A DNA stretch of 64,000 nt, taken from Methylocella sp. GTDB taxonomy: Bacteria > Pseudomonadota > Alphaproteobacteria > Rhizobiales > Beijerinckiaceae. The stretch spans positions 48,759 to 112,758 of the forward strand of contig DASPVM010000011.1 in the NCBI GenBank assembly GCA_035622375.1, read 5' to 3'. The notes under the pieces were generated by a model, which worked only from the letters and a program-made list of their open reading frames with translations, ran no database searches and was not told the origin of the DNA. This document shows, one piece after another, positions 1 to 64,000 of the stretch. Numbering within the stretch: the stretch's first letter is position 1; every line of letters starts with the position of its first letter. A program made the position numbers and the translations under genes.

Positions 1-81
1 TAAATATTACGAAATGGCCGTAATCTCAAGAGAAAGGAAATGTGTGGAAAATTCGGGGAAGCTTTGGTAAATATATCTCCA

Positions 82-131
82 TTCCCTTCACAGGGGAGGG
101 GTCACAGGTTCAATCCTTGTCGCGCCCACCA
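82..131 (+). tRNA. Partial tRNA-Val(CAC): anticodon arm to CCA only; probable integration-site (att) remnant
   Basis: 82-98 is a 5-bp stem ttccc/gggag with the 7-nt loop tt-CAC-ag. 99-103 is the variable loop. 104-120 is a T-arm, acagg-TTCAATC-cttgt. 121-131 is cgcgccc-A-CCA. The AT-rich 1-81 contains no complementary 5' acceptor strand and no D-arm. Confidence 0.5.
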
Positions 132-390
132 TTCGTTGCTTTGCATTCAGCTTTAGCACCATATGAGGTTTCAAATTCGGCCAATCCGGACCGACGCCGC
201 CGTGCCGCGCTTATATTGGGCGTGGCATTGCCTGGCGGAGAGTATTCAAAAATTTAAGTCTGCTAAGGGTAGCTTCAAATTTTTTTAAGGAAGGGTCACC
301 CATGCACCGCTATTGCCTGCAAGGCCTGCGCTTGGATGCCAGTTGGAGAGGATGCAAAAACCCGCGCCCTAGCGCGGATGTTTTCTTCCA

Positions 391-1431
391 ATGACGCGCG
401 CGGCCGCCCTCACCGCCGTCACACCGCCTCCCTCGGAGGACATCGAAGCTCAATTGGAACGGCGCCTCGGCCGCCTCCACGCCCACCAGCGCCTTGGTAT
501 CGAACGGCATCACGAAGCCCAGATATTCGGCCAGGGCCTCAGGTTTTTTCACTTCGAGAATCTGCTCTTTTCCCATTTTTTAATCGAGGCCGCATTGCGG
601 CTGTCGGGGCTTTATTGGCAGGGGCGGCGGAATGCCGCCAAGATCGAGCTTCGCTATAATGAGATATTCTCGCCTCGTTTGCCCGAAGAGTTTGACGGCT
701 ACCTCATCCTTCACCTAAGCGATCTTCATTGGGACATGAGCGAGCCGGCCATGGAGGCGCTCCTGGGGCTGCTGCCGCGCATCGATTACAATTTATGCGT
801 TATCACGGGCGATTATCGGGGAAAAACGGCCGGCCCCTTTGACCGCGCTCTTGCCGGCATGGCGAGGCTCGGCGCCGCATTAACGACTCCGGTTTACGGG
901 GTCCTTGGCAACCACGACACAATCCGCATGGTACCAGGCCTCGAAAAAATCGGCATTCGCATGCTGCTTAATGAGTCGGTAGTAATCGAGCATGGCCGGC
1001 AGCGCATTTATGTCTCGGGCGTCGACGATGCGCATTTTTACCGTGTCGATAATCTCGAGAAAGCGGCCGCCGATATCCCGCGCGACGCCTTTTCCATCAT
1101 CTTGACGCACACGCCGGAAATTTACCTGCAATGCGCCCATGCGGGTTTCGATGTGCTTTTTAGCGGGCACACGCATGGTGGCCAGATCTGCCTGCCGGGC
1201 GGCATCCCACTCACACTTGACTCACCGCTGCTACCCAGAGCTTACGGCTCAGGGGCGTGGAGATATAAGAATATGGCTGGCTATACCTCGGCCGGGGCGG
1301 GCTCATCGGTGGCGCCGGTCCGCTTCAATTGCCCGCCGGAAATCACGCTCCACCGCCTTTGCTTGAAGAGGCGGGAAGAGGCCTCAGTAAGGGCGGTCTC
1401 GCAGGTTCAGCGTGTAAAGCGCCCTCGATAG
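391..1431 (+). CDS. Metallophosphoesterase (calcineurin-like, COG1408/YaeI type)
   Basis: 346-aa ORF with the phosphoesterase motif series LSDLHWD, GDYRG, GNHD and GHTHGGQ. The N-terminal region (LGIERHH, FHFEN, GRRNA) looks like the long form of this family. The exact start is uncertain. Confidence 0.8.
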   Translation: MTRAAALTAVTPPPSEDIEAQLERRLGRLHAHQRLGIERHHEAQIFGQGLRFFHFENLLFSHFLIEAALRLSGLYWQGRRNAAKIELRYNEIFSPRLPEEFDGYLILHLSDLHWDMSEPAMEALLGLLPRIDYNLCVITGDYRGKTAGPFDRALAGMARLGAALTTPVYGVLGNHDTIRMVPGLEKIGIRMLLNESVVIEHGRQRIYVSGVDDAHFYRVDNLEKAAADIPRDAFSIILTHTPEIYLQCAHAGFDVLFSGHTHGGQICLPGGIPLTLDSPLLPRAYGSGAWRYKNMAGYTSAGAGSSVAPVRFNCPPEITLHRLCLKRREEASVRAVSQVQRVKRPR

Positions 1432-1935
1432 AATCAACTCAAGGCAAAAGAAAAGCGCTGTCACAAACATAATATCAAGGCCAGAGAGATGCAGGAGAGG
1501 CCGGCAGGCGAGAGCAGGCAGGAAAGATTCCGGCACTTGGTCAAGTCCAAGGGCCATGCTGCTCGCCTCGAGTTTCATCCGGCGCTTGGCAAAACTAGAG
1601 AACAAATCGCCACCCATCGCTGACGCGGAAACGACGAAGCCGATCTTCCAGCTCAATCCGACCACGGGCGCGGCGAGCGCTGTCAAAGCAAGAGAGGAAG
1701 CGACGCCGCGAATGGTTTTCGATGCGCCAAATAAAGGCTGCCCATCTGTTAGGACGGCCCCGCCATCGATAGGGCGCGCCAAAACAGGTCCGAGGACCTT
1801 CTTAACCATCAGGGGAGTTCCATTGGCAAACCCAAGGAGAGCCAGAAGCTGCCCTATAAGGAGCGGGTGGACGAGCATTTCTTCATCACTTCTAATCACG
1901 ACAGTTTCAATAACATCAATGGCGTCTGCAAGCAC
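1384..1935 (-). CDS. CDP-archaeol synthase-like membrane protein (DUF46/CarS family)
   Basis: Hydrophobic multi-TM ORF with the family motifs GASKTIRG and GGDLFSSFAKRRMK. The true start may be the internal Met (MLVHPLL, about 1878). It overlaps the 3' end of the convergent metallophosphoesterase ORF by 48 nt. Confidence 0.6.
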   Translation of the reverse strand: MLADAIDVIETVVIRSDEEMLVHPLLIGQLLALLGFANGTPLMVKKVLGPVLARPIDGGAVLTDGQPLFGASKTIRGVASSLALTALAAPVVGLSWKIGFVVSASAMGGDLFSSFAKRRMKLEASSMALGLDQVPESFLPALACRPLLHLSGLDIMFVTALFFCLELILSRALYTLNLRDRPY

Positions 1936-2066
1936 CGAGCCAACGGCTTCGGAGGGAGCGAGTTCGATGCAATTATTTGTGAAGCGGACGCGAGTGGCAT
2001 GGAGGTTGCCAACTCGAAAGCTTCAGCTTATTAAATTACGCTAAATATTTATCCGTATTTATAACA

Positions 2067-2094
2067 AATCACCTTGTTCATAGGAATGGTGATT
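2067..2094. promoter_or_regulatory. Inverted repeat AATCACC-N14-GGTGATT over a putative recA promoter (candidate operator)
   Basis: 7-bp perfect arms at 2067-2073 and 2088-2094. The repeat overlaps TTGTTC (2074-2079)-N16-TACACT (2096-2101), about 60 nt upstream of the recA ATG. A clean alphaproteobacterial GTTC-N7-GTTC SOS box is absent; only one GTTC is present. Confidence 0.25.
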
Positions 2095-2161
2095 GTACAC
2101 TTAATCCATCGCAGCAGGCGTTGCGCGCCGGCTTTGCTCATGCCAGAAGGAAAAATCACCC

Positions 2162-3232
2162 ATGACTCCAGCCAACATCCGTCTCCTGGAAGGGACGTCT
2201 GTGGACAAGAACAAGGCGCTTGACGCCGCTCTCTCGCAGATCGAACGGGCCTTCGGAAAAGGCTCGATCATGCGGCTCGGCAAGAACGAAAAGGCCGTTG
2301 AGATCGAAACGGTCTCGACCGGCTCGTTGGGCCTTGATATCGCGCTTGGCGTTGGCGGTCTGCCGCGCGGCCGCGTTATCGAAATTTACGGCCCGGAATC
2401 CTCGGGCAAAACCACGTTGACCTTACATGTCATTGCGGAGGCGCAAAAGAAGGGCGGCGTTTGCGCCTTTATTGATGCCGAGCATGCGCTCGATACCGTT
2501 TATGCCCGCAAGCTCGGTGTTAATCTCGAAGATCTTCTGATTTCCCAACCCGATACGGGCGAGCAGGCTCTCGAAATCACCGACACGCTGGTGCGCTCTG
2601 GCGCGATTGATGTTCTCGTCGTCGATTCGGTCGCGGCGCTGACGCCGCGCGCCGAGATTGAAGGCGAAATGGGCGACAGCCAGCCGGGTCTGCAAGCCCG
2701 CCTCATGAGCCAGGCTCTGCGCAAACTCACCGCCTCCATCTCGCGCTCGCAAACGACGGTGATTTTCATCAATCAAATCCGCATGAAAATCGGCGTCATG
2801 TATGGCAGCCCCGAAACCACGTCGGGCGGCAATGCCTTGAAATTCTATTCCTCGGTCAGGCTCGATATCCGCCGCATTGGATCGATCAAAGAGCGTGACG
2901 AAGTCACGGGCAATCAGACCCGTGTCAAGGTCGTCAAGAATAAAGTCGCGCCGCCATTCAAACAGGTTGAATTCGATATTATGTATGGCGAAGGCATTTC
3001 AAAAACCGGCGAATTGATCGACCTTGGCGTCAGAGCGGGCGTCGTCGAAAAGTCGGGCGCGTGGTTTTCCTACGACAGCCAAAGGCTCGGCCAGGGCCGT
3101 GAGAATGCCAAGAATTTTCTCAAGGCCAATCCGCAAGTTGCGGACCGTATCGAGCAAGAAATCCGCGAGAATTCGGGCATCATCTCCGATCGCATCCTCG
3201 ACAACGCCGATGCCAGTGAAGCAGGCGGCTAA
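2162..3232 (+). CDS. recA: Recombinase RecA
   Basis: 356 aa. [23 protein letters not shown]-terminus, Walker [10 protein letters not shown], and the conserved L1/L2 regions. Confidence 0.98.
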
Positions 3233-3474
3233 GCTCTTAATACGCGCTTGATCTAAGCGTGCGGCGAGCGGTATGAACAAAGCGCTAGGCGTTCGCCCAG
3301 CGCTGCCGCGTTTTGGAGGATGCCCGCTCACAAGGCTTGCGGCCGCGAGCACTCACCAGAAATCATTCTCGCGGTTTGCTGCAAAGCGGCCGATGTGCGA
3401 CTGCCTGCTTTCGCTGTCTGCGGTCAGTCCGCGAATGAAAGCGCCAAAGCTCGGATTGGCGAGGTTTTAGGATC

Positions 3475-6162
3475 ATGCATAGCGTTAATGAAATCCGCTC
3501 GGCCTTTCTCGATTTCTTCAAAAGAAATGGGCATGAAATCGTCCCGTCCTCGCCGCTCGTTCCTCACAATGATCCAACGCTGCTGTTCACCAATGCCGGC
3601 ATGGTGCAGTTCAAAAACGTCTTCACCGGCGCCGAAAAGCGAAACTACACGCGCGCCGCGACCTCCCAGAAATGCGTTAGGGCGGGCGGCAAGCACAATG
3701 ACCTCGATAATGTCGGCTATACGGCCCGACACCTGACATTTTTTGAAATGCTCGGCAATTTTTCGTTTGGCGATTATTTTAAGGCCGAGGCGATCGAATT
3801 CGCGTGGGAGCTGGTTACAAAGCATTTCGGCTTGTCGAAGGATAAATTGCTCGTGACCATTTATCATGAGGATGAGCCGGCCGCGCAACTTTGGAGTAAA
3901 ATTGCCGGTCTTTCTGGTGACAAGATTATCCGTATCAAGACCGACGCCAATTTCTGGCGCATGGGAGACACCGGCCCCTGTGGACCATGTTCCGAAATTT
4001 TTGTTGACCTTGGTGACAAAATACCGGGCGGCCCGCCGGGCAGCCCGGACGAGGACGGCGACCGTTTTCTGGAGTTTTGGAATCTCGTATTCATGCAATA
4101 CGAGGAGCAGCCGGGTGGCCGGCGAATCAATTTGCCTCGTCCTTCGATCGATACTGGCATGGGGCTTGACCGCATGTCAGCGATTTTGCAGGGAGCCGCA
4201 AGTGTCTTTGATAACAACTTATTTAAGGCACTCCGGGGAGCCTTGGCCGAGTTTGTCAAGGATGATCCCGAAGGCAAGCACAAGCCGTCGTTCAATGTCG
4301 TAACCGACCATCTGCGGGCTTCGGCTTTCCTCATCGCCGATGGGGTCATCCCTTCCAACGAGGGGCGCGGCTATGTGCTGCGCCGCATCATGCGCCGCGC
4401 CATGCGCCACGCGCAAATGCTCGGGGCTCGAGAGCCTTTGATGTGGAAGCTTGCGCCAACACTTATCCGCGAGATGGGGCAAGCCTATACAGAACTTCTG
4501 CGGGCCGAGCCCCTCATTATCGAAACCCTGCGCCTCGAAGAAACCAAGTTTCGCGATACACTGGCGCGCGGGCTAGCAATCCTCGAGGAAGAAACACGCG
4601 CTTTGCCCGCGGGCGGAACCTTAGCCGGCGCCACCGCCTTCAAACTCTATGACACTTACGGCTTCCCCCTCGACCTCACGCAGGATGCCCTGCGCGCACG
4701 CGGCCTTAACGTGGACGTTGAGGGATTCGATGCGGCGATGGAGCAGCAGCGCGCGGAAGCGCGCAAAGCTTGGGCGGGGTCGGGGGAACTTGCCACCGAG
4801 TCGCTATGGTTTGCCGTTAAGGAAAAAACCGGCGCCACCGAGTTTCTTGGCTATGACACCGAACGGGCGGAAGGCCTCATCACCGCTCTCATCAAGGATG
4901 GGAAAGAAGTTTCGGCCTTGGGAGCGGGCGAGCGCGGTATCGTCATCCTCAATCAGACGCCGTTTTATGGCGAATCCGGCGGTCAGGTTGGCGATACTGG
5001 ATTGATGCAAGCGAACGGCATCCGGTTTCGCGTCACCGGCACACAGAAGAAACTTGGCAGCGTCTTCGCTCATGAGGGGATCGTCGAAGAGGGGCAGCTG
5101 CGCCTCGATTCGGCGCTCCAGCTCCTCGTCGATCATCAGCGCCGGAAGGCCTTGCGCGCCAACCACTCGGCGACCCACCTCTTGCATGAAGCGCTCCGCC
5201 ATGTGCTTGGCCCGCATGTCGCGCAGAAAGGCTCGCTCGTTGCTCCCGATCGGCTGCGCTTTGATTTTACGCACCAGAAGCCGATGAGTGCCGATGAGAT
5301 GGCGTGTGTCGAAGACATGGCTAACCGCGCGGTTCTGCAAAATACGCCTGTCGAGACGCATTTAATGAGCCTTGACGACGCAATGCGCACCGGTGCGCGC
5401 GCTCTCTTTGGCGAGAAATATGGCGACGAGGTTCGCGTCGTCTCCATGGGCTGTATCGATGGCGGGGACGAAGGAGAGGCGGTATCCCTTGGCGCGCCTT
5501 TTTCGACCGAGCTTTGCGGCGGCACCCATGTCTCGCGCACGGGAGATATTGGCATCATTACCATTATCTCACAAGGCGCCGTCGCGGCTGGTGTGCGCCG
5601 CATCGAGGCGAAAACCGCTGAGGCGGCGCGGCACCACCTCAATACCCAGGTACAACGGCTACATGAGATTGCAGCGCTCCTCAAGACACCCGAAGAGGGA
5701 GCCGATAAACGCCTCGCGAGCCTCATCGAGGAGAGCCGCAACCTGCAGCGCGATCTCAACGACGCGCGGCGCAAGCTTGCGCTCGCGGGCAGCAGTTCCG
5801 CCGCTGGACCGGAGCAGCAGGTCGGCGGCGTGAAGTTTCTAGGCCGCGTCGTCTCCGGTATTGGCATGAAGGATCTAAAACCGCTCGCGGACGAGGCAAA
5901 GCAAAGCATTGGCTCGGGGGTTGTCGCGATTGTTGGCCTCGATAGCGAGGGCAAGGCTGGCCTTGTCGTCGGTGTTACGCCTGATTTGACAGAGCGGTTT
6001 GATGCCGTTCAATTGGCGCGTTCGGCGGCCGCCAAGCTCGGCGGCAAGGGTGGCGGTGGCCGGCGAGATCTGGCGCAAGCGGGAGGTCCCGACGGCGCAG
6101 CAGCAGAGGCAGCACTCTCGGCCATTAGACAGGCGCTTGGCCAGCCGGCGAGTGTCTGCTGA
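3475..6162 (+). CDS. alaS: Alanine--tRNA ligase
   Basis: 895 aa. Class II AlaRS core ([23 protein letters not shown]), editing-domain HxxxH (HSATHLLH), and a C-terminal GGKGGGG DHHA1-type tail. Confidence 0.97.
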
Positions 6163-6235
6163 CGGCGAAGCTTTTTGGCGTGTTGTTGATTCTTGGCCTA
6201 TGCGTTGACGAGGTAAACTGCCGGGGGCGAGCTTG

Positions 6236-6661
6236 ATGTTCAAGAAAATATTGATCCCAATCGATTTGACTGATTTAGCGCTCTCAAGACGCGCGTTGGA
6301 GGCCTCGCGTGACCTCGTTTTACAATCAAAGGGCAATCTTCGCCTCATGACGGTTGAGACTTTGCTGCCCGCGAGTTTTATGGAATATGTTCCGCCCGAG
6401 TTTGACAGATCGCAAGAGGAGCGGGCGAAACGCGCTCTAATCGAGATCGGCAGCATGCTTGAGGTCCCGAAGGAGTCCATCTCCCACTGCGTCAGATTTG
6501 GCAGCATCTATGTGGAAATTCTGGCGGAAGCCGAAGATTGGAACGCCGATCTTATCGTGGTTGGATCGCATCGCCCCTCCATGGCCACTTATCTCATCGG
6601 TTCGAACGCCAAGACCATCGTTCGCCATGCGAAATGTTCGGTTTTAGTTATTCGCGAATAG
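6236..6661 (+). CDS. Universal stress protein (UspA family)
   Basis: MFKKILIPIDL start, then DLIVVGSH and a GSNAKTIVRHAKCSVLVIR C-terminal motif. ATG at 6236 is preferred over the TTG at 6233 used in the ORF track. Confidence 0.85.
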   Translation: MFKKILIPIDLTDLALSRRALEASRDLVLQSKGNLRLMTVETLLPASFMEYVPPEFDRSQEERAKRALIEIGSMLEVPKESISHCVRFGSIYVEILAEAEDWNADLIVVGSHRPSMATYLIGSNAKTIVRHAKCSVLVIRE

Positions 6662-6772
6662 CACTCATCTAAAAACGAATTTTTGAAAAAAGGGAGCAAC
6701 CCGAACGCGTTTCATCCGTTTCTCAAACGGCCAGGGTCTTGGCTAAAATCAGCTGAAGCGGAGGAGGATTGC

Positions 6773-7210
6773 ATGGCGCAACAGGGTTCGAGCGATAGGC
6801 AAGACGCAAACCCATCAGGTCAGACCGACACATCCGGTTCTTCATCAGAAAACATCCAGGCGATAGCTACTCAGGTTCTCGACGCATCGAGGCAATCCGT
6901 CGAGAACATCACAAAGACTTTAGATAGGCTTAGGCAGGCTCGCGGCATGGACGAGGTGATTACAATTCAGACGGATTTTGTCCGAGAGGTATTTCAACAA
7001 GCAGCCGGAAACACCCAAAAATTCAGCCAGATGTTGATTACTTTGCCTCTGGAGATGACAAAGTCATTGCGCGAAGCTTGGCTGACTTCGCTCAAAAGTA
7101 CGCTGAAGACAACGGATAAGGCTACGCAAGCGGTAGATGAAAATCTCGAGCGCATGTCCGAACCGGCGCGAAGAGCATCGGGCGCCTTCGAACATCGCGA
7201 GACCGCCTAA
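6773..7210 (+). CDS. Phasin-like protein (PHA granule-associated family, tentative)
   Basis: 145-aa helical, Cys/Trp-poor protein with a low-complexity N-terminus. A strong SD, GGAGGAGG (6761-6768), precedes ATG 6773. The family assignment rests on overall resemblance only. Confidence 0.5.
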   Translation: MAQQGSSDRQDANPSGQTDTSGSSSENIQAIATQVLDASRQSVENITKTLDRLRQARGMDEVITIQTDFVREVFQQAAGNTQKFSQMLITLPLEMTKSLREAWLTSLKSTLKTTDKATQAVDENLERMSEPARRASGAFEHRETA

Positions 7211-7681
7211 GCGAGCCTTGGGGCAAATCTCCAGCTCCGCGGTTTTCACACACACAATTATTGCGAACGCTGCAAGCGACCTCGTGCATAGTGCGGGAGC
7301 ATGAGCTTTGAGCCATTCGCTGGATGGTAATTGTCTAATTGATTGGCCTGATCTCGGATACCACTCCCTTCATCCGTTCACACGGCGCTGACCCGCGGCG
7401 ACTTCAAATAGAGCGGGGCCGTTGGAACCCCGAGTAATGGTTAGGAATTAGTTTAAAGCTCCATACGGAAAGCTGAGCCAAGGCTGTACCGCGCATTTTG
7501 ATCGGCTCGAGCGAAATTTGTTTAGGTTCAAAATGGCAAATGGCGGCCTTCGCCGAGCGGCATTAGCGATCGTTCAATCCAGCCCCATCCTTTCGCGCCA
7601 CGGCCGTCGAGCGTTCCGCCGCCAGCATCGCACTCGGTTACTGACGTATGAAAGGGATTAAAATAAAAAGGCGGCAAACGA

Positions 7682-8831
7682 ATGAATCGGGTGCAAAACA
7701 CGGATAACAAACCTCTAAGGATAGCCCTTGTTGCTCCCCTTGCGGAAGCCGTGCCCCCCAAACTACGGCGGTACCGAGCGCGTCGTTTATTTGCTCGCGG
7801 AAGAACTCACCCGGCTCGGCCATGAAGCCGTTTTGTTCGCAAGCGCGGAGTCTAAGACATCGGCCGAGCTCGTTCCCTGCGCTCCACGGAGCTTGAGACT
7901 TGCCGGAATCCGCGATCACCTGGGGAGTACACTTTCCATGCTGCGGCAAGTGAGGCGGCGGGCCAGCGAATTCGATGTCATCCATTTTCACATCGATCTA
8001 CTACCTAATGCGATGTTCCATGATCTTTCTCATAAATGCCTCGTGACGCTGCACGGGCGTCTTGATATGCCGGATGCGCTTCCCCTCTACTGGACTTATC
8101 CCGAGATGCCCTTGGTCTCGATCTCTAACGCGTAGCGCCGCCCAATGCCCCCTTGCGCCAATTGGCTCGCGACAATTCAGCATGGCTTGCCGCCGCAAAT
8201 CTGCCCTTTTAATCCAACAGGTGGGCCGCATCTCGCCGGAAAAGCGCCCGGATCGGGCGATCAAGATCGCGCAGAGAGCGGGCCTTCCGCTTAAGATCGC
8301 GGCGAAAGTTGATCCTTGCGACGTCGATTATTTCAAAAGCGAGATCGAACCTTTGCTCGATGATTCTCTCACAGAGTTCATCGGAGAGATTGGAGAGCCG
8401 CAGAAAGCCAAATTCTTAGGGAATGCGCGTGCGCTTTTGTTCCCTATTGATTGGCCGGAGCCCTTCGGCCTTGTCATGATCGAAGCCATGTCGGCGGGGA
8501 CTCCTGTCATTGCGTGGCCCAATGGCTCCGTCCCCGAAGTTTTGCGGCATGGTGTGACGGGCTTGATTGTTGACTCGCTGGAGGCCGCGGCCGCGGCCTC
8601 CAGGCAAGCTGTTTTCCTGGATCGCGAAAAGTTCGCGCGGAGTTCGAGCGCCGCTTCACCGCCGAACGCATGGCTAAGGATTATCTCGCCGCCTATCGCT
8701 CACTGATCGCCGCGGCAGGATTTAATAGGCAAGGGATTGCACCGTCTGCCGCTCCCGGGCTCATCCCTAAGCTTGATGATGTTGTCGCGCAAGAGCGGCC
8801 GCTGGTTGAGGCTTTTATCGGGGGACCTTAA
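7682..8831 (+). pseudogene. Glycosyltransferase family 4 (group 1) pseudogene with multiple lesions
   Basis: Homology runs through three frames. MNRVQNTDNKPLRIALVAPLAEAVPPK (frame of 7682) continues as YGGTERVVYLLAEEL (frame of 7728), implying a 2-nt loss near 7763. There is an in-frame TAG at 8133-8135 (SISNA*RRPMPP). A frameshift or small deletion lies near 8215-8225, before GRISPEKRPDRAI. A 1-nt loss near 8630 precedes VRAEFERRFTAERMAKDYLAAYRSL, which runs to the stop at 8829-8831. Confidence 0.8.
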
Positions 8832-8914
8832 ATTACGCTGAGGTCCAAGGGTTTCCTTCGCGGATGAGTCCTGGGTGCCGGCTCGATGCTCAATCCTAAT
8901 GGCTGAAATAACTC

Positions 8915-10996
8915 ATGGACATCAAAATTGATTTGCCTCAGCATTACATTGAGGTTGAGGGGTCGCTCGTCCAGCGTAGGCTTAGAAGCCTCAAGCATGG
9001 CGACGCCTTTGCCGTGCTCGATGAGTATGGCGACATAGGCGTCATCGGTACGGGACCCGAGGGTCTCTATTACAACGATATGAGGTTTCTGTCTTGGTAC
9101 GATCTTCGCTTCGAGGGCAAGCGGCCCCTGCTCTTGAGCTCGATCATTCAGGATGATAATGCCGCTTTATCTGTTGTCCTCGCCAACCCTGATGTGCATT
9201 CAGACGGCGGCATCGTATTTCCGCGCGACATCATCGCGATCGAAAGGACCAAATTCATTTGGCAAGCGGTTTTTTACGAAAGAATCGGTTTTCGCAATTA
9301 CGCCGACGGTGAAAGGCGATTTCGCGTCGAGATAGGCTTTAGCGCCGATTTTCACGATCTTTTCGAGGTGCGTGGAACGGCGCGCGAGCGCCGGATGGAG
9401 ATGCGGTTCTGGCCGCCACCCTGCAATCTTGCTCCTCGGCGCGCCGCTTTCGATCTTAAGCTCGCTGCTGGCGAGCGCAAGTCGCTTTTCGTATCGGTCG
9501 CATGCGAGGATGGCAACAAGCCCGTCAGCGAGCCATTTGGCCGTGCCTTCCGGGCACGGCGGCGGGCCTTGCGTCACAAGGCGGTTGAGACGGCCAAGGT
9601 CGAGAGCTCTAACGAACTCTTGAATGAAGTCTGCCGGCGCTCCACCGCCGATCTTAACATGGTGATGACGAGGACGCGCCACGGCCTATATCCCTACGCT
9701 GGTATCCCTTGGTACAGCACGGTCTTCGGCCGCGACGGAATCATTACAGCGATGCTGCTTTTGTGGATCGATCCGTCGGTTGCGAAAGGCGTCCTAAGCT
9801 ACCTCGCCGAAACCCAAGCAAAAGCCACAGATCCATTCTCTGAAGCCGAGCCAGGTAAGATTTTGCATGAGACTCGCAACGGCGAGATGGCGCGGCTCAA
9901 AGAAGTGCCTTTCAAGCATTACTATGGGACGGTTGACGCGACGCCTCTCTTTATCATGCTGGCCGGAATGTATTTCGACCGCACGGGTAACCTCGAAACG
10001 ATCAAAGGCATTTGGCATCACATAAAGGCCGCCTTGCAATGGATAGATCGATATGGCGACGCCGATGGCGATGGCTTCGTCGAGTATGAGCGCAAAACAA
10101 GTACCGGCCTCATTAATCAAGGTTGGAAAGACTCTTACGATTCGATTTTTCACACGAACGGCGATCTCGCCAAGGGGCCAATCGCGCTCTGTGAAGTACA
10201 GTCCTATGTGTTCGCCGCTAAGATGCACGCCGCGACACTGGCGCAGCGCCTGGGTGAGCTCGCGCTGGCGGCAAAGCTGATCAGCGCCGCTACCGCACTG
10301 AAAAAAAAGTTCGAAGCAGTTTTTTGGCGCGAGGAGCTTGGCACCTATGCGTTGGCGCTTGACGGCGGCAAAACCCCCTGCCGCGTCCGCGCATCGAATG
10401 CCGGCCATGCGCTTTTCGCCGGCATCGCATCGCCAGAGCTTGCCAAGAGGGTCGCTGATACATTGCTAAAGCCCGATTCCTTCAGCGGCTGGGGCATTCG
10501 AACCGTGGCAAGCGGCGAAGCGCGCTTCAATCCGATCTCTTATCATAACGGTTCGGTATGGCCGCACGACAACGCACTGATCGCGCTTGGCTTTGCGCGC
10601 TATGGCCTCATCCCCGAAGCCGCCAGTGTTTTTACCGCGATGTTCGAAGCCGCTGCCTTTCAAGACATGCGGCGGCTGCCCGAATTATTTTGCGGCTTTA
10701 TCCGCAAACCGCACCGCGGCCCGACGGCCTATCCTGCCGCGTGCGCGCCGCAGGCCTGGGCATCCGCTGCGCCTTTCGGCTGCCTCGCGGCATGCCTTGG
10801 GATGGAGATTCGCCATGAAAGCAATGCGATCTCTTTCCGGGATCCGGTCATGCCCGCCTTCCTCGACGCTGTCACTCTGAATGGCTTGAGCCTTGGCCGA
10901 TCGCGTATCAAGCTTAAGCTACAGCGGCACGGCAATGACGTGACCCTCAATCTACTCAAGAGGCAAGGTGATACGAAAATCTTGCTGATCAAGTAG
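8915..10996 (+). CDS. Amylo-alpha-1,6-glucosidase / glycogen-debranching-like glycoside hydrolase
   Basis: 693 aa. The N-terminal domain of bacterial debranching-like enzymes (LKHGDAFAVLDEYGD, GLYYNDMRFLS) is followed by an (alpha/alpha)6 GDE_C-like domain (GIPWYSTVFGRDG, GWKDSYDS, YHNGSVWPHDN). Confidence 0.85.
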   Translation: MDIKIDLPQHYIEVEGSLVQRRLRSLKHGDAFAVLDEYGDIGVIGTGPEGLYYNDMRFLSWYDLRFEGKRPLLLSSIIQDDNAALSVVLANPDVHSDGGIVFPRDIIAIERTKFIWQAVFYERIGFRNYADGERRFRVEIGFSADFHDLFEVRGTARERRMEMRFWPPPCNLAPRRAAFDLKLAAGERKSLFVSVACEDGNKPVSEPFGRAFRARRRALRHKAVETAKVESSNELLNEVCRRSTADLNMVMTRTRHGLYPYAGIPWYSTVFGRDGIITAMLLLWIDPSVAKGVLSYLAETQAKATDPFSEAEPGKILHETRNGEMARLKEVPFKHYYGTVDATPLFIMLAGMYFDRTGNLETIKGIWHHIKAALQWIDRYGDADGDGFVEYERKTSTGLINQGWKDSYDSIFHTNGDLAKGPIALCEVQSYVFAAKMHAATLAQRLGELALAAKLISAATALKKKFEAVFWREELGTYALALDGGKTPCRVRASNAGHALFAGIASPELAKRVADTLLKPDSFSGWGIRTVASGEARFNPISYHNGSVWPHDNALIALGFARYGLIPEAASVFTAMFEAAAFQDMRRLPELFCGFIRKPHRGPTAYPAACAPQAWASAAPFGCLAACLGMEIRHESNAISFRDPVMPAFLDAVTLNGLSLGRSRIKLKLQRHGNDVTLNLLKRQGDTKILLIK

Positions 10997-10999
10997 TTG

Positions 11000-11870
11000 C
11001 TAGCTTGCCTTTTTCGCGCGGCTCGGGCGGCCGGACTTGGCAGTGCCGGCTTGCCTCTCAGCCCGGCGAGCTGCTCCCCTTGATGGCGCGCGCCGGCTTT
11101 CACTCCTTGGCGGATTTCGAGCTTCCGCGCCAAGGCTCCGTTTCAAGGCATCCACCAAATTAATCACATTCGCGGGCGGCGCGGCATGCGGCGCTCTGAC
11201 CGGTTTTCCGGCCTGCTTCGCGCGAATGAGCTTGAGCACCGCTTCCTGATAACGATCGGTGAATGTTTCTGGATCGAAGGCCCCCTTCTTCGTATCAATG
11301 ATATGGCCGGCAAGGTCGAGCATCTCGTGACTAATTTTGATATCGGGAATATCGGCGAAATAGGCGCCATCGCCGCGCGCCTCGTAATTCGGGTGCAAGA
11401 TCGTCCCAAGAATTCCCTTGTGCCTCGGCTCAAGAAGGATCAGCCGCTCGGCCTGCAACCTTGCGTTCACTCATGGCTTCGCGAATGACCGCGAAGGCTT
11501 CCTGGCCGACCTTATCCTCGGGTACGATATAGTAGCTCTGATCGAAGTAGATGCTATCAACCTCCAACCGCTCCACAAAGCGCTCGATGTCGAGGATGTG
11601 ATTGCTCGGTATTTCAACAGAGGCGAGTTCTTCGTCGCTCACCACCACATATTCGTCTTTGGTGACTTCATACCCCTTCGTGCGCTGCTCGCGGGGCACG
11701 AGCTCGCCAGTTTCGGCATCGATGTATTGCTGTTTCAGCCTGTGCCCAGTCGCTTTATTGAGGAGATGAAACGCGATCTTGTCGCGCGTGCTCGTCGCTG
11801 GAAATAGCCCGATCGAACAGGTTACGAGCGATAGCTTCAACTACCCTTTCCAGTTTGCCCTTGGCGGCAT
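11000..11870 (-). pseudogene. ku: Ku (NHEJ DNA-end-binding protein) pseudogene
   Basis: The minus strand reads MPPRANWKG-TAG-LKLSLVTCSIGLFPATS, with the in-frame amber at 11843-11841 where Tyr is expected. A frameshift or short deletion near 11455-11470 separates ...FAVIREAMSERKVA from ...ERLILLEPRHKGILGT. The C-terminal Lys/Arg/Ala-rich tail is retained. Confidence 0.8.
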
Positions 11871-12009
11871 GACTAAAACCCGAGACTCCACCGGAACCTC
11901 GCCCGGATGAAACTCCCGCTCCGCCGCTGCAGCCTAACATCCCGGATCGCCCCTCCTCCTCCGGCGCAAGACCCGCGTGACCCGCAGCCACCTCCTTTGA
12001 GAACCGCGC

Positions 12010-12470
12010 TTAGGAAGAGGGAGCCGTTCCCGGTTCCGTCCGCTTGCGATGCTGGCTTACGAGCGCTCCAGCTAGGGTAACATTCGCCAAGACCGCCGTC
12101 ACTTTGTTTTTCCAGCCGCACACGGCGTCGCCTCGCCCCGCAGCATCGCTTTCAAAGCCGAGTTTCGCGGCTCCGACCGGATCGTCTTTTTTCTCTTGAC
12201 CGGTTTTGGCATTGAGCAGGCCAGCGCGGGCAAAAGAAATCGGTTTCGGTCGCGCCCGGCATCAGGCAGGTCGTGCTGACCCAGTATTCTCCAGCTCCTC
12301 GCGAACGGCAAAAGAAAATGAGTCGACGAAGGCCTCGTCCCAAACATACGGCCCGATGCGCCAGCTCATACCCGGCCTCTTTATGGCGCGCGCCAACAAC
12401 GGGCCATTACTTAGCGTCTTCCACCTCGGCCGCAGGCCGGATGTCATAAAAAGCAGGCCGGAAGAGATCT
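12010..12470 (-). pseudogene. Short-chain dehydrogenase/reductase (SDR) remnant: C-terminal half, frameshifted
   Basis: Minus-strand pieces lie in three frames: ...AFVDSFSFAVREELENTG, ...TCLMPGATETDFF, and ...ARAGLLNAKTGQEKKDDPVGAAKLGFESDAAGRGDAVCGWKNKVTAVLANVTLAGALVSQHRKRTEPGT, with the stop at 12012-12010. No Rossmann-fold N-terminus is present. Confidence 0.65.
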
Positions 12471-12490
12471 TCTATCCTTCCCGCCTCTGA

Positions 12491-12814
12491 TCACCGCCGG
12501 CCATGAGAGCTTTCACCTCCCTTTCGGCCGGCTTCCGCGGCGCGTTCGCGGTCATGGGCAAAGTTCCCACCGGATGCCTGACCGCCCTTGCGGCCTGCCT
12601 CGGAAGCAAGCTCACGATCCCGCGAAAAACTGCGCTTTTCGTCGGGGACGCTCTGCCCGCCTTTGCGCCCCGCTTCTGCGGCAAGCTTATGATCGCGAGA
12701 GAAACTCCTTTTTTCATCAGGAACGCTCTCGCCCCCCTTGCGCGCGATCTCGCGTTGTTTCTCCTCATCCATCGAGGCAAAGCCTCTGTTGGAAGTTTTC
12801 CGCCCTTCAACCAT
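12491..12814 (-). CDS. KGG-repeat general stress protein (stress-induced acidophilic repeat family)
   Basis: 107 aa. NRGFASMDEEKQREIARKGG is followed by three tandem ~25-aa units, each ending AEAGRKGG. Confidence 0.85.
   Translation of the reverse strand: MVEGRKTSNRGFASMDEEKQREIARKGGESVPDEKRSFSRDHKLAAEAGRKGGQSVPDEKRSFSRDRELASEAGRKGGQASGGNFAHDRERAAEAGRKGGESSHGRR
12524..12739 (-). repeat. Three tandem ~75-bp coding repeats inside the KGG protein gene
   Basis: The peptide units are KGGESVPDEKRSFSRDHKLAAEAGR, KGGQSVPDEKRSFSRDRELASEAGR and KGGQASGGNFAHDRERAAEAGR. Confidence 0.8.
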
Positions 12815-12868
12815 TTATCTCTCCACCATGCAGCGGCGGCTCGCAATCTAGCGCCGCTTCAGCGAACC

Positions 12869-12893
12869 AACAAAGATTTCAATAATTTGTTCC
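12869..12893 (-). promoter_or_regulatory. Candidate EcfG-type (general stress) promoter GGAAC-N16-TGTT upstream of the KGG gene
   Basis: The minus strand reads GGAAC (12893-12889), a 16-nt spacer aaattattgaaatctt, then TGTT (12872-12869), about 55 nt upstream of the start codon. The alphaproteobacterial EcfG consensus is GGAAC-N16/17-CGTT. Confidence 0.35.
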
Positions 12894-13226
12894 GCGATGT
12901 AAACAAGAACCCAGCATAGGCCTGGTAAAATACGCATGAACAACCGCGCGAAGGCCTCGCTCTACTGTAAAGAAGTTATCATTTCTAACTTTGTGAAGAA
13001 TTTCGATGCGAGCACGGCAATAATAAATCTGCTGGCTCAGTTGCGTTGCCGGTTAGCTTCTCCGATCACCGCGATCGGGCGAGGCCACAGAGCCTGGCTC
13101 GAACCTTCCGGCCGCTAGGTCATTAGCGTCGCGGCGCATAAGGGATGCTGATTTCAGGAGAACCTACGTGAAACTCGTTTCAGCAATTGCCTTCGCCGCG
13201 ATTTTAGCGGCTTTAGGAGAATCAGC

Positions 13227-13430
13227 ATGCCCCGTGGGGAAAAATCGAAGCGCACCGATAACCAGGAACGCAAGGCGGATCATATTGCTGAAAGTTACTA
13301 GAAACGGGGCGTTCCCGAAAAAGAGGCCGAGCGGCGCGCCTCGACGACGGTCAATAAAGACGATAGCGGCGGCAAGGCGCCGGGCGGTTCGGGGCGCCGC
13401 AAGGAGAGGTAGCGGGCCTTCCGGCCATGA
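13227..13430 (+). pseudogene. Small conserved basic protein (MPRGxKSKxTDxQ...RGV..EEAERRA family) interrupted by two in-frame TAG codons
   Basis: An SD, AGGAGA, precedes ATG 13227. The translation is MPRGEKSKRTDNQERKADHIAESY-TAG(13299-13301)-KRGVPEKEAERRASTTVNKDDSGGKAPGGSGRRKER-TAG(13410-13412). The first TAG sits where homologues have Glu. Confidence 0.6.
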
Positions 13431-13612
13431 CGATACACAACATTGTGATTAGGCAGGCCGCCTGGAAAAGGCGCGCAAACCGCTTTTATTTAATGGGAAA
13501 GTCCTGAAAACTTGCGCGGAAGACGAAATTCTCCCGCTAAGGTCAGGCAAGGTTTAAAAAAAATTGGTCAGAGTCACTTGCCTTTTTTGCGGCGCACGTG
13601 CATATTGTTGCA

Positions 13613-13705
13613 ATGCGGCAAGAGCTTGCCGCTGATGCCCTCCTTGGGCGTTTCCTCCCTAGACTTGGGCCGCTTGCCAATTGGCAAGCGGCCTCTTTCT
13701 TTTCT
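13613..13705 (+). ncRNA. Candidate sRNA 1 (anti-SD CCUCC/CCUCCC motifs, intrinsic terminator)
   Basis: Promoter CTTGCC (13577-13582)-N18-CATATT (13601-13606). The 5' hairpin is gcggcaa-gagc-ttgccgc, followed by a small hairpin, gccc-UCCUU-gggc. A single-stranded uuCCUCCCua is followed by an 11-bp terminator stem, ggccgcttgcc-aatt-ggcaagcggcc (13668-13693), and then tctttcttttct. Confidence 0.45.
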
Positions 13706-13795
13706 ATCCGCATTATCCACCTGCGCCGTAAAAAAGTTTTTCGAATTGCTCATTTTTCATTTGACGAATGACGCATAAAGACATAAGTTACAGAT

Positions 13796-13888
13796 GCAGA
13801 CGGCAGTTCTTCGCTGCCGATGCGCCAATAGCGTTCCTCCCAAGACTTGGGCTGCTTGCTGAAAACACAAGCGGCCTCTTTCACAATT
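13796..13888 (+). ncRNA. Candidate sRNA 2, a paralogue of sRNA 1
   Basis: Promoter TTGACG (13761-13766)-N17-TAAGTT (13784-13789). The 5' hairpin is cggcag-ttcttcg-ctgccg. The core guuCCUCCCaagacuuggg is near-identical to copy 1. The terminator stem is ggctgcttg-ctgaaaaca-caagcggcc (13850-13876), with a C-to-T change giving G-U and a different loop, followed by tctttcac. Confidence 0.45.
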
Positions 13889-14013
13889 GGGGTGGAGGCG
13901 CCTTAGGGGCAGGCGGCGCGCGGCGTACCAAGGAGGAGCGGACGGGCTTCGCCGCCAAGTTGGGCCATCCAGCTGGCTCCTTGCCGGAGAGCACCTAATT
14001 TGCGGCTTTCGGC

Positions 14014-14940
14014 CTACTCTGCCGCGGCTTGATGAGACCCGCGCCGGGCCGCCGCCACGTCTGACAAAGCCGCAGCCATCCTTGTAAGATCCGCTGCCAC
14101 TCGCTCAAATCCTTCCCGACGCGTAATGGCTGCCTCGTCCATGTAGAGAGCTCTACTCACCTCGATTTGCAGGGCATGGCATTCTTCGGAGGGGTTGCCA
14201 TAAAACTCGGTGATAAAGCCTCCCGCATAGGGCTTGTTGCGCTGGACGTCGTAGCCGGCCTGGCGCAGCTCGTACTCGATGGTGTTGACCAGCTCGCCGG
14301 CACAACTTGTCCCGTAGCGATCTCCGATCACGATGTCAGGCCGGCGTGAGGGGGCGCTTAGCGGGAACTGCTTCGATGGCTGACGTTGTTGGGAAGGCAT
14401 GGAATGGCAGTCCATGAGGACAGCGATCCCAAATGCCCGCCGCGCGCGGTCGAGGAGCGCGCGCAATCGGGCATGATAAGGTTTATAAATTCTTTCGATT
14501 CGCTCCAACGCTTCGCTGACTGGGATTTTGCGCCCATAGATCTCCTGGGCTTGCCCGGCTACGCGGGCGATCGTCCCAAGGCCACCGGCCACGCGCAGTG
14601 AGCGGGTGTTGGCAAAAGCCGGCAGCGGCCCTTCGAACATGCGAGGGTCGAGCTCATAGGGCTCCCTATTCAAGTCAAGATAGGCGCGTGGAAAACGTGC
14701 CCTGATCAAAGGCGCTCCCAGCGATGTAACACCGCTGAAAAGGCAATCGACAAAAGCATCCTCCGACCGGCGAAGGGCGCCTTCGCTAAGCCTCGTTGCG
14801 GCGAGAAAACGGCGCGGGTAGATGTTGCCGGAATGGGGAGAGGAAAACACGAGCGGACAGGCTAGACGGGGCGGCTCGATCACCTCGAACGGAGGGTCGA
14901 GCTCCGGCTCATGCGGAGGATCGTGCATCACAGGTCGCAT
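14014..14940 (-). CDS. N-formylglutamate amidohydrolase family protein
   Basis: Family-typical FSSPHSGN, DLNREPYELD and MDCHSMP motifs. The start is uncertain: Met at 14940 or 14928 is preferred over the long ORF start at 15009. Confidence 0.8.
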   Translation of the reverse strand: MRPVMHDPPHEPELDPPFEVIEPPRLACPLVFSSPHSGNIYPRRFLAATRLSEGALRRSEDAFVDCLFSGVTSLGAPLIRARFPRAYLDLNREPYELDPRMFEGPLPAFANTRSLRVAGGLGTIARVAGQAQEIYGRKIPVSEALERIERIYKPYHARLRALLDRARRAFGIAVLMDCHSMPSQQRQPSKQFPLSAPSRRPDIVIGDRYGTSCAGELVNTIEYELRQAGYDVQRNKPYAGGFITEFYGNPSEECHALQIEVSRALYMDEAAITRREGFERVAADLTRMAAALSDVAAARRGSHQAAAE

Positions 14941-15140
14941 CAAAAGGTATAAGCTCTGCCACCGCCTGCGCGTCGAGAATCGGCCGGCATGATAACGAAA
15001 CGCCTTCACCTTTGGCCAGAACTATCACTATTTGGCAACATAGGCAGGAAAAAAAGCTAGTTTGATGCAAGCGTGAATAATTTTTCACTCGATTTTTACC
15101 CCGGTCGCGGTTTGATGGAGCAAGGGCACGAGGGAATTGC

Positions 15141-15524
15141 ATGAAAGAGAAGCATAGCCCGCCAAATTGCAAGATTCTCTTGGCGGAAGACGACCACGAC
15201 ATGCGCCGCTTTCTCGGCAAAGCCCTGCAAAGCGCGGGCTTTAATGTCGCTTCCTTTGACAATGGAATGTCCGCCTATAACAGGCTGCGCGAAGAACCGT
15301 TCGAACTGCTCCTCACCGATATCGTGATGCCCGAAATGGACGGCATCGAATTGGCTCGCCGTGCCACGGAACTCGACCCCGATATCAAAGTGATGTTCAT
15401 TACGGGCTTTGCCGCGGTCGCGCTTAATCCAGATAATAGCGCGCCGCCGCAGGCAAAAATATTGTCCAAACCTTTCCATTTGAAGGATTTGGTGAACGAA
15501 GTGCACCGTTTGCTTGCCGCTTGA
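15141..15524 (+). CDS. cpdR: Single-domain response regulator CpdR
   Basis: 127 aa, receiver domain only (ILLAEDD, LLLTDIVMPEMDG, KPF). It has the characteristic alphaproteobacterial pairing with the divergent N-formylglutamate amidohydrolase-like gene. Confidence 0.85.
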   Translation: MKEKHSPPNCKILLAEDDHDMRRFLGKALQSAGFNVASFDNGMSAYNRLREEPFELLLTDIVMPEMDGIELARRATELDPDIKVMFITGFAAVALNPDNSAPPQAKILSKPFHLKDLVNEVHRLLAA

Positions 15525-15583
15525 AGAAAAGGGGGATAGGCCGGGGCGAGGCAAGTCTCCAAACTTTAGGCACGGCATTTTTT

Positions 15584-16813
15584 ATGAAGTCCCGCAACAT
15601 TGCGTCTCTTGGCGCCATCGGCTCCGCTTGGAGTTGGCCCCTTCTGTTCCTGTTCGGCCTTGTTTTCCTTGGTGCGTCGAGAGGGGAAGCAAGCAGTTTT
15701 TCGGATTGCCTCGCCGGGTTTCGCGGGGCCGCCGCGGCGATTGGCGTCGATGCCTCCACGTTCGACAAGGTAACGCGCGGGCTTTCGCCAAATCCCGATG
15801 TTCTCGCGTTGTCGCAAGCGCAGCCGGAGTTTAAAACGCCGATTTGGGATTATCTGGCTGGTCTCGTGGATGACGAGAGGGTACAGGATGGCCAGGCGAT
15901 GCTTGCCAGATACCGCCAAGCCTTTTCCCAGGCGCAGAGCCGCTTTGGCGTCGATCAGGCGACGATTGCCGCGGTATGGGGGGTCGAGTCGGATTACGGC
16001 CGCAACTTTGGCACGCGGCCCGTCGTGCAATCGCTCGCGACGCTTGCCTGCGATGGCGGTAGGCGGGCCGGTTATTTCCGTCAAGAGCTGATTGCCGCTT
16101 TGAGAATCATCCAGCGCGGCGACATCGATCCGTCGCAATTCAACGGGTCATGGGCGGGCGCTTTTGGCCATACGCAGTTCATGCCCTCGACTTTTTTGAG
16201 ATCAGCCGTCGACCTTGACGGGGATGGCCGGCGTGATCTCATCAATTCCGTTCCCGACGCGCTCGGCTCGACCGCTGCTTACCTCCGCAACAGTGGCTGG
16301 GTGCCGGGTCTCGAGTGGGGCTATGAAGTCCGCGTGCCAGCGGGTTACTCGGGTCCAACGGGCAGGGCGCGGAAAGAAGCCATGGCCTCATGGATCGCGA
16401 GAGGGTTTACGCGCATAGATGGGCAGCGGTTGCCAAGCGAGGGGCGCGCCGGTTTGCTTTTGCCAGCAGGACCTAATGGCCCAGCTTTCCTCGTGACGAG
16501 GAATTTCGACGCCATCTACTCCTATAACGCGGCCGAATCTTATGCCTTAGCCATCGCGCTTTTGTCCGACCGTTTGCGTGGCCGGCATGGCCTTGTCGCG
16601 GCTTGGCCGACCAGCGATCCGGGTCTCTCCCGCGCCGAGCGCCGTGAAATGCAGGCCCTGCTCATGCGGCACGGCTACGACCTCGACGGCAAGGCCGATG
16701 GCGTCATCGGCACCAAGACGAAACAGGCGATTTCGGATTTTCAATCAAAGTCGGGCTTGCGCCCCGATGGCCGCGCCTCCGCCTCGGTGCTTGCGGCGCT
16801 GCGCGGAAAATAG
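15584..16813 (+). CDS. Lytic murein transglycosylase (MltB/SLT_2 type) with C-terminal peptidoglycan-binding domain
   Basis: Signal peptide after the MKSRNIASLG start. AVWGVESDYG catalytic region, GAFGHTQFMPSTF, and a C-terminal PG_binding_1-like motif (GYDLDGKADGVIGTKTKQAISDFQ). Confidence 0.85.
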   Translation: MKSRNIASLGAIGSAWSWPLLFLFGLVFLGASRGEASSFSDCLAGFRGAAAAIGVDASTFDKVTRGLSPNPDVLALSQAQPEFKTPIWDYLAGLVDDERVQDGQAMLARYRQAFSQAQSRFGVDQATIAAVWGVESDYGRNFGTRPVVQSLATLACDGGRRAGYFRQELIAALRIIQRGDIDPSQFNGSWAGAFGHTQFMPSTFLRSAVDLDGDGRRDLINSVPDALGSTAAYLRNSGWVPGLEWGYEVRVPAGYSGPTGRARKEAMASWIARGFTRIDGQRLPSEGRAGLLLPAGPNGPAFLVTRNFDAIYSYNAAESYALAIALLSDRLRGRHGLVAAWPTSDPGLSRAERREMQALLMRHGYDLDGKADGVIGTKTKQAISDFQSKSGLRPDGRASASVLAALRGK

Positions 16814-16839
16814 CTCTCGTATTAAGTTCCAAACGCGGC

Positions 16840-18414
16840 TCAGAACGGGTGATATTGATAAAGCCAGGTCTCGCTCAAAGTTTTATCCCCAGCGCGGAGA
16901 TAAAGCCGCATCTCGACAGGGTCCGGGCCGGAAACCGTTAAGTCGAATTGCGCCCGCCAATGACCGGGTACGTCATCTGGGACAGCTTCCGTATAGATAT
17001 AGGAGAATGTGCCGCGCGATGCCCACAAAACGGGTTCAGGCTTGACGCCAAAGGGAAGGGCAGCGAGCGGATCCCCTTGAAACTCGACCATGAATTTGCG
17101 CACGCCCTTTGGCCTTGGCTGCCCGGGTTGGCCGCCATTTCCCAAGCGTGTCGCAACGCAGCGCGCAAGCTCCGTTGGGTAAGGCTCGTCAGCCGCCCAG
17201 TGGAGACGATAGCCCATGTTGAAGCTTGAGCCAGCAACCGCCGCTTTCTCCGGTACCCACATGGCAACGATGTTGTCGTGGATCTCGTCGTCCGTTGGGA
17301 TTTCGACGAGTTGCACCGAGCCCTTGCCCCAGGTCCCCCTTGGCTCGACCCAAAGGCTCGGGCGGCGGTCGTAGAACACGCCGTCCTGATAGTGATCAAA
17401 CACCCGGTCGCGCTGCAATAGACCAAAGCCGCGCGGGTTCTCATCCGAAAATGCCGAAGTCAAAACGCGCGGCGGATTGTTCAGCGGCCGCCAAATGCGC
17501 TCCCCGCTGCCGGTCCAGAGCGCAAGTCCGTCTGAATCATGGACCTCTGGCCGCCAATCGATACCTGTAATTTTTTTTGTCTCGGAAAACCAGTACATCG
17601 ATGACATGGGCGCGAGGCCGAAGCGATCGATGTCCTTCCGCAGAAAAAGAGTTTGATCGATATCCATCATCACGCTCTTTGAGCGCTTCAGGACGAAGCG
17701 GCAAGCTCCGGCGATGGAAGGACCGCTGAGCAAGGCGTAGATGGTAAGCCCGTCGGCGGCCTCGGCCTGATCGATGTAAAACTTAACGAAATCAGGGAAC
17801 TCTTCGGCTTTCCCTGCGGCAGCGACATCGAGGGCGACGGCGCGCGCAGATAAGCCATATTGGTGCAGCTCGCCGATTGAGCGGAAATAATCGGCGCCGA
17901 GAAAAGCGACCCAATCGTTCCTGTGCCAATCCAACGCGCCGTCGCGCGCCTCCTGGATGCGCAAGCCCGCAAACCCGGCGCCGCGCGGCAAAGCCCTGGC
18001 GAGAGAATCCTCCGGCATGTCGAAATAGCTCTGGTCGTAGATGATCTCTCGCGCGCTATTGCTATCGACGACATACAAACCGACCGCTTTTGGAAAAAAC
18101 ATGCCAAGATGGAAAAAACTCACAGGGAAACGACCTGGGCCATTGGCGAAGAGCGCATGGTCGATATCAAACTTTATTTTGCCCCACGCTTCATAGGTGA
18201 TTTTGCCGACGATGCTAGGGGTGGGGCGCGCCGGTTCGATATAAGGTTCCCGCGCCATTTTTTGCGCCGCCGCAAGAAGGCGCTCATAAGAAAAGGGCTC
18301 GGCCCCGCCAAGGCTGAGCGCATCGGCGGCCCGGCTTTGGCCACGAAAAGGGTCTAATAGTCCCAAGGCCGCCGCCGCCTTGAGGAAGGCGCGGCGGTCG
18401 AATGCTTTTCTCAT
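16840..18414 (-). CDS. opgD: Periplasmic glucan biosynthesis protein (OpgD/MdoD-like, Tat-exported)
   Basis: 524 aa. Twin-arginine leader MRKAFDRRAFLKAAAALG and MdoG/MdoD-family body. No opgH is adjacent. Confidence 0.75.
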   Translation of the reverse strand: MRKAFDRRAFLKAAAALGLLDPFRGQSRAADALSLGGAEPFSYERLLAAAQKMAREPYIEPARPTPSIVGKITYEAWGKIKFDIDHALFANGPGRFPVSFFHLGMFFPKAVGLYVVDSNSAREIIYDQSYFDMPEDSLARALPRGAGFAGLRIQEARDGALDWHRNDWVAFLGADYFRSIGELHQYGLSARAVALDVAAAGKAEEFPDFVKFYIDQAEAADGLTIYALLSGPSIAGACRFVLKRSKSVMMDIDQTLFLRKDIDRFGLAPMSSMYWFSETKKITGIDWRPEVHDSDGLALWTGSGERIWRPLNNPPRVLTSAFSDENPRGFGLLQRDRVFDHYQDGVFYDRRPSLWVEPRGTWGKGSVQLVEIPTDDEIHDNIVAMWVPEKAAVAGSSFNMGYRLHWAADEPYPTELARCVATRLGNGGQPGQPRPKGVRKFMVEFQGDPLAALPFGVKPEPVLWASRGTFSYIYTEAVPDDVPGHWRAQFDLTVSGPDPVEMRLYLRAGDKTLSETWLYQYHPF

Positions 18415-18499
18415 CGAATCCCTTTGCGAGGTGATGGCTTGGGCGTGCGCAAAATATTGCGGTGCGATTGAAACTTATTTGCTTCAAGCAGAGGGGAGG

Positions 18500-18733
18500 T
18501 TAACGGATGGGCTCGTGGCGGATTGCGGTTCGCATGAAGTAATAGAGAAGGACGAAACCGCCCAGGGCGAAAACCGCCTCAATGGCGCGGCTGACAAGCG
18601 GGTCAAGCTGCAGCAGGCCGCCAATGGCCCACCCGGCGGCCCAAGAGGCGCCAACCATTTCCGTGCCGACGAGTATCGCCACCGCGGTGAGGGTGGAGAC
18701 ATGGATCCAATTGATTTTATTTTGCACTGCCAA
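18500..18733 (-). CDS. Small two-TM membrane protein, function unknown
   Basis: 77 aa with two clear hydrophobic helices and plausible codon usage. No recognisable motif. Confidence 0.45.
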   Translation of the reverse strand: MAVQNKINWIHVSTLTAVAILVGTEMVGASWAAGWAIGGLLQLDPLVSRAIEAVFALGGFVLLYYFMRTAIRHEPIR

Positions 18734-18892
18734 AATTACTTAGCTCCTCTCGTCAGGCTGGCGCATTGCCACGCGGTATAGATATGCGGTGACCCTGCTT
18801 TAGCCACTTTAGCTACTATATAACTCACAGATCCTAGGCAAGACCTCTAGAGGGTTTGTCGGGGATCTAATAAATAGCGGACAGAGAAACCC

Positions 18893-20641
18893 ATGGATGA
18901 TCAGCTGGCAACTACCAGAGGGGAAGGCCTGCCGGCTTTTCCGTGGTTGAAATTTTATCCTCCAGGTGTTCCCGCCGCGATTGAGGAACTGCCGTACGAC
19001 TTTCTTGGCGAAATTCCGGCACGGTTAGCCGCGCGCAAGCCAGATGCCGCGGCGTTCACGACAGTTATGCCAAATGGCTCTGCGGCGAGCCTCACCTTCG
19101 CTGAACTAGAACGTTACTCCGATGATTTTGCCGCCTACCTTAGGCAAACGCTCCACCTCAATGCGGGTGATAGGGTTGCCATCCAGATTCCGAATGGCCT
19201 GCCTTATCCCGTCGTGGCCTTTGGTACTTTCAAAGCGGGCTGCGTCCTTGTCAATGTTAATCCGCTTTATACGGCGCATGAGATGGTGCACCTTTTTCAA
19301 GACGCCGAGCCAGCTGCCATCGTTTCGATCAATATGTTCGCCGATAAGCTTGGCGAGGCAATTGAGCAGGTCCCTATTCCCCACATCATCCTCACGGAGG
19401 CGGCCAGCCTCTTTCCAATGCCGACGCGGCGTCTCATTGGCTTCGTCCAGAAATACATCCGGAAGGAGGTACCAAAACCGCGCTTCTTGCACACTCCATT
19501 TGCCAGAGCTCTCGCGGCTGGCGCCGCCAGTATACGCGCTGGCGCGCGGGTCAAGGATTACACGAAGGGCCTCGACCAAAATGCTCTCGCCTGTTTGCAA
19601 TACACGGGAGGCACGACGGGCGTTAGCAAAGGAGCCGTGCTCACTCACCGAAATATGCTCATGAATGTAGCGCAGTTTCTGACATTGCATAAAGACAATA
19701 TACTCGAAAGCGACCACGTCCTCACCGTGCTGCCGCTCTACCACGTCTTTGCTTTCACGGTGAATCTTCTCGGCTTTTTCACCCGCGGCGCGCATAATGT
19801 GCTGATCCCGAGTCCAAGGCCTCTCACCAATCTCCGGCAGGCTTTTGAAAGGATCCCCATCACCTTCATCACGGGGGTGAACACGCTTTTCAACGGCCTT
19901 GTGAATTCGCCCTGGTTTGCGACTAATCCCCCGCGGAGCCTGCGAATATCCGTCGCTGGCGGCATGGCGTTGCAAAACTCCGTCGCCGCGCGCTGGCAGG
20001 AAGTTACGGGAACCCAGGTGGTGGAGGGTTATGGCCTCAGCGAAGCGTCTCCCGTCGTGTCGTGCAACCCGGCGACGAAGGTGAAAGCCGGAACCATTGG
20101 TATCCCGCTCCCATCAACGGAAATAAAATGCGTCGATGATGAGGGCAGGGAGGTTGCCATTGGTCAGCCTGGTGAACTCATCGTGCGGGGCCCGCAGGTC
20201 ATGCCGTGCTACTGGCGCCAACCGGAGGAAACCCGCAGCGCATTGCGCGATGGATGGCTCTATACAGGCGATATCGGCAAGATGGATGACGAGGGCTATT
20301 TCAGGATTATAGACCGGCGCAAGGATATGATCCTTGTCTCGGGCTTTAATGTCTACCCAAGCGAAGTGGAGGACGTCCTCTCGTGCCTGCCGGGCGTGCG
20401 CGAATGCGCCGTCATCGGCGTCCCGGATCCGGCGACGGGCGAGGCGGTCAAAGCCTATATTGCGCGCGAAGACCCATCTCTCGATCGCGCTGCCATTCGC
20501 GAGTTTTGCAAGGGAGAGCTCGCCGCTTACAAAGTTCCTAAATTCATCGAATTCCGTGAAGACCTGCCAAAATCGAATGTCGGTAAAATTTTGCGCCGGC
20601 AGCTTCGCCAAGAGCATCTTGCCGGTCATAACGAACGCTAG
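18893..20641 (+). CDS. fadD: Long-chain fatty acid--CoA ligase
   Basis: 582 aa. AMP-binding signature LQYTGGTTGVSKGAVLTHRN, then YGLSE, GDIGKMDDEGYFRIIDRKKD, and a C-terminal GKILRR. Confidence 0.9.
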   Translation: MDDQLATTRGEGLPAFPWLKFYPPGVPAAIEELPYDFLGEIPARLAARKPDAAAFTTVMPNGSAASLTFAELERYSDDFAAYLRQTLHLNAGDRVAIQIPNGLPYPVVAFGTFKAGCVLVNVNPLYTAHEMVHLFQDAEPAAIVSINMFADKLGEAIEQVPIPHIILTEAASLFPMPTRRLIGFVQKYIRKEVPKPRFLHTPFARALAAGAASIRAGARVKDYTKGLDQNALACLQYTGGTTGVSKGAVLTHRNMLMNVAQFLTLHKDNILESDHVLTVLPLYHVFAFTVNLLGFFTRGAHNVLIPSPRPLTNLRQAFERIPITFITGVNTLFNGLVNSPWFATNPPRSLRISVAGGMALQNSVAARWQEVTGTQVVEGYGLSEASPVVSCNPATKVKAGTIGIPLPSTEIKCVDDEGREVAIGQPGELIVRGPQVMPCYWRQPEETRSALRDGWLYTGDIGKMDDEGYFRIIDRRKDMILVSGFNVYPSEVEDVLSCLPGVRECAVIGVPDPATGEAVKAYIAREDPSLDRAAIREFCKGELAAYKVPKFIEFREDLPKSNVGKILRRQLRQEHLAGHNER

Positions 20642-20649
20642 GAAGATCA

Positions 20650-21291
20650 CTACCAGCGCAAAAGGCGGCTGCCGGCAACCGCCCCGAGGGCTGTAAGGAA
20701 GGCAATCGCGAGCGTATACCAAAGAGCGACAAAAAATGGCGAATCGTCAGGGCAGTGGGTGGCGTAGAGAAATGCGCCGATTGCCCCCGCAAGGAGCCCG
20801 CCCGCGGCCCCAGCAGCCACTGGGTCGCAGGGAGCGCCATAACGCAGCCAAAGAAGGATGGCGATGAGAGGCGCAAAGCCGAGGAAAGTGATGCTTTTCA
20901 AGCAATGCACCGCATTGGTGCCGATTGCTTTTTGGGTCCAAAGGCTTGCCGGCACAGTGTGGAACTCTAATGCGACGGCGGTCCCGAGAAGAACCGGGAT
21001 AATACAAAGCGCGAGAGCGGCCCGCCTAGGATCGATGCCTGGGCGGGCGAGTCGCAATACCCATAGCGCAGACAGCAAAACCAGCAAGAACGCCAGGCCG
21101 ATCTTAAATAGTAAACGCGGTTCCGTGGCGAGCAGTGCCATGAGGTGAGGCCTCGGCCCGAGGACCACAAAATAAAGGCAGAGGGTGATCGCGACGGCAG
21201 GGATCACCGCGAGGGCAAACGCCTGGCGCAAAGCCACGGGGCGGATTGTGCAGTCCGAAACGAGCGCGCGGATCAGCTCTTCCGTTTTCAC
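20650..21291 (-). CDS. nrsF: NrsF-family anti-sigma factor (DUF1109, six-TM)
   Basis: 213 aa. MKTEELIRALVSD N-terminus typical of DUF1109, multiple TM helices and conserved Cys residues. Its ATG overlaps the stop of the upstream ECF sigma gene (21288-21291). Confidence 0.85.
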   Translation of the reverse strand: MKTEELIRALVSDCTIRPVALRQAFALAVIPAVAITLCLYFVVLGPRPHLMALLATEPRLLFKIGLAFLLVLLSALWVLRLARPGIDPRRAALALCIIPVLLGTAVALEFHTVPASLWTQKAIGTNAVHCLKSITFLGFAPLIAILLWLRYGAPCDPVAAGAAGGLLAGAIGAFLYATHCPDDSPFFVALWYTLAIAFLTALGAVAGSRLLRW

Positions 21292-21935
21292 ATCGCCTCC
21301 GCGCGAAATTTTCTGGCAAGAGAGGCAAGGCCCCGGTGCAACGCCACGCGGACGGCGCCTTTGCTCATGGAGAGGCGCGCGGCGGCATCGGCAATCGATG
21401 CCCCCTCGACGGCGATGGCCCGCACAACTGCCTGCTGCCCTTTAGGCAGCATCTCTAGGTGGCGCCCGACATTCTCGGCGGCAAGATCCGGCGCCGGGCT
21501 CGAATCCATCAGAAGATCCGGAAAATCATCGAGCAAAACGGTGGCACGGCGGCCGCGCCGCCGCAAGGCATCGATGATCTTGTGGCGGGCAATGGCGCGA
21601 AGCCACGGTCCGAATGGAGCATTTTGATCCCAGGTCTGCCGCTTAAGGTGTATGGCCAGCAGCGTTTCCTGCACGACATCCTCGGCATCCGTATCCGCCA
21701 TGCCGGCCGGAGCCAACCCCCGCCGCGCGACGGCACGCAGCATCGGCGCGAGCTGGCGCAGTAGCGTCCGGTACGCGTCAACATCGCCAGCCATGCTCGC
21801 GCGCATGAGAAGGGCCCACTGTTTTTCTCTGTCGCGGGCGCGCACTAGGCCACCACTTCCCTGGTTCGGACCATGCGGTCGACCCGTTACCGTTTCGAGC
21901 AATTTCGCCATCACATTTTTGTCATGGCGATGCAA
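21288..21935 (-). CDS. ECF (sigma-70 family) RNA polymerase sigma factor, SigF-type
   Basis: Region 2 (DAEDVVQETLLAIHLKRQTWD, PWLRAIARHKIIDALRRR) and region 4 (QQAVVRAIAVEGASIADAAARLSMSKGAVRVALHRG). It is translationally coupled to nrsF. The start is uncertain; internal Met codons lie at 21911 and 21806. Confidence 0.9.
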   Translation of the reverse strand: MHRHDKNVMAKLLETVTGRPHGPNQGSGGLVRARDREKQWALLMRASMAGDVDAYRTLLRQLAPMLRAVARRGLAPAGMADTDAEDVVQETLLAIHLKRQTWDQNAPFGPWLRAIARHKIIDALRRRGRRATVLLDDFPDLLMDSSPAPDLAAENVGRHLEMLPKGQQAVVRAIAVEGASIADAAARLSMSKGAVRVALHRGLASLARKFRAEAM

Positions 21936-21946
21936 TTGACGCAGAT

Positions 21947-21972
21947 GTAACGGCGGCGCTCGCCGAAACGTA
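21947..21972 (+). promoter_or_regulatory. Candidate ECF-type promoter GTAACG-N16-CGTA upstream of the DUF2282 peptide gene
   Basis: GTAACG at 21947-21952, a 16-nt spacer, and CGTA at 21969-21972, about 83 nt upstream of the bufA ATG and in the divergent intergenic region. An AAC-containing -35 with a CGT-containing -10 is the hallmark of ECF promoters. Confidence 0.4.
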
Positions 21973-22054
21973 GAAAAAAAAGTAAAGAGGAGGGGTCGCT
22001 CGGTTCAAGGCGATTCATCCGACAGCAACGCATAACCCTTATAAGGAACGCTCA

Positions 22055-22354
22055 ATGTCCAAGTCCAACAAAACAGAGATTTCCGCTGCCACGATTGCCG
22101 CCGCGGTCGCGCTTCTTGCGGTTCCTGCTTCCGCGCAAGAGGAAATGGGGGGGCCAAAGCCTGGCAAGGAGAAATGTTATGGAGTCGCATTGGCGGGAAA
22201 GAACGACTGCGCGTCGGCTACCGCTGGCATGAGCTGTGCTGGGACGTCAAAAGCCGACTACGACCCGGGAGCTTGGATATATGTTCCGAAGGGAACGTGC
22301 GAAACGATGAAGACGCCAAAGGGCATGGGAAGCCTGAAACCAAGTAAGTCTTAG
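22055..22354 (+). CDS. bufA: DUF2282 (BufA1-type) exported RiPP precursor peptide
   Basis: 99 aa with a Sec signal peptide ([12 protein letters not shown]|QEE). The core has four Cys in the DUF2282 pattern: [19 protein letters not shown] and VPKGTCE. Confidence 0.85.
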
Positions 22355-22422
22355 TAAGATAAGAGATGTCTGCGGGGGCTGCTCTTTGGCAGTCCCCCCA
22401 CAACCTCAAAACGGGAATAGCG

Positions 22423-23292
22423 ATGATAACTTCCAGACTGCCCGCAAGCGCCGGGGTCGGTTTCAAACCGCACCATTTCAGCGCCATTTCCGCCGCTCCG
22501 CAACCGGTTGGTTTTTTCGAGATCCACGCCGAAAACTATATGGGGAAAGGCGGCCCTGCACACGCGCAGCTGCGCTTCTTACGGGAAAACTATGCCCTTT
22601 CCATCCATGGCGTTGGACTAAATATTGGCTCGCCCGCCGCGCTCGACCGAGAACACCTCGCGCGCCTCAAGCGGTTACTTGACCTTTACGAGCCAGAGAG
22701 TTTTTCAGAGCATCTCGCCTGGTCTGGGCATGACGGCTTTTTTTTCAACGATCTCCTTCCCATACCTTATGACGAAGCGAGCCTTCGCATCGTAATAGCG
22801 CATGTTGACGAAGCGCAAACGGTGCTCGGGCAGCGCTTGCTTCTGGAAAATCCCGCGACCTATATTCGCTTTGCCCAATCTCAAATCCCCGAGACGGAGT
22901 TTTTACGCGAGATTGCCAAGGCGACCGGCTGCGGCCTTCTACTCGACCTCAACAATGTTTTTATTTCCTCGCGCAATCATAATTTTGACGCGGCTGCTTA
23001 TCTCGCCGGCTTCCCCCTCGACGCCGTTGGCGAGATTCACCTCGCCGGGCATTTCGAGAGTAAGGATGATCAAGGCGATCTACTCTTGATAGATGCGCAC
23101 CAATCGGGTGTTTGCGCTGATGTTTTAACACTTTTTGACGAGGTGATCGCGCAGGCTGGACCGCTGCCGGCGCTGATCGAATGGGATAATGAAATACCGG
23201 CGTGGGATGTGCTTCTTTCCGAGGCTCGTGCGGCCCAGGAGCGGCTGGACAGGGCAGTAAGATGCGCCCACAACGCATCGGCTGCGGCATGA
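22423..23292 (+). CDS. bufB: DUF692 multinuclear non-haem iron-dependent oxidase (MNIO; BufB/MbnB family)
   Basis: [40 protein letters not shown] and GEIHLAGH motifs. ATG 22423 is preferred over the upstream ORF start at 22366. Confidence 0.9.
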
Positions 23293-24077
23293 GCGAGCCG
23301 CCCATGGATGGCGAAACGCCTTTTGCCGCCTTTGCTGATGCGCTCCGCGCCGAAGGCGGCTCTCTTCCAAGCGGTGTCATCGCCTATAATTCGAATGAGC
23401 CGCGCGCGCGTTTTTCGGTTTATCGCAACAATGTGATGAGCGGCCTGATCGGCGCGCTCGAAGCGCGGTTTCCGGCAACCCGGAAAATCGTTGGCGAGGA
23501 ATTTTTCAAGGCGGCAGCTGGAGTATTTGCCAGCGCGCAGCCGCCGCGCTTGCCTCTTATGGCGTTTTACGGCGAGGAATTCCCGCAATTCCTCGCTGGT
23601 TTTGAGCCGGCAAAAGAAATACCTTATCTCGCCGATGTGGCCCGCCTCGAAGCGGCCCGCACATGCGCATATCATGCCGGCGATGCGGAACCCCTCGCGC
23701 TTTCTGCTCTGCGCGATCTCCGCCCCAAAGCTTTGGCGCTAAGCCGCTTTAGCTTTCACCCCTCGTTTGAAATCGTCGCCTCAAGTTACCCGATTGTGAC
23801 AATCTGGGCCATGAATTCCGGCGAGTTGGATCTCGCCCCCATTGAGGATTGGCGCGGCGAGGATGCACTCGTCTCACGGCCGGCAATGAATGTCGAAGTG
23901 CGCCGCTTGTCTCCCGGCGAAAGTGTTTTTTTGCAGCGCCTTGCCAAGGGAGAACTCCTTGGCGCCTCTGTGGCCTCGGCCGCCGCGTGCGACGAGAAAT
24001 TCGACCTTGCCGCCAGCCTTGCCATGCTTTTCTCGGGGCTCGCAATCGGCATCACATCCCTGCCATTGGAGGCTTGA
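23289..24077 (+). CDS. bufC: DUF2063 protein (BufC-type MNIO partner)
   Basis: [32 protein letters not shown] and [13 protein letters not shown] match the DUF2063 N-terminal domain. The start ATG overlaps the bufB stop (ATGA at 23289-23292). Confidence 0.85.
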
Positions 24078-24081
24078 TTTT

Positions 24082-24567
24082 ATGAGAAGGCGCGGCCCGA
24101 ATGCGGGAACCAGGCGAGGTTTCGCCGAATTGCTGCTGGACTTTTTCGCGCTTCTCGACCGATTTCCCCAATCGCTGATTTCCCTCGCCGCTCGCTTCTT
24201 TCCGGCCGCGGTCTTTTGGCGGTCCGGCCAGACGAAGGTCGAAGGGTGGCACTTGAAGGAATCGGCCATTGCTCTCTTCCAGGATGAGTACAAGCTTCCT
24301 TTCATCGATCCCAAGCTCGGCGCCGAGATCGCCGCGGTGTTCGAGCATCTGTTTCCCATTTTGCTCGTCATTGGGCTCGCCAGCCGCTTCTCTGCTTTCG
24401 CCCTTCTCTTTATGACCGCCGTCATCCAGATTTTCGTCTACCCCGATGCTTGGCCCGAACAGGGGGTATGGGCGACCTGCTTTCTCGTCGTCATGGCGCG
24501 GGGCGCCGGTGTTTTCTCCGTCGATTATTTTATCAAGAAAATTTTTCGTCGCGTAAGGCCGAGCTGA
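24082..24567 (+). CDS. DoxX-family membrane protein
   Basis: 161 aa, four predicted TM helices, DoxX-like FPAAVFWRSGQTKV region. It starts 4 nt after the bufC stop, so it is the same operon. Confidence 0.8.
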   Translation: MRRRGPNAGTRRGFAELLLDFFALLDRFPQSLISLAARFFPAAVFWRSGQTKVEGWHLKESAIALFQDEYKLPFIDPKLGAEIAAVFEHLFPILLVIGLASRFSAFALLFMTAVIQIFVYPDAWPEQGVWATCFLVVMARGAGVFSVDYFIKKIFRRVRPS

Positions 24568-24678
24568 CGCTTTTTTCAGTTTCGGCCTTCGCCAGCTGCG
24601 GCATATGTCTGGAAATTCCTTGGAGACGCGCCATTTGTGATTCGATATTCTTTGCGGCAGCTACGCAAGGTGAAGCTC

Positions 24679-25098
24679 ATGAGCACTCAGTTCACTAAAG
24701 GCGAGGCATTCTTAACCTTCGTTTTTTGCGCGGCGATCTTTCCTGGCGTGATTGCTAGCAAGTCTTCTTTCGCGGCTACGCCGCCCGCCATGGCGGCGGA
24801 TAAAGACCACAATGGTACGATCGATCTTGCGGAAGCAAAAGCTGCGGCAAGCGCTGCTTTCGCAAAACTCGATAAAGACGGCGACGGCACTCTCGATTGG
24901 AAAGAAGCCAAGTCACGGCTCGCTAAGGGTGAATTTGCGGTCGCTGACGGGGATAGTGATGGCACCGTATCTAGAGACGAATATCTCGCCCTCACGGAAA
25001 AGTACTTTAATGCCGCGGACGCCAATCATGAAGGCACCGTCGATGCCAAGGAACTTCATTCCAAGGTTGGCCGAGCATTATCTCGCCTCATCCAATGA
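24679..25098 (+). CDS. Secreted EF-hand calcium-binding protein
   Basis: Signal peptide, then four DxDxDG-type loops: DKDHNGTID, DKDGDGTLD, DGDSDGTVS and DANHEGTVD. Confidence 0.8.
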   Translation: MSTQFTKGEAFLTFVFCAAIFPGVIASKSSFAATPPAMAADKDHNGTIDLAEAKAAASAAFAKLDKDGDGTLDWKEAKSRLAKGEFAVADGDSDGTVSRDEYLALTEKYFNAADANHEGTVDAKELHSKVGRALSRLIQ

Positions 25099-25158
25099 AT
25101 GTATGCTAGGCGGTACGTGCCATTCACCGATTAAACTGCTTCACTAACGGTAAAGACC

Positions 25159-26115
25159 ATGCCCTCAAAACTCGATCAGCTCAGAAAAATGACCACCGTT
25201 GTCGCCGATACTGGCGATATCGACGCCATCCGCCGCCTCGGCGCGGTCGATGCAACGACCAATCCCTCGCTTATTCTCAAAGCTGCGAGAATGCCTTCCT
25301 ATGAGCCTATTTTGAGGGAAACCATTATCTGGGGCCGTGATCGCAACCATTTAACGAGCAAAGTTGCCGAGCATCTGACTTTAAGATTTGGCTGCGAACT
25401 TGCCAAGATCGTCCCCGGCCGCGTGTCAACGGAGGTTAATGCCGATCTGTCTTTCGACACCGAGGGAACGATCGCCAAGGCTCGCCATTTCATATCCGAA
25501 TATGAGAAGCTTGGCGTCGGCCGTGAACGCATATTGATCAAAGTTGCAGCGACTTGGGAGGGTATTCGCGCCGCCGAAATTCTTCAGCGCGAAGGTATTG
25601 ATTGCAACATGACCCTCGTCTTTTCGCTGACGCAAGCCGCTGCCTGCGCCGATGCAAGGGCGTTTTTGATTTCGCCCTTCGTTGGGCGAATCCTTGATTG
25701 GTACACGAAGGCAGAGGGAAAGACTTACACTCCAGAGGACGATCCCGGTGTGCAATCTGTCCGGCAAATCTACAATTACTATAAGACTCACAACATCAAG
25801 ACGATCGTGATGGGCGCGTCCTTCCGCAGCAAGGGGGAGATCGAGGCGCTCGCGGGATGTGACCGGCTCACTATATCGCCGCAACTTTTGGAAGAGCTGG
25901 CTGCCGATAGAGGCGAACTCCCGCGTCAGCTCGATCCGAATAACATCAAAGAGCCGCCGAGTGCAAAATTATCGCTCGACGAAAAGACTTTCCGCTATAT
26001 GCTCAATGAAGATGCCATGGCGACGGAAAAACTCTCCGAGGGCATCCGCATCTTCGCGCGAGACTTGCTTGGGCTGCAAGAGCTTGTCTCGAAGCATCTG
26101 CGGGAAGCTGCCTAG
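25159..26115 (+). CDS. tal: Transaldolase
   Basis: 318 aa. [27 protein letters not shown], and the active-site region [12 protein letters not shown]. Confidence 0.95.
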
Positions 26116-26136
26116 GCACGCAGAAGCGGCTTGGAT

Positions 26137-27165
26137 TCAGGCCGCCGCGCCTGTGCCGGCGACCACCGCCAGGAGCAGGGTAAGTCCGAGTCCGAAGACC
26201 ACGAGAGCGGCGCCGAACTCGAAAACGCGGCCTGCCAAAACGGCCCCATGTGAGCTTGCTTTGGAGTATTTCACTACCGCGGTCTTGGCGTAAACAGCGG
26301 CGCCCGCCAACACTGATGTTGTAATTGCGGTGCCAAGGGAGATCGCCACGACGGCGAGAATACCCGCCTTAAAAATCCCCTGTGCTAATGCAAATACGAG
26401 AACCAAGATCGCGCCGGAGCAAGGGCGTGCCCCGGCGGCGACAATCGTTAGAAGAGCTGTTTTCCAAGAAAAATGAGCTATTAGCGCGTCTGGTTGAGGG
26501 ATGTGCGCGTGGCCGCAGCAAGTATCGTGGTCAAGTGCGCGTGTGCATCCCTCATGGCGATGGCCGTGCGTCGCGGTGCCAGCTACCTCCCTATGAGGGG
26601 CAAAGTAGGGCTTGGCGCCGGCTGCCATGAGGGCCCTTCCTTTGACGTAAACAAGATAGATACCAAGGACAGCGATGCCGGTATAGCTGACGAGTTCGAT
26701 TACCTGCGCCGCCTGCGTCATCCGCGCCGCTGCCGTCTGGAAGACAAAGGCGCCAAGGCCGACGATCAAAACAGCGCTTGCGCCTTGCAGGAAAGCTGCC
26801 CCCAAGGCGATGAGAAGACCCCGGCGCAGAGCTTGTTCATTAGCCAGCATATAGGATGCGATGACCGCCTTCCCATGCCCTGGACCCGCGGCGTGGAAAA
26901 TGCCATAGCCAAGGCTCAGAGCGATGAGCCCGAAGGCCGCCGCGCCGCTTTCCTTGGCAGCGCGCAAGGCACCGCTGAGCATGCGGAAAAAACCTGATTC
27001 CTGCGCCAGGATCCAACCGCCGATTCCCGTGACATTGGCAGCGCCAACCGCGCCCTCGGTCGCCCCCACCGCAAACGGGTGATGGGCACCCTGAGCAAAA
27101 CCAAGCGCAGGCAAAAACGCGAGGGTGATGACCGCGTAAAAAATCAAGATAAGCTGGCGATTCAA
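26137..27165 (-). CDS. Nickel/cobalt-type metal transporter permease (COG2215, RcnA/HoxN-like)
   Basis: 342 aa, multi-TM, GYGIFHAAGPGHGK motif, and a cytoplasmic His/Cys-rich loop (THGHRHEGCTRALDHDTCCGHAH). It is paired with the DUF1007 gene. Confidence 0.8.
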   Translation of the reverse strand: MNRQLILIFYAVITLAFLPALGFAQGAHHPFAVGATEGAVGAANVTGIGGWILAQESGFFRMLSGALRAAKESGAAAFGLIALSLGYGIFHAAGPGHGKAVIASYMLANEQALRRGLLIALGAAFLQGASAVLIVGLGAFVFQTAAARMTQAAQVIELVSYTGIAVLGIYLVYVKGRALMAAGAKPYFAPHREVAGTATHGHRHEGCTRALDHDTCCGHAHIPQPDALIAHFSWKTALLTIVAAGARPCSGAILVLVFALAQGIFKAGILAVVAISLGTAITTSVLAGAAVYAKTAVVKYSKASSHGAVLAGRVFEFGAALVVFGLGLTLLLAVVAGTGAAA

Positions 27166-27186
27166 AAAGGCCTCGCGTGGTTTTCA

Positions 27187-27837
27187 TTATGGGCAAGCGA
27201 TGATGATGCGGCTCGCTAATTTTACACCGAAATCGGTGCCGGGCGACAGGCCGCTGAAAAAAGCTTCCGAGAGTTTTTTGCTCTCCTCCGCTGCCAAGGG
27301 TTTCGACCCCAAGACATTGGCGGAGCAGCCCCTTGGGGCGCTCACCAGGGTTACTGGCGTGTCTTTTTCCATCTCAAACGCGACAAAATAAGTAGGGTCA
27401 TAGATCTGGAATGAAAATGCTTTGGCGGCGCTTGCTGATGTCTTCAGCGGCAGCGTGAAGCGGAGGACAACGTGCTTATCCTCGCGCTCTTCGAGCGAAT
27501 AATCTACCGGCGCTGAAAATTCGAGGTTTTGGCCTCCCGCTTTCGCATAGGTAAAATATCCAAATTCTTCCAGGGATTCGACGTTGGTCTTGGCAAGCGG
27601 CGCGAGCTCTTCCTTTGTCAGTAACTGCTCTGGGCTCCCCTGGCCCTCGGTCACGAAGGCGGAGTACATCTCGTCAAAAGTCCAGTCGTTACGGATCGCC
27701 GCGATCTCGCCCGCGCCATTAAAAACAACCTCGGCGCGCGCCGTGACCCACACGTGCGGATGCGCCGCGGCGCTTCCGTTTAAGGCAACCATGAACGCGG
27801 CTGCGGGTAGAAGGAGTGAGGAAATGCGTTTCAGCAT
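27187..27837 (-). CDS. DUF1007 periplasmic protein (partner of the COG2215 transporter)
   Basis: Signal peptide MLKRISSLLLPAAAFMVALNGSAAA followed by HPHVWV, the typical mature N-terminus of DUF1007. The Met at 27837 is preferred over the ORF start at 27906. Confidence 0.75.
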   Translation of the reverse strand: MLKRISSLLLPAAAFMVALNGSAAAHPHVWVTARAEVVFNGAGEIAAIRNDWTFDEMYSAFVTEGQGSPEQLLTKEELAPLAKTNVESLEEFGYFTYAKAGGQNLEFSAPVDYSLEEREDKHVVLRFTLPLKTSASAAKAFSFQIYDPTYFVAFEMEKDTPVTLVSAPRGCSANVLGSKPLAAEESKKLSEAFFSGLSPGTDFGVKLASRIIIACP

Positions 27838-27974
27838 GCACACAAGCGATGCCTGCGGGGCATCAACGCGGATACTATGCCCGCAAGTTCGGCCGAAGAA
27901 TGGCAAGCCGCCGAGTTTGGCACTGTTTTAAGTTGATCGCTTGGTTTGAATAGGGCATAGACCATTATTCAAGT

Positions 27975-28001
27975 ACCGGCCGCCAAGGCCGGTTGTTTTT
28001 T
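27975..28001 (+). terminator. Intrinsic-terminator-like hairpin immediately upstream of rpmJ (5' leader element)
   Basis: accggcc-gccaa-ggccggt (7-bp GC stem) followed by tgtttttt, ending 11 nt before the rpmJ ATG. Possible promoter TTGGTT-N17-ATTATT ends at 27969. There is no upstream plus-strand gene to terminate. Confidence 0.55.
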
Positions 28002-28012
28002 GGGATCTCTTC

Positions 28013-28138
28013 ATGAAGGTTCGCAACTCTTTAAAATCGCTGCGGACGCGCCACCGCGACAACCGGCTCGTCCGCCGCAAAGGGCGAGTCTATATTATCA
28101 ATAAGACCCAGAAGCGCTATAAAGCTAGGCAGGGTTGA
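28013..28138 (+). CDS. rpmJ: 50S ribosomal protein L36 (Cys-less form)
   Basis: Not in the ORF track because it is under 60 aa. The translation is [41 protein letters not shown], 41 aa. Confidence 0.95.
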
Positions 28139-28171
28139 GACCCGGCGCAGGCGGAGCTAGGAGGCGCTTCA

Positions 28172-28810
28172 ATGCCGGTTTTTTACTCTCGGGCTATCTT
28201 TTTCGGCTTCGGCTTATATCTTGTTGCCCAAGCGGCGGCAGCCAGAGATGGGGAGGCGGTTGCGCCAGCGGCACCCTCCTTGGGGGCTTCGCCAGCGCCT
28301 GCGGCAAAATTGGCGCCAGAACAGGCGCGAGCTCAGACCCTGGATGCCCTCTTCAAAGAGCTTCGGCTGGCGGACAGCCCGGACGACGCGCGGCGCGTTG
28401 CAGAATCAATCGAGCAGCTTTGGCTGCAAACCTATTCGCCAACGGCGGCCCTTCTGATGAAGCGGGTGGAGAGTGCCGAGCAAGCCGGTCAGCGCGCCTT
28501 GGCTTTGTCCCTGCTCGATAAGGTCACCGCCATCGAGCCCTATTGGGCCGAAGCGTGGAATCAACGGGCGAGAGTGCGCTATTCGACCGGCGATTTCGAT
28601 GGGGCGATGGCCGATATCAGCCGTGCCATCAAACTAGAGCCCCGTCATTTCGGCGCATTGGCGGGCATGGCGGCGATCCTAGAGGCGGCCGGGCTCGACG
28701 AGCGCGCGCTCGAGATTTGGAAAAAAATTTTAAGCATCTATCCGCTCGAGGCGGATGTGCAAAAACGGATCAACAGTCTTGAGGCGGAAATTGGCGGCCG
28801 GGAGCTTTGA
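28172..28810 (+). CDS. Exported tetratricopeptide-repeat protein
   Basis: Signal peptide and TPR-like repeats (YWAEAWNQRARVRYSTGDFDGAMADISRAIKLEP...). Confidence 0.7.
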   Translation: MPVFYSRAIFFGFGLYLVAQAAAARDGEAVAPAAPSLGASPAPAAKLAPEQARAQTLDALFKELRLADSPDDARRVAESIEQLWLQTYSPTAALLMKRVESAEQAGQRALALSLLDKVTAIEPYWAEAWNQRARVRYSTGDFDGAMADISRAIKLEPRHFGALAGMAAILEAAGLDERALEIWKKILSIYPLEADVQKRINSLEAEIGGREL

Positions 28811-28849
28811 CGTTTAGCGCGTGCAACCGGTTGCTTAGGTTGTCTCGCT

Positions 28850-30613
28850 TCAGCCTTCGCCGGCAAGTTCAAGGCGCGCCCGGTCGAGTTCATCCGTATA
28901 ACGCCGCAAGACATGGGCCTCGGTCAATAAACCGATAACGTGGCGGTCCTTGGCGTTATCGACCACGGCGAGCGCCTCGCTTTCGCTTTGCTCGAAACGC
29001 TCGACGGAGAGTTTCACATCCATGTCCGGCGTCAAGAAAATATCTGGAAGGCGCACCAGCTTGCCGAGACTTGCCGAGGCGGGATCCCCCTTGGCGCCAG
29101 CGAGGTGAATATCAGGCACGAACACCAGTCCCGCATAGCTGCCAGTTGGACCGATGACGGCGACCCATTGGTTGGTCGAGCGCGCTGGGAATTCCTCCAT
29201 GAATGTGGAAATCCTCATGTCGAGAGGCGCCTTCGGCACATCCGCGCGCATCAGTTTTCCCGTGGTGAGGTCGCGCATCCAGCCGATATCCTGCGCGCTG
29301 CGGATGGTTTCGCCGCGAAGGTGAAAGCGCCACGTTGCGAATGAATAGCCAAATGCGCGTCTGACAATGATCGAGACAATGCTGGTGACAGCAAGCATGA
29401 CAAGGCTGAGCGGGAAACTACCTGTTGTTTCGAGTGCCAGAAAACTCATTGCCATGGGCGTGCCAATGATGGCGACAGCGAGCGCCGCCATTCCAACCAG
29501 GGTGCAAACATCGATGTCTGGCGCGAGGGGTGCGTTGAAATAGCCAACGCCGAGGAAGAAAGCGCGCCCGATCATGGCGCCGATGAAGAGCGAGGCAAAG
29601 AAAAGACCGCCGCGAAAGCCGGTGCCGAGGGAGACGACAGACGCCGCAGTCTTCAATAGAAGGGTCAATAGAAGAATATTTAAGGGGATCCTATTATCTT
29701 CAAAAAGTTCAAGAAGACCGGCGTGACCGGATGATAGCACCTGCGGCGCCGCCAGCGCGAGAAGACCCACAATGAGGCCGCCGACTGCGGGCTGGATTGC
29801 GCGGGGGAGCCGCAGGCGCTCGCAGACTCTCTCGATCGATGCGACGGCGCGCATCACGAGAATGCCAAAAAGCGCGCAAATTAGTCCAAGCAACAGTAAG
29901 AGCGTCATATCGCTCTTCGATAGCGCCGCGCTGATGGGAATCTGGCTCATGAATTGGCCGGCCCCGCCAAATGCTTTCGAAACGAGAACGCCGCTGACTG
30001 CCGCCGCGCCAACGGGCGCAAGCACGAAGGGCGTATAATTTCCCAAAATCAGTTCAAAAGCATAGAACGCCCCGGTTAAGGGAGCGCCGAAAGCAGCCGC
30101 GATCGCTCCAGCCGACCCGCACGCAACCAAAGTTCGCAGATCCCCGCGCCTTAGACGGAAGGCGCGGCCGACTGAAGACGCCATGCCGGAACCGAGCTGG
30201 GTATAGGCGGCCTCTAGCCCGACCGATGCGCCAAAGCCGTTCGATACCACCGTCTGCGCGGCGACGAGAAGGCTATCCTTGAGCGACATCCTGCCGCCTT
30301 GAAGGGCATTCGCCTCGATGGGGTCGACAGGCCGCGGCGTCATCCATTTTTGGAGATAGATACCCGAGAGGCCGAGGATGAGACCACCAAGGCAAGGGAT
30401 CGAAACTTGCGCCTTCTCATCGAGCGCGATGAGGTCACTAAGTTGTGGGTGGCCGAATAATACGAAATGGAAGAGTGCGGCGCTGCTGGAAAGAAATACG
30501 GCGCCCGCTCCGCCAAGCGCGCCAGCTGTTGCGGCAAGGGCGATGAAAAGGGCTTCATTGCGCCGGACCAGCCTTCGCAAATGGGCAAAAGCGGCGGTTA
30601 CAAAAGCGGCCAT
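28850..30613 (-). CDS. ClC-family chloride channel/antiporter with C-terminal CBS pair
   Basis: 587 aa. GSGIP-like selectivity segments ([18 protein letters not shown], GxFxP-type [11 protein letters not shown]) and two CBS modules at the C-terminus. Confidence 0.85.
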
Positions 30614-30786
30614 TGGAACTTATGCTTCATTATCCTATTGCCTATGCCCATCCGGCGCGCCCCCAGGCAAGCGCCGCCTCAAAGTTGCGCGGGCGCGCGG
30701 CGGCGGCTATAAGCCGCGCGCGTCCCTTCCGGCACCCCTGGAGGCGTGGGCGCGCAGTAATCTTTCACTCATCAAAGGATCGCTCA

Positions 30787-31461
30787 ATGGCCGAGGTGAA
30801 AACGCTCGAGGCCACGGCACGCAAGGGGACAGGCAAGGGGGCCGCCCGCAGTGTTCGCCGTGAGGGCCGCATTCCAGGCGTCATTTATGGCGGCAGTGAT
30901 GCCGCCGAACCCGTCGCGCTCGATTATCGCGAACTCGACAAGCTCATTTACGCAGGACATTTTTTGACGACGATTTTCGAGATCGACGTCGATGGCGCCA
31001 AGCAGCGCGTCATTCCCCGCGATTACCAGCTGGACCCAATTAAGGATAAGCCGCTGCATGTCGATTTCCTGCGGCTCAAGGCAGGCGCGAGCTTGAAGGT
31101 GCAAGTGCCCGTCCATTTCATCAATCAAGAGGTCTGCCCGGGAATCAAGCGTGGCGGCACGTTGAACATTGTCAGGCACGCGATTGAGATGCGGGTTCCC
31201 GCCGACGCCATTCCGGAAGCCGTCGTTGCCGACATCGGCAATCTGCAAATCGCCGAGTCCGTGCATATCACCGATCTCTCCTTGCCGGAAGGCTGCAAGC
31301 CGACGCAGCGCGAACGCGATTTCACGATCGCGACGATCACGCCGCCAACGGTTGCCGCTGAAGAACCCGCGCCGGCGGCGGCTGCGCCGGCAGCCACGCC
31401 CACACCCGCCGCGCCCGCGGCGCCCGCGGCCAAGGCGGCAGCGCCAAAGGCGAAAAAGTAG
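30787..31461 (+). CDS. rplY: 50S ribosomal protein L25/general stress protein Ctc
   Basis: [37 protein letters not shown]-terminus and an Ala/Pro/Lys-rich tail. ATG 30787 is preferred over the long ORF start at 30613. Confidence 0.92.
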
Positions 31462-31511
31462 CACTAGTGGCAAGCGCGTATTCGCGCCTCTTTTGAAGCT
31501 GGCGAGGCCTG

Positions 31512-32108
31512 ATGTTTCTCTTCACCGGCCTCGGCAACCCCGGGAAGGCTTTCGCCAGCAACCGTCACAATATCGGTTTCATGGCGATCGATGCCATCGC
31601 GCATGCCTATCATCCGTTCGCATTCAAAGCCCGCTTTCAAGCTTCAATCAGCGAAATCTTTCTCTCGAATGAGAGAGTCTTGCTGCTCAAGCCGCAGACC
31701 TACATGAACGAATCCGGACGCGCCGTTGGCGAGGCCGCGCGCTACCTCAAAATTCTGCCTTCTCAGATCATTGTTTTTCACGATGAGCTCGACTTGCCTC
31801 CGGGCAGGATAAGGGTGAAGAGGGGCGGCGGCAACGCGGGCCATAATGGCCTCAAGTCCATCACGGCCCATATTGGCAATGATTACCGCCGGGTGCGGAT
31901 CGGTATCGGCCATCCCGGCGACAAAGCTCTCGTGCATGATTATGTTTTGAATGACTTCAGCAAAGCGGACGTTTGCTGGATCGCTCCGCTTATGGATGCG
32001 ATCGCGCAAAACGCCGGGCTTTTGGTCGCGGGCAGCGAGGGCGCTTTTCAGCGCGAAATGGCCAAACTCTTTTCAGTCGCACCTGACGGCCCGGAGGCGG
32101 GCGGCTAA
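31512..32108 (+). CDS. pth: Peptidyl-tRNA hydrolase
   Basis: GLGNPG, RHNIGF, KPQTYMNESG and GHNGLKS motifs. Confidence 0.95.
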   Translation: MFLFTGLGNPGKAFASNRHNIGFMAIDAIAHAYHPFAFKARFQASISEIFLSNERVLLLKPQTYMNESGRAVGEAARYLKILPSQIIVFHDELDLPPGRIRVKRGGGNAGHNGLKSITAHIGNDYRRVRIGIGHPGDKALVHDYVLNDFSKADVCWIAPLMDAIAQNAGLLVAGSEGAFQREMAKLFSVAPDGPEAGG

Positions 32109-33415
32109 ACCCCCGACGCGCTAACACCCGCAGGTCCTGCCGGCATGACCTTAAGGGAGGTGATGCGGTTGCGCGTCTTGCGCAGGACTTCGAAGCGGAA
32201 ATTATGAAAGGTGAAGGTTTGGCCAGATTCCGGTATGGTGCGCGCCTCGTTGATGACGAGACCGGCTATGGTGGTTGCTTCCTCGTCCGGGAGATCCCAG
32301 GCCATGACTCGGTTGAGATCGCGAATGGGGACCGAGCCGTCGACAATGGCGGACCCGTCCGGAAGCATCCGGACACCCTGCACAACAATGTCATGCTCGT
32401 CGCTGATATCGCCGACAATCTCCTCGATGATATCCTCGAGCGTGACAAGGCCCATGACGACGCCATATTCATCGACGACAAGCGCAACATGGGTTTTGCG
32501 TTTGAGGAAGGCTTGAAGCTGCTCCTGGAGGGGGGTGGTTTCCGGCACGAACCAAGGGGCGAGCGAAATATCATCAACCTTGAATGTGCCATCGTCGCCG
32601 CCGCCGAGGACGCGCAACAGATCGCGGGTATGGAGAACGCCGATGATATTTTCGGGTTCGCCACGCCACAGCGGCAACCGTGAGTAGGGGGCGGCGACCG
32701 CTTCGCGGATGAGCTCTTCCGGGGGCAAATCCGCGTTGAGGACGAGCATTTTCGTCCGGTGAACCATGACATCAGAAACTGCGAGCTCACGCAGATCCAA
32801 GAGCCCTCCGAACATCTCCTTATCGGAGCGCGCAACGCTGCCTTCGCGATGGTAAAGGTCCACGGTGCTTTTGAGTTCTTCATGGACCGGCAAAAGGGAA
32901 TGCCGGCGGCTTGTGTCGACGCCGAAGAGCTTGAGCATGCAGCGTACGAAGACCTCAACCCCTAAGACGGCGGGGGCGAATATATTAACAAAAAAGGCCA
33001 TCGCTCGGGCCGCCAGCAGCGATGTCCGGTCCGGATAACTGAGCGCTATCGTTTTCGGCATCACTTCGGCGAAAACGAGCAGGATGACGGTCATGAGCCC
33101 AGTGGCATAGAGCGCGCCGCGCTCGCCGACGAGAGTGATAAGAAGGCCCGTGGTGAAGGCGGAAGCGGCGATATTGACGAGTGTATTGCCCAGGAGTGTG
33201 GTGCCGATGAGCCGCTCCCGGCTGGCGAGCAGCTTATTGACGAGCGCCGCGCGATGGTCGCCACTTTTTTCCAAACCATGCATGCGGGCGCGGGAGGCTG
33301 CCGTCAGCGCGGTCTCGGATGCCGCGAAAAAGGCGGATAAGGCGACGCAGAAGAGAATCATTGCCGCCGTGAGCCAAATATCGGTCAGCGAGACCTCGGC
33401 AACCCCGCCGTGCAT
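32105..33415 (-). CDS. HlyC/CorC-family transporter (DUF21-CBS-CorC_HlyC; TlyC-like)
   Basis: 436 aa. N-terminal four-TM DUF21, a CBS pair, and a C-terminal transporter-associated domain. It lies immediately downstream of aroKB on the same strand. Confidence 0.85.
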   Translation of the reverse strand: MHGGVAEVSLTDIWLTAAMILFCVALSAFFAASETALTAASRARMHGLEKSGDHRAALVNKLLASRERLIGTTLLGNTLVNIAASAFTTGLLITLVGERGALYATGLMTVILLVFAEVMPKTIALSYPDRTSLLAARAMAFFVNIFAPAVLGVEVFVRCMLKLFGVDTSRRHSLLPVHEELKSTVDLYHREGSVARSDKEMFGGLLDLRELAVSDVMVHRTKMLVLNADLPPEELIREAVAAPYSRLPLWRGEPENIIGVLHTRDLLRVLGGGDDGTFKVDDISLAPWFVPETTPLQEQLQAFLKRKTHVALVVDEYGVVMGLVTLEDIIEEIVGDISDEHDIVVQGVRMLPDGSAIVDGSVPIRDLNRVMAWDLPDEEATTIAGLVINEARTIPESGQTFTFHNFRFEVLRKTRNRITSLKVMPAGPAGVSASGV

Positions 33416-33438
33416 TTTTATGATCCCGTACTCACTTC

Positions 33439-35244
33439 TTACCCAGAACTCACTTCGCTCCGCAGAAAGCTGAGAATCTCCTGAGGTTCAACAGCTTTTC
33501 CAATAAAACAATCGCCAATCGCCCGGGCGAGAATGAAAGTGAGATAGCCATGCTTGACCTTTTTATCTTGATACATGGCTTCTAGGATTTCTGCCGGCGG
33601 CGCCTGGAAAGAGGGAATATCGGAGAATCTTGCCGGCAGCCCGACTTCCCTCAAATGCGCTTCTACCTTGGCAGGGTTCTCGCCGCTGCAGTATCCTTGC
33701 CGGGCCGAGAAGCGGAAAGCGCAAGCCATGCCAATCGCCACCGCCTCTCCATGCACGAGTCGGGATCCATCATAGCCGGTGAGGCGCTCCAAGGCATGGC
33801 CAAAAGTATGGCCGAGGTTTAAAAGCGCGCGGTCGCCGAATTCATGCTCGTCGTGCGCGACAATAGCCGCTTTCGCTTGGCAACTCTTGGCGATGGCGTA
33901 GGCGCGCTCGGCGCCGTCCTCGAATACCGCGCGCCAGTGGCGTTGAAGCCAATCGAAAAATGCGGCATCGCCAATAAGGCCATATTTGACGACTTCGGCG
34001 TAGCCGGCGCGAAACTCGCGTGAGGGCAACGTGCTTAAGGTGTCGATATCGGCCAGAACCAGGCAGGGCTGGTGGAACGCGCCCACCAAATTTTTCCCGT
34101 GTGGTGAGTTGATCCCGGTTTTACCCCCCACGGAGGAATCGACTTGGGCGAGAAGCGTCGTCGGAACTTGTATCAACGGCGTTCCACGTCGCAACGTAGC
34201 CGCGACGAAGCCGGCGAGATCGCCAATGACCCCTCCGCCAAGAGCGATAACCACGTCGCCTCGCTCCAGCTTGGCGCCGATTAAGGCATTAGAGACCCTT
34301 GCATATTCTTCGAAAGACTTCGAGCTTTCTCCTGGCGGCACAATGACCGAAAAATAACGGATAAAATGCTGGCTCAATGCGCGCTCGACGGCGGCAAGGT
34401 GAAGACGGGCGACGTTTTCGTCCGTGACAATGGCGCAGGCGGCGCGCGGCGCCAGATCGACGAGGTGGTTGCCAAGGCCGGCGAGGAGGCCCTTCCCGAT
34501 ACGTATGGCGTAACTGCGCGGCCCGAGTTCGACGCGGACGCAGGCATGTTCCCGGGGGGGCGCGCCGCTCTCGCCGCTCGATCCGGACGCCTCGCGAAGG
34601 CGTTGGAGGATCGGGGGGTCGGGCGAGAAGCGCAGGAAAAATATGAGACGTTCGATCGCCTCTTCAACGGCGGCCTCATGCGGACCGTCCCGGGATACAA
34701 CGGTAATGTCGGCTTGAGCGTAAATGGGGTAGCGCCGCTCTATGAGCACTTTGAGGGTCGCCTCGGGATTGCCGGTTTGCAGCAGTGGGCGGTTTGAGCG
34801 CTTGCGGACCCGGCGCCACAATACGTCCAAATCGGCTTTCAGCCAGATCGAGATCGCGGATCTTGCGATATTCGCCCTGGTTTCTTCATTCATGAAGGCG
34901 CCGCCGCCCGTTGCGATAACCCGCGGTCCCTCGCTGAGAAGACGCGCCATGACGCGGCGTTCGCCCTCACGGAAATAGGCCTCCCCATGCTCGGCAAACA
35001 TGTCGGTGATTGACATGCCCGCCGCAGCCTCGATTTCGGCATCGGCGTCTACGAAATCGAGGCCGATCTGCTTGGCGAGACGGCGGCCCGTCGATGTCTT
35101 GCCAGATCCCATGAGACCAACGAGAACAATCGAGCGCCCGCCAAGCGCGGGCACGATTTGACTGGCGCGCCGATCAGGCGCCGCTTCCGCCTCCGCTCCT
35201 CCGGATAGGATACTGCTCATTTGGCGCATTGTAGCATGCGGCAA
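33439..35244 (-). CDS. aroKB: Bifunctional shikimate kinase / 3-dehydroquinate synthase (in-frame AroK-AroB fusion)
   Basis: 601 aa. The N-terminal part is AroK (GLMGSGKTSTGRRLA Walker A). A Ser/Gly/Pro linker (SPDPPILQRLREASGSSGESGAPPREHA) follows. The rest is AroB (LGPRSYAIRIG, GGGVIGDLAGF, VDSSVGGKTGIN, GHTFGHALE). No stop and no ATG/GTG/TTG start codon lies between the two halves. Confidence 0.85.
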   Translation of the reverse strand: MPHATMRQMSSILSGGAEAEAAPDRRASQIVPALGGRSIVLVGLMGSGKTSTGRRLAKQIGLDFVDADAEIEAAAGMSITDMFAEHGEAYFREGERRVMARLLSEGPRVIATGGGAFMNEETRANIARSAISIWLKADLDVLWRRVRKRSNRPLLQTGNPEATLKVLIERRYPIYAQADITVVSRDGPHEAAVEEAIERLIFFLRFSPDPPILQRLREASGSSGESGAPPREHACVRVELGPRSYAIRIGKGLLAGLGNHLVDLAPRAACAIVTDENVARLHLAAVERALSQHFIRYFSVIVPPGESSKSFEEYARVSNALIGAKLERGDVVIALGGGVIGDLAGFVAATLRRGTPLIQVPTTLLAQVDSSVGGKTGINSPHGKNLVGAFHQPCLVLADIDTLSTLPSREFRAGYAEVVKYGLIGDAAFFDWLQRHWRAVFEDGAERAYAIAKSCQAKAAIVAHDEHEFGDRALLNLGHTFGHALERLTGYDGSRLVHGEAVAIGMACAFRFSARQGYCSGENPAKVEAHLREVGLPARFSDIPSFQAPPAEILEAMYQDKKVKHGYLTFILARAIGDCFIGKAVEPQEILSFLRSEVSSG

Positions 35245-35317
35245 AGAAGGATTGAAACCGCGTCACGATCAGTATCCAGCTGCTGGCGACCCTGTCGCAC
35301 GATGCGGCTCTTGCTCA

Positions 35318-35374
35318 TTTAACCGATCGGTTGACTTTCCAGATGCAGGGATTACATTTAACCATATGGTTGAA
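35318..35374. promoter_or_regulatory. Two copies of the palindromic operator TTTAACC-N4-GGTTGA bracketing a sigma-70-like promoter of the ArsR gene
   Basis: The perfect 12-bp palindromes are AACCGATCGGTT (35321-35332) and AACCATATGGTT (35360-35371). TTGACT (35331-35336)-N16-TACATT (35353-35358) lies between them. The predicted TSS falls at or next to the ATG (35366), which suggests a leaderless mRNA. Confidence 0.5.
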
Positions 35375-35732
35375 TTAGCAGCGCCCGACCTGGATTCGGT
35401 TTTTCACGCACTCGGCGATGCCACGCGCCGAAGGATGCTTTGTGACCTCGCCGGCGGCGAACGAACGGTGAGCCAGCTCGCGGAACCCCATGCGATGTCA
35501 CTCGCGGCCGCTTCGAAGCATATCAAGGCGCTGGAGAGGGCCGGGCTGATCCATCGCGAGGTACGTGGCCGCACGCACCTCTGCCGCTTGGAACCCCGCG
35601 CCGCTCGCTACTGCCCACCAGTGGTTGAGCTTCTACAATCGCTTCTGGACTGATCGTCTGGATATGCTCGAACAACTCCTCCATGAGGAGGACGCACGCG
35701 AACCCTGGCCCCCGAAAGGAGACGACCAATGA
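35366..35732 (+). pseudogene. ArsR/SmtB-family transcriptional regulator with a +1 frameshift (or sequencing error) in a C4 run
   Basis: The first frame reads MVELAAPDLDSVFHALGDATRRRMLCDLAGGERTVSQLAEPHAMSLAAASKHIKALERAGLIHREVRGRTHLCRLEP. Homology then continues in the +1 frame (APLATAHQWLSFYNRFWTDRLDMLEQLL...) to the stop at 35730-35732. The shift is at cccc, 35594-35597. Confidence 0.7.
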
Positions 35733-36074
35733 CCGTATTCCATTCGCTGCCTTGGCTGAACTAGGGGCGAGCCCGGCCGTCGCGGGCGTGGAGCCGCCAG
35801 ATGGCCGGAGCAGCGTCTGACGCCATCTCTCCTCGCTAGCTGTCGGCCTCGGATGACGCCGCTGGCTAATTGCGGCAGCGGAAAAAGCCCCGGCTCGCCC
35901 AGTTAACCTTGTTATCGCCGCATTCGCGAAGTTCGTGTTAATTTTGCTACAGTTTTCCAAATAGTAAGTTCGGCAACGGCGGAAACGGCCAGGCTTTTCT
36001 GGCTTCACCTCAGGTTTTTTGTTACCTGTCAACTGAACATTTTTACGAAGGCGAAGGGTTTGCAGGGGACTCTC

Positions 36075-37388
36075 ATGACGGGCTCGCGTATTGGGTTGTT
36101 GTCTTTGGCCATCCTCGCAACGCTTAGCGCTGGCGGGTGCTCTTTCTTTAGCGGGTTCCCAGTCGCTGGCCCGACATCGGAGGCGATCAAATCCGGCGAG
36201 TCCGCCGTCGCCCCCTATCAGCTCGTCAAACTTTCTCCCGAGACCATCGAAATCCTTGCCAATCACGAGCCGCAGGGCCTTGCCGGCGCCTTCACCGATC
36301 ACAAGCCGCCATCCAAAATCGTCTTCGGAATCGGCGACGTCGTTTCCATCACCGTGTTCGAAGCAGCGGCCGGAGGCCTCTTTATCCCGCTTGAAGCCGG
36401 CGTGCGTCCCGGCAATTACGTCGCTCTGCCAGACCAAATCGTCGATAATAATGGATATATTACCTTTCCCTACGCTGGTCAGGTCAAGGCCGCCGGCCGC
36501 GATAACGTCCAAATCCAAGACGACATTATCAATAAGATCAAGAACCGCGCCATCGAGCCGCAGGTCGTCGTTTCCCTGTCGCAACAACGCACATCCTTGA
36601 TCAGTGTCGTCGGCTCGGTGACGACGCCCTTGCGCTTCGCCGTGCCGTTCCCAGGGGCGGGAGACCGCGTGCTTGACGCGATTACCCGCGCCGGCGGCAT
36701 CTCCGGCCCCGGTTATGAGAGCTGGGTCATGCTCGAGCGCCATGGCAAGCGGGCCACCGTGCCATTCGAGAACCTCGTCATGAACCCGAAGAACAACATT
36801 TTTATCCAGCCGGGCGATCGCATCTACGTCTATCAAGAGCAGCAAAAATTCATGGCCTTTGGGGCGACCGGCGGCGCGCCGATCGCCTTCGGTCAAGGCC
36901 TCTTCACCTTCGACGCCTGGCGTCTCAATCTAGCGGAAGGTGTCGCCAAGGCGGGCGGCCTCGCCGATTTCCAGGCCGATCCTGGCGCTGTCTTCCTCTA
37001 TAGGCAGGAGCCGATCGAGGTGGCGCAATTGCTCGGCGCCGATCCGAAACGTTTTAGCGGTCCGCTCGTCCCTGTCATCTTCTGGATCGATTTCCGCGAT
37101 CCGGGCGGCTATTTCCTGGCGACGCGTTTCCAGATGCGCAACGACGACATTCTGTTCATGGCCAACGCCCATTCCTTCGAGGCGACGAAAGTGCTCACCT
37201 TCGTCAGCCTTGTCGCGGCGACGGCGGTGGGGACGACGGCGGCCATCGCGGGCGTGCCGGCCGCGGGCGCGGCGGTCCACGGCCATACCTTGGGGGCGGC
37301 GAACACGAAGACATTCTCTACTTGCATTAATACAACCACCACCAGTGGTTGCGTACCGGGCTCGACCTTCACGACGTCCACGCAGTGA
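36075..37388 (+). CDS. Polysaccharide export outer-membrane lipoprotein (Wza/ExoF family)
   Basis: Lipobox LSAGGC. Polysaccharide-export (PES) motif region YQLVKLSPETIE...FGIGDVVSITVFE and SLBB-like repeats. It has an unusual Thr/Ser/Cys-rich C-terminal tail. Confidence 0.8.
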   Translation: MTGSRIGLLSLAILATLSAGGCSFFSGFPVAGPTSEAIKSGESAVAPYQLVKLSPETIEILANHEPQGLAGAFTDHKPPSKIVFGIGDVVSITVFEAAAGGLFIPLEAGVRPGNYVALPDQIVDNNGYITFPYAGQVKAAGRDNVQIQDDIINKIKNRAIEPQVVVSLSQQRTSLISVVGSVTTPLRFAVPFPGAGDRVLDAITRAGGISGPGYESWVMLERHGKRATVPFENLVMNPKNNIFIQPGDRIYVYQEQQKFMAFGATGGAPIAFGQGLFTFDAWRLNLAEGVAKAGGLADFQADPGAVFLYRQEPIEVAQLLGADPKRFSGPLVPVIFWIDFRDPGGYFLATRFQMRNDDILFMANAHSFEATKVLTFVSLVAATAVGTTAAIAGVPAAGAAVHGHTLGAANTKTFSTCINTTTTSGCVPGSTFTTSTQ

Positions 37389-37709
37389 CGGTTCCAGGTT
37401 TTTGGATCGCGAAGGCGTGAGTCTCGTTTAGCGGGGGATCCTGCCCCGCTTCGCCGATGCGGTGATAGGGCTAGCGCGGCGCACGGCCCTGGGTCCTGCG
37501 CTGCCCCTGCCGATCATCCCCCTGAGTGGCCGAGGCCAGGCGCGGCAATGGGCCGCGCGGAAAACTCGCGGTCCTCGCCGCATCCTTTCATCTGCCTCTG
37601 GCATAGAGGTTGCGTCGCCCCAAATCATTGCGCGGGTGTTGTCCATGCTGGCGTAAGGAACCGTCCTTAAGCCCTCGGCGTGGCGGCACACATTAAGCGG
37701 AGGCTTTGC

Positions 37710-38498
37710 TTGGATAGTTTTGAGTGGAACAAAATTACCGGGGCGATTTTGGGGACCTTGCTCCTCGCCATGGGCCTCGATGTGGTCTCCGGTGTCATTT
37801 TTGCGCGTCCACGGCTCGGCCATCCAGGTTACGCCTTGCCCGCCGCGGCAGAGGTGGCGGCGGGTCCCGCCGCCACGGCGTCTTCGCCTGCGGCCCCGCC
37901 CATCGATGAGCGCCTCGCCGTGGCCGACGTTAAGCGCGGTCAGGCGGACACCAAGCCATGCCAATCCTGCCATAGTTTTGAGAAGGGCGGGGGCGCCAAG
38001 ATTGGGCCGCCGCTCTATGGCGTCGTCGAACGAAACAAAGCGTCGGTCGAGGGTTTCCAATATTCCGACGCGCTCAAGGCGAAGGGCGGCCCATGGACCT
38101 ATCCCGATCTTGATCAGTTTCTCCGGGATCCGAAGGCCTACGCGGCGGGCACCAAAATGACTTATGCGGGCGAGAGCGACCCCGCCAAACGGGCCGACAT
38201 TATCGATTATCTGCACACTTTGTCGGATAACCCGCCGCCGCTTCCGGCAAAACCCGCCGAGAACGCAAAGCATGGCACGAGCAGCGAGCCGCCGCCTGAG
38301 CCGCAACCGGCTCGGCACGCGAGCGCCGAAGAAGCCACTCCGGTGGTCGCGAGCGGAGGTCCAGCGATTGCAATAGAGGAAAGCCTAAGCCTGCCGGCCG
38401 TGGTCCCGGCGGCGGCGAGCGGCGCGCCAGTCAAACCGGCCGAGGTGGTTACACCCGCAGGCCATACGCCGAAGCTGACCGCGCGCCGCAAGAAGTAA
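37710..38498 (+). CDS. Membrane-anchored c-type cytochrome (CycM-like) with long Pro/Ala-rich C-terminal tail
   Basis: SD AAGCGGAGG, then TTG at 37710. MDSFEWNKITGAILGTLLLAMGL anchor, CQSCH haem motif, and MTYAG (Met ligand). It ends in about 90 residues of low-complexity P/A/E sequence. Confidence 0.8.
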   Translation: MDSFEWNKITGAILGTLLLAMGLDVVSGVIFARPRLGHPGYALPAAAEVAAGPAATASSPAAPPIDERLAVADVKRGQADTKPCQSCHSFEKGGGAKIGPPLYGVVERNKASVEGFQYSDALKAKGGPWTYPDLDQFLRDPKAYAAGTKMTYAGESDPAKRADIIDYLHTLSDNPPPLPAKPAENAKHGTSSEPPPEPQPARHASAEEATPVVASGGPAIAIEESLSLPAVVPAAASGAPVKPAEVVTPAGHTPKLTARRKK

Positions 38499-38520
38499 AT
38501 TCTTCTCAAGCTTTGCAAGA

Positions 38521-38549
38521 AAAAAAGCCGGGCTGGAGCCCGGCTTTTT
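38521..38549 (+). terminator. Rho-independent terminator downstream of the cytochrome c gene
   Basis: aaaaaagccgggc-tgga-gcccggcttttt: a 7-bp GC stem flanked by an A-tract and a T-tract, so it is potentially bidirectional. Confidence 0.75.
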
Positions 38550-38677
38550 GCGTCTCTTATGGGATCCGTGGTGACCGCCAGCCGTCGCCCTTTGCAAAAA
38601 ATTTTAAAAAAATTTTGCATTTTTTTGCTCGCCCCGTTAGCAGCGCTTCACCCGCCGATTTCCAAGGCAGATTTAAA

Positions 38678-40582
38678 ATGGCCTCGATGACGAAGATCCC
38701 GCATGCGCTGACTCGCCGCGCCTTGCTGCGCTTGGCTGCCGCCGGGCTCCTCCTGCCGCGCTTCTTCCACGGCGCCGCCCGGGCCACTGGAGCCGCCGCC
38801 ACGGGTGAGGTGGAAACCCATGGCCTGTCGATTTTCGGCGATCTCGCGCTGCCCGCCGACTTCGCGCAATTCGCCTATGTCAATCCGCGGGCACCGAAAG
38901 GCGGCGAGATTGCCCTCCAGCTCAGCGCCACCACGGGCAACCAGAATTTCACGACCTTCAACACGCTCAACATTTTCATCCTTAAGGGCGATGGCGCCGC
39001 CGGCATGAGCGCCATCTTCGATTCTCTGATGACCGGCAGCGGCGATGAGCCGGATTCGCTCTATGGACTCGTGGCGCGCGCCGTCCGCATCTCGGCGGAT
39101 AAGACGGCCTACCGCTTTCTTCTGCGTAAGGAGGCGAGGTTCCATGATGGGTCGCCGCTCACGGCGCGCGACGTGGCTTTCTCGCTCAATATTTTGAAGA
39201 GCAAGGGCCATCCTTCGATTCGCCAGGCGCTGCGCGATCTCGCCAGCGCCGAGGCCGAGGCCGACGATATTGTCACTGTGCGCCTCGCCCCCCACCACAG
39301 CCGGGAGGCGGCCCTCATCGTCGCCGGCCAGCCGATTTTTTCCGCCGATTACTACGCAAAACAAGAATTCGACGAGACGACGCTCGAACCGCCGCTTGGA
39401 TCGAGCGCCTACAAGGTCGGCAGCTTCGATACGGGCCATTACATCACCTTCGAACGCGTGCCCGATTACTGGGGCAAGGACCTCCCGGTCAACGTTGGAC
39501 AGGGCAATTTCGACCGCATCCGTTTCGAATATTTTGGTGACCGCAAGGTTGCCTTCGAGGCGTTCAAGGCCGGTGTCTTCACCTTCCGCGAGGAGTTTAC
39601 CTCCGCCGTATGGGCAACCGGCTATGATTTTGCCGCCGCAAAAGATGGCCGGGTGATCCGCGCGACCTTGCCCGATGAGGCGCCCCTGGGAACGCAGGGC
39701 TGGTTCCTCAACACAAGAAGGGGAAAATTCAAGGACAAGCGTATCCGGCAAGCGATCGGCCTTGCCTTCGATTTCGAGTGGACAAACGCCAACATCATGT
39801 ATGGCGTCTATAAGCGCACGACGTCTTTCTTTCAGAACTCGCCAATGGCCGCCGAGAGCCGCCCCGCGCCGGAAGAACTCAAATTGCTGGAGCCCTTCCG
39901 CGCCGAGCTCGATGAAAACGTCTTTGGCGAAGTTTATGTGCCACCCGTCTCGGACGGATCGGGACAGGACCGCGAGCTCCTGCGGCAAGCAGCCAAGCTT
40001 TTCAGCGAGGCCGGCTGCAAGCGCGATGGCACCAAGCTCACGCTGCCGGACGGCCAGCCCTTGGAGATCGAGTTTCTGGATTTCGACAACTCTTTGGAAC
40101 CGCATACCGCGCCATTCATCAAAAACCTAAAACTGCTGGGCGTCGAGGCAAATTACCGGGTTGTCGATGCCGCGCAATATAAGCGGCGTCTCGATGATTT
40201 CGATTATGACGTGATCACCTCGCGCTTTGGTCTTGGCCTCACTCCTGGCGAGGGGATGCGCTCGACCTTCGGGTCGGAGGCAGCCAATTTGCCCGGCTCG
40301 CGCAACGTCTCCGGCATCATGAGCAAGCCCGTTGATGCGTTGATCGAGCAAGCGCTCGTCGCCGAAACGCGCGAAGAACTGACTTTTATCTGCCGTGCCA
40401 TCGACCGCATCTTGCGCTCCAGCCATTATTGGGTCCCCATGTGGAACAAGCCCAATCATCTCGTCGCCTATTGGGATCTGTTTGGCCGGCCCGATCGCGG
40501 CCCGCGCTATGAGATCGGCGTTGTTTCGACCTGGTGGCATGATGAGGAAAAAGCCAAGCGCATTCATTTAAGTGGGCGGTAG
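38678..40582 (+). CDS. yejA: ABC transporter periplasmic substrate-binding protein (family 5, YejA-like peptide/microcin C uptake)
   Basis: Tat/Sec-like leader [26 protein letters not shown]_bac_5 body of about 630 aa, followed by yejB and yejE. Confidence 0.85.
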
Positions 40583-40593
40583 TAGGGGGCATC

Positions 40594-41682
40594 ATGCTGG
40601 CTTATGTCGCCCGCCGCCTGCTCTTCATGATTCCAACACTTTTGGGAATCCTCTTTATCAATTTCGTCGTTGTGCAATTCGCGCCGGGTGGCCCGGTCGA
40701 ACGCGTGCTGGCGCAGTTGCAAGGCCTTGACGCGGGCGCGACCGCGCATTTCGGCGGCGGCGGTGAAACCAATACAGCGGGCGCGGGTGACATCTCCTCA
40801 AAATACCGGGGCGCCCAGGGACTCGACCCAAAATTCATTGCCGAGCTTGAAAAACAATTTGGCTTCGACAAGCCGGCCTATGAGCGCTTTCTCCTCATGC
40901 TCAAGAATTATGCGGTCTTCGATTTCGGCCGATCTTACTTCCGCGATGTGCCCGTTCTGCAGCTCATTAAAGAAAAACTCCCGGTTTCGATTTCGCTCGG
41001 CCTTTGGATGACGCTTCTCTCCTACGCGATCTCGATTCCGCTCGGCATCAAAAAAGCCGTCAGCGATGGCTCGCGCTTTGATGTGTGGTCTTCCGCCGTT
41101 GTCATCACTGGTTATGCGATCCCAAGCTTTCTTTTCGCGATCCTCCTCATTGTGCTTTTTTGCGGCGGCTCCTTCTGGCAGATTTTTCCGCTTCGAGGAC
41201 TCACCTCGGAGAATTGGCCGCAGCTCTCGCTCTTCAATAAAATCACCGATTATTTCTGGCACGTCACCTTGCCAGTGGTGTCGATGACCCTTGGCGCCTT
41301 CGCCACCTCGACATTCCTCACCAAAAATTCTTTTCTTGACGAGATCGCCAAACAATATGTGCAGACGGCGCGGATGAAGGGTTTGAGCGAGAGGCGCGTC
41401 CTTTATGGCCATGTGTTCCGCAATGCGATGATGATCGTCGTCTCGGGGTTCCCGGGCGCCTTCATTGCCGCGTTTTTCGGCGCTTCTTTGCTGATCGAGA
41501 CGATTTTTTCGCTGGATGGGCTTGGGCTTCTTTCGTTCGAGTCGATCGTCAACCGCGATTACCCGGTCGTCTTCGCCAACCTCTACATTTTTGCCCTGCT
41601 TGGGCTTTTCGTAAATCTCCTCTCCGACCTCACTTATATGTGGATCGATCCCCGGATTGATTTCGAGACACGCGAGGTATGA
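40594..41682 (+). CDS. yejB: ABC transporter permease YejB
   Basis: 362 aa. BPD_transp_1 permease with a [19 protein letters not shown] start and a long periplasmic loop typical of YejB. Confidence 0.85.
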
Positions 41683-42851
41683 AGGTGCAAAGCGCCCCTC
41701 TCAATGGCGTCGCAGCCCGGCCCGCCTCTTTAAAGCAAGGAACAAAAACTTCGCGCCTCAGCCCCATCAATCAGCGGAGGCTCGCCAATTTTAGGGCCAA
41801 TAAGCGCGGCTACTGGTCGTTTTGGATTTTTCTGTTTCTTTTCGGCGCGTCTTTGCTTTCCGAAGTGATCGCCAATGATAAGCCGCTGCTTGTCGTCTAT
41901 AAGGGCGAGGTGCTGTTCCCAATCCTGCACGATTATCCTGAAGAAAAGTTTGGCGGTTTTCTGGCGTTCACGGATTATCGGGATAAAGTGATCGCCAATG
42001 AGATCAGCGCGCACGGTTTCATGCTATGGCCTCCGGTCCGCTACTCCTACCGCACGATCAACCGCCAGCTGCCCGTGCCCGCGCCCTCGCCGCCAACCTG
42101 GCTGCTGAGCGAAGCGCAATGCCGCGCCGCTGTCTTGCGCATCTATAAAAAGCCTGATGGCGCGTGCCGTGATCTTGAGTGGAACTGGCTCGGCACGGAT
42201 GACCAGGGCAGAGATGTTCTGGCGCGGCTGCTTTATGGGTTCCGTCTGTCGGTTGTATTCGGCTTGACGCTTGCCGCAGTCTCTTCGGTGATAGGCATCA
42301 CCGCTGGCGCCGTACAAGGCTATTTTGGCGGCTGGACGGATTTGCTTTTTCAGCGCTTCATCGAGATATGGTCCTCGCTCCCCGAGCTTTATCTCTTGAT
42401 TATTATTTCCTCGATCATCGTGCCGGGTTTCTTTGTTCTCTTGGGTGTCCTTCTCTTGTTTTCCTGGGTGAGACTCGTGCATGTCGTACGCGCCGAATTC
42501 CTGCGTGCGAGAAATTTCGAATACGTCAATGCCGCCCGGGCGCTAGGGCTCACCAATCGGGCGATCATCGTCAAGCATGTACTGCCAAATGCGATGGTGG
42601 CGACTCTGACGTTCCTTCCTTTCGTCCTCAACACCTCGATTACGACTTTGACCGCGCTTGATTTTTTAGGCTTTGGCTTGCCGCCCGGCTCGCCCTCGCT
42701 GGGCGAACTGCTCTTGCAAGGCAAGTCTAATCTCGCCGCGCCATGGCTTGGCCTTACCGGTTTCATTGTCATCGCGCTCATGCTCTCGCTGCTCATTTTT
42801 ATTGGCGAAGCCGTGCGCGATGCCTTTGATCCGAGGAAAACGCTGCGGTGA
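41679..42851 (+). CDS. yejE: ABC transporter permease YejE
   Basis: 390 aa. [23 protein letters not shown]-terminus, [16 protein letters not shown] and the permease EAA region. It overlaps the yejB stop by 4 nt. Confidence 0.85.
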
Positions 42852-42861
42852 TGCGTGCTTC

Positions 42862-43271
42862 TCAGCCGCTCGCGCGCGGATAAATGATCGTGCCGTCGGA
42901 TTGGGGGATTGCAGCCGGGGTCATCTGCGCCCGATTGGTCTCGCCGGGTCCCATGATGTGAAATACCTCATCTCCCTTGGCTAGGAGATAATCTGCAATG
43001 ATCGAAAACTGTCATTCTTCCAAAAAGTATCTTGGGAAGGCGCGGTATCGTGGCGGCGTCGGCGCAGCCCGCCGAGCTTTTTTAATGCCGGGACTCGATT
43101 TGCGCCCCAGCCAAGGCGGCGGGTAGGTGTCCGCATTGAATTGCGGATTGGTCCGCGAACGTGGGAGGGAGCGGACATCAAGAAGAAGATTAACTTCAGC
43201 CTCGCGGGGGAGGGCGCTAAAGGCCGGTAGCGGGTTGATTGGCCGATCGTGAAGAAAGCAGTAGGTGCCAT
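42862..43271 (-). pseudogene. DUF488-family protein pseudogene (frameshifts plus internal deletion)
   Basis: Minus-strand pieces lie in different frames: MAPTAFFTIGQSTR, then LLLDVRSLPRSRTNPQFNADT, then ALKKLGGLRRRRHDTAPSQDTFWKNDSFR, then GDEVFHIMGPGETNRAQMTPAAIPQSDGTIIYP, with the stop at 42864-42862. The central Cys/Trp-containing segment of the family is missing. Confidence 0.6.
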
Positions 43272-43427
43272 ATTTCGGCCCTTAGCGAGGCAATCGCGGC
43301 ACGACGCCCCGCTTGAAGAGCAGATCTCGTCACCCGCGGAGGTACCCATCTTCCACGACATTTTTTGAAGAGGCCATAATGGCGCGTCTGCCCGGCTTTT
43401 CACAGTCCAGGGCGGAATTGATAATCG

Positions 43428-43823
43428 TTAGTAGTGGCTTCCGGCTGGGTTATTTTGCTGATTAGTGCTCTGATTGCTGCTCGGGCTCTGGACATTGTTT
43501 TTGCTGGTGCCCTGCTTACTGACGCTCCGGCCGCTATTTACCCAGCTGATGCCAAGGTCCGCCATGGTCTGCCGGTCAAGTTTGCCGGTTGCCTCGAGTT
43601 TATTTTTCTTTTGAAAATCCATGAGGGCTTCTCTTGTCTTTGGCCCCCACTTGCCGTTCGCGGGTCCAGCATTAAAGCCCTCTTCATTGAGCTTCTTTTG
43701 GATTTGGACCAGGGTTTTCGAATTCACGTGGATCCCTTCGCTGTACATTTGCTTGGCGAAGGCCGGGCCCGCAAGGAGTAGGCCGCAGCTCGCAAAAGCC
43801 GCCAAAAGGGTGTTTCGCTTCAT
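43428..43823 (-). CDS. Secreted peptidoglycan-binding-domain (PG_binding_1) protein
   Basis: Signal peptide MKRNTLLAAFASCGLLLAGPAFA. LVQIQKKLNEEGFNAGPANGKWGPKTREALMDFQKKNKLEATGKLD matches the PG_binding_1 repeat. It has a low-complexity Ser/Asn/Gln tail. Confidence 0.75.
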   Translation of the reverse strand: MKRNTLLAAFASCGLLLAGPAFAKQMYSEGIHVNSKTLVQIQKKLNEEGFNAGPANGKWGPKTREALMDFQKKNKLEATGKLDRQTMADLGISWVNSGRSVSKQGTSKNNVQSPSSNQSTNQQNNPAGSHY

Positions 43824-44078
43824 TGTCACTCTCCACAAAATGCTGCCGTCAAGGACCGGCCCGTCGGGCGCGCTCCTCCGGTGTCGTCAAACACCCCGGG
43901 CGGCCATCGGTTCCCGCTTTCTTCATCACGCTTCCGCCCGAATCGGCTAAGCTCTTTGGCGCTATCATCAAGCCGTCGTTGACAGGAACGCCCGGAGCAT
44001 TATCGAAATTCATTTCCGCGCCGGCGTGGCGCTTCGAAGACGTAAACCCCTTTGCCCTCGCCCCTAACACGGTGACCG

Positions 44079-45710
44079 ATGCCCCCCACTGCCGATGCCT
44101 TGCTTGACGTACGCGGCCTTCATGTCAGTTTCTGGCAGGGTGGCAGAGGCGTCACCGCTGTTGATGGGATCTCGTTCAAACTCGAGCGTGGCTCAACGCT
44201 CGCGCTCGTTGGCGAATCCGGCTCGGGAAAATCTGTAACGGCGCTATCGGTTGTGCGTCTTTTAAGCCATTCCGCTGCTGTCGAGGGACAAATTTTTTTC
44301 AAGGGCGAGGATCTCCTTGCCGCCCGCGAGGCCCGCCTGCGCGACATTCGCGGCGCTCACATCACGATGGTTTTTCAAGAGCCGATGACCTCGCTCAATC
44401 CCTTGCATACGATTGAGAAACAAATCGGCGAAATCCTCGAGCTGCACGGAGCAAGAAACCCGCAGAAAATCAGAAGCCGCATTGTCGAGCTCCTGAGCGA
44501 AGTCGGCATCGCGGATCCGAGCGGCCGCCTCAACGCCTATCCGCATCAGCTTTCCGGCGGTCAGCGCCAGCGCGTCATGATCGCCATGGCGCTCGCCAAT
44601 CGGCCCGATCTCTTCATCGCCGATGAGCCGACGACCGCTCTCGACGTCACCGTGCAAGCGCAAATCCTCGAACTGCTTAAAGAGCTGCAGGCTCGCCACA
44701 ATATGGCGATGCTGTTTATCACGCATGATCTCGGCATCGTCCGCAAGATCGCCGATGAGGTGGCGGTCATGCAGCGAGGCAAAATCGTCGAAGCGGGCAA
44801 AATGGCGAAGGTCTTTGATGCGCCATGCCATCCCTACACGCAAATGCTTATTGCCGCCGAGCCAAAAGGCAAACCGCCCGCCGTGAATATGCGCAACAAG
44901 ACCATTCTTGACGCGAGCGATATCCGCGTCTGGTTTCCAATCAAGCGAGGCTTTTTTCGCCGCACCGTCGGTCACGTCAAGGCGGTCGACGGCGTGTCCG
45001 TCGCCCTTCGCGAGGGTGAAACCGTCGGCGTCGTCGGCGAATCCGGCTCGGGCAAGACGACGCTTGGCCTTGCTCTCCTGCGCCTTATCCGCTCAAAAGG
45101 CGCGATTGTTTTCCTCGGCCGGCCGATCGAGCGGCTCAATTTCAAGGCTATGCGGCCGCTACGGCGCGATATGCAGATTGTGTTTCAGGATCCTTATGGT
45201 TCGCTATCGCCGCGCCTCTCTGTCGCTGACATCGTCGGCGAAGGCCTCAGCGTCCAGTATCAGTCGATGCCAGCCGCCAAGCGGCGAGAGGTTGTCGCCG
45301 AGGCCCTTGCCGATACCGGCCTTGATCCCGACGCCATGGACCGCTACCCGCACGAATTCTCGGGTGGGCAGAGGCAGCGCATTGCCATCGCGCGGGCGAT
45401 TGTTCTTGAACCCAAACTCGTCGTGCTCGATGAGCCAACCTCCGCCCTCGACATGTCGGTGCAAGCCCAGATCGTCGACCTCTTGCGCGCTCTGCAAGAC
45501 CGCCGGCGCCTCGCCTATCTCTTCATCAGCCATGACCTCAAGGTGGTGCGCGCGCTCGCCAGCGAAATTATCGTCATGCGGGGCGGTAAGGTGGTTGAAG
45601 CAGGCGCGGCGGCGGACCTCTTGGCGAGCCCCAAAGACCCCTATACGCGGGCGCTCTTTGCCGCCGCATTCGAGGCGAAGGCCGTGGGCGACGCGGCCGT
45701 CAGCCAGTAG
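44079..45710 (+). CDS. yejF: ABC transporter ATP-binding protein YejF (duplicated ATPase)
   Basis: 543 aa with two NBDs (GESGSGKS and LSGGQRQR, then GESGSGKT and FSGGQRQR). It is separated from yejE by the 1.2-kb opposite-strand insert. Confidence 0.88.
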   Translation: MPPTADALLDVRGLHVSFWQGGRGVTAVDGISFKLERGSTLALVGESGSGKSVTALSVVRLLSHSAAVEGQIFFKGEDLLAAREARLRDIRGAHITMVFQEPMTSLNPLHTIEKQIGEILELHGARNPQKIRSRIVELLSEVGIADPSGRLNAYPHQLSGGQRQRVMIAMALANRPDLFIADEPTTALDVTVQAQILELLKELQARHNMAMLFITHDLGIVRKIADEVAVMQRGKIVEAGKMAKVFDAPCHPYTQMLIAAEPKGKPPAVNMRNKTILDASDIRVWFPIKRGFFRRTVGHVKAVDGVSVALREGETVGVVGESGSGKTTLGLALLRLIRSKGAIVFLGRPIERLNFKAMRPLRRDMQIVFQDPYGSLSPRLSVADIVGEGLSVQYQSMPAAKRREVVAEALADTGLDPDAMDRYPHEFSGGQRQRIAIARAIVLEPKLVVLDEPTSALDMSVQAQIVDLLRALQDRRRLAYLFISHDLKVVRALASEIIVMRGGKVVEAGAAADLLASPKDPYTRALFAAAFEAKAVGDAAVSQ

Positions 45711-46005
45711 TAGTGCGCGATGCCCCGCGGCATGGCCATACACGCGAGCATGTGCCGATTGGGCTGGGAATCAAGGACCGAGCGAGGGCCCGGCAGAGGA
45801 TTTTTGCTAATATCGGCGCGAGCCTCGCAGGATATCTTAGTGTCGCGCCTACAGCTGCCGGGAAGAGTTTTTGCTGCGTTCTTTGTAGGTTTCTTGGGAA
45901 AATCGGACAAAAAAGTTTCCTCTGAGACGTTTTTGTAAAGTCGCGGGAGCGACAGTGAGGCCGGACCCGGGAGCCGCGTCTCCGCGGCCCCGCCTTCGCT
46001 CGTAA

Positions 46006-47310
46006 CTACCCAGCGCTGAGCGTCATCGTCGCCACCGTGACATGGGGCCAGAGGATGTTGTTGAATATCAGGATCACGAGCTGGGAGTACTGAAGTTGCA
46101 AGAATGTTCGCTCGGGCCAGAAGGGCTCCACTGCCCTAACCAGTGGATCTAGCCTTTCGCGCTCGGGCCGTGGGATGGGGAACGGAGGTCGATACTCGCC
46201 GGGGATGCGCACCCACTCGATCCAGAATGTTGCGCTTGCTGAATAGACGAAGGCATTTGGGACGGGGATCGCTGCGGTAGCTACCGTAGCGGGTGGGGTA
46301 GGGAGGGGCGGAGGCGGAGTTCGCGTAGCGACACCGAGGAAGGGGATATTGCTGACGGTTTCGTACAGGCTACCAACGCCGAGCGTCGGGAAGCCCGTCA
46401 ACGATAGGCTGTCTGTCGTGAGATTAATCGCGATGAAGCCAAGGATATCCTGGTCGGCGATCGCATCGCGCAAGACAGAGTTGGGATCGTCGATGAAGCC
46501 CTGGAAACTCTCCGGGAACGGACCGGTGCTTTGAGAGCCCGGCGCCAAAGTATCCAAGGCGATGTTGATCTCCGGGATAACGTGCTGTGCGCCAGCGCTG
46601 GTTATTGGCTGGATTCCGACGGCCGGTGGATTAGGCCCCGGAGGAACCGGAGGAGGTTGAGGAGGAACAGTATAAGGACCAGGGAACGGGATGGGATTGA
46701 GGCTTGGGTACCCCGTGAAGGGAGTGAGGGGCGGGATAATCGGTTTGCCCGAAGTGGGCGTAGTGCCCGGGTTGGGCCCCTGCATGAGCACCGTGACCCC
46801 GTGTGGGATGCTCCCCATCCGCACGATGGTCGGCTCGTTTACAAGGGTGTTCCCTGTCCCGTTTGTAGGCTGCTGGCTCGGCGGTACGTTCATGAACAGC
46901 CCTGGCTCGATATGCAGTGCCTGGCCAGCTGTTTGCGAGTATCCGGGAGGGTTTACCGTCGGGCCCGGCGCCGGATCGGCATCGCTCACCCGCTGGAGGT
47001 AATGCAGGCCATAGAGATCAAGATCGGGCTGGTTGTTGAAGCCGCGGTTCGGGACCACTCCGGGGATGACCTGAAAGTCGAAGCCGTCAGTCGTCAGGTT
47101 GAGCTCCAGGAACCGATGAATCGTGCTGTTCTCTGGGGGCTGGCTGTTGTCGGGCCTCCAGATCGCGTTAAAGCCGGGACCTCTCCAGCTACCCGGCAAG
47201 AACGCGAGCGGACCCAACTCCAATGCCGTTGTCAGGGGCCCTTCCTGGAAGCGGGGCGGTCCGTGGCCACGTGAATGATGATGGCGATGCTCATGATCTT
47301 CTCGCGACAT
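46006..47310 (-). CDS. Orphan 434-aa His/Pro-rich protein of unknown function (possible nitrobindin/lipocalin-like beta-barrel ends)
   Basis: Long clean ORF with no signal peptide. N-terminus MSREDHEHRHHHSRGHG. LGPLAFLPGSWRGPGFNAIWRP resembles the first strand motif of haem-binding beta-barrel (nitrobindin-like) domains. The central part is proline-rich (PPQPPPVPPGPNPP, TPPPPLPTPP). The C-terminus is LQYSQLVILIFNNILWPHVTVATMTL. Confidence 0.65.
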   Translation of the reverse strand: MSREDHEHRHHHSRGHGPPRFQEGPLTTALELGPLAFLPGSWRGPGFNAIWRPDNSQPPENSTIHRFLELNLTTDGFDFQVIPGVVPNRGFNNQPDLDLYGLHYLQRVSDADPAPGPTVNPPGYSQTAGQALHIEPGLFMNVPPSQQPTNGTGNTLVNEPTIVRMGSIPHGVTVLMQGPNPGTTPTSGKPIIPPLTPFTGYPSLNPIPFPGPYTVPPQPPPVPPGPNPPAVGIQPITSAGAQHVIPEINIALDTLAPGSQSTGPFPESFQGFIDDPNSVLRDAIADQDILGFIAINLTTDSLSLTGFPTLGVGSLYETVSNIPFLGVATRTPPPPLPTPPATVATAAIPVPNAFVYSASATFWIEWVRIPGEYRPPFPIPRPERERLDPLVRAVEPFWPERTFLQLQYSQLVILIFNNILWPHVTVATMTLSAG

Positions 47311-47634
47311 AATCTGTTCCTTTCAAAAAGAATGCTGCCGAGTAAGTTTTGGGAGACCTGATTAGCCTAAGCCCCAACTCAATGCGGCAATGAGACAGCA
47401 AAGTGTGAAGGAGGTTTGTGGTTGCCGCATCCAACGAATGGAGGAACCGAGAATTTTATTCTTCGATAGGATCACATACATTCGCGGATAGTGGTACTCG
47501 CGTTGAGGTACTCGTTAGCTACTGAGCTGCAATTAATGCCAAGCTTGCAGCGTGCGTAACAAGCGCAAAGAGAGCCAAGAGCGTGTTCCCTAAGCCGTCG
47601 TTGCATATTTCTGATCTGGCAGGTGAAAGCCCTT

Positions 47635-48114
47635 CTACTTCTTCCCAATCGGCGCCTGGAAAGTGAGGCCAAGATCCCAGGGGAAGTAAATCCAAGTGTC
47701 CTGCGAGACCTCGGTGACGAAAGTATCGACGAGGCAGCGTCCCAGCGGCTTGACGTAGATTGTCGCCACATGAGCCTTAGGCAAGACGGCACGGATAAGG
47801 CTCATGGTCGCTCCCGTGTCGGCAAGATCGTCGATGATCAGCAACCCCTCGCCGCCGCCCCGCGCCGTCTCTTCCGGGATGCCTTTTAGAACCTTGGCTT
47901 CGCCGCGTTGTGTTTCGTGGCGGTAGCTTTCCACACAGAAGGTATCGATGACGCGCATGTCGAGCTCGCGCGCGACGATCGCGGCCGGGACAAGTCCGCC
48001 TCGTGTCACCGCGACCATGCCCAAAAAGCGTTTTTCGCCGGAGAGGCGCCAGGCCAGCGCCCGCGCATCGCGATGAAACTGATCCCAGGACACATGAAAA
48101 GCTTTTTCGATCAT
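47635..48114 (-). CDS. gpt: Xanthine-guanine phosphoribosyltransferase
   Basis: 159 aa. [33 protein letters not shown] motif, and WIYFPWD. Confidence 0.92.
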
Positions 48115-48163
48115 AGGCGATTTCCGAAACCGCTCTGGGGAAGCGCGCCCAAGTACCGGGCGT

Positions 48164-48913
48164 TCAAGAACGAAGGTCCCTTTTCACCCGCTCGATCAAT
48201 GCGCCGATGGCGGCTGCCGTGGCGTCTACCTCTGCCCGATTCTTGCCGCGGACCACAACCTCATTTTCAAAACCACCGTCTCTGTAGGCGGGATAAGAGC
48301 CGATCGAAAGCTCTGGCCTCGAGGCCGCGATGCCGCCAAGCTCGGTGGCGTAGGCGCCCTCCGGCAGGCCATGCGCGGCGATTGTAACGACCTGCATGAG
48401 GTCACTGCCGCGAAGACGCGGCGCCACATCGTCGAGCATCGATTGCATAATGGCCGGTACGCCGGCAAGCACAATCACATTTTCGATCCAAAACCCGGGC
48501 GCCGCCGAGATCTTGTTGCGCACGAGCCTTGCCCCGTGCGGAATGCGGGCCATGCGGCGGCGCGCGGCGTTCAAATCCTCCGCTTTGATTTTCTCGAGCA
48601 TCAGCCCGATGGCGCGCTCGTCTTCGGAAATCTCGACGCCCAGGGCCGAAGCGATCGCATCCGCCGTGATGTCGTCATGAGTCGGGCCGATGCCGCCGGT
48701 AGTAAAGAGATAGGTGAAGCGCTGGCGCAAGCCGTTGACCGCCGCCACGATATCCTCGGTGACATCCCGCACGATGCGGGCTTCGCGGAGCTCGATGCCA
48801 ATCTGGCCAAGATAGCCGCCGATGTAGCGGATGTTTTGATCCTGCGTCCGGCCTGACAAAATCTCGTCGCCAATGATCAGAAGCGCCGCTGTCACACTTT
48901 TCATTGGCGCCAT
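48164..48913 (-). CDS. Molybdopterin-binding (MoCF_BD) CinA-like competence/damage-inducible protein
   Basis: [18 protein letters not shown] and [15 protein letters not shown] motifs. The Met at 48913 is preferred over the ORF start at 48964. Confidence 0.8.
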
Positions 48914-49099
48914 GATGACCTCCAAAAATTGGGCGCCCGCGCGGCTCTCATGCTCGACCCGCATCTTTCACACAAGGCATTGGATAAGAAAGCCTTTTTG
49001 CTCCTTGCGACGCCATGCGGCGCCACTCTTGCAAAAACAAGGTCAGCCCCAAGCAAGCTCGTGCCGTTTTACTGCGCCTGCCACAGCGGAGAATCATGC

Positions 49100-50335
49100 A
49101 TGGGCCTCTTTAGCGCAATGACGGCTAGTGTTTCGGGAATGGCCGCGCAAGCCAATAGTCTCGCGTCCATATCGGAAAATATCTCGAATTCAAACACGAC
49201 GGGCTACAAAGAGGCCAACACGAATTTCCAGGACCTCGTCGATTCGTTTGGTTCAACGGGCGATTACACCGCGGGCGGCGTCACGACGACGATTCGCTAT
49301 AATATCGCCGAGCAGGGCAGCCTAACCAGCACCACGTCGCCGACCGATCTTGCCGTTCAAGGGAATGGGTTTTTCCTGGTGCAAAATTCCGCCGGAGCCG
49401 ATTTTCTCACGCGTGATGGTTCATTTGTTGAGAGTGGTAATGGCAATCTCGTCAATGCCGCCGGTTACACCTTGATGGGCTATAGTCTTGCCCCGGGAGC
49501 CGGTACCCCTTCCCAGAGCCTCTCCGGACTCGTTCCCGTAAATATTAACGCCACCGCGCTTTCCGCGACTCCGTCAACCTCAGGCACGTTTACGGCGAAC
49601 CTCAATTCGAATGCTCCCGTGTTAGCCGGCGCTCCTTCGGCGACAAATTCTACGAGCACATCATCGCTTACCGCCTATGATGATTTAGGCAATTCAGTCA
49701 CGCTGAATCTCAACTTCTCGAATATAAGCACTGCAGCCAGCCCTAACACATGGGAAGTGCAAGTCTATAGTCCGGCCTCGCCTACGCCTACTACGCCGCT
49801 GACGACGCAGACATTGAATTTTGATCCAACCACCGGCGGCCTCACCGCTGCCTCACCGACCGCCTTATCCGTAGCAATCCCTGGCGGCAACACTGTTTCC
49901 ATTAATATCGCCGGTATGACCCAGCTGGCTTCGGGTTTCCAGGTTTCAACGGCCAATATGAACGGTAATGCGCCCAGCCAGGTGCAGAGCGTCAGCATTG
50001 CCACCAATGGCACCCTGTCTTACGTCTACTCCAATGGGCAAACAGTTCCAGCCTATCAGATCCCGCTCGGCAATGTTTCGAGCCCAGACAATCTCACAAA
50101 CCTCTCGGGTGAGGTCTTTCAACCGAACTCGAACTCTGGCAGCCTGGTGATTGGCACCGCCGGGACCGGCTCGCTGGGCACGATCCAGTCCTCCGAGCTC
50201 GAAAGTTCGACCGTCGATCTTGCCACCCAACTCACGAACATGGTCGCGACACAAAGCGCCTATAGCGCCAACAGTAAAGTCTTCCAAACCGCCGCCGACC
50301 TCCTATCCACGTTGAATAATCTCATCGGTCATTAA
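49100..50335 (+). CDS. flgE: Flagellar hook protein FlgE
   Basis: MGLFSAMTASVSGMAAQANSLASISENISNSNTTGYK N-terminus and a C-terminal SELESSTVDLATQLTNMVATQSAYSANSKVFQTAADL rod/hook motif. Confidence 0.85.
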   Translation: MGLFSAMTASVSGMAAQANSLASISENISNSNTTGYKEANTNFQDLVDSFGSTGDYTAGGVTTTIRYNIAEQGSLTSTTSPTDLAVQGNGFFLVQNSAGADFLTRDGSFVESGNGNLVNAAGYTLMGYSLAPGAGTPSQSLSGLVPVNINATALSATPSTSGTFTANLNSNAPVLAGAPSATNSTSTSSLTAYDDLGNSVTLNLNFSNISTAASPNTWEVQVYSPASPTPTTPLTTQTLNFDPTTGGLTAASPTALSVAIPGGNTVSINIAGMTQLASGFQVSTANMNGNAPSQVQSVSIATNGTLSYVYSNGQTVPAYQIPLGNVSSPDNLTNLSGEVFQPNSNSGSLVIGTAGTGSLGTIQSSELESSTVDLATQLTNMVATQSAYSANSKVFQTAADLLSTLNNLIGH

Positions 50336-50360
50336 TTGAATTAATTCAGAGATTCTTGCG

Positions 50361-51866
50361 ATGAGCCTCTCGACTGCCTCTAACATTGCGCAATCTGGGC
50401 TAAATACCGTCAGCTCGGAAATATCGGTCCTCTCCCGCAACATTGCCGGCGCCAACAACACGGGGATCTCTTCAGAAAAAACCGCGAATATCATTACGGC
50501 ACTCGGCGGCGGCTCCCAGGTTGCGTCCATCACACGCGCCACAAATCTCGCGGTGTTCCAGAACTTGCTGCAGGCGACGTCCGCCAACGCCGCGCAAACC
50601 TCATTGCTCTCCGGCATCTCGACGCTCAACCAGACAATCGGTAATATATCGAGCAGTAGCTCAAGTTCAGGATCGGCCGATAATTCACCTGCCGCGCTCC
50701 TCAGCAATTTCACCAATGCCCTGCAATCGTTTGAAGCCTCGCCAAGCGATTCAAGCCTAGCGACCGCCGCCGTGTCGCAGGCTTCGGCGCTGGCACAAGG
50801 CCTCAATAGCGCCACCGCCACCATCAATACCGCGCGCGAGCAAGCAGACGCCGGCATCGCAACCTCCGTCCAGACGATCAACTCTCTTCTTTCTCAATTT
50901 CAAAGCGTCAACACTCAAATCGTCAACGGGATGGCGACCGGCGCCGATGTCACCGACGCCCAGGATGCACGGGATACAATTCTCACTCAGCTTGCGCAGC
51001 AGATCGGCATTTCGACGACGACAAGCCCGAATGGCGGCATGTCCATCTATACCGACAGCGGTGTAACCCTGTTTCAAGGCGGCACGGCGCGAACCGTCAC
51101 CTTCTCTCCGACCGCCACCTATACGCCCTCTACGACAGGCAACGCCGTTTACGTTGATGGCGTTCCAATCACCGGCAGCTCGGCGTCTACGCCGATTTCA
51201 ACTGGGAATATTGCGGGTCTGGCGAACCTTCGCGATAATCTCGCTACCACTTATCAGGCGCAGCTCGATAATATGGCGGGAGCGCTGATTGCGACATTCG
51301 CCGAGAGCCCGCAATCTGGTTCCGGCCCGAACCTGCCGGGGCTGTTTACCACCCCCGGGGCGACGGCGCTTCCGACAAGTACCACGGGGCTCGCCGGTCA
51401 GATCACTATAAATCCCAGTGTCGACCCAAGCCAAGGTGGCAATCCGTTCCTTCTCCGGGACGGCGGCATTTCAGGGAACGCCAATTACGTCTACAACACG
51501 ACCGGCCAAGCAAGCTATTCGGCTCGGCTGTCACAACTGCTCACACAATTGTCCGCGCCACAGACATTTGCGGCTGACGGGGATATTGCGACAAACACTT
51601 CGCTCAGCGCCTACGCTTCGGGCTCGGTGGGTTGGCTTGAGAACCAATATTCAACGGCTTCCTCTCAACAAACATACCAAAGCACATTGGTCAGCACGGC
51701 AACGACCGCTTTGTCCAATTCGACCGGTGTTAATATTGATACCGAAATGTCGAAAATGCTCGATCTTGAGAATTCCTACTCAGCGACAGCGAAATTAATT
51801 TCGGCAATCGACTCCATGTTCAATACGCTTGTTACCAATTTATCTAATATTACCGTGCCGGCATGA
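50361..51866 (+). CDS. flgK: Flagellar hook-associated protein 1, FlgK
   Basis: 501 aa. N-terminal SLSTASNIAQSGLNTVSSEISVLSRNIAGANNTG and C-terminal VNIDTEMSKMLDLENSYSATAKLISAIDSMF. Confidence 0.85.
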   Translation: MSLSTASNIAQSGLNTVSSEISVLSRNIAGANNTGISSEKTANIITALGGGSQVASITRATNLAVFQNLLQATSANAAQTSLLSGISTLNQTIGNISSSSSSSGSADNSPAALLSNFTNALQSFEASPSDSSLATAAVSQASALAQGLNSATATINTAREQADAGIATSVQTINSLLSQFQSVNTQIVNGMATGADVTDAQDARDTILTQLAQQIGISTTTSPNGGMSIYTDSGVTLFQGGTARTVTFSPTATYTPSTTGNAVYVDGVPITGSSASTPISTGNIAGLANLRDNLATTYQAQLDNMAGALIATFAESPQSGSGPNLPGLFTTPGATALPTSTTGLAGQITINPSVDPSQGGNPFLLRDGGISGNANYVYNTTGQASYSARLSQLLTQLSAPQTFAADGDIATNTSLSAYASGSVGWLENQYSTASSQQTYQSTLVSTATTALSNSTGVNIDTEMSKMLDLENSYSATAKLISAIDSMFNTLVTNLSNITVPA

Positions 51867-52906
51867 TTTACCCGATTTCAACGCAATCCTTTACCTCAGC
51901 CACGCAGCAATCCGTTTCACAGATCCAGGCAGAACTTGCCGATTATGAAACGGAAATGTCGACAGGCACTTATGCCAACCTCGGCCTTACTCTCGGCCCC
52001 TCGTCGGGCGAGGATCTTTCGCTGCAATCACAAGCATCTGTTCTGCAAACTTTAACAACCACCAATCAAACTGCCTCAACCCGACTTAGTACGACACAAA
52101 GTATCTTGCAAACACTTCAATCCTCGGCGCAAGATCTCCTCAACGATCTTCTTGAAGGCAATTCCAACAATTCAAATGCCGCGACAATTCAATTACAGGG
52201 GCAGAACGATCTTCAAGGCCTGATCACGAGTTTAAATTCTTCCCTTGGTGGCGACTATATCTTTGCTGGCATAAACACAGCTGTCGCACCCATCACGGAC
52301 TATTATAGCGCTGGAGCGGCAAACAAGGCGGCGGTCGATAACGCTTTCACCGCGGCCTTTGGCATGTCGCAGACGGATCCCAATGTTTCGTCGATCAGCG
52401 GCGCTAGCATGCAGAACTTCCTCGATACTCAGTTTCCCTCACTGTTCCAGGGCTCCAACTGGTCAACCAATTGGTCTTCCGCTACAAATCAAACCTTGAC
52501 CAATCAAATCTCGCAAGCCGAAACGATAACTACTTCCGTTACGGCAAATAACCCCGTTTTTCAACAGCTTGCCCAAGCCTATACGATGGCTGCCGACCTC
52601 GGCACGCAAAACCTCGGCGCCTCGGCTTATCAGGCACTTTCAAGTACGGCGCAAAAACTTCTTTCGTCCGCGATTTCTAATCTCATCAATCTGCAAGCAA
52701 GCGTCGGCATGGCGCAGACTGACATCACTGGCGCCAACAATCAGATGTCTCTTCAGACCGATATTCTTTCGACACAAATCGGTAGCCTGGAGAATATAAA
52801 TACCTATGACGTCGCCACGCGAATTACCGACTTGCAAACGCAAATTGAAACATCTTATTCACTAACAGCGCAGCTCTCGCAGCTTAGCCTCGTGAAATTC
52901 CTTTGA
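51863..52906 (+). CDS. flgL: Flagellar hook-associated protein 3, FlgL
   Basis: 347 aa, flagellin-like termini, overlaps the flgK stop. Its position between flgK and flaF is as in Rhizobiales flagellar clusters. Confidence 0.8.
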   Translation: MIYPISTQSFTSATQQSVSQIQAELADYETEMSTGTYANLGLTLGPSSGEDLSLQSQASVLQTLTTTNQTASTRLSTTQSILQTLQSSAQDLLNDLLEGNSNNSNAATIQLQGQNDLQGLITSLNSSLGGDYIFAGINTAVAPITDYYSAGAANKAAVDNAFTAAFGMSQTDPNVSSISGASMQNFLDTQFPSLFQGSNWSTNWSSATNQTLTNQISQAETITTSVTANNPVFQQLAQAYTMAADLGTQNLGASAYQALSSTAQKLLSSAISNLINLQASVGMAQTDITGANNQMSLQTDILSTQIGSLENINTYDVATRITDLQTQIETSYSLTAQLSQLSLVKFL

Positions 52907-52933
52907 TTTGGCGGCATAACTCACAGTTTGGCG

Positions 52934-53281
52934 ATGTATCGATACTCTTATGCTGAGCAGCTTGATGATGATCCACGCGAATGCCGAGCCCGCGAAGCGC
53001 TCGCTTTGGAGTACGCCATTAATCTTCTGCGTCTTGGCGAAGACGCGGGTATCGGGACCAAAGAAGCATTTGAGGCCGCCGATTTTGTGACAAGGCTATG
53101 GAATGCATTCATCCAAGACCTGGTCGATCCCGAAAATGATCTGCCAGATACTCTTCGCGCCGATTTGGTTTCAATCGGTATTTGGATTATCAAGGAGGCG
53201 GCTTTAATTCGCTCGCGGCAGTCACAAAACTTCACTGGTGTTGCGGAAATATGCGCGATTATTCGCGACGGATTGAAATGA
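52934..53281 (+). CDS. flaF: Flagellin synthesis regulator FlaF
   Basis: MYRYSYAEQLDDDPRECRAREALALEYAINLL and LWNAFIQDLVDPENDLPDTLRADLVSIGIW match the FlaF family. It is followed by flbT. Confidence 0.85.
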   Translation: MYRYSYAEQLDDDPRECRAREALALEYAINLLRLGEDAGIGTKEAFEAADFVTRLWNAFIQDLVDPENDLPDTLRADLVSIGIWIIKEAALIRSRQSQNFTGVAEICAIIRDGLK

Positions 53282-53290
53282 GATGGGCAT

Positions 53291-53701
53291 ATGAATATCT
53301 GGCTTCGCGCGGGCGAAAAACTCTATATAAATGGCGCCGTCATCCGGGTGGATCGCAAGGTCTGCATTGAGCTTCTTAACGATGCCACATTTCTGCTCGA
53401 GGCTCACGTGATGAAAGTAGAAGATGCCTCGACACCGCTCCGGCAATTATATTTTATAATTCAAATAATGTTAATTAATCCAAACGATTCAGCGGCCGCG
53501 CGCGAAATGTTCAAGAAGTCGGTTCAGTCGACGATTGACGTTGCCGAGAACGCCGCATTAGTCACCGGGCTCCGTAGCGTCAAGTCGCTCGTTGATAATA
53601 ACCGGGTTTTTGATGCTTTAAAAGCCGTCCGAGCCCTCTTTCCAGTGGAGGCCGAGATTCTCTCGGGCGGTAAAAACTCTACTCCAACGCAGGCCGCCTA
53701 A
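53291..53701 (+). CDS. flbT: Flagellin translational repressor FlbT
   Basis: MNIWLRAGEKLYINGAVIRVDRKVCIELLNDATFLLE is the canonical FlbT N-terminus. Confidence 0.88.
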   Translation: MNIWLRAGEKLYINGAVIRVDRKVCIELLNDATFLLEAHVMKVEDASTPLRQLYFIIQIMLINPNDSAAAREMFKKSVQSTIDVAENAALVTGLRSVKSLVDNNRVFDALKAVRALFPVEAEILSGGKNSTPTQAA

Positions 53702-53719
53702 ACATCGGAAAGGGCGCAT

Positions 53720-54142
53720 ATGACTACAAGCGTTACACCAATTTCTTCCGCCTTAGCCGCGAGTTCAACATCAGGAAGCGCGACTTCGCCTCCACCCACC
53801 GTGGATTATACGCAATTTCTGCAGCTGCTCGTCGCCGAGCTGCAAAATCAGGACCCGACGAGCCCGACGGACCCGACCCAATATATGAGCCAGCTGGCCT
53901 CGTTCTCCTCGGTTGAACAACAGGTACAGACAAATTCCACTTTGGACGCGCTGCTGGTGGCCCAAACGTCAAGTATCATCGGAGATAACGTGACGTCCGC
54001 CGATGGAAAAACGACGGGAACCATAGCTTCGCTGCAATTGTCTGACGGAGGCGGAGCAACCGTGACACTCACGAACGGCCAAACGGTCACGCTTGGCCCC
54101 GGCGTGACAATCAGCGCGCCATCAGCCACCACGCAATCATGA
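53720..54142 (+). CDS. flgD: Flagellar hook capping/assembly protein FlgD
   Basis: DYTQFLQLLVAELQNQDPTSPTDPTQYMSQLASFSSVEQ is the FlgD signature. Confidence 0.88.
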   Translation: MTTSVTPISSALAASSTSGSATSPPPTVDYTQFLQLLVAELQNQDPTSPTDPTQYMSQLASFSSVEQQVQTNSTLDALLVAQTSSIIGDNVTSADGKTTGTIASLQLSDGGGATVTLTNGQTVTLGPGVTISAPSATTQS

Positions 54143-54405
54143 ACGAAGCCGACGCTCTTGAGCTGCTGCGCGCAGCCATTTGGACTGTTATCATCGGTTC
54201 TGGACCAGCCGTCATGGCTGCGATGGGTGTCGGTCTCGCGATCGCATTAATGCAAGCCCTAACTCAGGTCCAAGAGGCCACATTGACTTTCGTCCCCAAA
54301 ATCGTCGCCATTTTCATTGCTCTTGCCATCGGAGGGCCTTTCGTCGGCAGTCAGATCCAAGCATTCACACAACAAGTCTACTCGCACATTGAGAAAGGTT
54401 TTTAA
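54139..54405 (+). CDS. fliQ: Flagellar export apparatus protein FliQ
   Basis: 88 aa, two TM helices, LLRAAIWTVIIGSGPAVMAAMGVGLAIALMQALTQVQE. Confidence 0.9.
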   Translation: MNEADALELLRAAIWTVIIGSGPAVMAAMGVGLAIALMQALTQVQEATLTFVPKIVAIFIALAIGGPFVGSQIQAFTQQVYSHIEKGF

Positions 54406-54555
54406 GGAGCCGAGCGCGCGCTAGCCCGCTTACGCTTCGACAGGCCGCCCGCCTCGTCCCTTTTTAGGCGGCAAGCGCGAGCGGCGAAAAAGGCACGCCT
54501 CTTCCTGGGCTGTAAAGAGCGAGTGATACCATATCCGGCTAGGGCCTATTGGGAT

Positions 54556-54684
54556 TCATCGGGAGTTTAGCACGGCAGCGGCAAGGTAGATCATAGCTGA
54601 GAAGCTTCGGCCGGTTTTTTCGGCGCGCATGGCGATACGCTTGAACTCTTTGAGCTTGCAGAAGAAGTTTTCGATTAAATGACG
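54556..54684 (-). mobile_element. IS5-family transposase C-terminal remnant
   Basis: The minus strand reads RHLIENFFCKLKEFKRIAMRAEKTGRSFSAMIYLAAAVLNSR-stop, which is the conserved IS5/DDE_Tnp_1 C-terminus. Nothing of the catalytic core remains upstream, and the flanks are AT-rich. Confidence 0.7.
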
Positions 54685-54775
54685 TCATTTGTACATGCAT
54701 TAGCAAGAATAATCATTGACTACGCGATTGAGGATGATTTTTTATTTCCTTGATCAAGCGGGTGTCAGTTAAACC

Positions 54776-55195
54776 ATGCTCACCATTCCCGGAAAGGCCT
54801 GCGGCGAATGCAGTTTTTGCTGCAAAGTCCTAGAAATCACTGAACTTTCAAAATCAGCCGGTAAGCTTTGCGAGAATTGCCTTGGTTCTTGCGGCGGCTG
54901 CGGGATCTATGAAGCGAGGCCGCGAGTATGCCGCGATTATGAATGCCTGTGGAAGGGCGACCGGGCGATGAACCCGCGGCTGCGTCCCGACCGTGTCGGG
55001 GCACTCCTTATGGAAGACCCGGATTCAGACGAGTACCGGGCGGTTTGCGATCCGGCAAAGCCTTTGGCCTGGCTGACCCCGCTTGTCTTCAAACATCTTG
55101 TCGAGGTCGCCAAAAAGGGCCGGACCGTCGTTGCCAAGGCGGGGCTTAGGTCCTGGCGCATCCATGCCAATGGGCGGTGGGGACCTTGCGTTTGA
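54776..55195 (+). CDS. YkgJ-family (CxxCxxCC) zinc/iron cysteine-cluster protein
   Basis: CGECSFCCKVLEI, CENCLGSCGGCGIYEARPRVCRDYEC. Confidence 0.75.
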   Translation: MLTIPGKACGECSFCCKVLEITELSKSAGKLCENCLGSCGGCGIYEARPRVCRDYECLWKGDRAMNPRLRPDRVGALLMEDPDSDEYRAVCDPAKPLAWLTPLVFKHLVEVAKKGRTVVAKAGLRSWRIHANGRWGPCV

Positions 55196-55431
55196 GCCGA
55201 TCTTTCGCGCGCCCGCTTGTAACTCGGCTTGCCTCCGGAAATATCTCCTGTATAAAGCGCGCTTTGCGGCTCCGGCTGGGGGCTGAATGAGAACCCGCGT
55301 CGCGCAGCGAAGCGGCGCAGCTTCTTGCGAGCGCAGCCGTTTCTCAGTGTCTCCGCCTCGCTGCTTTCCGAGCCTTCCGGCTCGAAGGGCTCGGCGCAGG
55401 AACCGCTTGGAACAGTAAGGATAGGCACTCA

Positions 55432-55878
55432 ATGGCGCTCTACGAGCACATTTATTTAGCGCGTCAAGACATCTCCGCGCAGCAGGTCGAGGCTTTAACC
55501 GGGCACTTCAAGACCACGGTTGAATCGCTCGGGGGTAAGGTCGAAAAAGTCGAATACTGGGGGGTAAAATCGCTCGCTTACCGGATCAAAAAAAACCGGA
55601 AAGCACATTTCACCTTGCTCAACATTGATGCGCCGCCGGCCGCGCTTGGCGAAGTGGAACGGCAGATGAGCATCAACGAGGATATCATCCGCTTTCTCAC
55701 CATTCGGGTGAATGCGCTTGAGCAAGGGCCATCGGCAATGATGCGCAAACGTGATGACGATGATCGGGGCGAGCGAGCCGACCGCGGCGAGCGGGGCCGA
55801 AGTGGGCCGCGCGGCGAGCGCGGGCCGCGCCGTTCGAAGGATGATGCGATGATAGTCGAGGAGGCAGGATTCCAATGA
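55432..55878 (+). CDS. rpsF: 30S ribosomal protein S6
   Basis: [20 protein letters not shown] and [19 protein letters not shown], with an acidic/basic C-terminal tail. Confidence 0.95.
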
Positions 55879-56117
55879 CCGTAGCTGCTGGGCCCCGCCG
55901 GCCTTTTTTCCGCCGCCGTAAAACCTGCCCATTCTCGGGTCCGAACGCCCCGAAAATAGATTATAAGGACACGCGTCTTCTCTCGCGCTACATCTCGGAG
56001 CGGGGGAAGATTGTCCCCTCGCGCATTACCGCTGTTTCTGCCGGCAAACAGCGCGAGCTCGCAACGGCCATTAAACGGGCTCGGTTCTTGGGATTGCTTC
56101 CTTACGTTATTCAGTGA
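55875..56117 (+). CDS. rpsR: 30S ribosomal protein S18
   Basis: [37 protein letters not shown], and an ATGA overlap with rpsF. Confidence 0.95.
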
Positions 56118-56184
56118 GCCTGAGCCGGTTGGCTTTCGGTGCTGTGGGGTTCCTTGAGAGATTGAAGCTTCGTAGAGAAAATCT

Positions 56185-57303
56185 ATGGCTAGCCGGGGCC
56201 AGGCGACGGACCTGGGGCTCGGAAAATTTCTCCCGAGTGCCGAACCGCCTCAAGCGGGACCGCGAGGTATGATAAAAAACCGCCTGCAAAAATACGGGTC
56301 CGCTGCCGCGGTGGGAATTGGCGCAGGCATTGCCGCAGCTGTCGTGTGCAGTCTTGCAACACGAGCGACGGTTTCAGCGGCTCTCCTCGCAAATCTATGC
56401 CCCCTTCCCATCATGATCACGATGATGGGCTATGGCGCGGTCGCCGGGGCCTCGGCCGTTGGCGCCGCAGCCGTCACGGTGGCGGCGGTTTTCTATGCTC
56501 AGGAAAAGTTTGGCAACGTCGACGCCGCGGCTCTTGCGGGTTTGACTTTTGTATTCTTCGTTGGTCTGCCAGCGTTCTGGTTAAGCCTTCTCTCGGTATT
56601 AAGCCGCGTCAAGGGAAGTACGAATTGGGTCGTCACGACGAGGGTTGGCAGCTTTTTTGCCCGCGAATACTGTCCGCTTGAACGAGTCCTCACTTATGCG
56701 ACGTCGCTCTCCGCGACCGTCGGCGTTGCCATCGCGATCTACGTCAGTTCGCTCTATGGCGGTTTTGATGTGGCGGTCGATAAAATTTCCTCTGAATTAA
56801 TGCTGCTCATTAATCCTAAGCAGCTGCCAGCTGGTGTCGGCCCGCGCGATATCGCACGCGCCACGGCACTTAGCCTCGCTCCCGTCGCGGCGGGGTGCAA
56901 CCTTCTAGTGATGTTGATCAATCTGTGGCTGGCCGGACGCATTGTGCAGCTATCCGGAAAATTGCCGCGGCCATGGCCGAATATCGCGTGGGAGCTTCGC
57001 CTGCCGCGCATTTACCTCTTAGTGTTCGGCCTGGCCTCTGCTTTAGGGCCATATACCGGCGGCCTGCCGGGGCTCATCGTCACCATCGTTGCCGTGACCC
57101 TCGGCGTCGCCTATGCCCTGCTTGGCCTCGCTACCGCGCACCACCTCTTACGTGGGGCCAGCTTCCGGCTGCCGGCGCTCGTTTTGATTTACCTCAGCCT
57201 CGTAATCCCCCTAACCGCTCTCGCTCTCGTCGCGGCCGGGGTTGCGGACGCCGCTTTCTCCTTGCGGGATCGTAAAAAGCCAGGGGTATCTCCGCAACGG
57301 TGA
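56185..57303 (+). CDS. DUF2232 polytopic membrane protein (conserved rpsR-rplI spacer gene of alphaproteobacteria)
   Basis: 372-aa multi-TM ORF at the conserved position between rpsR and rplI. The start may instead be the Met at 56269. Confidence 0.7.
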   Translation: MASRGQATDLGLGKFLPSAEPPQAGPRGMIKNRLQKYGSAAAVGIGAGIAAAVVCSLATRATVSAALLANLCPLPIMITMMGYGAVAGASAVGAAAVTVAAVFYAQEKFGNVDAAALAGLTFVFFVGLPAFWLSLLSVLSRVKGSTNWVVTTRVGSFFAREYCPLERVLTYATSLSATVGVAIAIYVSSLYGGFDVAVDKISSELMLLINPKQLPAGVGPRDIARATALSLAPVAAGCNLLVMLINLWLAGRIVQLSGKLPRPWPNIAWELRLPRIYLLVFGLASALGPYTGGLPGLIVTIVAVTLGVAYALLGLATAHHLLRGASFRLPALVLIYLSLVIPLTALALVAAGVADAAFSLRDRKKPGVSPQR

Positions 57304-57343
57304 AGGTGCCCCTATTTTGGAAGTGAAATAAAGGACGCTACTC

Positions 57344-57910
57344 ATGGAAGTCATTTTACTCGAGCGCGTACGCAAGCTTGGCCAAATGGGCGATACCGTT
57401 CGCGTCAAAGACGGCTATGCGCGCAATTACCTGCTCCCTGGCGGCAAAGCCCTGCGGGCGACAGAGGCAAACAAAGCCCGATTCGAGGGCCAACGCGCTC
57501 AGCTCGAGGCGCGTAACCTCGAAACGCGCAATGAAGCGGCCGCTGTCGCTGAAAAGCTAAACGGCCAGTCTTTTACAATCGTCCGTCAAGCAGGGGAAAC
57601 AGGCCACCTCTATGGTTCGGTATCGACCCGCGATGTTTCAGAAGCGATCACCGCGGGAGGCTTCAACGTGAGCCGTACCCAGATCGCCTTGAAAGCACCG
57701 ATCAAATCGCTTGGACTGCATGACGTTCCAATCGTCCTCCATCCTGAAATCGAGGCGCAGATTGTCGTGAATGTCGCCCGCTCGCCGGCCGAAGCAGAGC
57801 GTCAAGCCAAGGGGGAGGCATTGGATGTTGTCGAGACGACGTCCATGGACGAGCTCGGCCTCGAGGTTGGTGCGGCCCTTGCCGAGGCCGGGGGGTCACC
57901 CGAGTCGTGA
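57344..57910 (+). CDS. rplI: 50S ribosomal protein L9
   Basis: [40 protein letters not shown]. Confidence 0.95.
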
Positions 57911-58474
57911 TTGCGGTCGGCGGCGCTCGGAGAGCAGCTGGGCAATGGTGGCGCGCATGTCTTCAATTCCTTCGCCCGTATGGGACGATGTTGAAACGAG
58001 CCTCGGGAAAGCTGCTGGCCTCTTAAGGGCAAGAGCCAGGGCCGAGGCGCGGCCCTCTCGTTCATTCCAAGCCACTTCGTCGGATTTTGTTAGAACGATT
58101 TGGTAGGACAGGGCCGATCTATCGAGGAGATCGAGCATCTCGATATCGGTCGCTTTTGCCCCATGGCGCCCGTCGATCAAGAGAAAAACGCGCAGGAGCG
58201 AGGGGCGGCCGCGCAAGAACCGCGAGATGAGGCGCGGCCATGATTGCGCGACCTCTTTGGGTACCACCGCATAGCCATAACCCGGCATGTCGACAAGACG
58301 CAGCGTTGGGCCGGCGGAGGCTCCTAAGTCGAAAAAATTCAGCTCCCGGGTTCGGCCAGGCGTCCGCGACGTTCGAGCCAAGGCCTTGCGTCCGGTGAGC
58401 GCATTGATGAGGGAAGACTTTCCGACATTTGAGCGCCCGGCAAAGGCGACCTCCGGAAGGTCCGCTGGCGGCAA
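57896..58474 (-). CDS. engB: Ribosome biogenesis GTPase EngB/YihA (N-terminus probably longer than the TTG-initiated ORF)
   Basis: [12 protein letters not shown] (G1), DMPGYGYA (G3) and TKSD (G4). Conserved upstream residues [26 protein letters not shown] are in frame from 58585, but no ATG, GTG or TTG is available there. Confidence 0.85.
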
Positions 58475-58581
58475 TTGGCCTCCGTCCGATGATGCCCAAA
58501 CGAAGCGGCAATCTTGTGCAAATAGCTTGCGGCCGGCTTCCGAGTAGCCGACGCTCTCCTGCTCACGGCCTAAAGAGTCGA

Positions 58582-60405
58582 TCAGGTTACCGCCTTCTTA
58601 CGGAACATACCCGCGAGATTATCCCAGAGCTCGATCTTGACGCCGGCCTTCTTCATGATCGCCGTTTGTTGAATAACCGAAAGAAGATTATTCCAACTCC
58701 AATAAATGACGAGGCCCGAGGCGAAACTGCCGAGCGTGAAGGTGAAGATAATCGGCATCCAGGTGAATACCTGCTTTTGTATGGGATCTGTCGGCTCGGG
58801 GTTGACCTTCATTTGGATGAACATCGTGATCCCCATGATCACGGGCCAGGCGCCAAGTATAAGATAGGGCCCAAATACCGGTATCTGAGTCGGATCATAG
58901 GGGATAAGCCCGAAAAGGTTGAAGACATTGGTGGGATCGGGTTTGGAGAGATCCTTGATCCAGCCAAAGAAGGGCGCCTGCCGCATCTCGATGGTGATAA
59001 CAAGCACCTTATAGAGGGAGAAAAACACAGGGATCTGAATGAGCACCGGCAGGCAGCCTGCCAAAGGATTTATTTTCTCGCGCTTATAAAGCGCCATCGT
59101 TTCCATCTGTTGCTTGTGCTTATCATCCGGAAAGCGCTCGCGGAGGGCTTGCAGCTGCGGCTGCAGTCCCTTCATTTTGGCCATCGCGGCATAGCTGCGG
59201 TTTGCCAGCGGAAAGAAAAGCCCTTTCACGATAAGGGTGATGCACAAAATGGCGACGCCGAAGTTGCCAACGAAATTATAGAGGAAATGCAATAGCTGGA
59301 ACATCGGCTTGGTAATGAAGTAGAACCAGCCCCAATCAATGAGAAGGTCGAATTTTTCGATTCCCGAATGATTTTGATAGTCCTTGAGGGTATCAACTTC
59401 CTTGGCGCCAGCGAAAACTCTCGAGGTGAATTCGCCGGACGAGCCGGGGGCAATGACCCTCGCCTCGCTGTCGACGAAACCTGATTGGAAAATGGGCGGA
59501 AAGCTAATGACCCCTGAAAAGCTCGCCTCAACCGTATTTTTCTGGTCGGGGATGACGGCTGCGGCCCAATATTTGTCGGTAAGGCCAAGCCAGCCGCCCG
59601 TCCCGGAGAAAGTCTTCGTTGCCCTCTCTTCCTTCTCTATTTTGTCGTATTTGATCTGCTGAACGCCGGAATCGCCAATGACACCAACATATCCTTCATG
59701 AAGGATTGAGTAGCCCGCCGAAGCAGGTTTGCCAATGCGCTTGACGAAGGCATAGGGGTGAAAGGCGAGAGAACCAGTCGATTTGTTTTCTACGCTGTCT
59801 TGCACCGTAAACATATAACGGTCGTCGATGGCAATTTTACGGTGAAAAATAACGCCCTGACCATTGTCGTAAGTTAGCGTCACCGGAGATCTCTCGGTGA
59901 GAGTGTCGCGGTCCGCCTGCCAAACTGTGTCATAGTCGGGCAGGGCTATAGTTGTGCTTGGGTCGGCAATGAATCCTGTTTCGATATAATAGGGCGCTGG
60001 GGATCCCGGCGGCGAAAGAAGAATGATGTTTGGACTATCAAGACTGACCGACTCGCGGTATTTTTTGAAGGAGACGTCATCAATCCGTGCACCCTTGAGG
60101 GAAATCGAACCATAGACCGAGGGCGCATCCAGTTTGATTCTCGGGCTCTGCGCTAAAGCCTCGGCCCGGCTGAACTGAGGAATATTCCCGCTGCCCTCGG
60201 CCGGGGCTGCCGGGGCCGTCGCCGGTGGGGAGCCGGCATTCTGTTGCCCTCCAGTCTGTGGGGCGGTAGCAGGCTTCTTCTGCATCTGCATTTGCAGCTG
60301 CCGCTCCTTCTGCATTTGCGGACCTGCGTAGAATGTCTCCCAGCCAAGAACCACGAGGATTGACAGGATGGTCGCGAGAATGACGTTTTTGGTTTCTTGA
60401 GTCAT
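58582..60405 (-). CDS. yidC: Membrane protein insertase YidC
   Basis: 607 aa. N-terminal anchor, large periplasmic domain, and a C-terminal 60-kDa IMP core ([25 protein letters not shown]). Confidence 0.95.
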
Positions 60406-60408
60406 TAC

Positions 60409-60936
60409 TTAGTTATCCTGTCTTTCTCCGCCATTCCGCGGGCCACTCTTGGGGCCGACCGGAATGGATCTTAGCGCCCGCGTTAGCTCCGCCTGAAGGG
60501 TCCTAAAAGGCAAGGCGAGGGCCTCCGGCTTCGCGACGATTACATAGTCATAGCCCGCGCGGGCCGGAAGGGGATCAAGCAGCCGCAATGCCTCCTTCAG
60601 ACGGCGCCGGATGCGGTTGCGCTGCACCGCGCCGCCGATGCGCTTGGTCACGGTGAAGCCGAAACGCGCATTCTTCTTAAGTTCGACCGCGGGCTTCTCT
60701 ATGCTTCTGTCCTCGAGAGACAGCCGGTGGCTCTTTGAGCGAGCTTTGATAAGACGAGGGGCGGCTTGCAGAGTCAGCCCGCGCGCTTGGAAGCGCTTGC
60801 CCTTAGCGACGCTTAAAAACTCGGATCGCTTTTTTAGGCGTTCCAGCACCGCCACGGAGTGCCCGTGCGGTTCGGCCAAAGCATTTTCCTCGACCATGCC
60901 TAGCGGTTTCCGAAAGTTGTTAGATTCGCTTAGCAA
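60409..60936 (-). CDS. rnpA: Ribonuclease P protein component
   Basis: LKKRSEFLSVAKG and FGFTVTKRIGGAVQRNRIRRRLKEA (RNR motif). It has an insertion between these blocks. The start is uncertain (60936 or 60897). Confidence 0.85.
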   Translation of the reverse strand: MLSESNNFRKPLGMVEENALAEPHGHSVAVLERLKKRSEFLSVAKGKRFQARGLTLQAAPRLIKARSKSHRLSLEDRSIEKPAVELKKNARFGFTVTKRIGGAVQRNRIRRRLKEALRLLDPLPARAGYDYVIVAKPEALALPFRTLQAELTRALRSIPVGPKSGPRNGGERQDN

Positions 60937-61036
60937 TGCCTTGCGACGGTTTAAAGCTGCCTAGCCAGCTTGGGCGACTTGGCAAATCCGAAAGGCTCGT
61001 TTTGTGGAACATGGCCAAACTTATGACCTCTGGCGA

Positions 61037-61171
61037 TCAAGCGGACAGCCGTTTGCGACCGCGCGCACGGCGAGCCGCGATCACCTTACGGCCCCCGACC
61101 GTCGACATTCGGGCGCGAAACCCATGCCTGCGCTTGCGAACTAGCTTGCTTGGCTGGTAAGTGCGCTTCAC
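61037..61171 (-). CDS. rpmH: 50S ribosomal protein L34
   Basis: Not in the ORF track. The minus strand, starting at GTG, reads (M)[43 protein letters not shown]-stop, 44 aa. Confidence 0.95.
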
Positions 61172-61317
61172 CCAATGACTCCATTCGATCAACAACAAAA
61201 AGCGCCCTCTGCCGCCCGGCTATTCGCCGGCGCCGCTTCAGGCGCCCATTTAGGCGGGAAATAGACCTTAACCGCAGGCTAGTTCGCAGAACGAAGGTCC
61301 GATGACGCTTTCCGGGT

Positions 61318-61456
61318 CTTATAATGGGGATCGGGGAGACAAGTCAATTCGCGCTTCAATCGCCCGTGCTGCCCAATAATTTACCGGGCGGTTGGCCAGT
61401 TCCCGCGCAAACGCCGCGGATGCTTCCCCTAGCCGTGCCCGTGATTACAACTGGTC
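61318..61456 (-). pseudogene. SDR N-terminal (Rossmann) remnant
   Basis: The minus strand reads TAG-RPVVITGTARG, then a shifted frame reads GEASAAFARELANRPVNYWAARAIEARIDLS, with the stop at 61320-61318. This resembles ITGxxxGIGxAxAxELAxRG..Lvl.AR. Only about 45 codons survive. Confidence 0.4.
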
Positions 61457-61722
61457 TCTAACTTGCTTGGAGGAATTCGGACCGGCTCCCTACGGTCTTG
61501 CTCGCGGCCTCCCCGGACCGAGCCCTGCGGCCGCCGCTGGCTGGGCGTCTTCAGCCCTCAGCCAGCGGCATCGCAGCAATGGCCATCCCATCGCGGTGGT
61601 GGCATCAACAACTGTACTGACAAGAAGCTCCTCCGGTATAATCACTGATTTTGCTTTTGACTTGCGGCGAATGCGGCGGCATGGCAACGCATGGCTAAAG
61701 ATAGGAGCGAATAGGCGAGCGC

Positions 61723-62520
61723 ATGACACCCGTCGATTTTACCGCGTTTGTCGATAAGCTCGCCGATGTCGCCGCCGAGGCCATTCTGCCCTTTTTTCGA
61801 ACGGCTCTGCGCGCCGACGATAAGAATCCGAGCGGCGCGTTTGATCCAGTCACGGAGGCCGATCGAGCCGCGGAGGCGGCGATGCGCCACCTCATCCAAG
61901 CGACTTTCCCAAATCACGGCATCATCGGCGAAGAGCACGGCAGCATTCACAAGGACGCGGAGTATGTTTGGCTTCTCGATCCTATTGATGGCACCAAAAG
62001 CTTCATCGCCGGAATGCCCGTCTGGGGAACCCTCATCGGCCTTTTGCACAACGGCAGGCCGGTCTATGGCATGATGGTGCAACCCTTTACCATGGAGCGA
62101 TTTACCGGCGATGGAAAACGCGCCTTTTGGTGGGGGCCGGGTCGCGACCGGCGGATGATGCAACGCAAGCTCACAACGCGCAATTGCGGAGGGCTTGCCT
62201 CGGCAACGCTGATGACAACGTCGCCCCTCCTTTATTCGGAGGATAAGCTGAAAGCCTTCCGGCGGGTCGAAGCAAAAGTCCGCCTTTCTCGATATGGCGG
62301 TGATTGCTACGCTTTTGCGATGCTTGCCGCGGGCCATGTTGATTGCGTCATTGAAGCCGATCTCAAACCCTATGATATCGTTCCGCTGCTGCCGATTATC
62401 GAAGGCGCGGGCGGCCTTGCGACGGGCTGGGATGGCAAAGATGCGATCGGCGGCGGCGATGTCATTGCCTCTTCAAATGCCCGCATCCACGAGGAAGTTT
62501 TGGCTTTGCTTGCCGGGTGA
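61723..62520 (+). CDS. hisN: Inositol monophosphatase-family protein (HisN-type histidinol-phosphatase likely)
   Basis: DPVTEADRAAE, IIGEE, WLLDPIDGTKSFI, WGTLI and YGGDCYAF motifs. Confidence 0.8.
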   Translation: MTPVDFTAFVDKLADVAAEAILPFFRTALRADDKNPSGAFDPVTEADRAAEAAMRHLIQATFPNHGIIGEEHGSIHKDAEYVWLLDPIDGTKSFIAGMPVWGTLIGLLHNGRPVYGMMVQPFTMERFTGDGKRAFWWGPGRDRRMMQRKLTTRNCGGLASATLMTTSPLLYSEDKLKAFRRVEAKVRLSRYGGDCYAFAMLAAGHVDCVIEADLKPYDIVPLLPIIEGAGGLATGWDGKDAIGGGDVIASSNARIHEEVLALLAG

Positions 62521-63782
62521 GTCGGCGCCCAAAGGGCGAGCGTCCGGATTTGAGGGGTAGAATGCCGGGCAGGGCAGAGACCGCCTCTCGATGCGGGGAC
62601 GTTTTCTGGAGCTTCTTGCGGCTCGGGCTGACGAGTTTTGGCGGCCCCATTGCTCATCTTGGCTATTTTCGCTCTGAGTTTGTTGAGCGCCGCAGATGGC
62701 TAAGCGAGGAAGCCTACGCGGAAACGATCGCACTCTGCCAATTCTTGCCCGGTCCGGCGAGCAGCCAGGCCGGAATGATCCTTGGAATGAAGCGGGCAGG
62801 CTTGCCTGGCGCCCTAGCTGCTTGGGTTGGCTTTACCGTGCCCTCGGCAATCGCGCTGATAATCTTCGCTTATGGAGTTCGCTCTGTTAGCGCCATAGCC
62901 AATGCCGCCTGGCTCCATGGCTTCAGAATCGTCGCGGTGAGTATCGTGGCGCAGGCCGTTTGGAATATGGCGCAAAGCTTCTGTCCCGACCGCGCGCGGG
63001 CCAGTCTCGCGGTGGCGGCAATGGTGCTTACACTTGCCCTGCCATCGGCGGCAAGCCAGATCGGCGCCATCGCCCTTGGAGGGATCCTCGGATGGAGATT
63101 CATCGCCGCGCCGAGCAGTACGGCGGCGGGAGGGTCCTTGGAGACAAAGATAGGCCGCGTGCCAGCCGCGATCTCGTTGCTATTATTTTTCGGGCTATTA
63201 GGGGGACTGCCGCTGGCTGCGGCCGCAACTTCCAGCCATACGATTGAGCTCGTCAGCCGTTTTTACCGCTCTGGTGCTCTTGTCTTTGGCGGCGGCCATG
63301 TTGTTTTGCCTCTTTTGCAGCAAGCGGTCGTGCCGCCTGGCTGGCTTAGCAATAGCGTCTTTCTCGCGGGCTATGGCGCGGCACAGGCCATTCCGGGCCC
63401 GCTTTTTTCTTTCGCGGCCTATCTGGGGGCGGCGATGAACCGCTCGCCAAACGGCTTTGCAGGCGGCATGCTCTGTCTTATCGCCATCTATCTCCCATCG
63501 TTTTTGCTGCTGATCGGTATCTTGCCTTTTTGGCAAAGGCTTCGCCAAGTCAGTGCGATCCAAGCGGCGCTGCGAGGCATCAATGCCGCAGTGGTCGGGA
63601 TGTTACTCGGTGCGCTTTATGCCCCGGTGTGGATCAATGCCATTTTTAGGCCGGGGGATTTCTGCCTCGCCGTCATCGCATTTCTGCTTCTAATATTCTG
63701 GAAAACGCCGCCAGGGCTCGTCGCAGTCTTCGGCGCAATCGGTGCGACGATCTTGGCATACATGCCGCCTTTTTCCAATTGA
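62517..63782 (+). CDS. chrA: Chromate ion transporter ChrA (CHR family)
   Basis: FLRLGLTSFGGPIAHLGYFR and the second-half repeat SGALVFGGGHVVLPLL. The GTG start overlaps the hisN stop; an alternative Met lies at 62562. Confidence 0.88.
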   Translation: MSRRPKGERPDLRGRMPGRAETASRCGDVFWSFLRLGLTSFGGPIAHLGYFRSEFVERRRWLSEEAYAETIALCQFLPGPASSQAGMILGMKRAGLPGALAAWVGFTVPSAIALIIFAYGVRSVSAIANAAWLHGFRIVAVSIVAQAVWNMAQSFCPDRARASLAVAAMVLTLALPSAASQIGAIALGGILGWRFIAAPSSTAAGGSLETKIGRVPAAISLLLFFGLLGGLPLAAAATSSHTIELVSRFYRSGALVFGGGHVVLPLLQQAVVPPGWLSNSVFLAGYGAAQAIPGPLFSFAAYLGAAMNRSPNGFAGGMLCLIAIYLPSFLLLIGILPFWQRLRQVSAIQAALRGINAAVVGMLLGALYAPVWINAIFRPGDFCLAVIAFLLLIFWKTPPGLVAVFGAIGATILAYMPPFSN

Positions 63783-63799
63783 ACCTCGTTTCCGGTCCG

Positions 63800-64000
63800 T
63801 CAGGCGGCGGCCTGAATCAGCAGCTTTAGAGATACATTGTCATCGGCAAGGCGGGCGGGGGATACTTTTATCCGGTCGCCCACGAGGCGCTTGGCGGCCA
63901 TGAAATCGCCAGGCCGGTTGACCGCGTCCGCGCCGATAAGCTGGCCAGCTTTGAGGTAAAAAACAACAAACGAAGATGTCTGTGTCTCGCCACGAATGAC
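63800..64000 (-). CDS. FAD-dependent ferredoxin/rubredoxin reductase, C-terminal end only (gene runs off the window)
   Basis: The minus strand reads ...VIRGETQTSSFVVFYLKAGQLIGADAVNRPGDFMAAKRLVGDRIKVSPARLADDNVSLKQLIQAAA-stop. This is the Reductase_C dimerisation domain pattern. Confidence 0.7.
   Translation of the reverse strand, partial: VIRGETQTSSFVVFYLKAGQLIGADAVNRPGDFMAAKRLVGDRIKVSPARLADDNVSLKLLIQAAA

Follow-up and report, generated by a model that had tools for sequence, protein, structure and literature searches.

A probable bufferin 1 operon divergent from an ECF16 sigma/NrsF gene pair in a Methylocella sp. metagenome contig

Gene content and layout of the locus

The locus consists of two divergent operons, sigF-nrsF on the minus strand and bufABCD on the plus strand, within the 64,000-nucleotide stretch of DNA analysed here (the window). 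ORF calls and a Pfam profile search place all six genes at the coordinates listed in Table 1, each with a profile match far above its family threshold; these matches bear out the six family assignments made in an earlier note on this DNA.

Table 1. Genes and predicted regulatory features of the sigF-nrsF/bufABCD locus (window coordinates)
Feature	Position	Strand	Description
nrsF	20650..21291	-	six-segment membrane anti-sigma, 213 aa; PF06532 E=5.7e-51
ECF16-type sigma (SigF/RpoE7-like)	21288..21845	-	185 aa from GTG 21845; Sigma70_r2 E=1.2e-13, r4_2 E=5.9e-10
predicted sigma-F-dependent promoter of sigF-nrsF	21865..21890	-	GTAACG-N16-CGAA
predicted sigma-F-dependent promoter of bufABCD	21947..21972	+	(T)GTAACG-N16-CGTA; end 83 nt 5' of bufA ATG
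bufA, bufferin 1 precursor	22055..22354	+	99 aa; PF10048 DUF2282 E=2.1e-25
bufB, MNIO (DUF692) bufferin maturase	22423..23292	+	289 aa; PF05114 E=3.4e-99; alternative ATG 22366
bufC, DUF2063 type 1 MNIO partner (PME1)	23289..24077	+	262 aa; PF09836 E=6.4e-23; alternative ATG 23262
bufD, DoxX-family membrane protein	24082..24567	+	161 aa; PF07681 E=2.6e-14
hairpin across bufD stop codon	24551..24592	+	possible operon end; without U-tract

The gene junctions can be read directly in the sequence and agree with their earlier description. The stop codon of bufB and the ATG of bufC overlap as ATGA (23289-23292), and the bufC stop TGA (24075-24077) is followed by TTTT and then by the doxX ATG at 24082, which leaves a 4-nt gap. 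On the minus strand, the sigma stop overlaps the GTG start of nrsF as GTGA (21291-21288), in keeping with the proposed coupling of the two genes. Regarding the distal end of bufABCD, the 81-nt stretch bearing the hairpin (24545-24625) has an MFE of -27.3 kcal/mol with z = -1.56, which is not significant, and the hairpin is absent from the terminator-scan output. The surroundings of the locus are core chromosomal genes (recA, alaS, rpmJ, pth), and the source organism is represented by metagenome contigs only. A lanmodulin homologue, unrelated to the locus, lies just 3' of it.

The precursor and its maturation proteins

The bufA gene is preceded by a Shine-Dalgarno sequence, AGGA, approximately 9-12 nt 5' of its ATG. 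Homologues of the product number 5424, and its nearest relatives are named 'BufA1 family periplasmic bufferin-type metallophore' at NCBI. The signal peptide comprises an n-region, MSKSNKTE, and an h-region within the hydrophobic segment 9-27, and the A-S-A|Q site is kept across the homologue alignment; together with this conserved AxA, the two regions point to cleavage after Ala27, as the earlier note had predicted (PASA|QEE). The predicted core therefore spans 72 residues (Q28-S99). BufA contains exactly four Cys, all of them invariant, at residues 41, 52, 61 and 82 (EKCYG, NDCAS, MSCAG and GTCET), corresponding to predicted core positions 14, 25, 34 and 55. Their number and contexts are as first reported, but the spacing is not the usual one for DUF2282: it is 11-9-21, whereas 11-8-21 is found in 116 of 120 close homologues and in 76 of 78 locus copies. 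The CysII-CysIII loop is thus one residue longer than usual, which adds a Met beside CysIII. A few diverged sequences that form a small clade (P0001, P0002, P0057, P0087) share the insertion, and all of them keep every invariant residue. Judged from the sequence, this one-residue insertion in the putative metal-binding loop is the only distinctive trait of the locus. With this rare extra residue, the geometry of the site, possibly also its metal preference, could differ from those of Caulobacter Buf1. The AF2 model of BufA is poor (pLDDT 51.5).

The assignment of the DUF692 protein to the MNIO family, already proposed, is upheld by its Pfam match and sharpened by the NCBIfam equivalog NF050167 MNIO_BufB ('MNIO family bufferin maturase'), whose cut-off of 310 bits is passed with 360.3 bits. 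The scores against related NCBIfam models fall below their cut-offs, namely 220 vs 360 bits for the sister HvfB and 50 vs 325 bits for MbnB, and the ChrH and ApyH cut-offs are likewise failed. The iron ligands of MbnB are conserved at all nine positions (H62, H97, E142, D175, N178, H206, D224, H226 and E253), as is D255, the Asp two residues past the last Glu ligand; at each of these ten positions, at least 97% of 81 BufB sequences have the residue found in the window. The NCBIfam match and the gene callers indicate that translation most likely starts at ATG 22423 (289 aa) rather than at ATG 22366.

BufC homologues are mostly about 258-264 aa long. The AF2 model of BufC (pLDDT 81.7) finds its best PDB fold match in chain A of the TglHI holoenzyme 8HCI (E=7.7e-5, TM 0.54 over 229 columns, prob 1.00). 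Its sequence profile gives a weak match to the 8HCI chain named 'RiPP Recognition protein' and does not retrieve 3DEE, the PME1 of solved structure. BufD scores 50.6 bits against the NCBIfam HvfX family, below the cut-off of 80, and bufD is found in 36 of 80 related loci. In Caulobacter, DoxX is dispensable for both modification and copper protection.

Sigma factor, NrsF and the paired promoters

The sigma factor matches NCBIfam PRK12512 with 257 bits (cut-off 198). Although its longest ORF, 21288-21935(-), encodes 215 aa, the start is most likely GTG 21845, since the gene callers choose 185 aa, the NCBIfam match begins only at residue 34 of the longer frame, and a predicted sigma-F-type promoter lies inside that frame, whose upstream extension to 21935 is probably unused. 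NrsF displays six hydrophobic segments and two periplasm-facing cysteines, C130 and C180; at least 90% of 34 homologues have both of these residues, which correspond to C131/C181 of Caulobacter NrsF.

Between the two operons, two ECF16-type motifs, GTAACG-N16-CG(A/T)A, stand back-to-back and point outward. They were absent from the earlier note and are the new element added by the present analysis. The pattern GTAACS-N16-CGWA is matched nowhere else in the 64 kb, where 0.19 matches would be expected, and each of the 31 independent related loci that share the divergent layout has such a divergent pair. The sigF-nrsF motif agrees with the Caulobacter motif GTAACC-N16-CGAA and with the ECF16 consensus, and is the predicted site of sigma autoregulation. 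Compared with the Caulobacter motif, the -35 element here is GTAACG, and the buf promoter has CGTA instead of CGAA as its -10 element, as do 7 of the 33 listed promoters of related buf operons. A search of 20400-25300 gave no sigma-70-type promoter.

Identity of the system and alternative readings

The locus is probably a bufferin 1 (Buf1/'captophorin', DUF2282 type) operon that acts in copper buffering under its own ECF16 sigma/NrsF pair. The architecture corresponds to that of Caulobacter vibrioides buf1ABCD (CCNA_03363-03366 = CC3254-CC3257; PMC11626156), where a DUF2282 precursor with a Sec signal peptide and four Cys is followed, in the same order, by the MNIO, the DUF2063 partner and DoxX; sigF-nrsF adjoin this operon, which is under SigF control (Leprevost et al. 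2024, PMC11626156; Kohler et al. 2012, PMC3511200). The match proposed earlier is thereby sustained. The Caulobacter core places its Cys at 12/23/31/52, i.e., 11-8-21, in contrast to the spacing found here. An identical divergent layout is present in a member of the same taxonomic order, Sinorhizobium meliloti (rpoE7-ecfR7/SMb20530-SMb20527), where overexpression of RpoE7 induces both the sigma operon and the four-gene operon, including the DUF692 and DUF2063 genes, and two TGTAAC-N17-CGAA promoters were mapped by 5'-RACE (Lang et al. 2018, PMC6180224). That work addresses sigma dependence and not peptide chemistry, and the cluster is carried by the pSymB megaplasmid and missing in some strains, unlike the chromosomal one described here. 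The likeness to the gold-induced gig genes of the betaproteobacterium Cupriavidus metallidurans, a metal-stress-induced, DUF692-encoding four-gene operon, also holds, insofar as the bufferin paper describes that operon as being of the same kind.

The sequence itself shows the gene content, the family of each protein, the conserved catalytic and sensor residues and the conserved promoter pair; for chemistry, metal, export and sigma dependence the reading follows the Caulobacter and Sinorhizobium work. By this analogy, NrsF would keep the sigma factor inactive at rest. Periplasmic stress, for which copper and other thiophilic or oxidising agents are candidate signals, would perturb NrsF, probably via C130/C180, and the freed sigma would transcribe its own operon and bufABCD from the paired promoters. 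In the cytoplasm, the precursor would be bound by BufC, the partner of the multi-iron oxidase BufB, and the two proteins would oxidise the central Cys52 and Cys61 to 5-thiooxazoles. The modified precursor would then leave via Sec and be cut by signal peptidase, Cys41 and Cys82 would form a disulfide, and the folded 72-residue mini-protein would bind one Cu(I)/Cu(II) in the periplasm, buffering copper excess; DoxX would be an accessory protein, unnecessary for modification. The earlier statement that the Cys become 5-thiooxazoles applies to the two central residues of Buf1, as supported by NMR, but not to the outer pair, which forms a disulfide (PMC11626156).

It is rather unlikely that the same machinery makes a peptide whose trigger and target are not copper but reactive chlorine or oxygen species, or a different thiophilic metal such as Cd, Au, Hg or Cr(VI), with the thiooxazole thiols acting as sacrificial reductants or as ligands of that metal. 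ECF16/NrsF signals vary by bacterium, with HOCl acting in Brucella and chromate and cadmium, besides copper, in Caulobacter; the Cupriavidus orthologues respond to gold, and in S. meliloti neither H2O2 nor Cd nor chromate induced the system (PMC6180224). Furthermore, the MNIO landscape paper proposes other-metal roles and ties doxX to oxidative and sulphur stress, and the loop variant found here brings a Met beside CysIII. On the other hand, purified Buf1 picked copper from a metal mixture, with a Cu(I) KD of ~7e-20 M, bufA1 is induced by Cu and not by Fe, Zn or Mn, and HOCl-responsive ECF16 regulons carry Met-rich peptides and MsrPQ rather than buf genes.

That the modified residues are methanobactin-like oxazolone-thioamide pairs is very improbable. 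The two products are hard to tell apart, and the initial assignment of oxazolin was oxazolone/thioamide; its structure has since been revised to 5-thiooxazole, a group installed broadly by MNIO-PME1 clusters, and both the Buf1 NMR data and a selective-labelling preprint favour thiooxazoles in bufferins. With the methanobactin system MbnABC, BufB shares the MNIO fold and the full set of iron ligands, but its MbnB score is very low, its partner is a DUF2063 protein instead of MbnC, and BufA has a Sec signal where MbnA has a leader peptide; methanobactin itself is a secreted copper-uptake chalkophore. There is equally little likelihood of a decayed or silent operon, in which the loop insertion would block BufB at one or both Cys and leave an unmodified four-Cys periplasmic protein. 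The rarity of the 11-9-21 spacing and the many genomes with MNIO-less bufA genes, possibly unmodified, would fit such a state; against it stand intact genes with coupled starts, full conservation of the catalytic residues, the clade that has the insertion together with every invariant residue, and the weak constraint on Cys-flanking residues in DUF2282-type MNIO substrates.

Returning to the bufferin 1 reading, the other thiooxazole metallophores ('captophorins'), namely oxazolin (HvfABC, H. influenzae), fontiphorin and Buf2 (BUF_6/12Cys), have in common with this locus an MNIO, a DUF2063/RRE partner, a Cys-rich precursor exported via Sec and, presumably here as well, the formation of 5-thiooxazoles and a connection with copper. 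They differ in having EGKCG repeats or Cys-Lys motifs in their precursors instead of the DUF2282 fold, and Buf2 clusters lack sigma/NrsF genes. The suggestion that the locus encodes a functionally new small-molecule or peptide system is not supported by the comparison: the locus is an ordinary orthologue of a system that has been characterised and catalogued and is extremely common. Sigma dependence of the layout was demonstrated in S. meliloti in 2018, and the Buf1 chemistry was reported for Caulobacter in 2024; catalogues of Buf1 clusters already include the sigma/NrsF genes, and about half of the Pseudomonadota reference genomes contain MNIO-partner clusters.

Gene content and relation to characterized systems

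All six open reading frames described in the earlier note are present, and each matches its family profile far above threshold. In the profile-HMM comparison that the note had proposed, the four proteins of the plus-strand operon match the DUF2282, DUF692, DUF2063 and DoxX models, respectively. The identification as a bufferin 1-type operon accompanied by an ECF sigma/NrsF pair is therefore supported, and sigF(rpoE7)-nrsF / bufABCD is a confident label for the locus.

Features of the sigma/NrsF and bufferin locus, with the adjoining gene downstream (window coordinates)
Feature	Position	Strand	Characteristics
NrsF	20650-21291	-	PF06532, E=5.7e-51
ECF sigma	21288-21845	-	regions 2 and 4, E=1.2e-13 and 5.9e-10
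sigF-nrsF promoter, predicted	21865-21890	-	GTAACG-N16-CGAA
bufABCD promoter, predicted	21947-21972	+	GTAACG-N16-CGTA
BufA precursor, DUF2282	22055-22354	+	99 aa; PF10048, E=2.1e-25, 88.9 bits, cut-off 22.4
BufB, MNIO	22423-23292	+	PF05114 (MbnB_TglH_ChrH), E=3.4e-99
BufC, DUF2063	23289-24077	+	PF09836, E=6.4e-23
BufD, DoxX	24082-24567	+	PF07681, E=2.6e-14
Lanmodulin homologue	24679-25098	+	139 aa, secreted, four EF-hands; directly downstream of bufD

The proposed gene junctions can be read directly from the sequence: the MNIO stop codon and the DUF2063 start codon overlap as ATGA at 23289-23292, the DoxX start lies 4 nt after the DUF2063 stop (four T's, then the ATG), and the sigma stop overlaps the nrsF GTG as GTGA. 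On two metagenome contigs with an identical locus, gene callers assign lengths of 185, 289, 271 and 161 aa to the sigma factor, the MNIO, the DUF2063 protein and the DoxX protein, respectively. The 185-aa start of the sigma factor (GTG at 21845) is the most likely one, since the NCBIfam alignment begins only at residue 34 of the 215-aa open reading frame and because the predicted promoter would fall inside this longer frame. The DUF2063 homologues listed are mostly about 258-264 aa long, one of them, 97% identical, having 262 aa; these lengths favour the overlapping ATG at 23289, which is the start chosen in the earlier note. The DoxX gene is an optional Buf1 component at the operon end, found in 36 of 80 independent related loci taken from species-representative genomes.

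The asserted match to Caulobacter bufferin 1 holds: buf1ABCD comprises the same four genes, adjoins sigF-nrsF and is under SigF control (PMC11626156; PMC3511200). In the Caulobacter peptide the two central cysteines are converted to 5-thiooxazoles, a disulfide links the outer two, and a 2N2S site binds one copper ion with an affinity that is femtomolar or tighter. BufB and BufC are both necessary, and DoxX is dispensable for both modification and copper protection. By analogy, the window BufA would carry thiooxazoles at its central cysteines and an outer disulfide, and would bind copper 1:1. The divergent arrangement is also identical to that analysed in 2018 in S. meliloti, which belongs to the same order and where overexpression of RpoE7 induces SMb20530-20527 (including the DUF692 and DUF2063 genes) together with its own operon, and where RpoE7 promoters were mapped as TGTAAC-N17-CGAA (PMC6180224). 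The likeness to the Cupriavidus gig genes is likewise sound, gig being cited as another four-gene operon of this type.

Other MNIO-dependent cluster types account less well for the locus. An oxazolin (HvfABC-type) cluster is rejected on the profile scores, which stay below the cut-offs for HvfB (220 against 360), HvfC (33 against 142) and HvfX (50.6 against 80); moreover, the EGKCG repeats of that type are missing from the window precursor. A methanobactin MbnABC cluster shares the broad enzyme family, but the MbnB score is 50 bits against a cut-off of 325, and the precursor and partner are of the DUF2282 and DUF2063 families.

Correct as this identification is, the suggestion of a functionally new system is not supported. 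The Caulobacter and S. meliloti precedents, a 2025 survey in which sigma and NrsF genes are regular parts of Buf1 clusters, a 2026 study placing MNIO-partner clusters (class named captophorins) in about half of Pseudomonadota reference genomes, and the 5424 homologues returned by the BufA search, the closest of which carry the NCBI name 'BufA1 family periplasmic bufferin-type metallophore', place the locus in a very large family as a routine member that can already be annotated. Its importance beyond annotation is small, in that a Beijerinckiaceae-like metagenomic lineage joins a family of thousands; metal specificity, inducer and the role of DoxX are pursued in model systems, and this locus makes none of them newly testable.

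Predicted promoters and the sigma/NrsF pair

The Caulobacter sigma-F site is GTAACC-N16-CGAA, and the ECF16 consensus is (T/C)GTAAC-N17-CGAA. Two predicted promoters of this type stand back to back in the gap of about 210 nt between sigma and bufA, each directed toward one operon. They are the only two matches to GTAACS-N16-CGWA in the 64-kb window, where 0.19 would be expected; since two positions of the pattern (S and W) were relaxed with the sequence already in view, this window-wide statistic is soft when taken alone. The strict Caulobacter motif with one mismatch returns the sigF promoter and one unrelated site, which is chance frequency, so that the statistic depends on the relaxed pattern. 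This unrelated site, GTAACC-N16-CGAT at 3793-3818 on the minus strand, lies inside the alaS coding region and is probably meaningless. Conservation across species provides the stronger argument for the putative promoter pair: the divergent sigma-nrsF layout occurs in 31 of the 80 related loci, and all 31 carry one motif on each intergenic strand. These paired ECF16 promoters from 31 independent alphaproteobacterial loci form a clean training set for prediction of the sigma-F regulon.

Within 20400-25300, no sigma-70-type promoter and no canonical terminator were found, the terminator-like matches being at chance level and inside genes. A hairpin across the bufD stop codon is not significant, and at E<=0.1 Rfam returned no riboswitch or leader RNA.

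Six hydrophobic segments are present in NrsF, and at least 90% of 34 homologues keep its cysteines C130 and C180. This pair corresponds to C131/C181 in Caulobacter and C129/C179 in Brucella; substitution of the Caulobacter pair de-represses the regulon (PMC3511200). Against the NCBIfam model NF042994 (anti-sigma-F factor NrsF), the window protein aligns over its full length with 84.3 bits, below the cut-off of 300; by these profile scores it falls within the Pfam NrsF family but outside the strict equivalogs that the Caulobacter-type model defines.

A variant of this layout occurs in four related loci (L049, L050, L052 and L068, at about 5700-6010 in each), where divergent sigF-nrsF faces bufB directly and the paired ECF16 motifs are still there. 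By tblastn no DUF2282 gene was found in these loci, and no precursor-like open reading frame was seen in the short gap; the gene for their precursor may lie elsewhere, or the precursor may belong to a different type.

The maturation proteins and the precursor

The DUF692 protein was rightly placed in the MbnB/TglH/ChrH family, as indicated by its PF05114 match, and it passes the NCBI equivalog NF050167 MNIO_BufB ('MNIO family bufferin maturase') with 360.3 bits against a cut-off of 310, remaining below the cut-offs for HvfB, ApyH, MbnB and ChrH. The MbnB ligands His54, His90, Glu133, Asp163, Asn166, His192, Asp208, His210 and Glu239, mapped via PDB alignments, correspond to His62, His97, Glu142, Asp175, Asn178, His206, Asp224, His226 and Glu253 in the window protein. 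At these nine positions the window residue is found in at least 97% of 81 BufB sequences. Asp255 is conserved to the same degree and, by its position, is probably the counterpart of the proposed catalytic base of FonB.

For BufC, an AF2 model built from 60 homologues (pLDDT 81.7) displays a C-terminal strand/helix domain, and its best Foldseek match in the PDB is chain A of the TglHI holoenzyme 8HCI (E=7.7e-5, TM 0.54, 229 columns). The single sequence gave no match against the PDB; a 51-sequence profile matched weakly (E=0.2) the 8HCI chain named 'RiPP Recognition protein' and did not retrieve 3DEE. On this model, BufC would join an N-terminal DUF2063 domain to an RRE-type domain at the C-terminus, as in a type 1 MNIO partner (PME1) and in the published description of BufC.

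The precursor begins with a basic n-region and a hydrophobic segment at residues 9-27, and thus looks like a Sec signal peptide; cleavage is predicted after Ala27, at an Ala-Ser-Ala|Gln site whose column is AxA-like across the aligned homologues. As NCBIfam returned no family for the precursor at E<=1e-3, although NCBI names its relatives BufA1, its assignment relies on the Pfam match; at 99 aa, it lies within the range of 80-120 residues for DUF2282/BufA1 precursors. Comparison with PDB sequences gave nothing meaningful. The AF2 model (mean pLDDT 51.5) is too weak to serve as evidence, although it places strands at 38-42 and 74-78, in line with what has been published.

The precursor contains exactly four cysteines, in the contexts EKCYG, NDCAS, MSCAG and GTCET as the earlier note had it, and these residues (Cys41, 52, 61 and 82) are invariant among 59 aligned homologues. 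The earlier note's claim of the DUF2282 spacing stands for the four cysteines and fails for the intervals between them, which are 11-9-21 in place of the usual 11-8-21. The latter is shared by 116 of the 120 closest homologues, by 76 of 78 locus copies (all but the window's own two contigs) and by Caulobacter Buf1 (Cys12/23/31/52), with respect to which the window BufA is one residue longer between CysII and CysIII. The extra residue thus sits between the two cysteines expected to become thiooxazoles (BufA residues 52-61, window 22205-22237), where a loop of ten letters replaces the common form CAAGAGTSC. The insertion is common to four other BufA sequence clusters (P0001, P0002, P0057 and P0087) and is therefore a real lineage trait rather than an assembly error, confined to a small subclade. 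Within this subclade, the Ser-CysIII pair has a Met in front of it in every case (GMSC).

DUF2282-type MNIOs seem tolerant of the residues around the cysteines, so modification of the window BufA is expected to proceed despite the insertion. That the longer loop and the Met next to CysIII (CAxxSAGMSC in place of CAAG(A/P)GT(S/T)C, in a small, Beijerinckiaceae-related subclade) confer a metal preference or redox behaviour different from that of Buf1 is considered very improbable. Were the 2N2S site altered in this way, the finding would be notable, since the organism also encodes a lanmodulin homologue directly downstream. The natural one-residue insertion offers a ready-made variant for relating loop length to the thiooxazole copper site and to the substrate tolerance of BufB.

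Genomic surroundings

Of the named relatives, Methylocella and Methylocapsa MAGs are the nearest. Among species-representative genomes the best BufB identity, 67%, is to a Methylocapsa MAG, and exact protein copies occur only in two metagenome assemblies. The locus lies in core chromosome, with recA, alaS, aroK/aroB, rpmJ, pth, yidC and flagellar hook genes around it; BufB homologues are also found on 504 plasmid records.

The secreted EF-hand protein downstream of bufD scores 130.8 bits on the NCBIfam LanM model, just below the cut-off of 135, and matches Methylorubrum lanmodulin (6MI5) over its full length (phmmer E=1.9e-25), as well as Hans-LanM (8DQ2) and an Ancylobacter lanthanum-binding protein. 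By our own count, adjacent EF loops are 12-13 residues apart; the four loops (DKDHNGT, DKDGDGT, DGDSDGT and DANHEGT) lack Pro at loop position 2, unlike those of 6MI5. Membership of this gene in the buf operon was rejected on a 111-nt gap, the absence of a sigma-F motif and the lack of such a neighbour in all 80 related loci; given the last two observations, the lanmodulin homologue is treated as unrelated to buf.

Candidate open reading frames of 296-457 aa at 35523-36896 (-), 37428-38318 (-), 46006-47310 (-) and 56185-57303 (+) have no Pfam match at E<=1e-5. Two genes downstream of buf, genes for a NicO-family nickel/cobalt transporter and a DUF1007 protein form a pair (26137-27165 and 27187-27906, both on the minus strand); this is another metal-homeostasis module, and it has no sigma-F motif in its vicinity. 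At 62517-63782 on the plus strand lies a gene for the chromate transporter ChrA (PF02417, E=8e-76); chromate induces the sigma-F regulon in Caulobacter.
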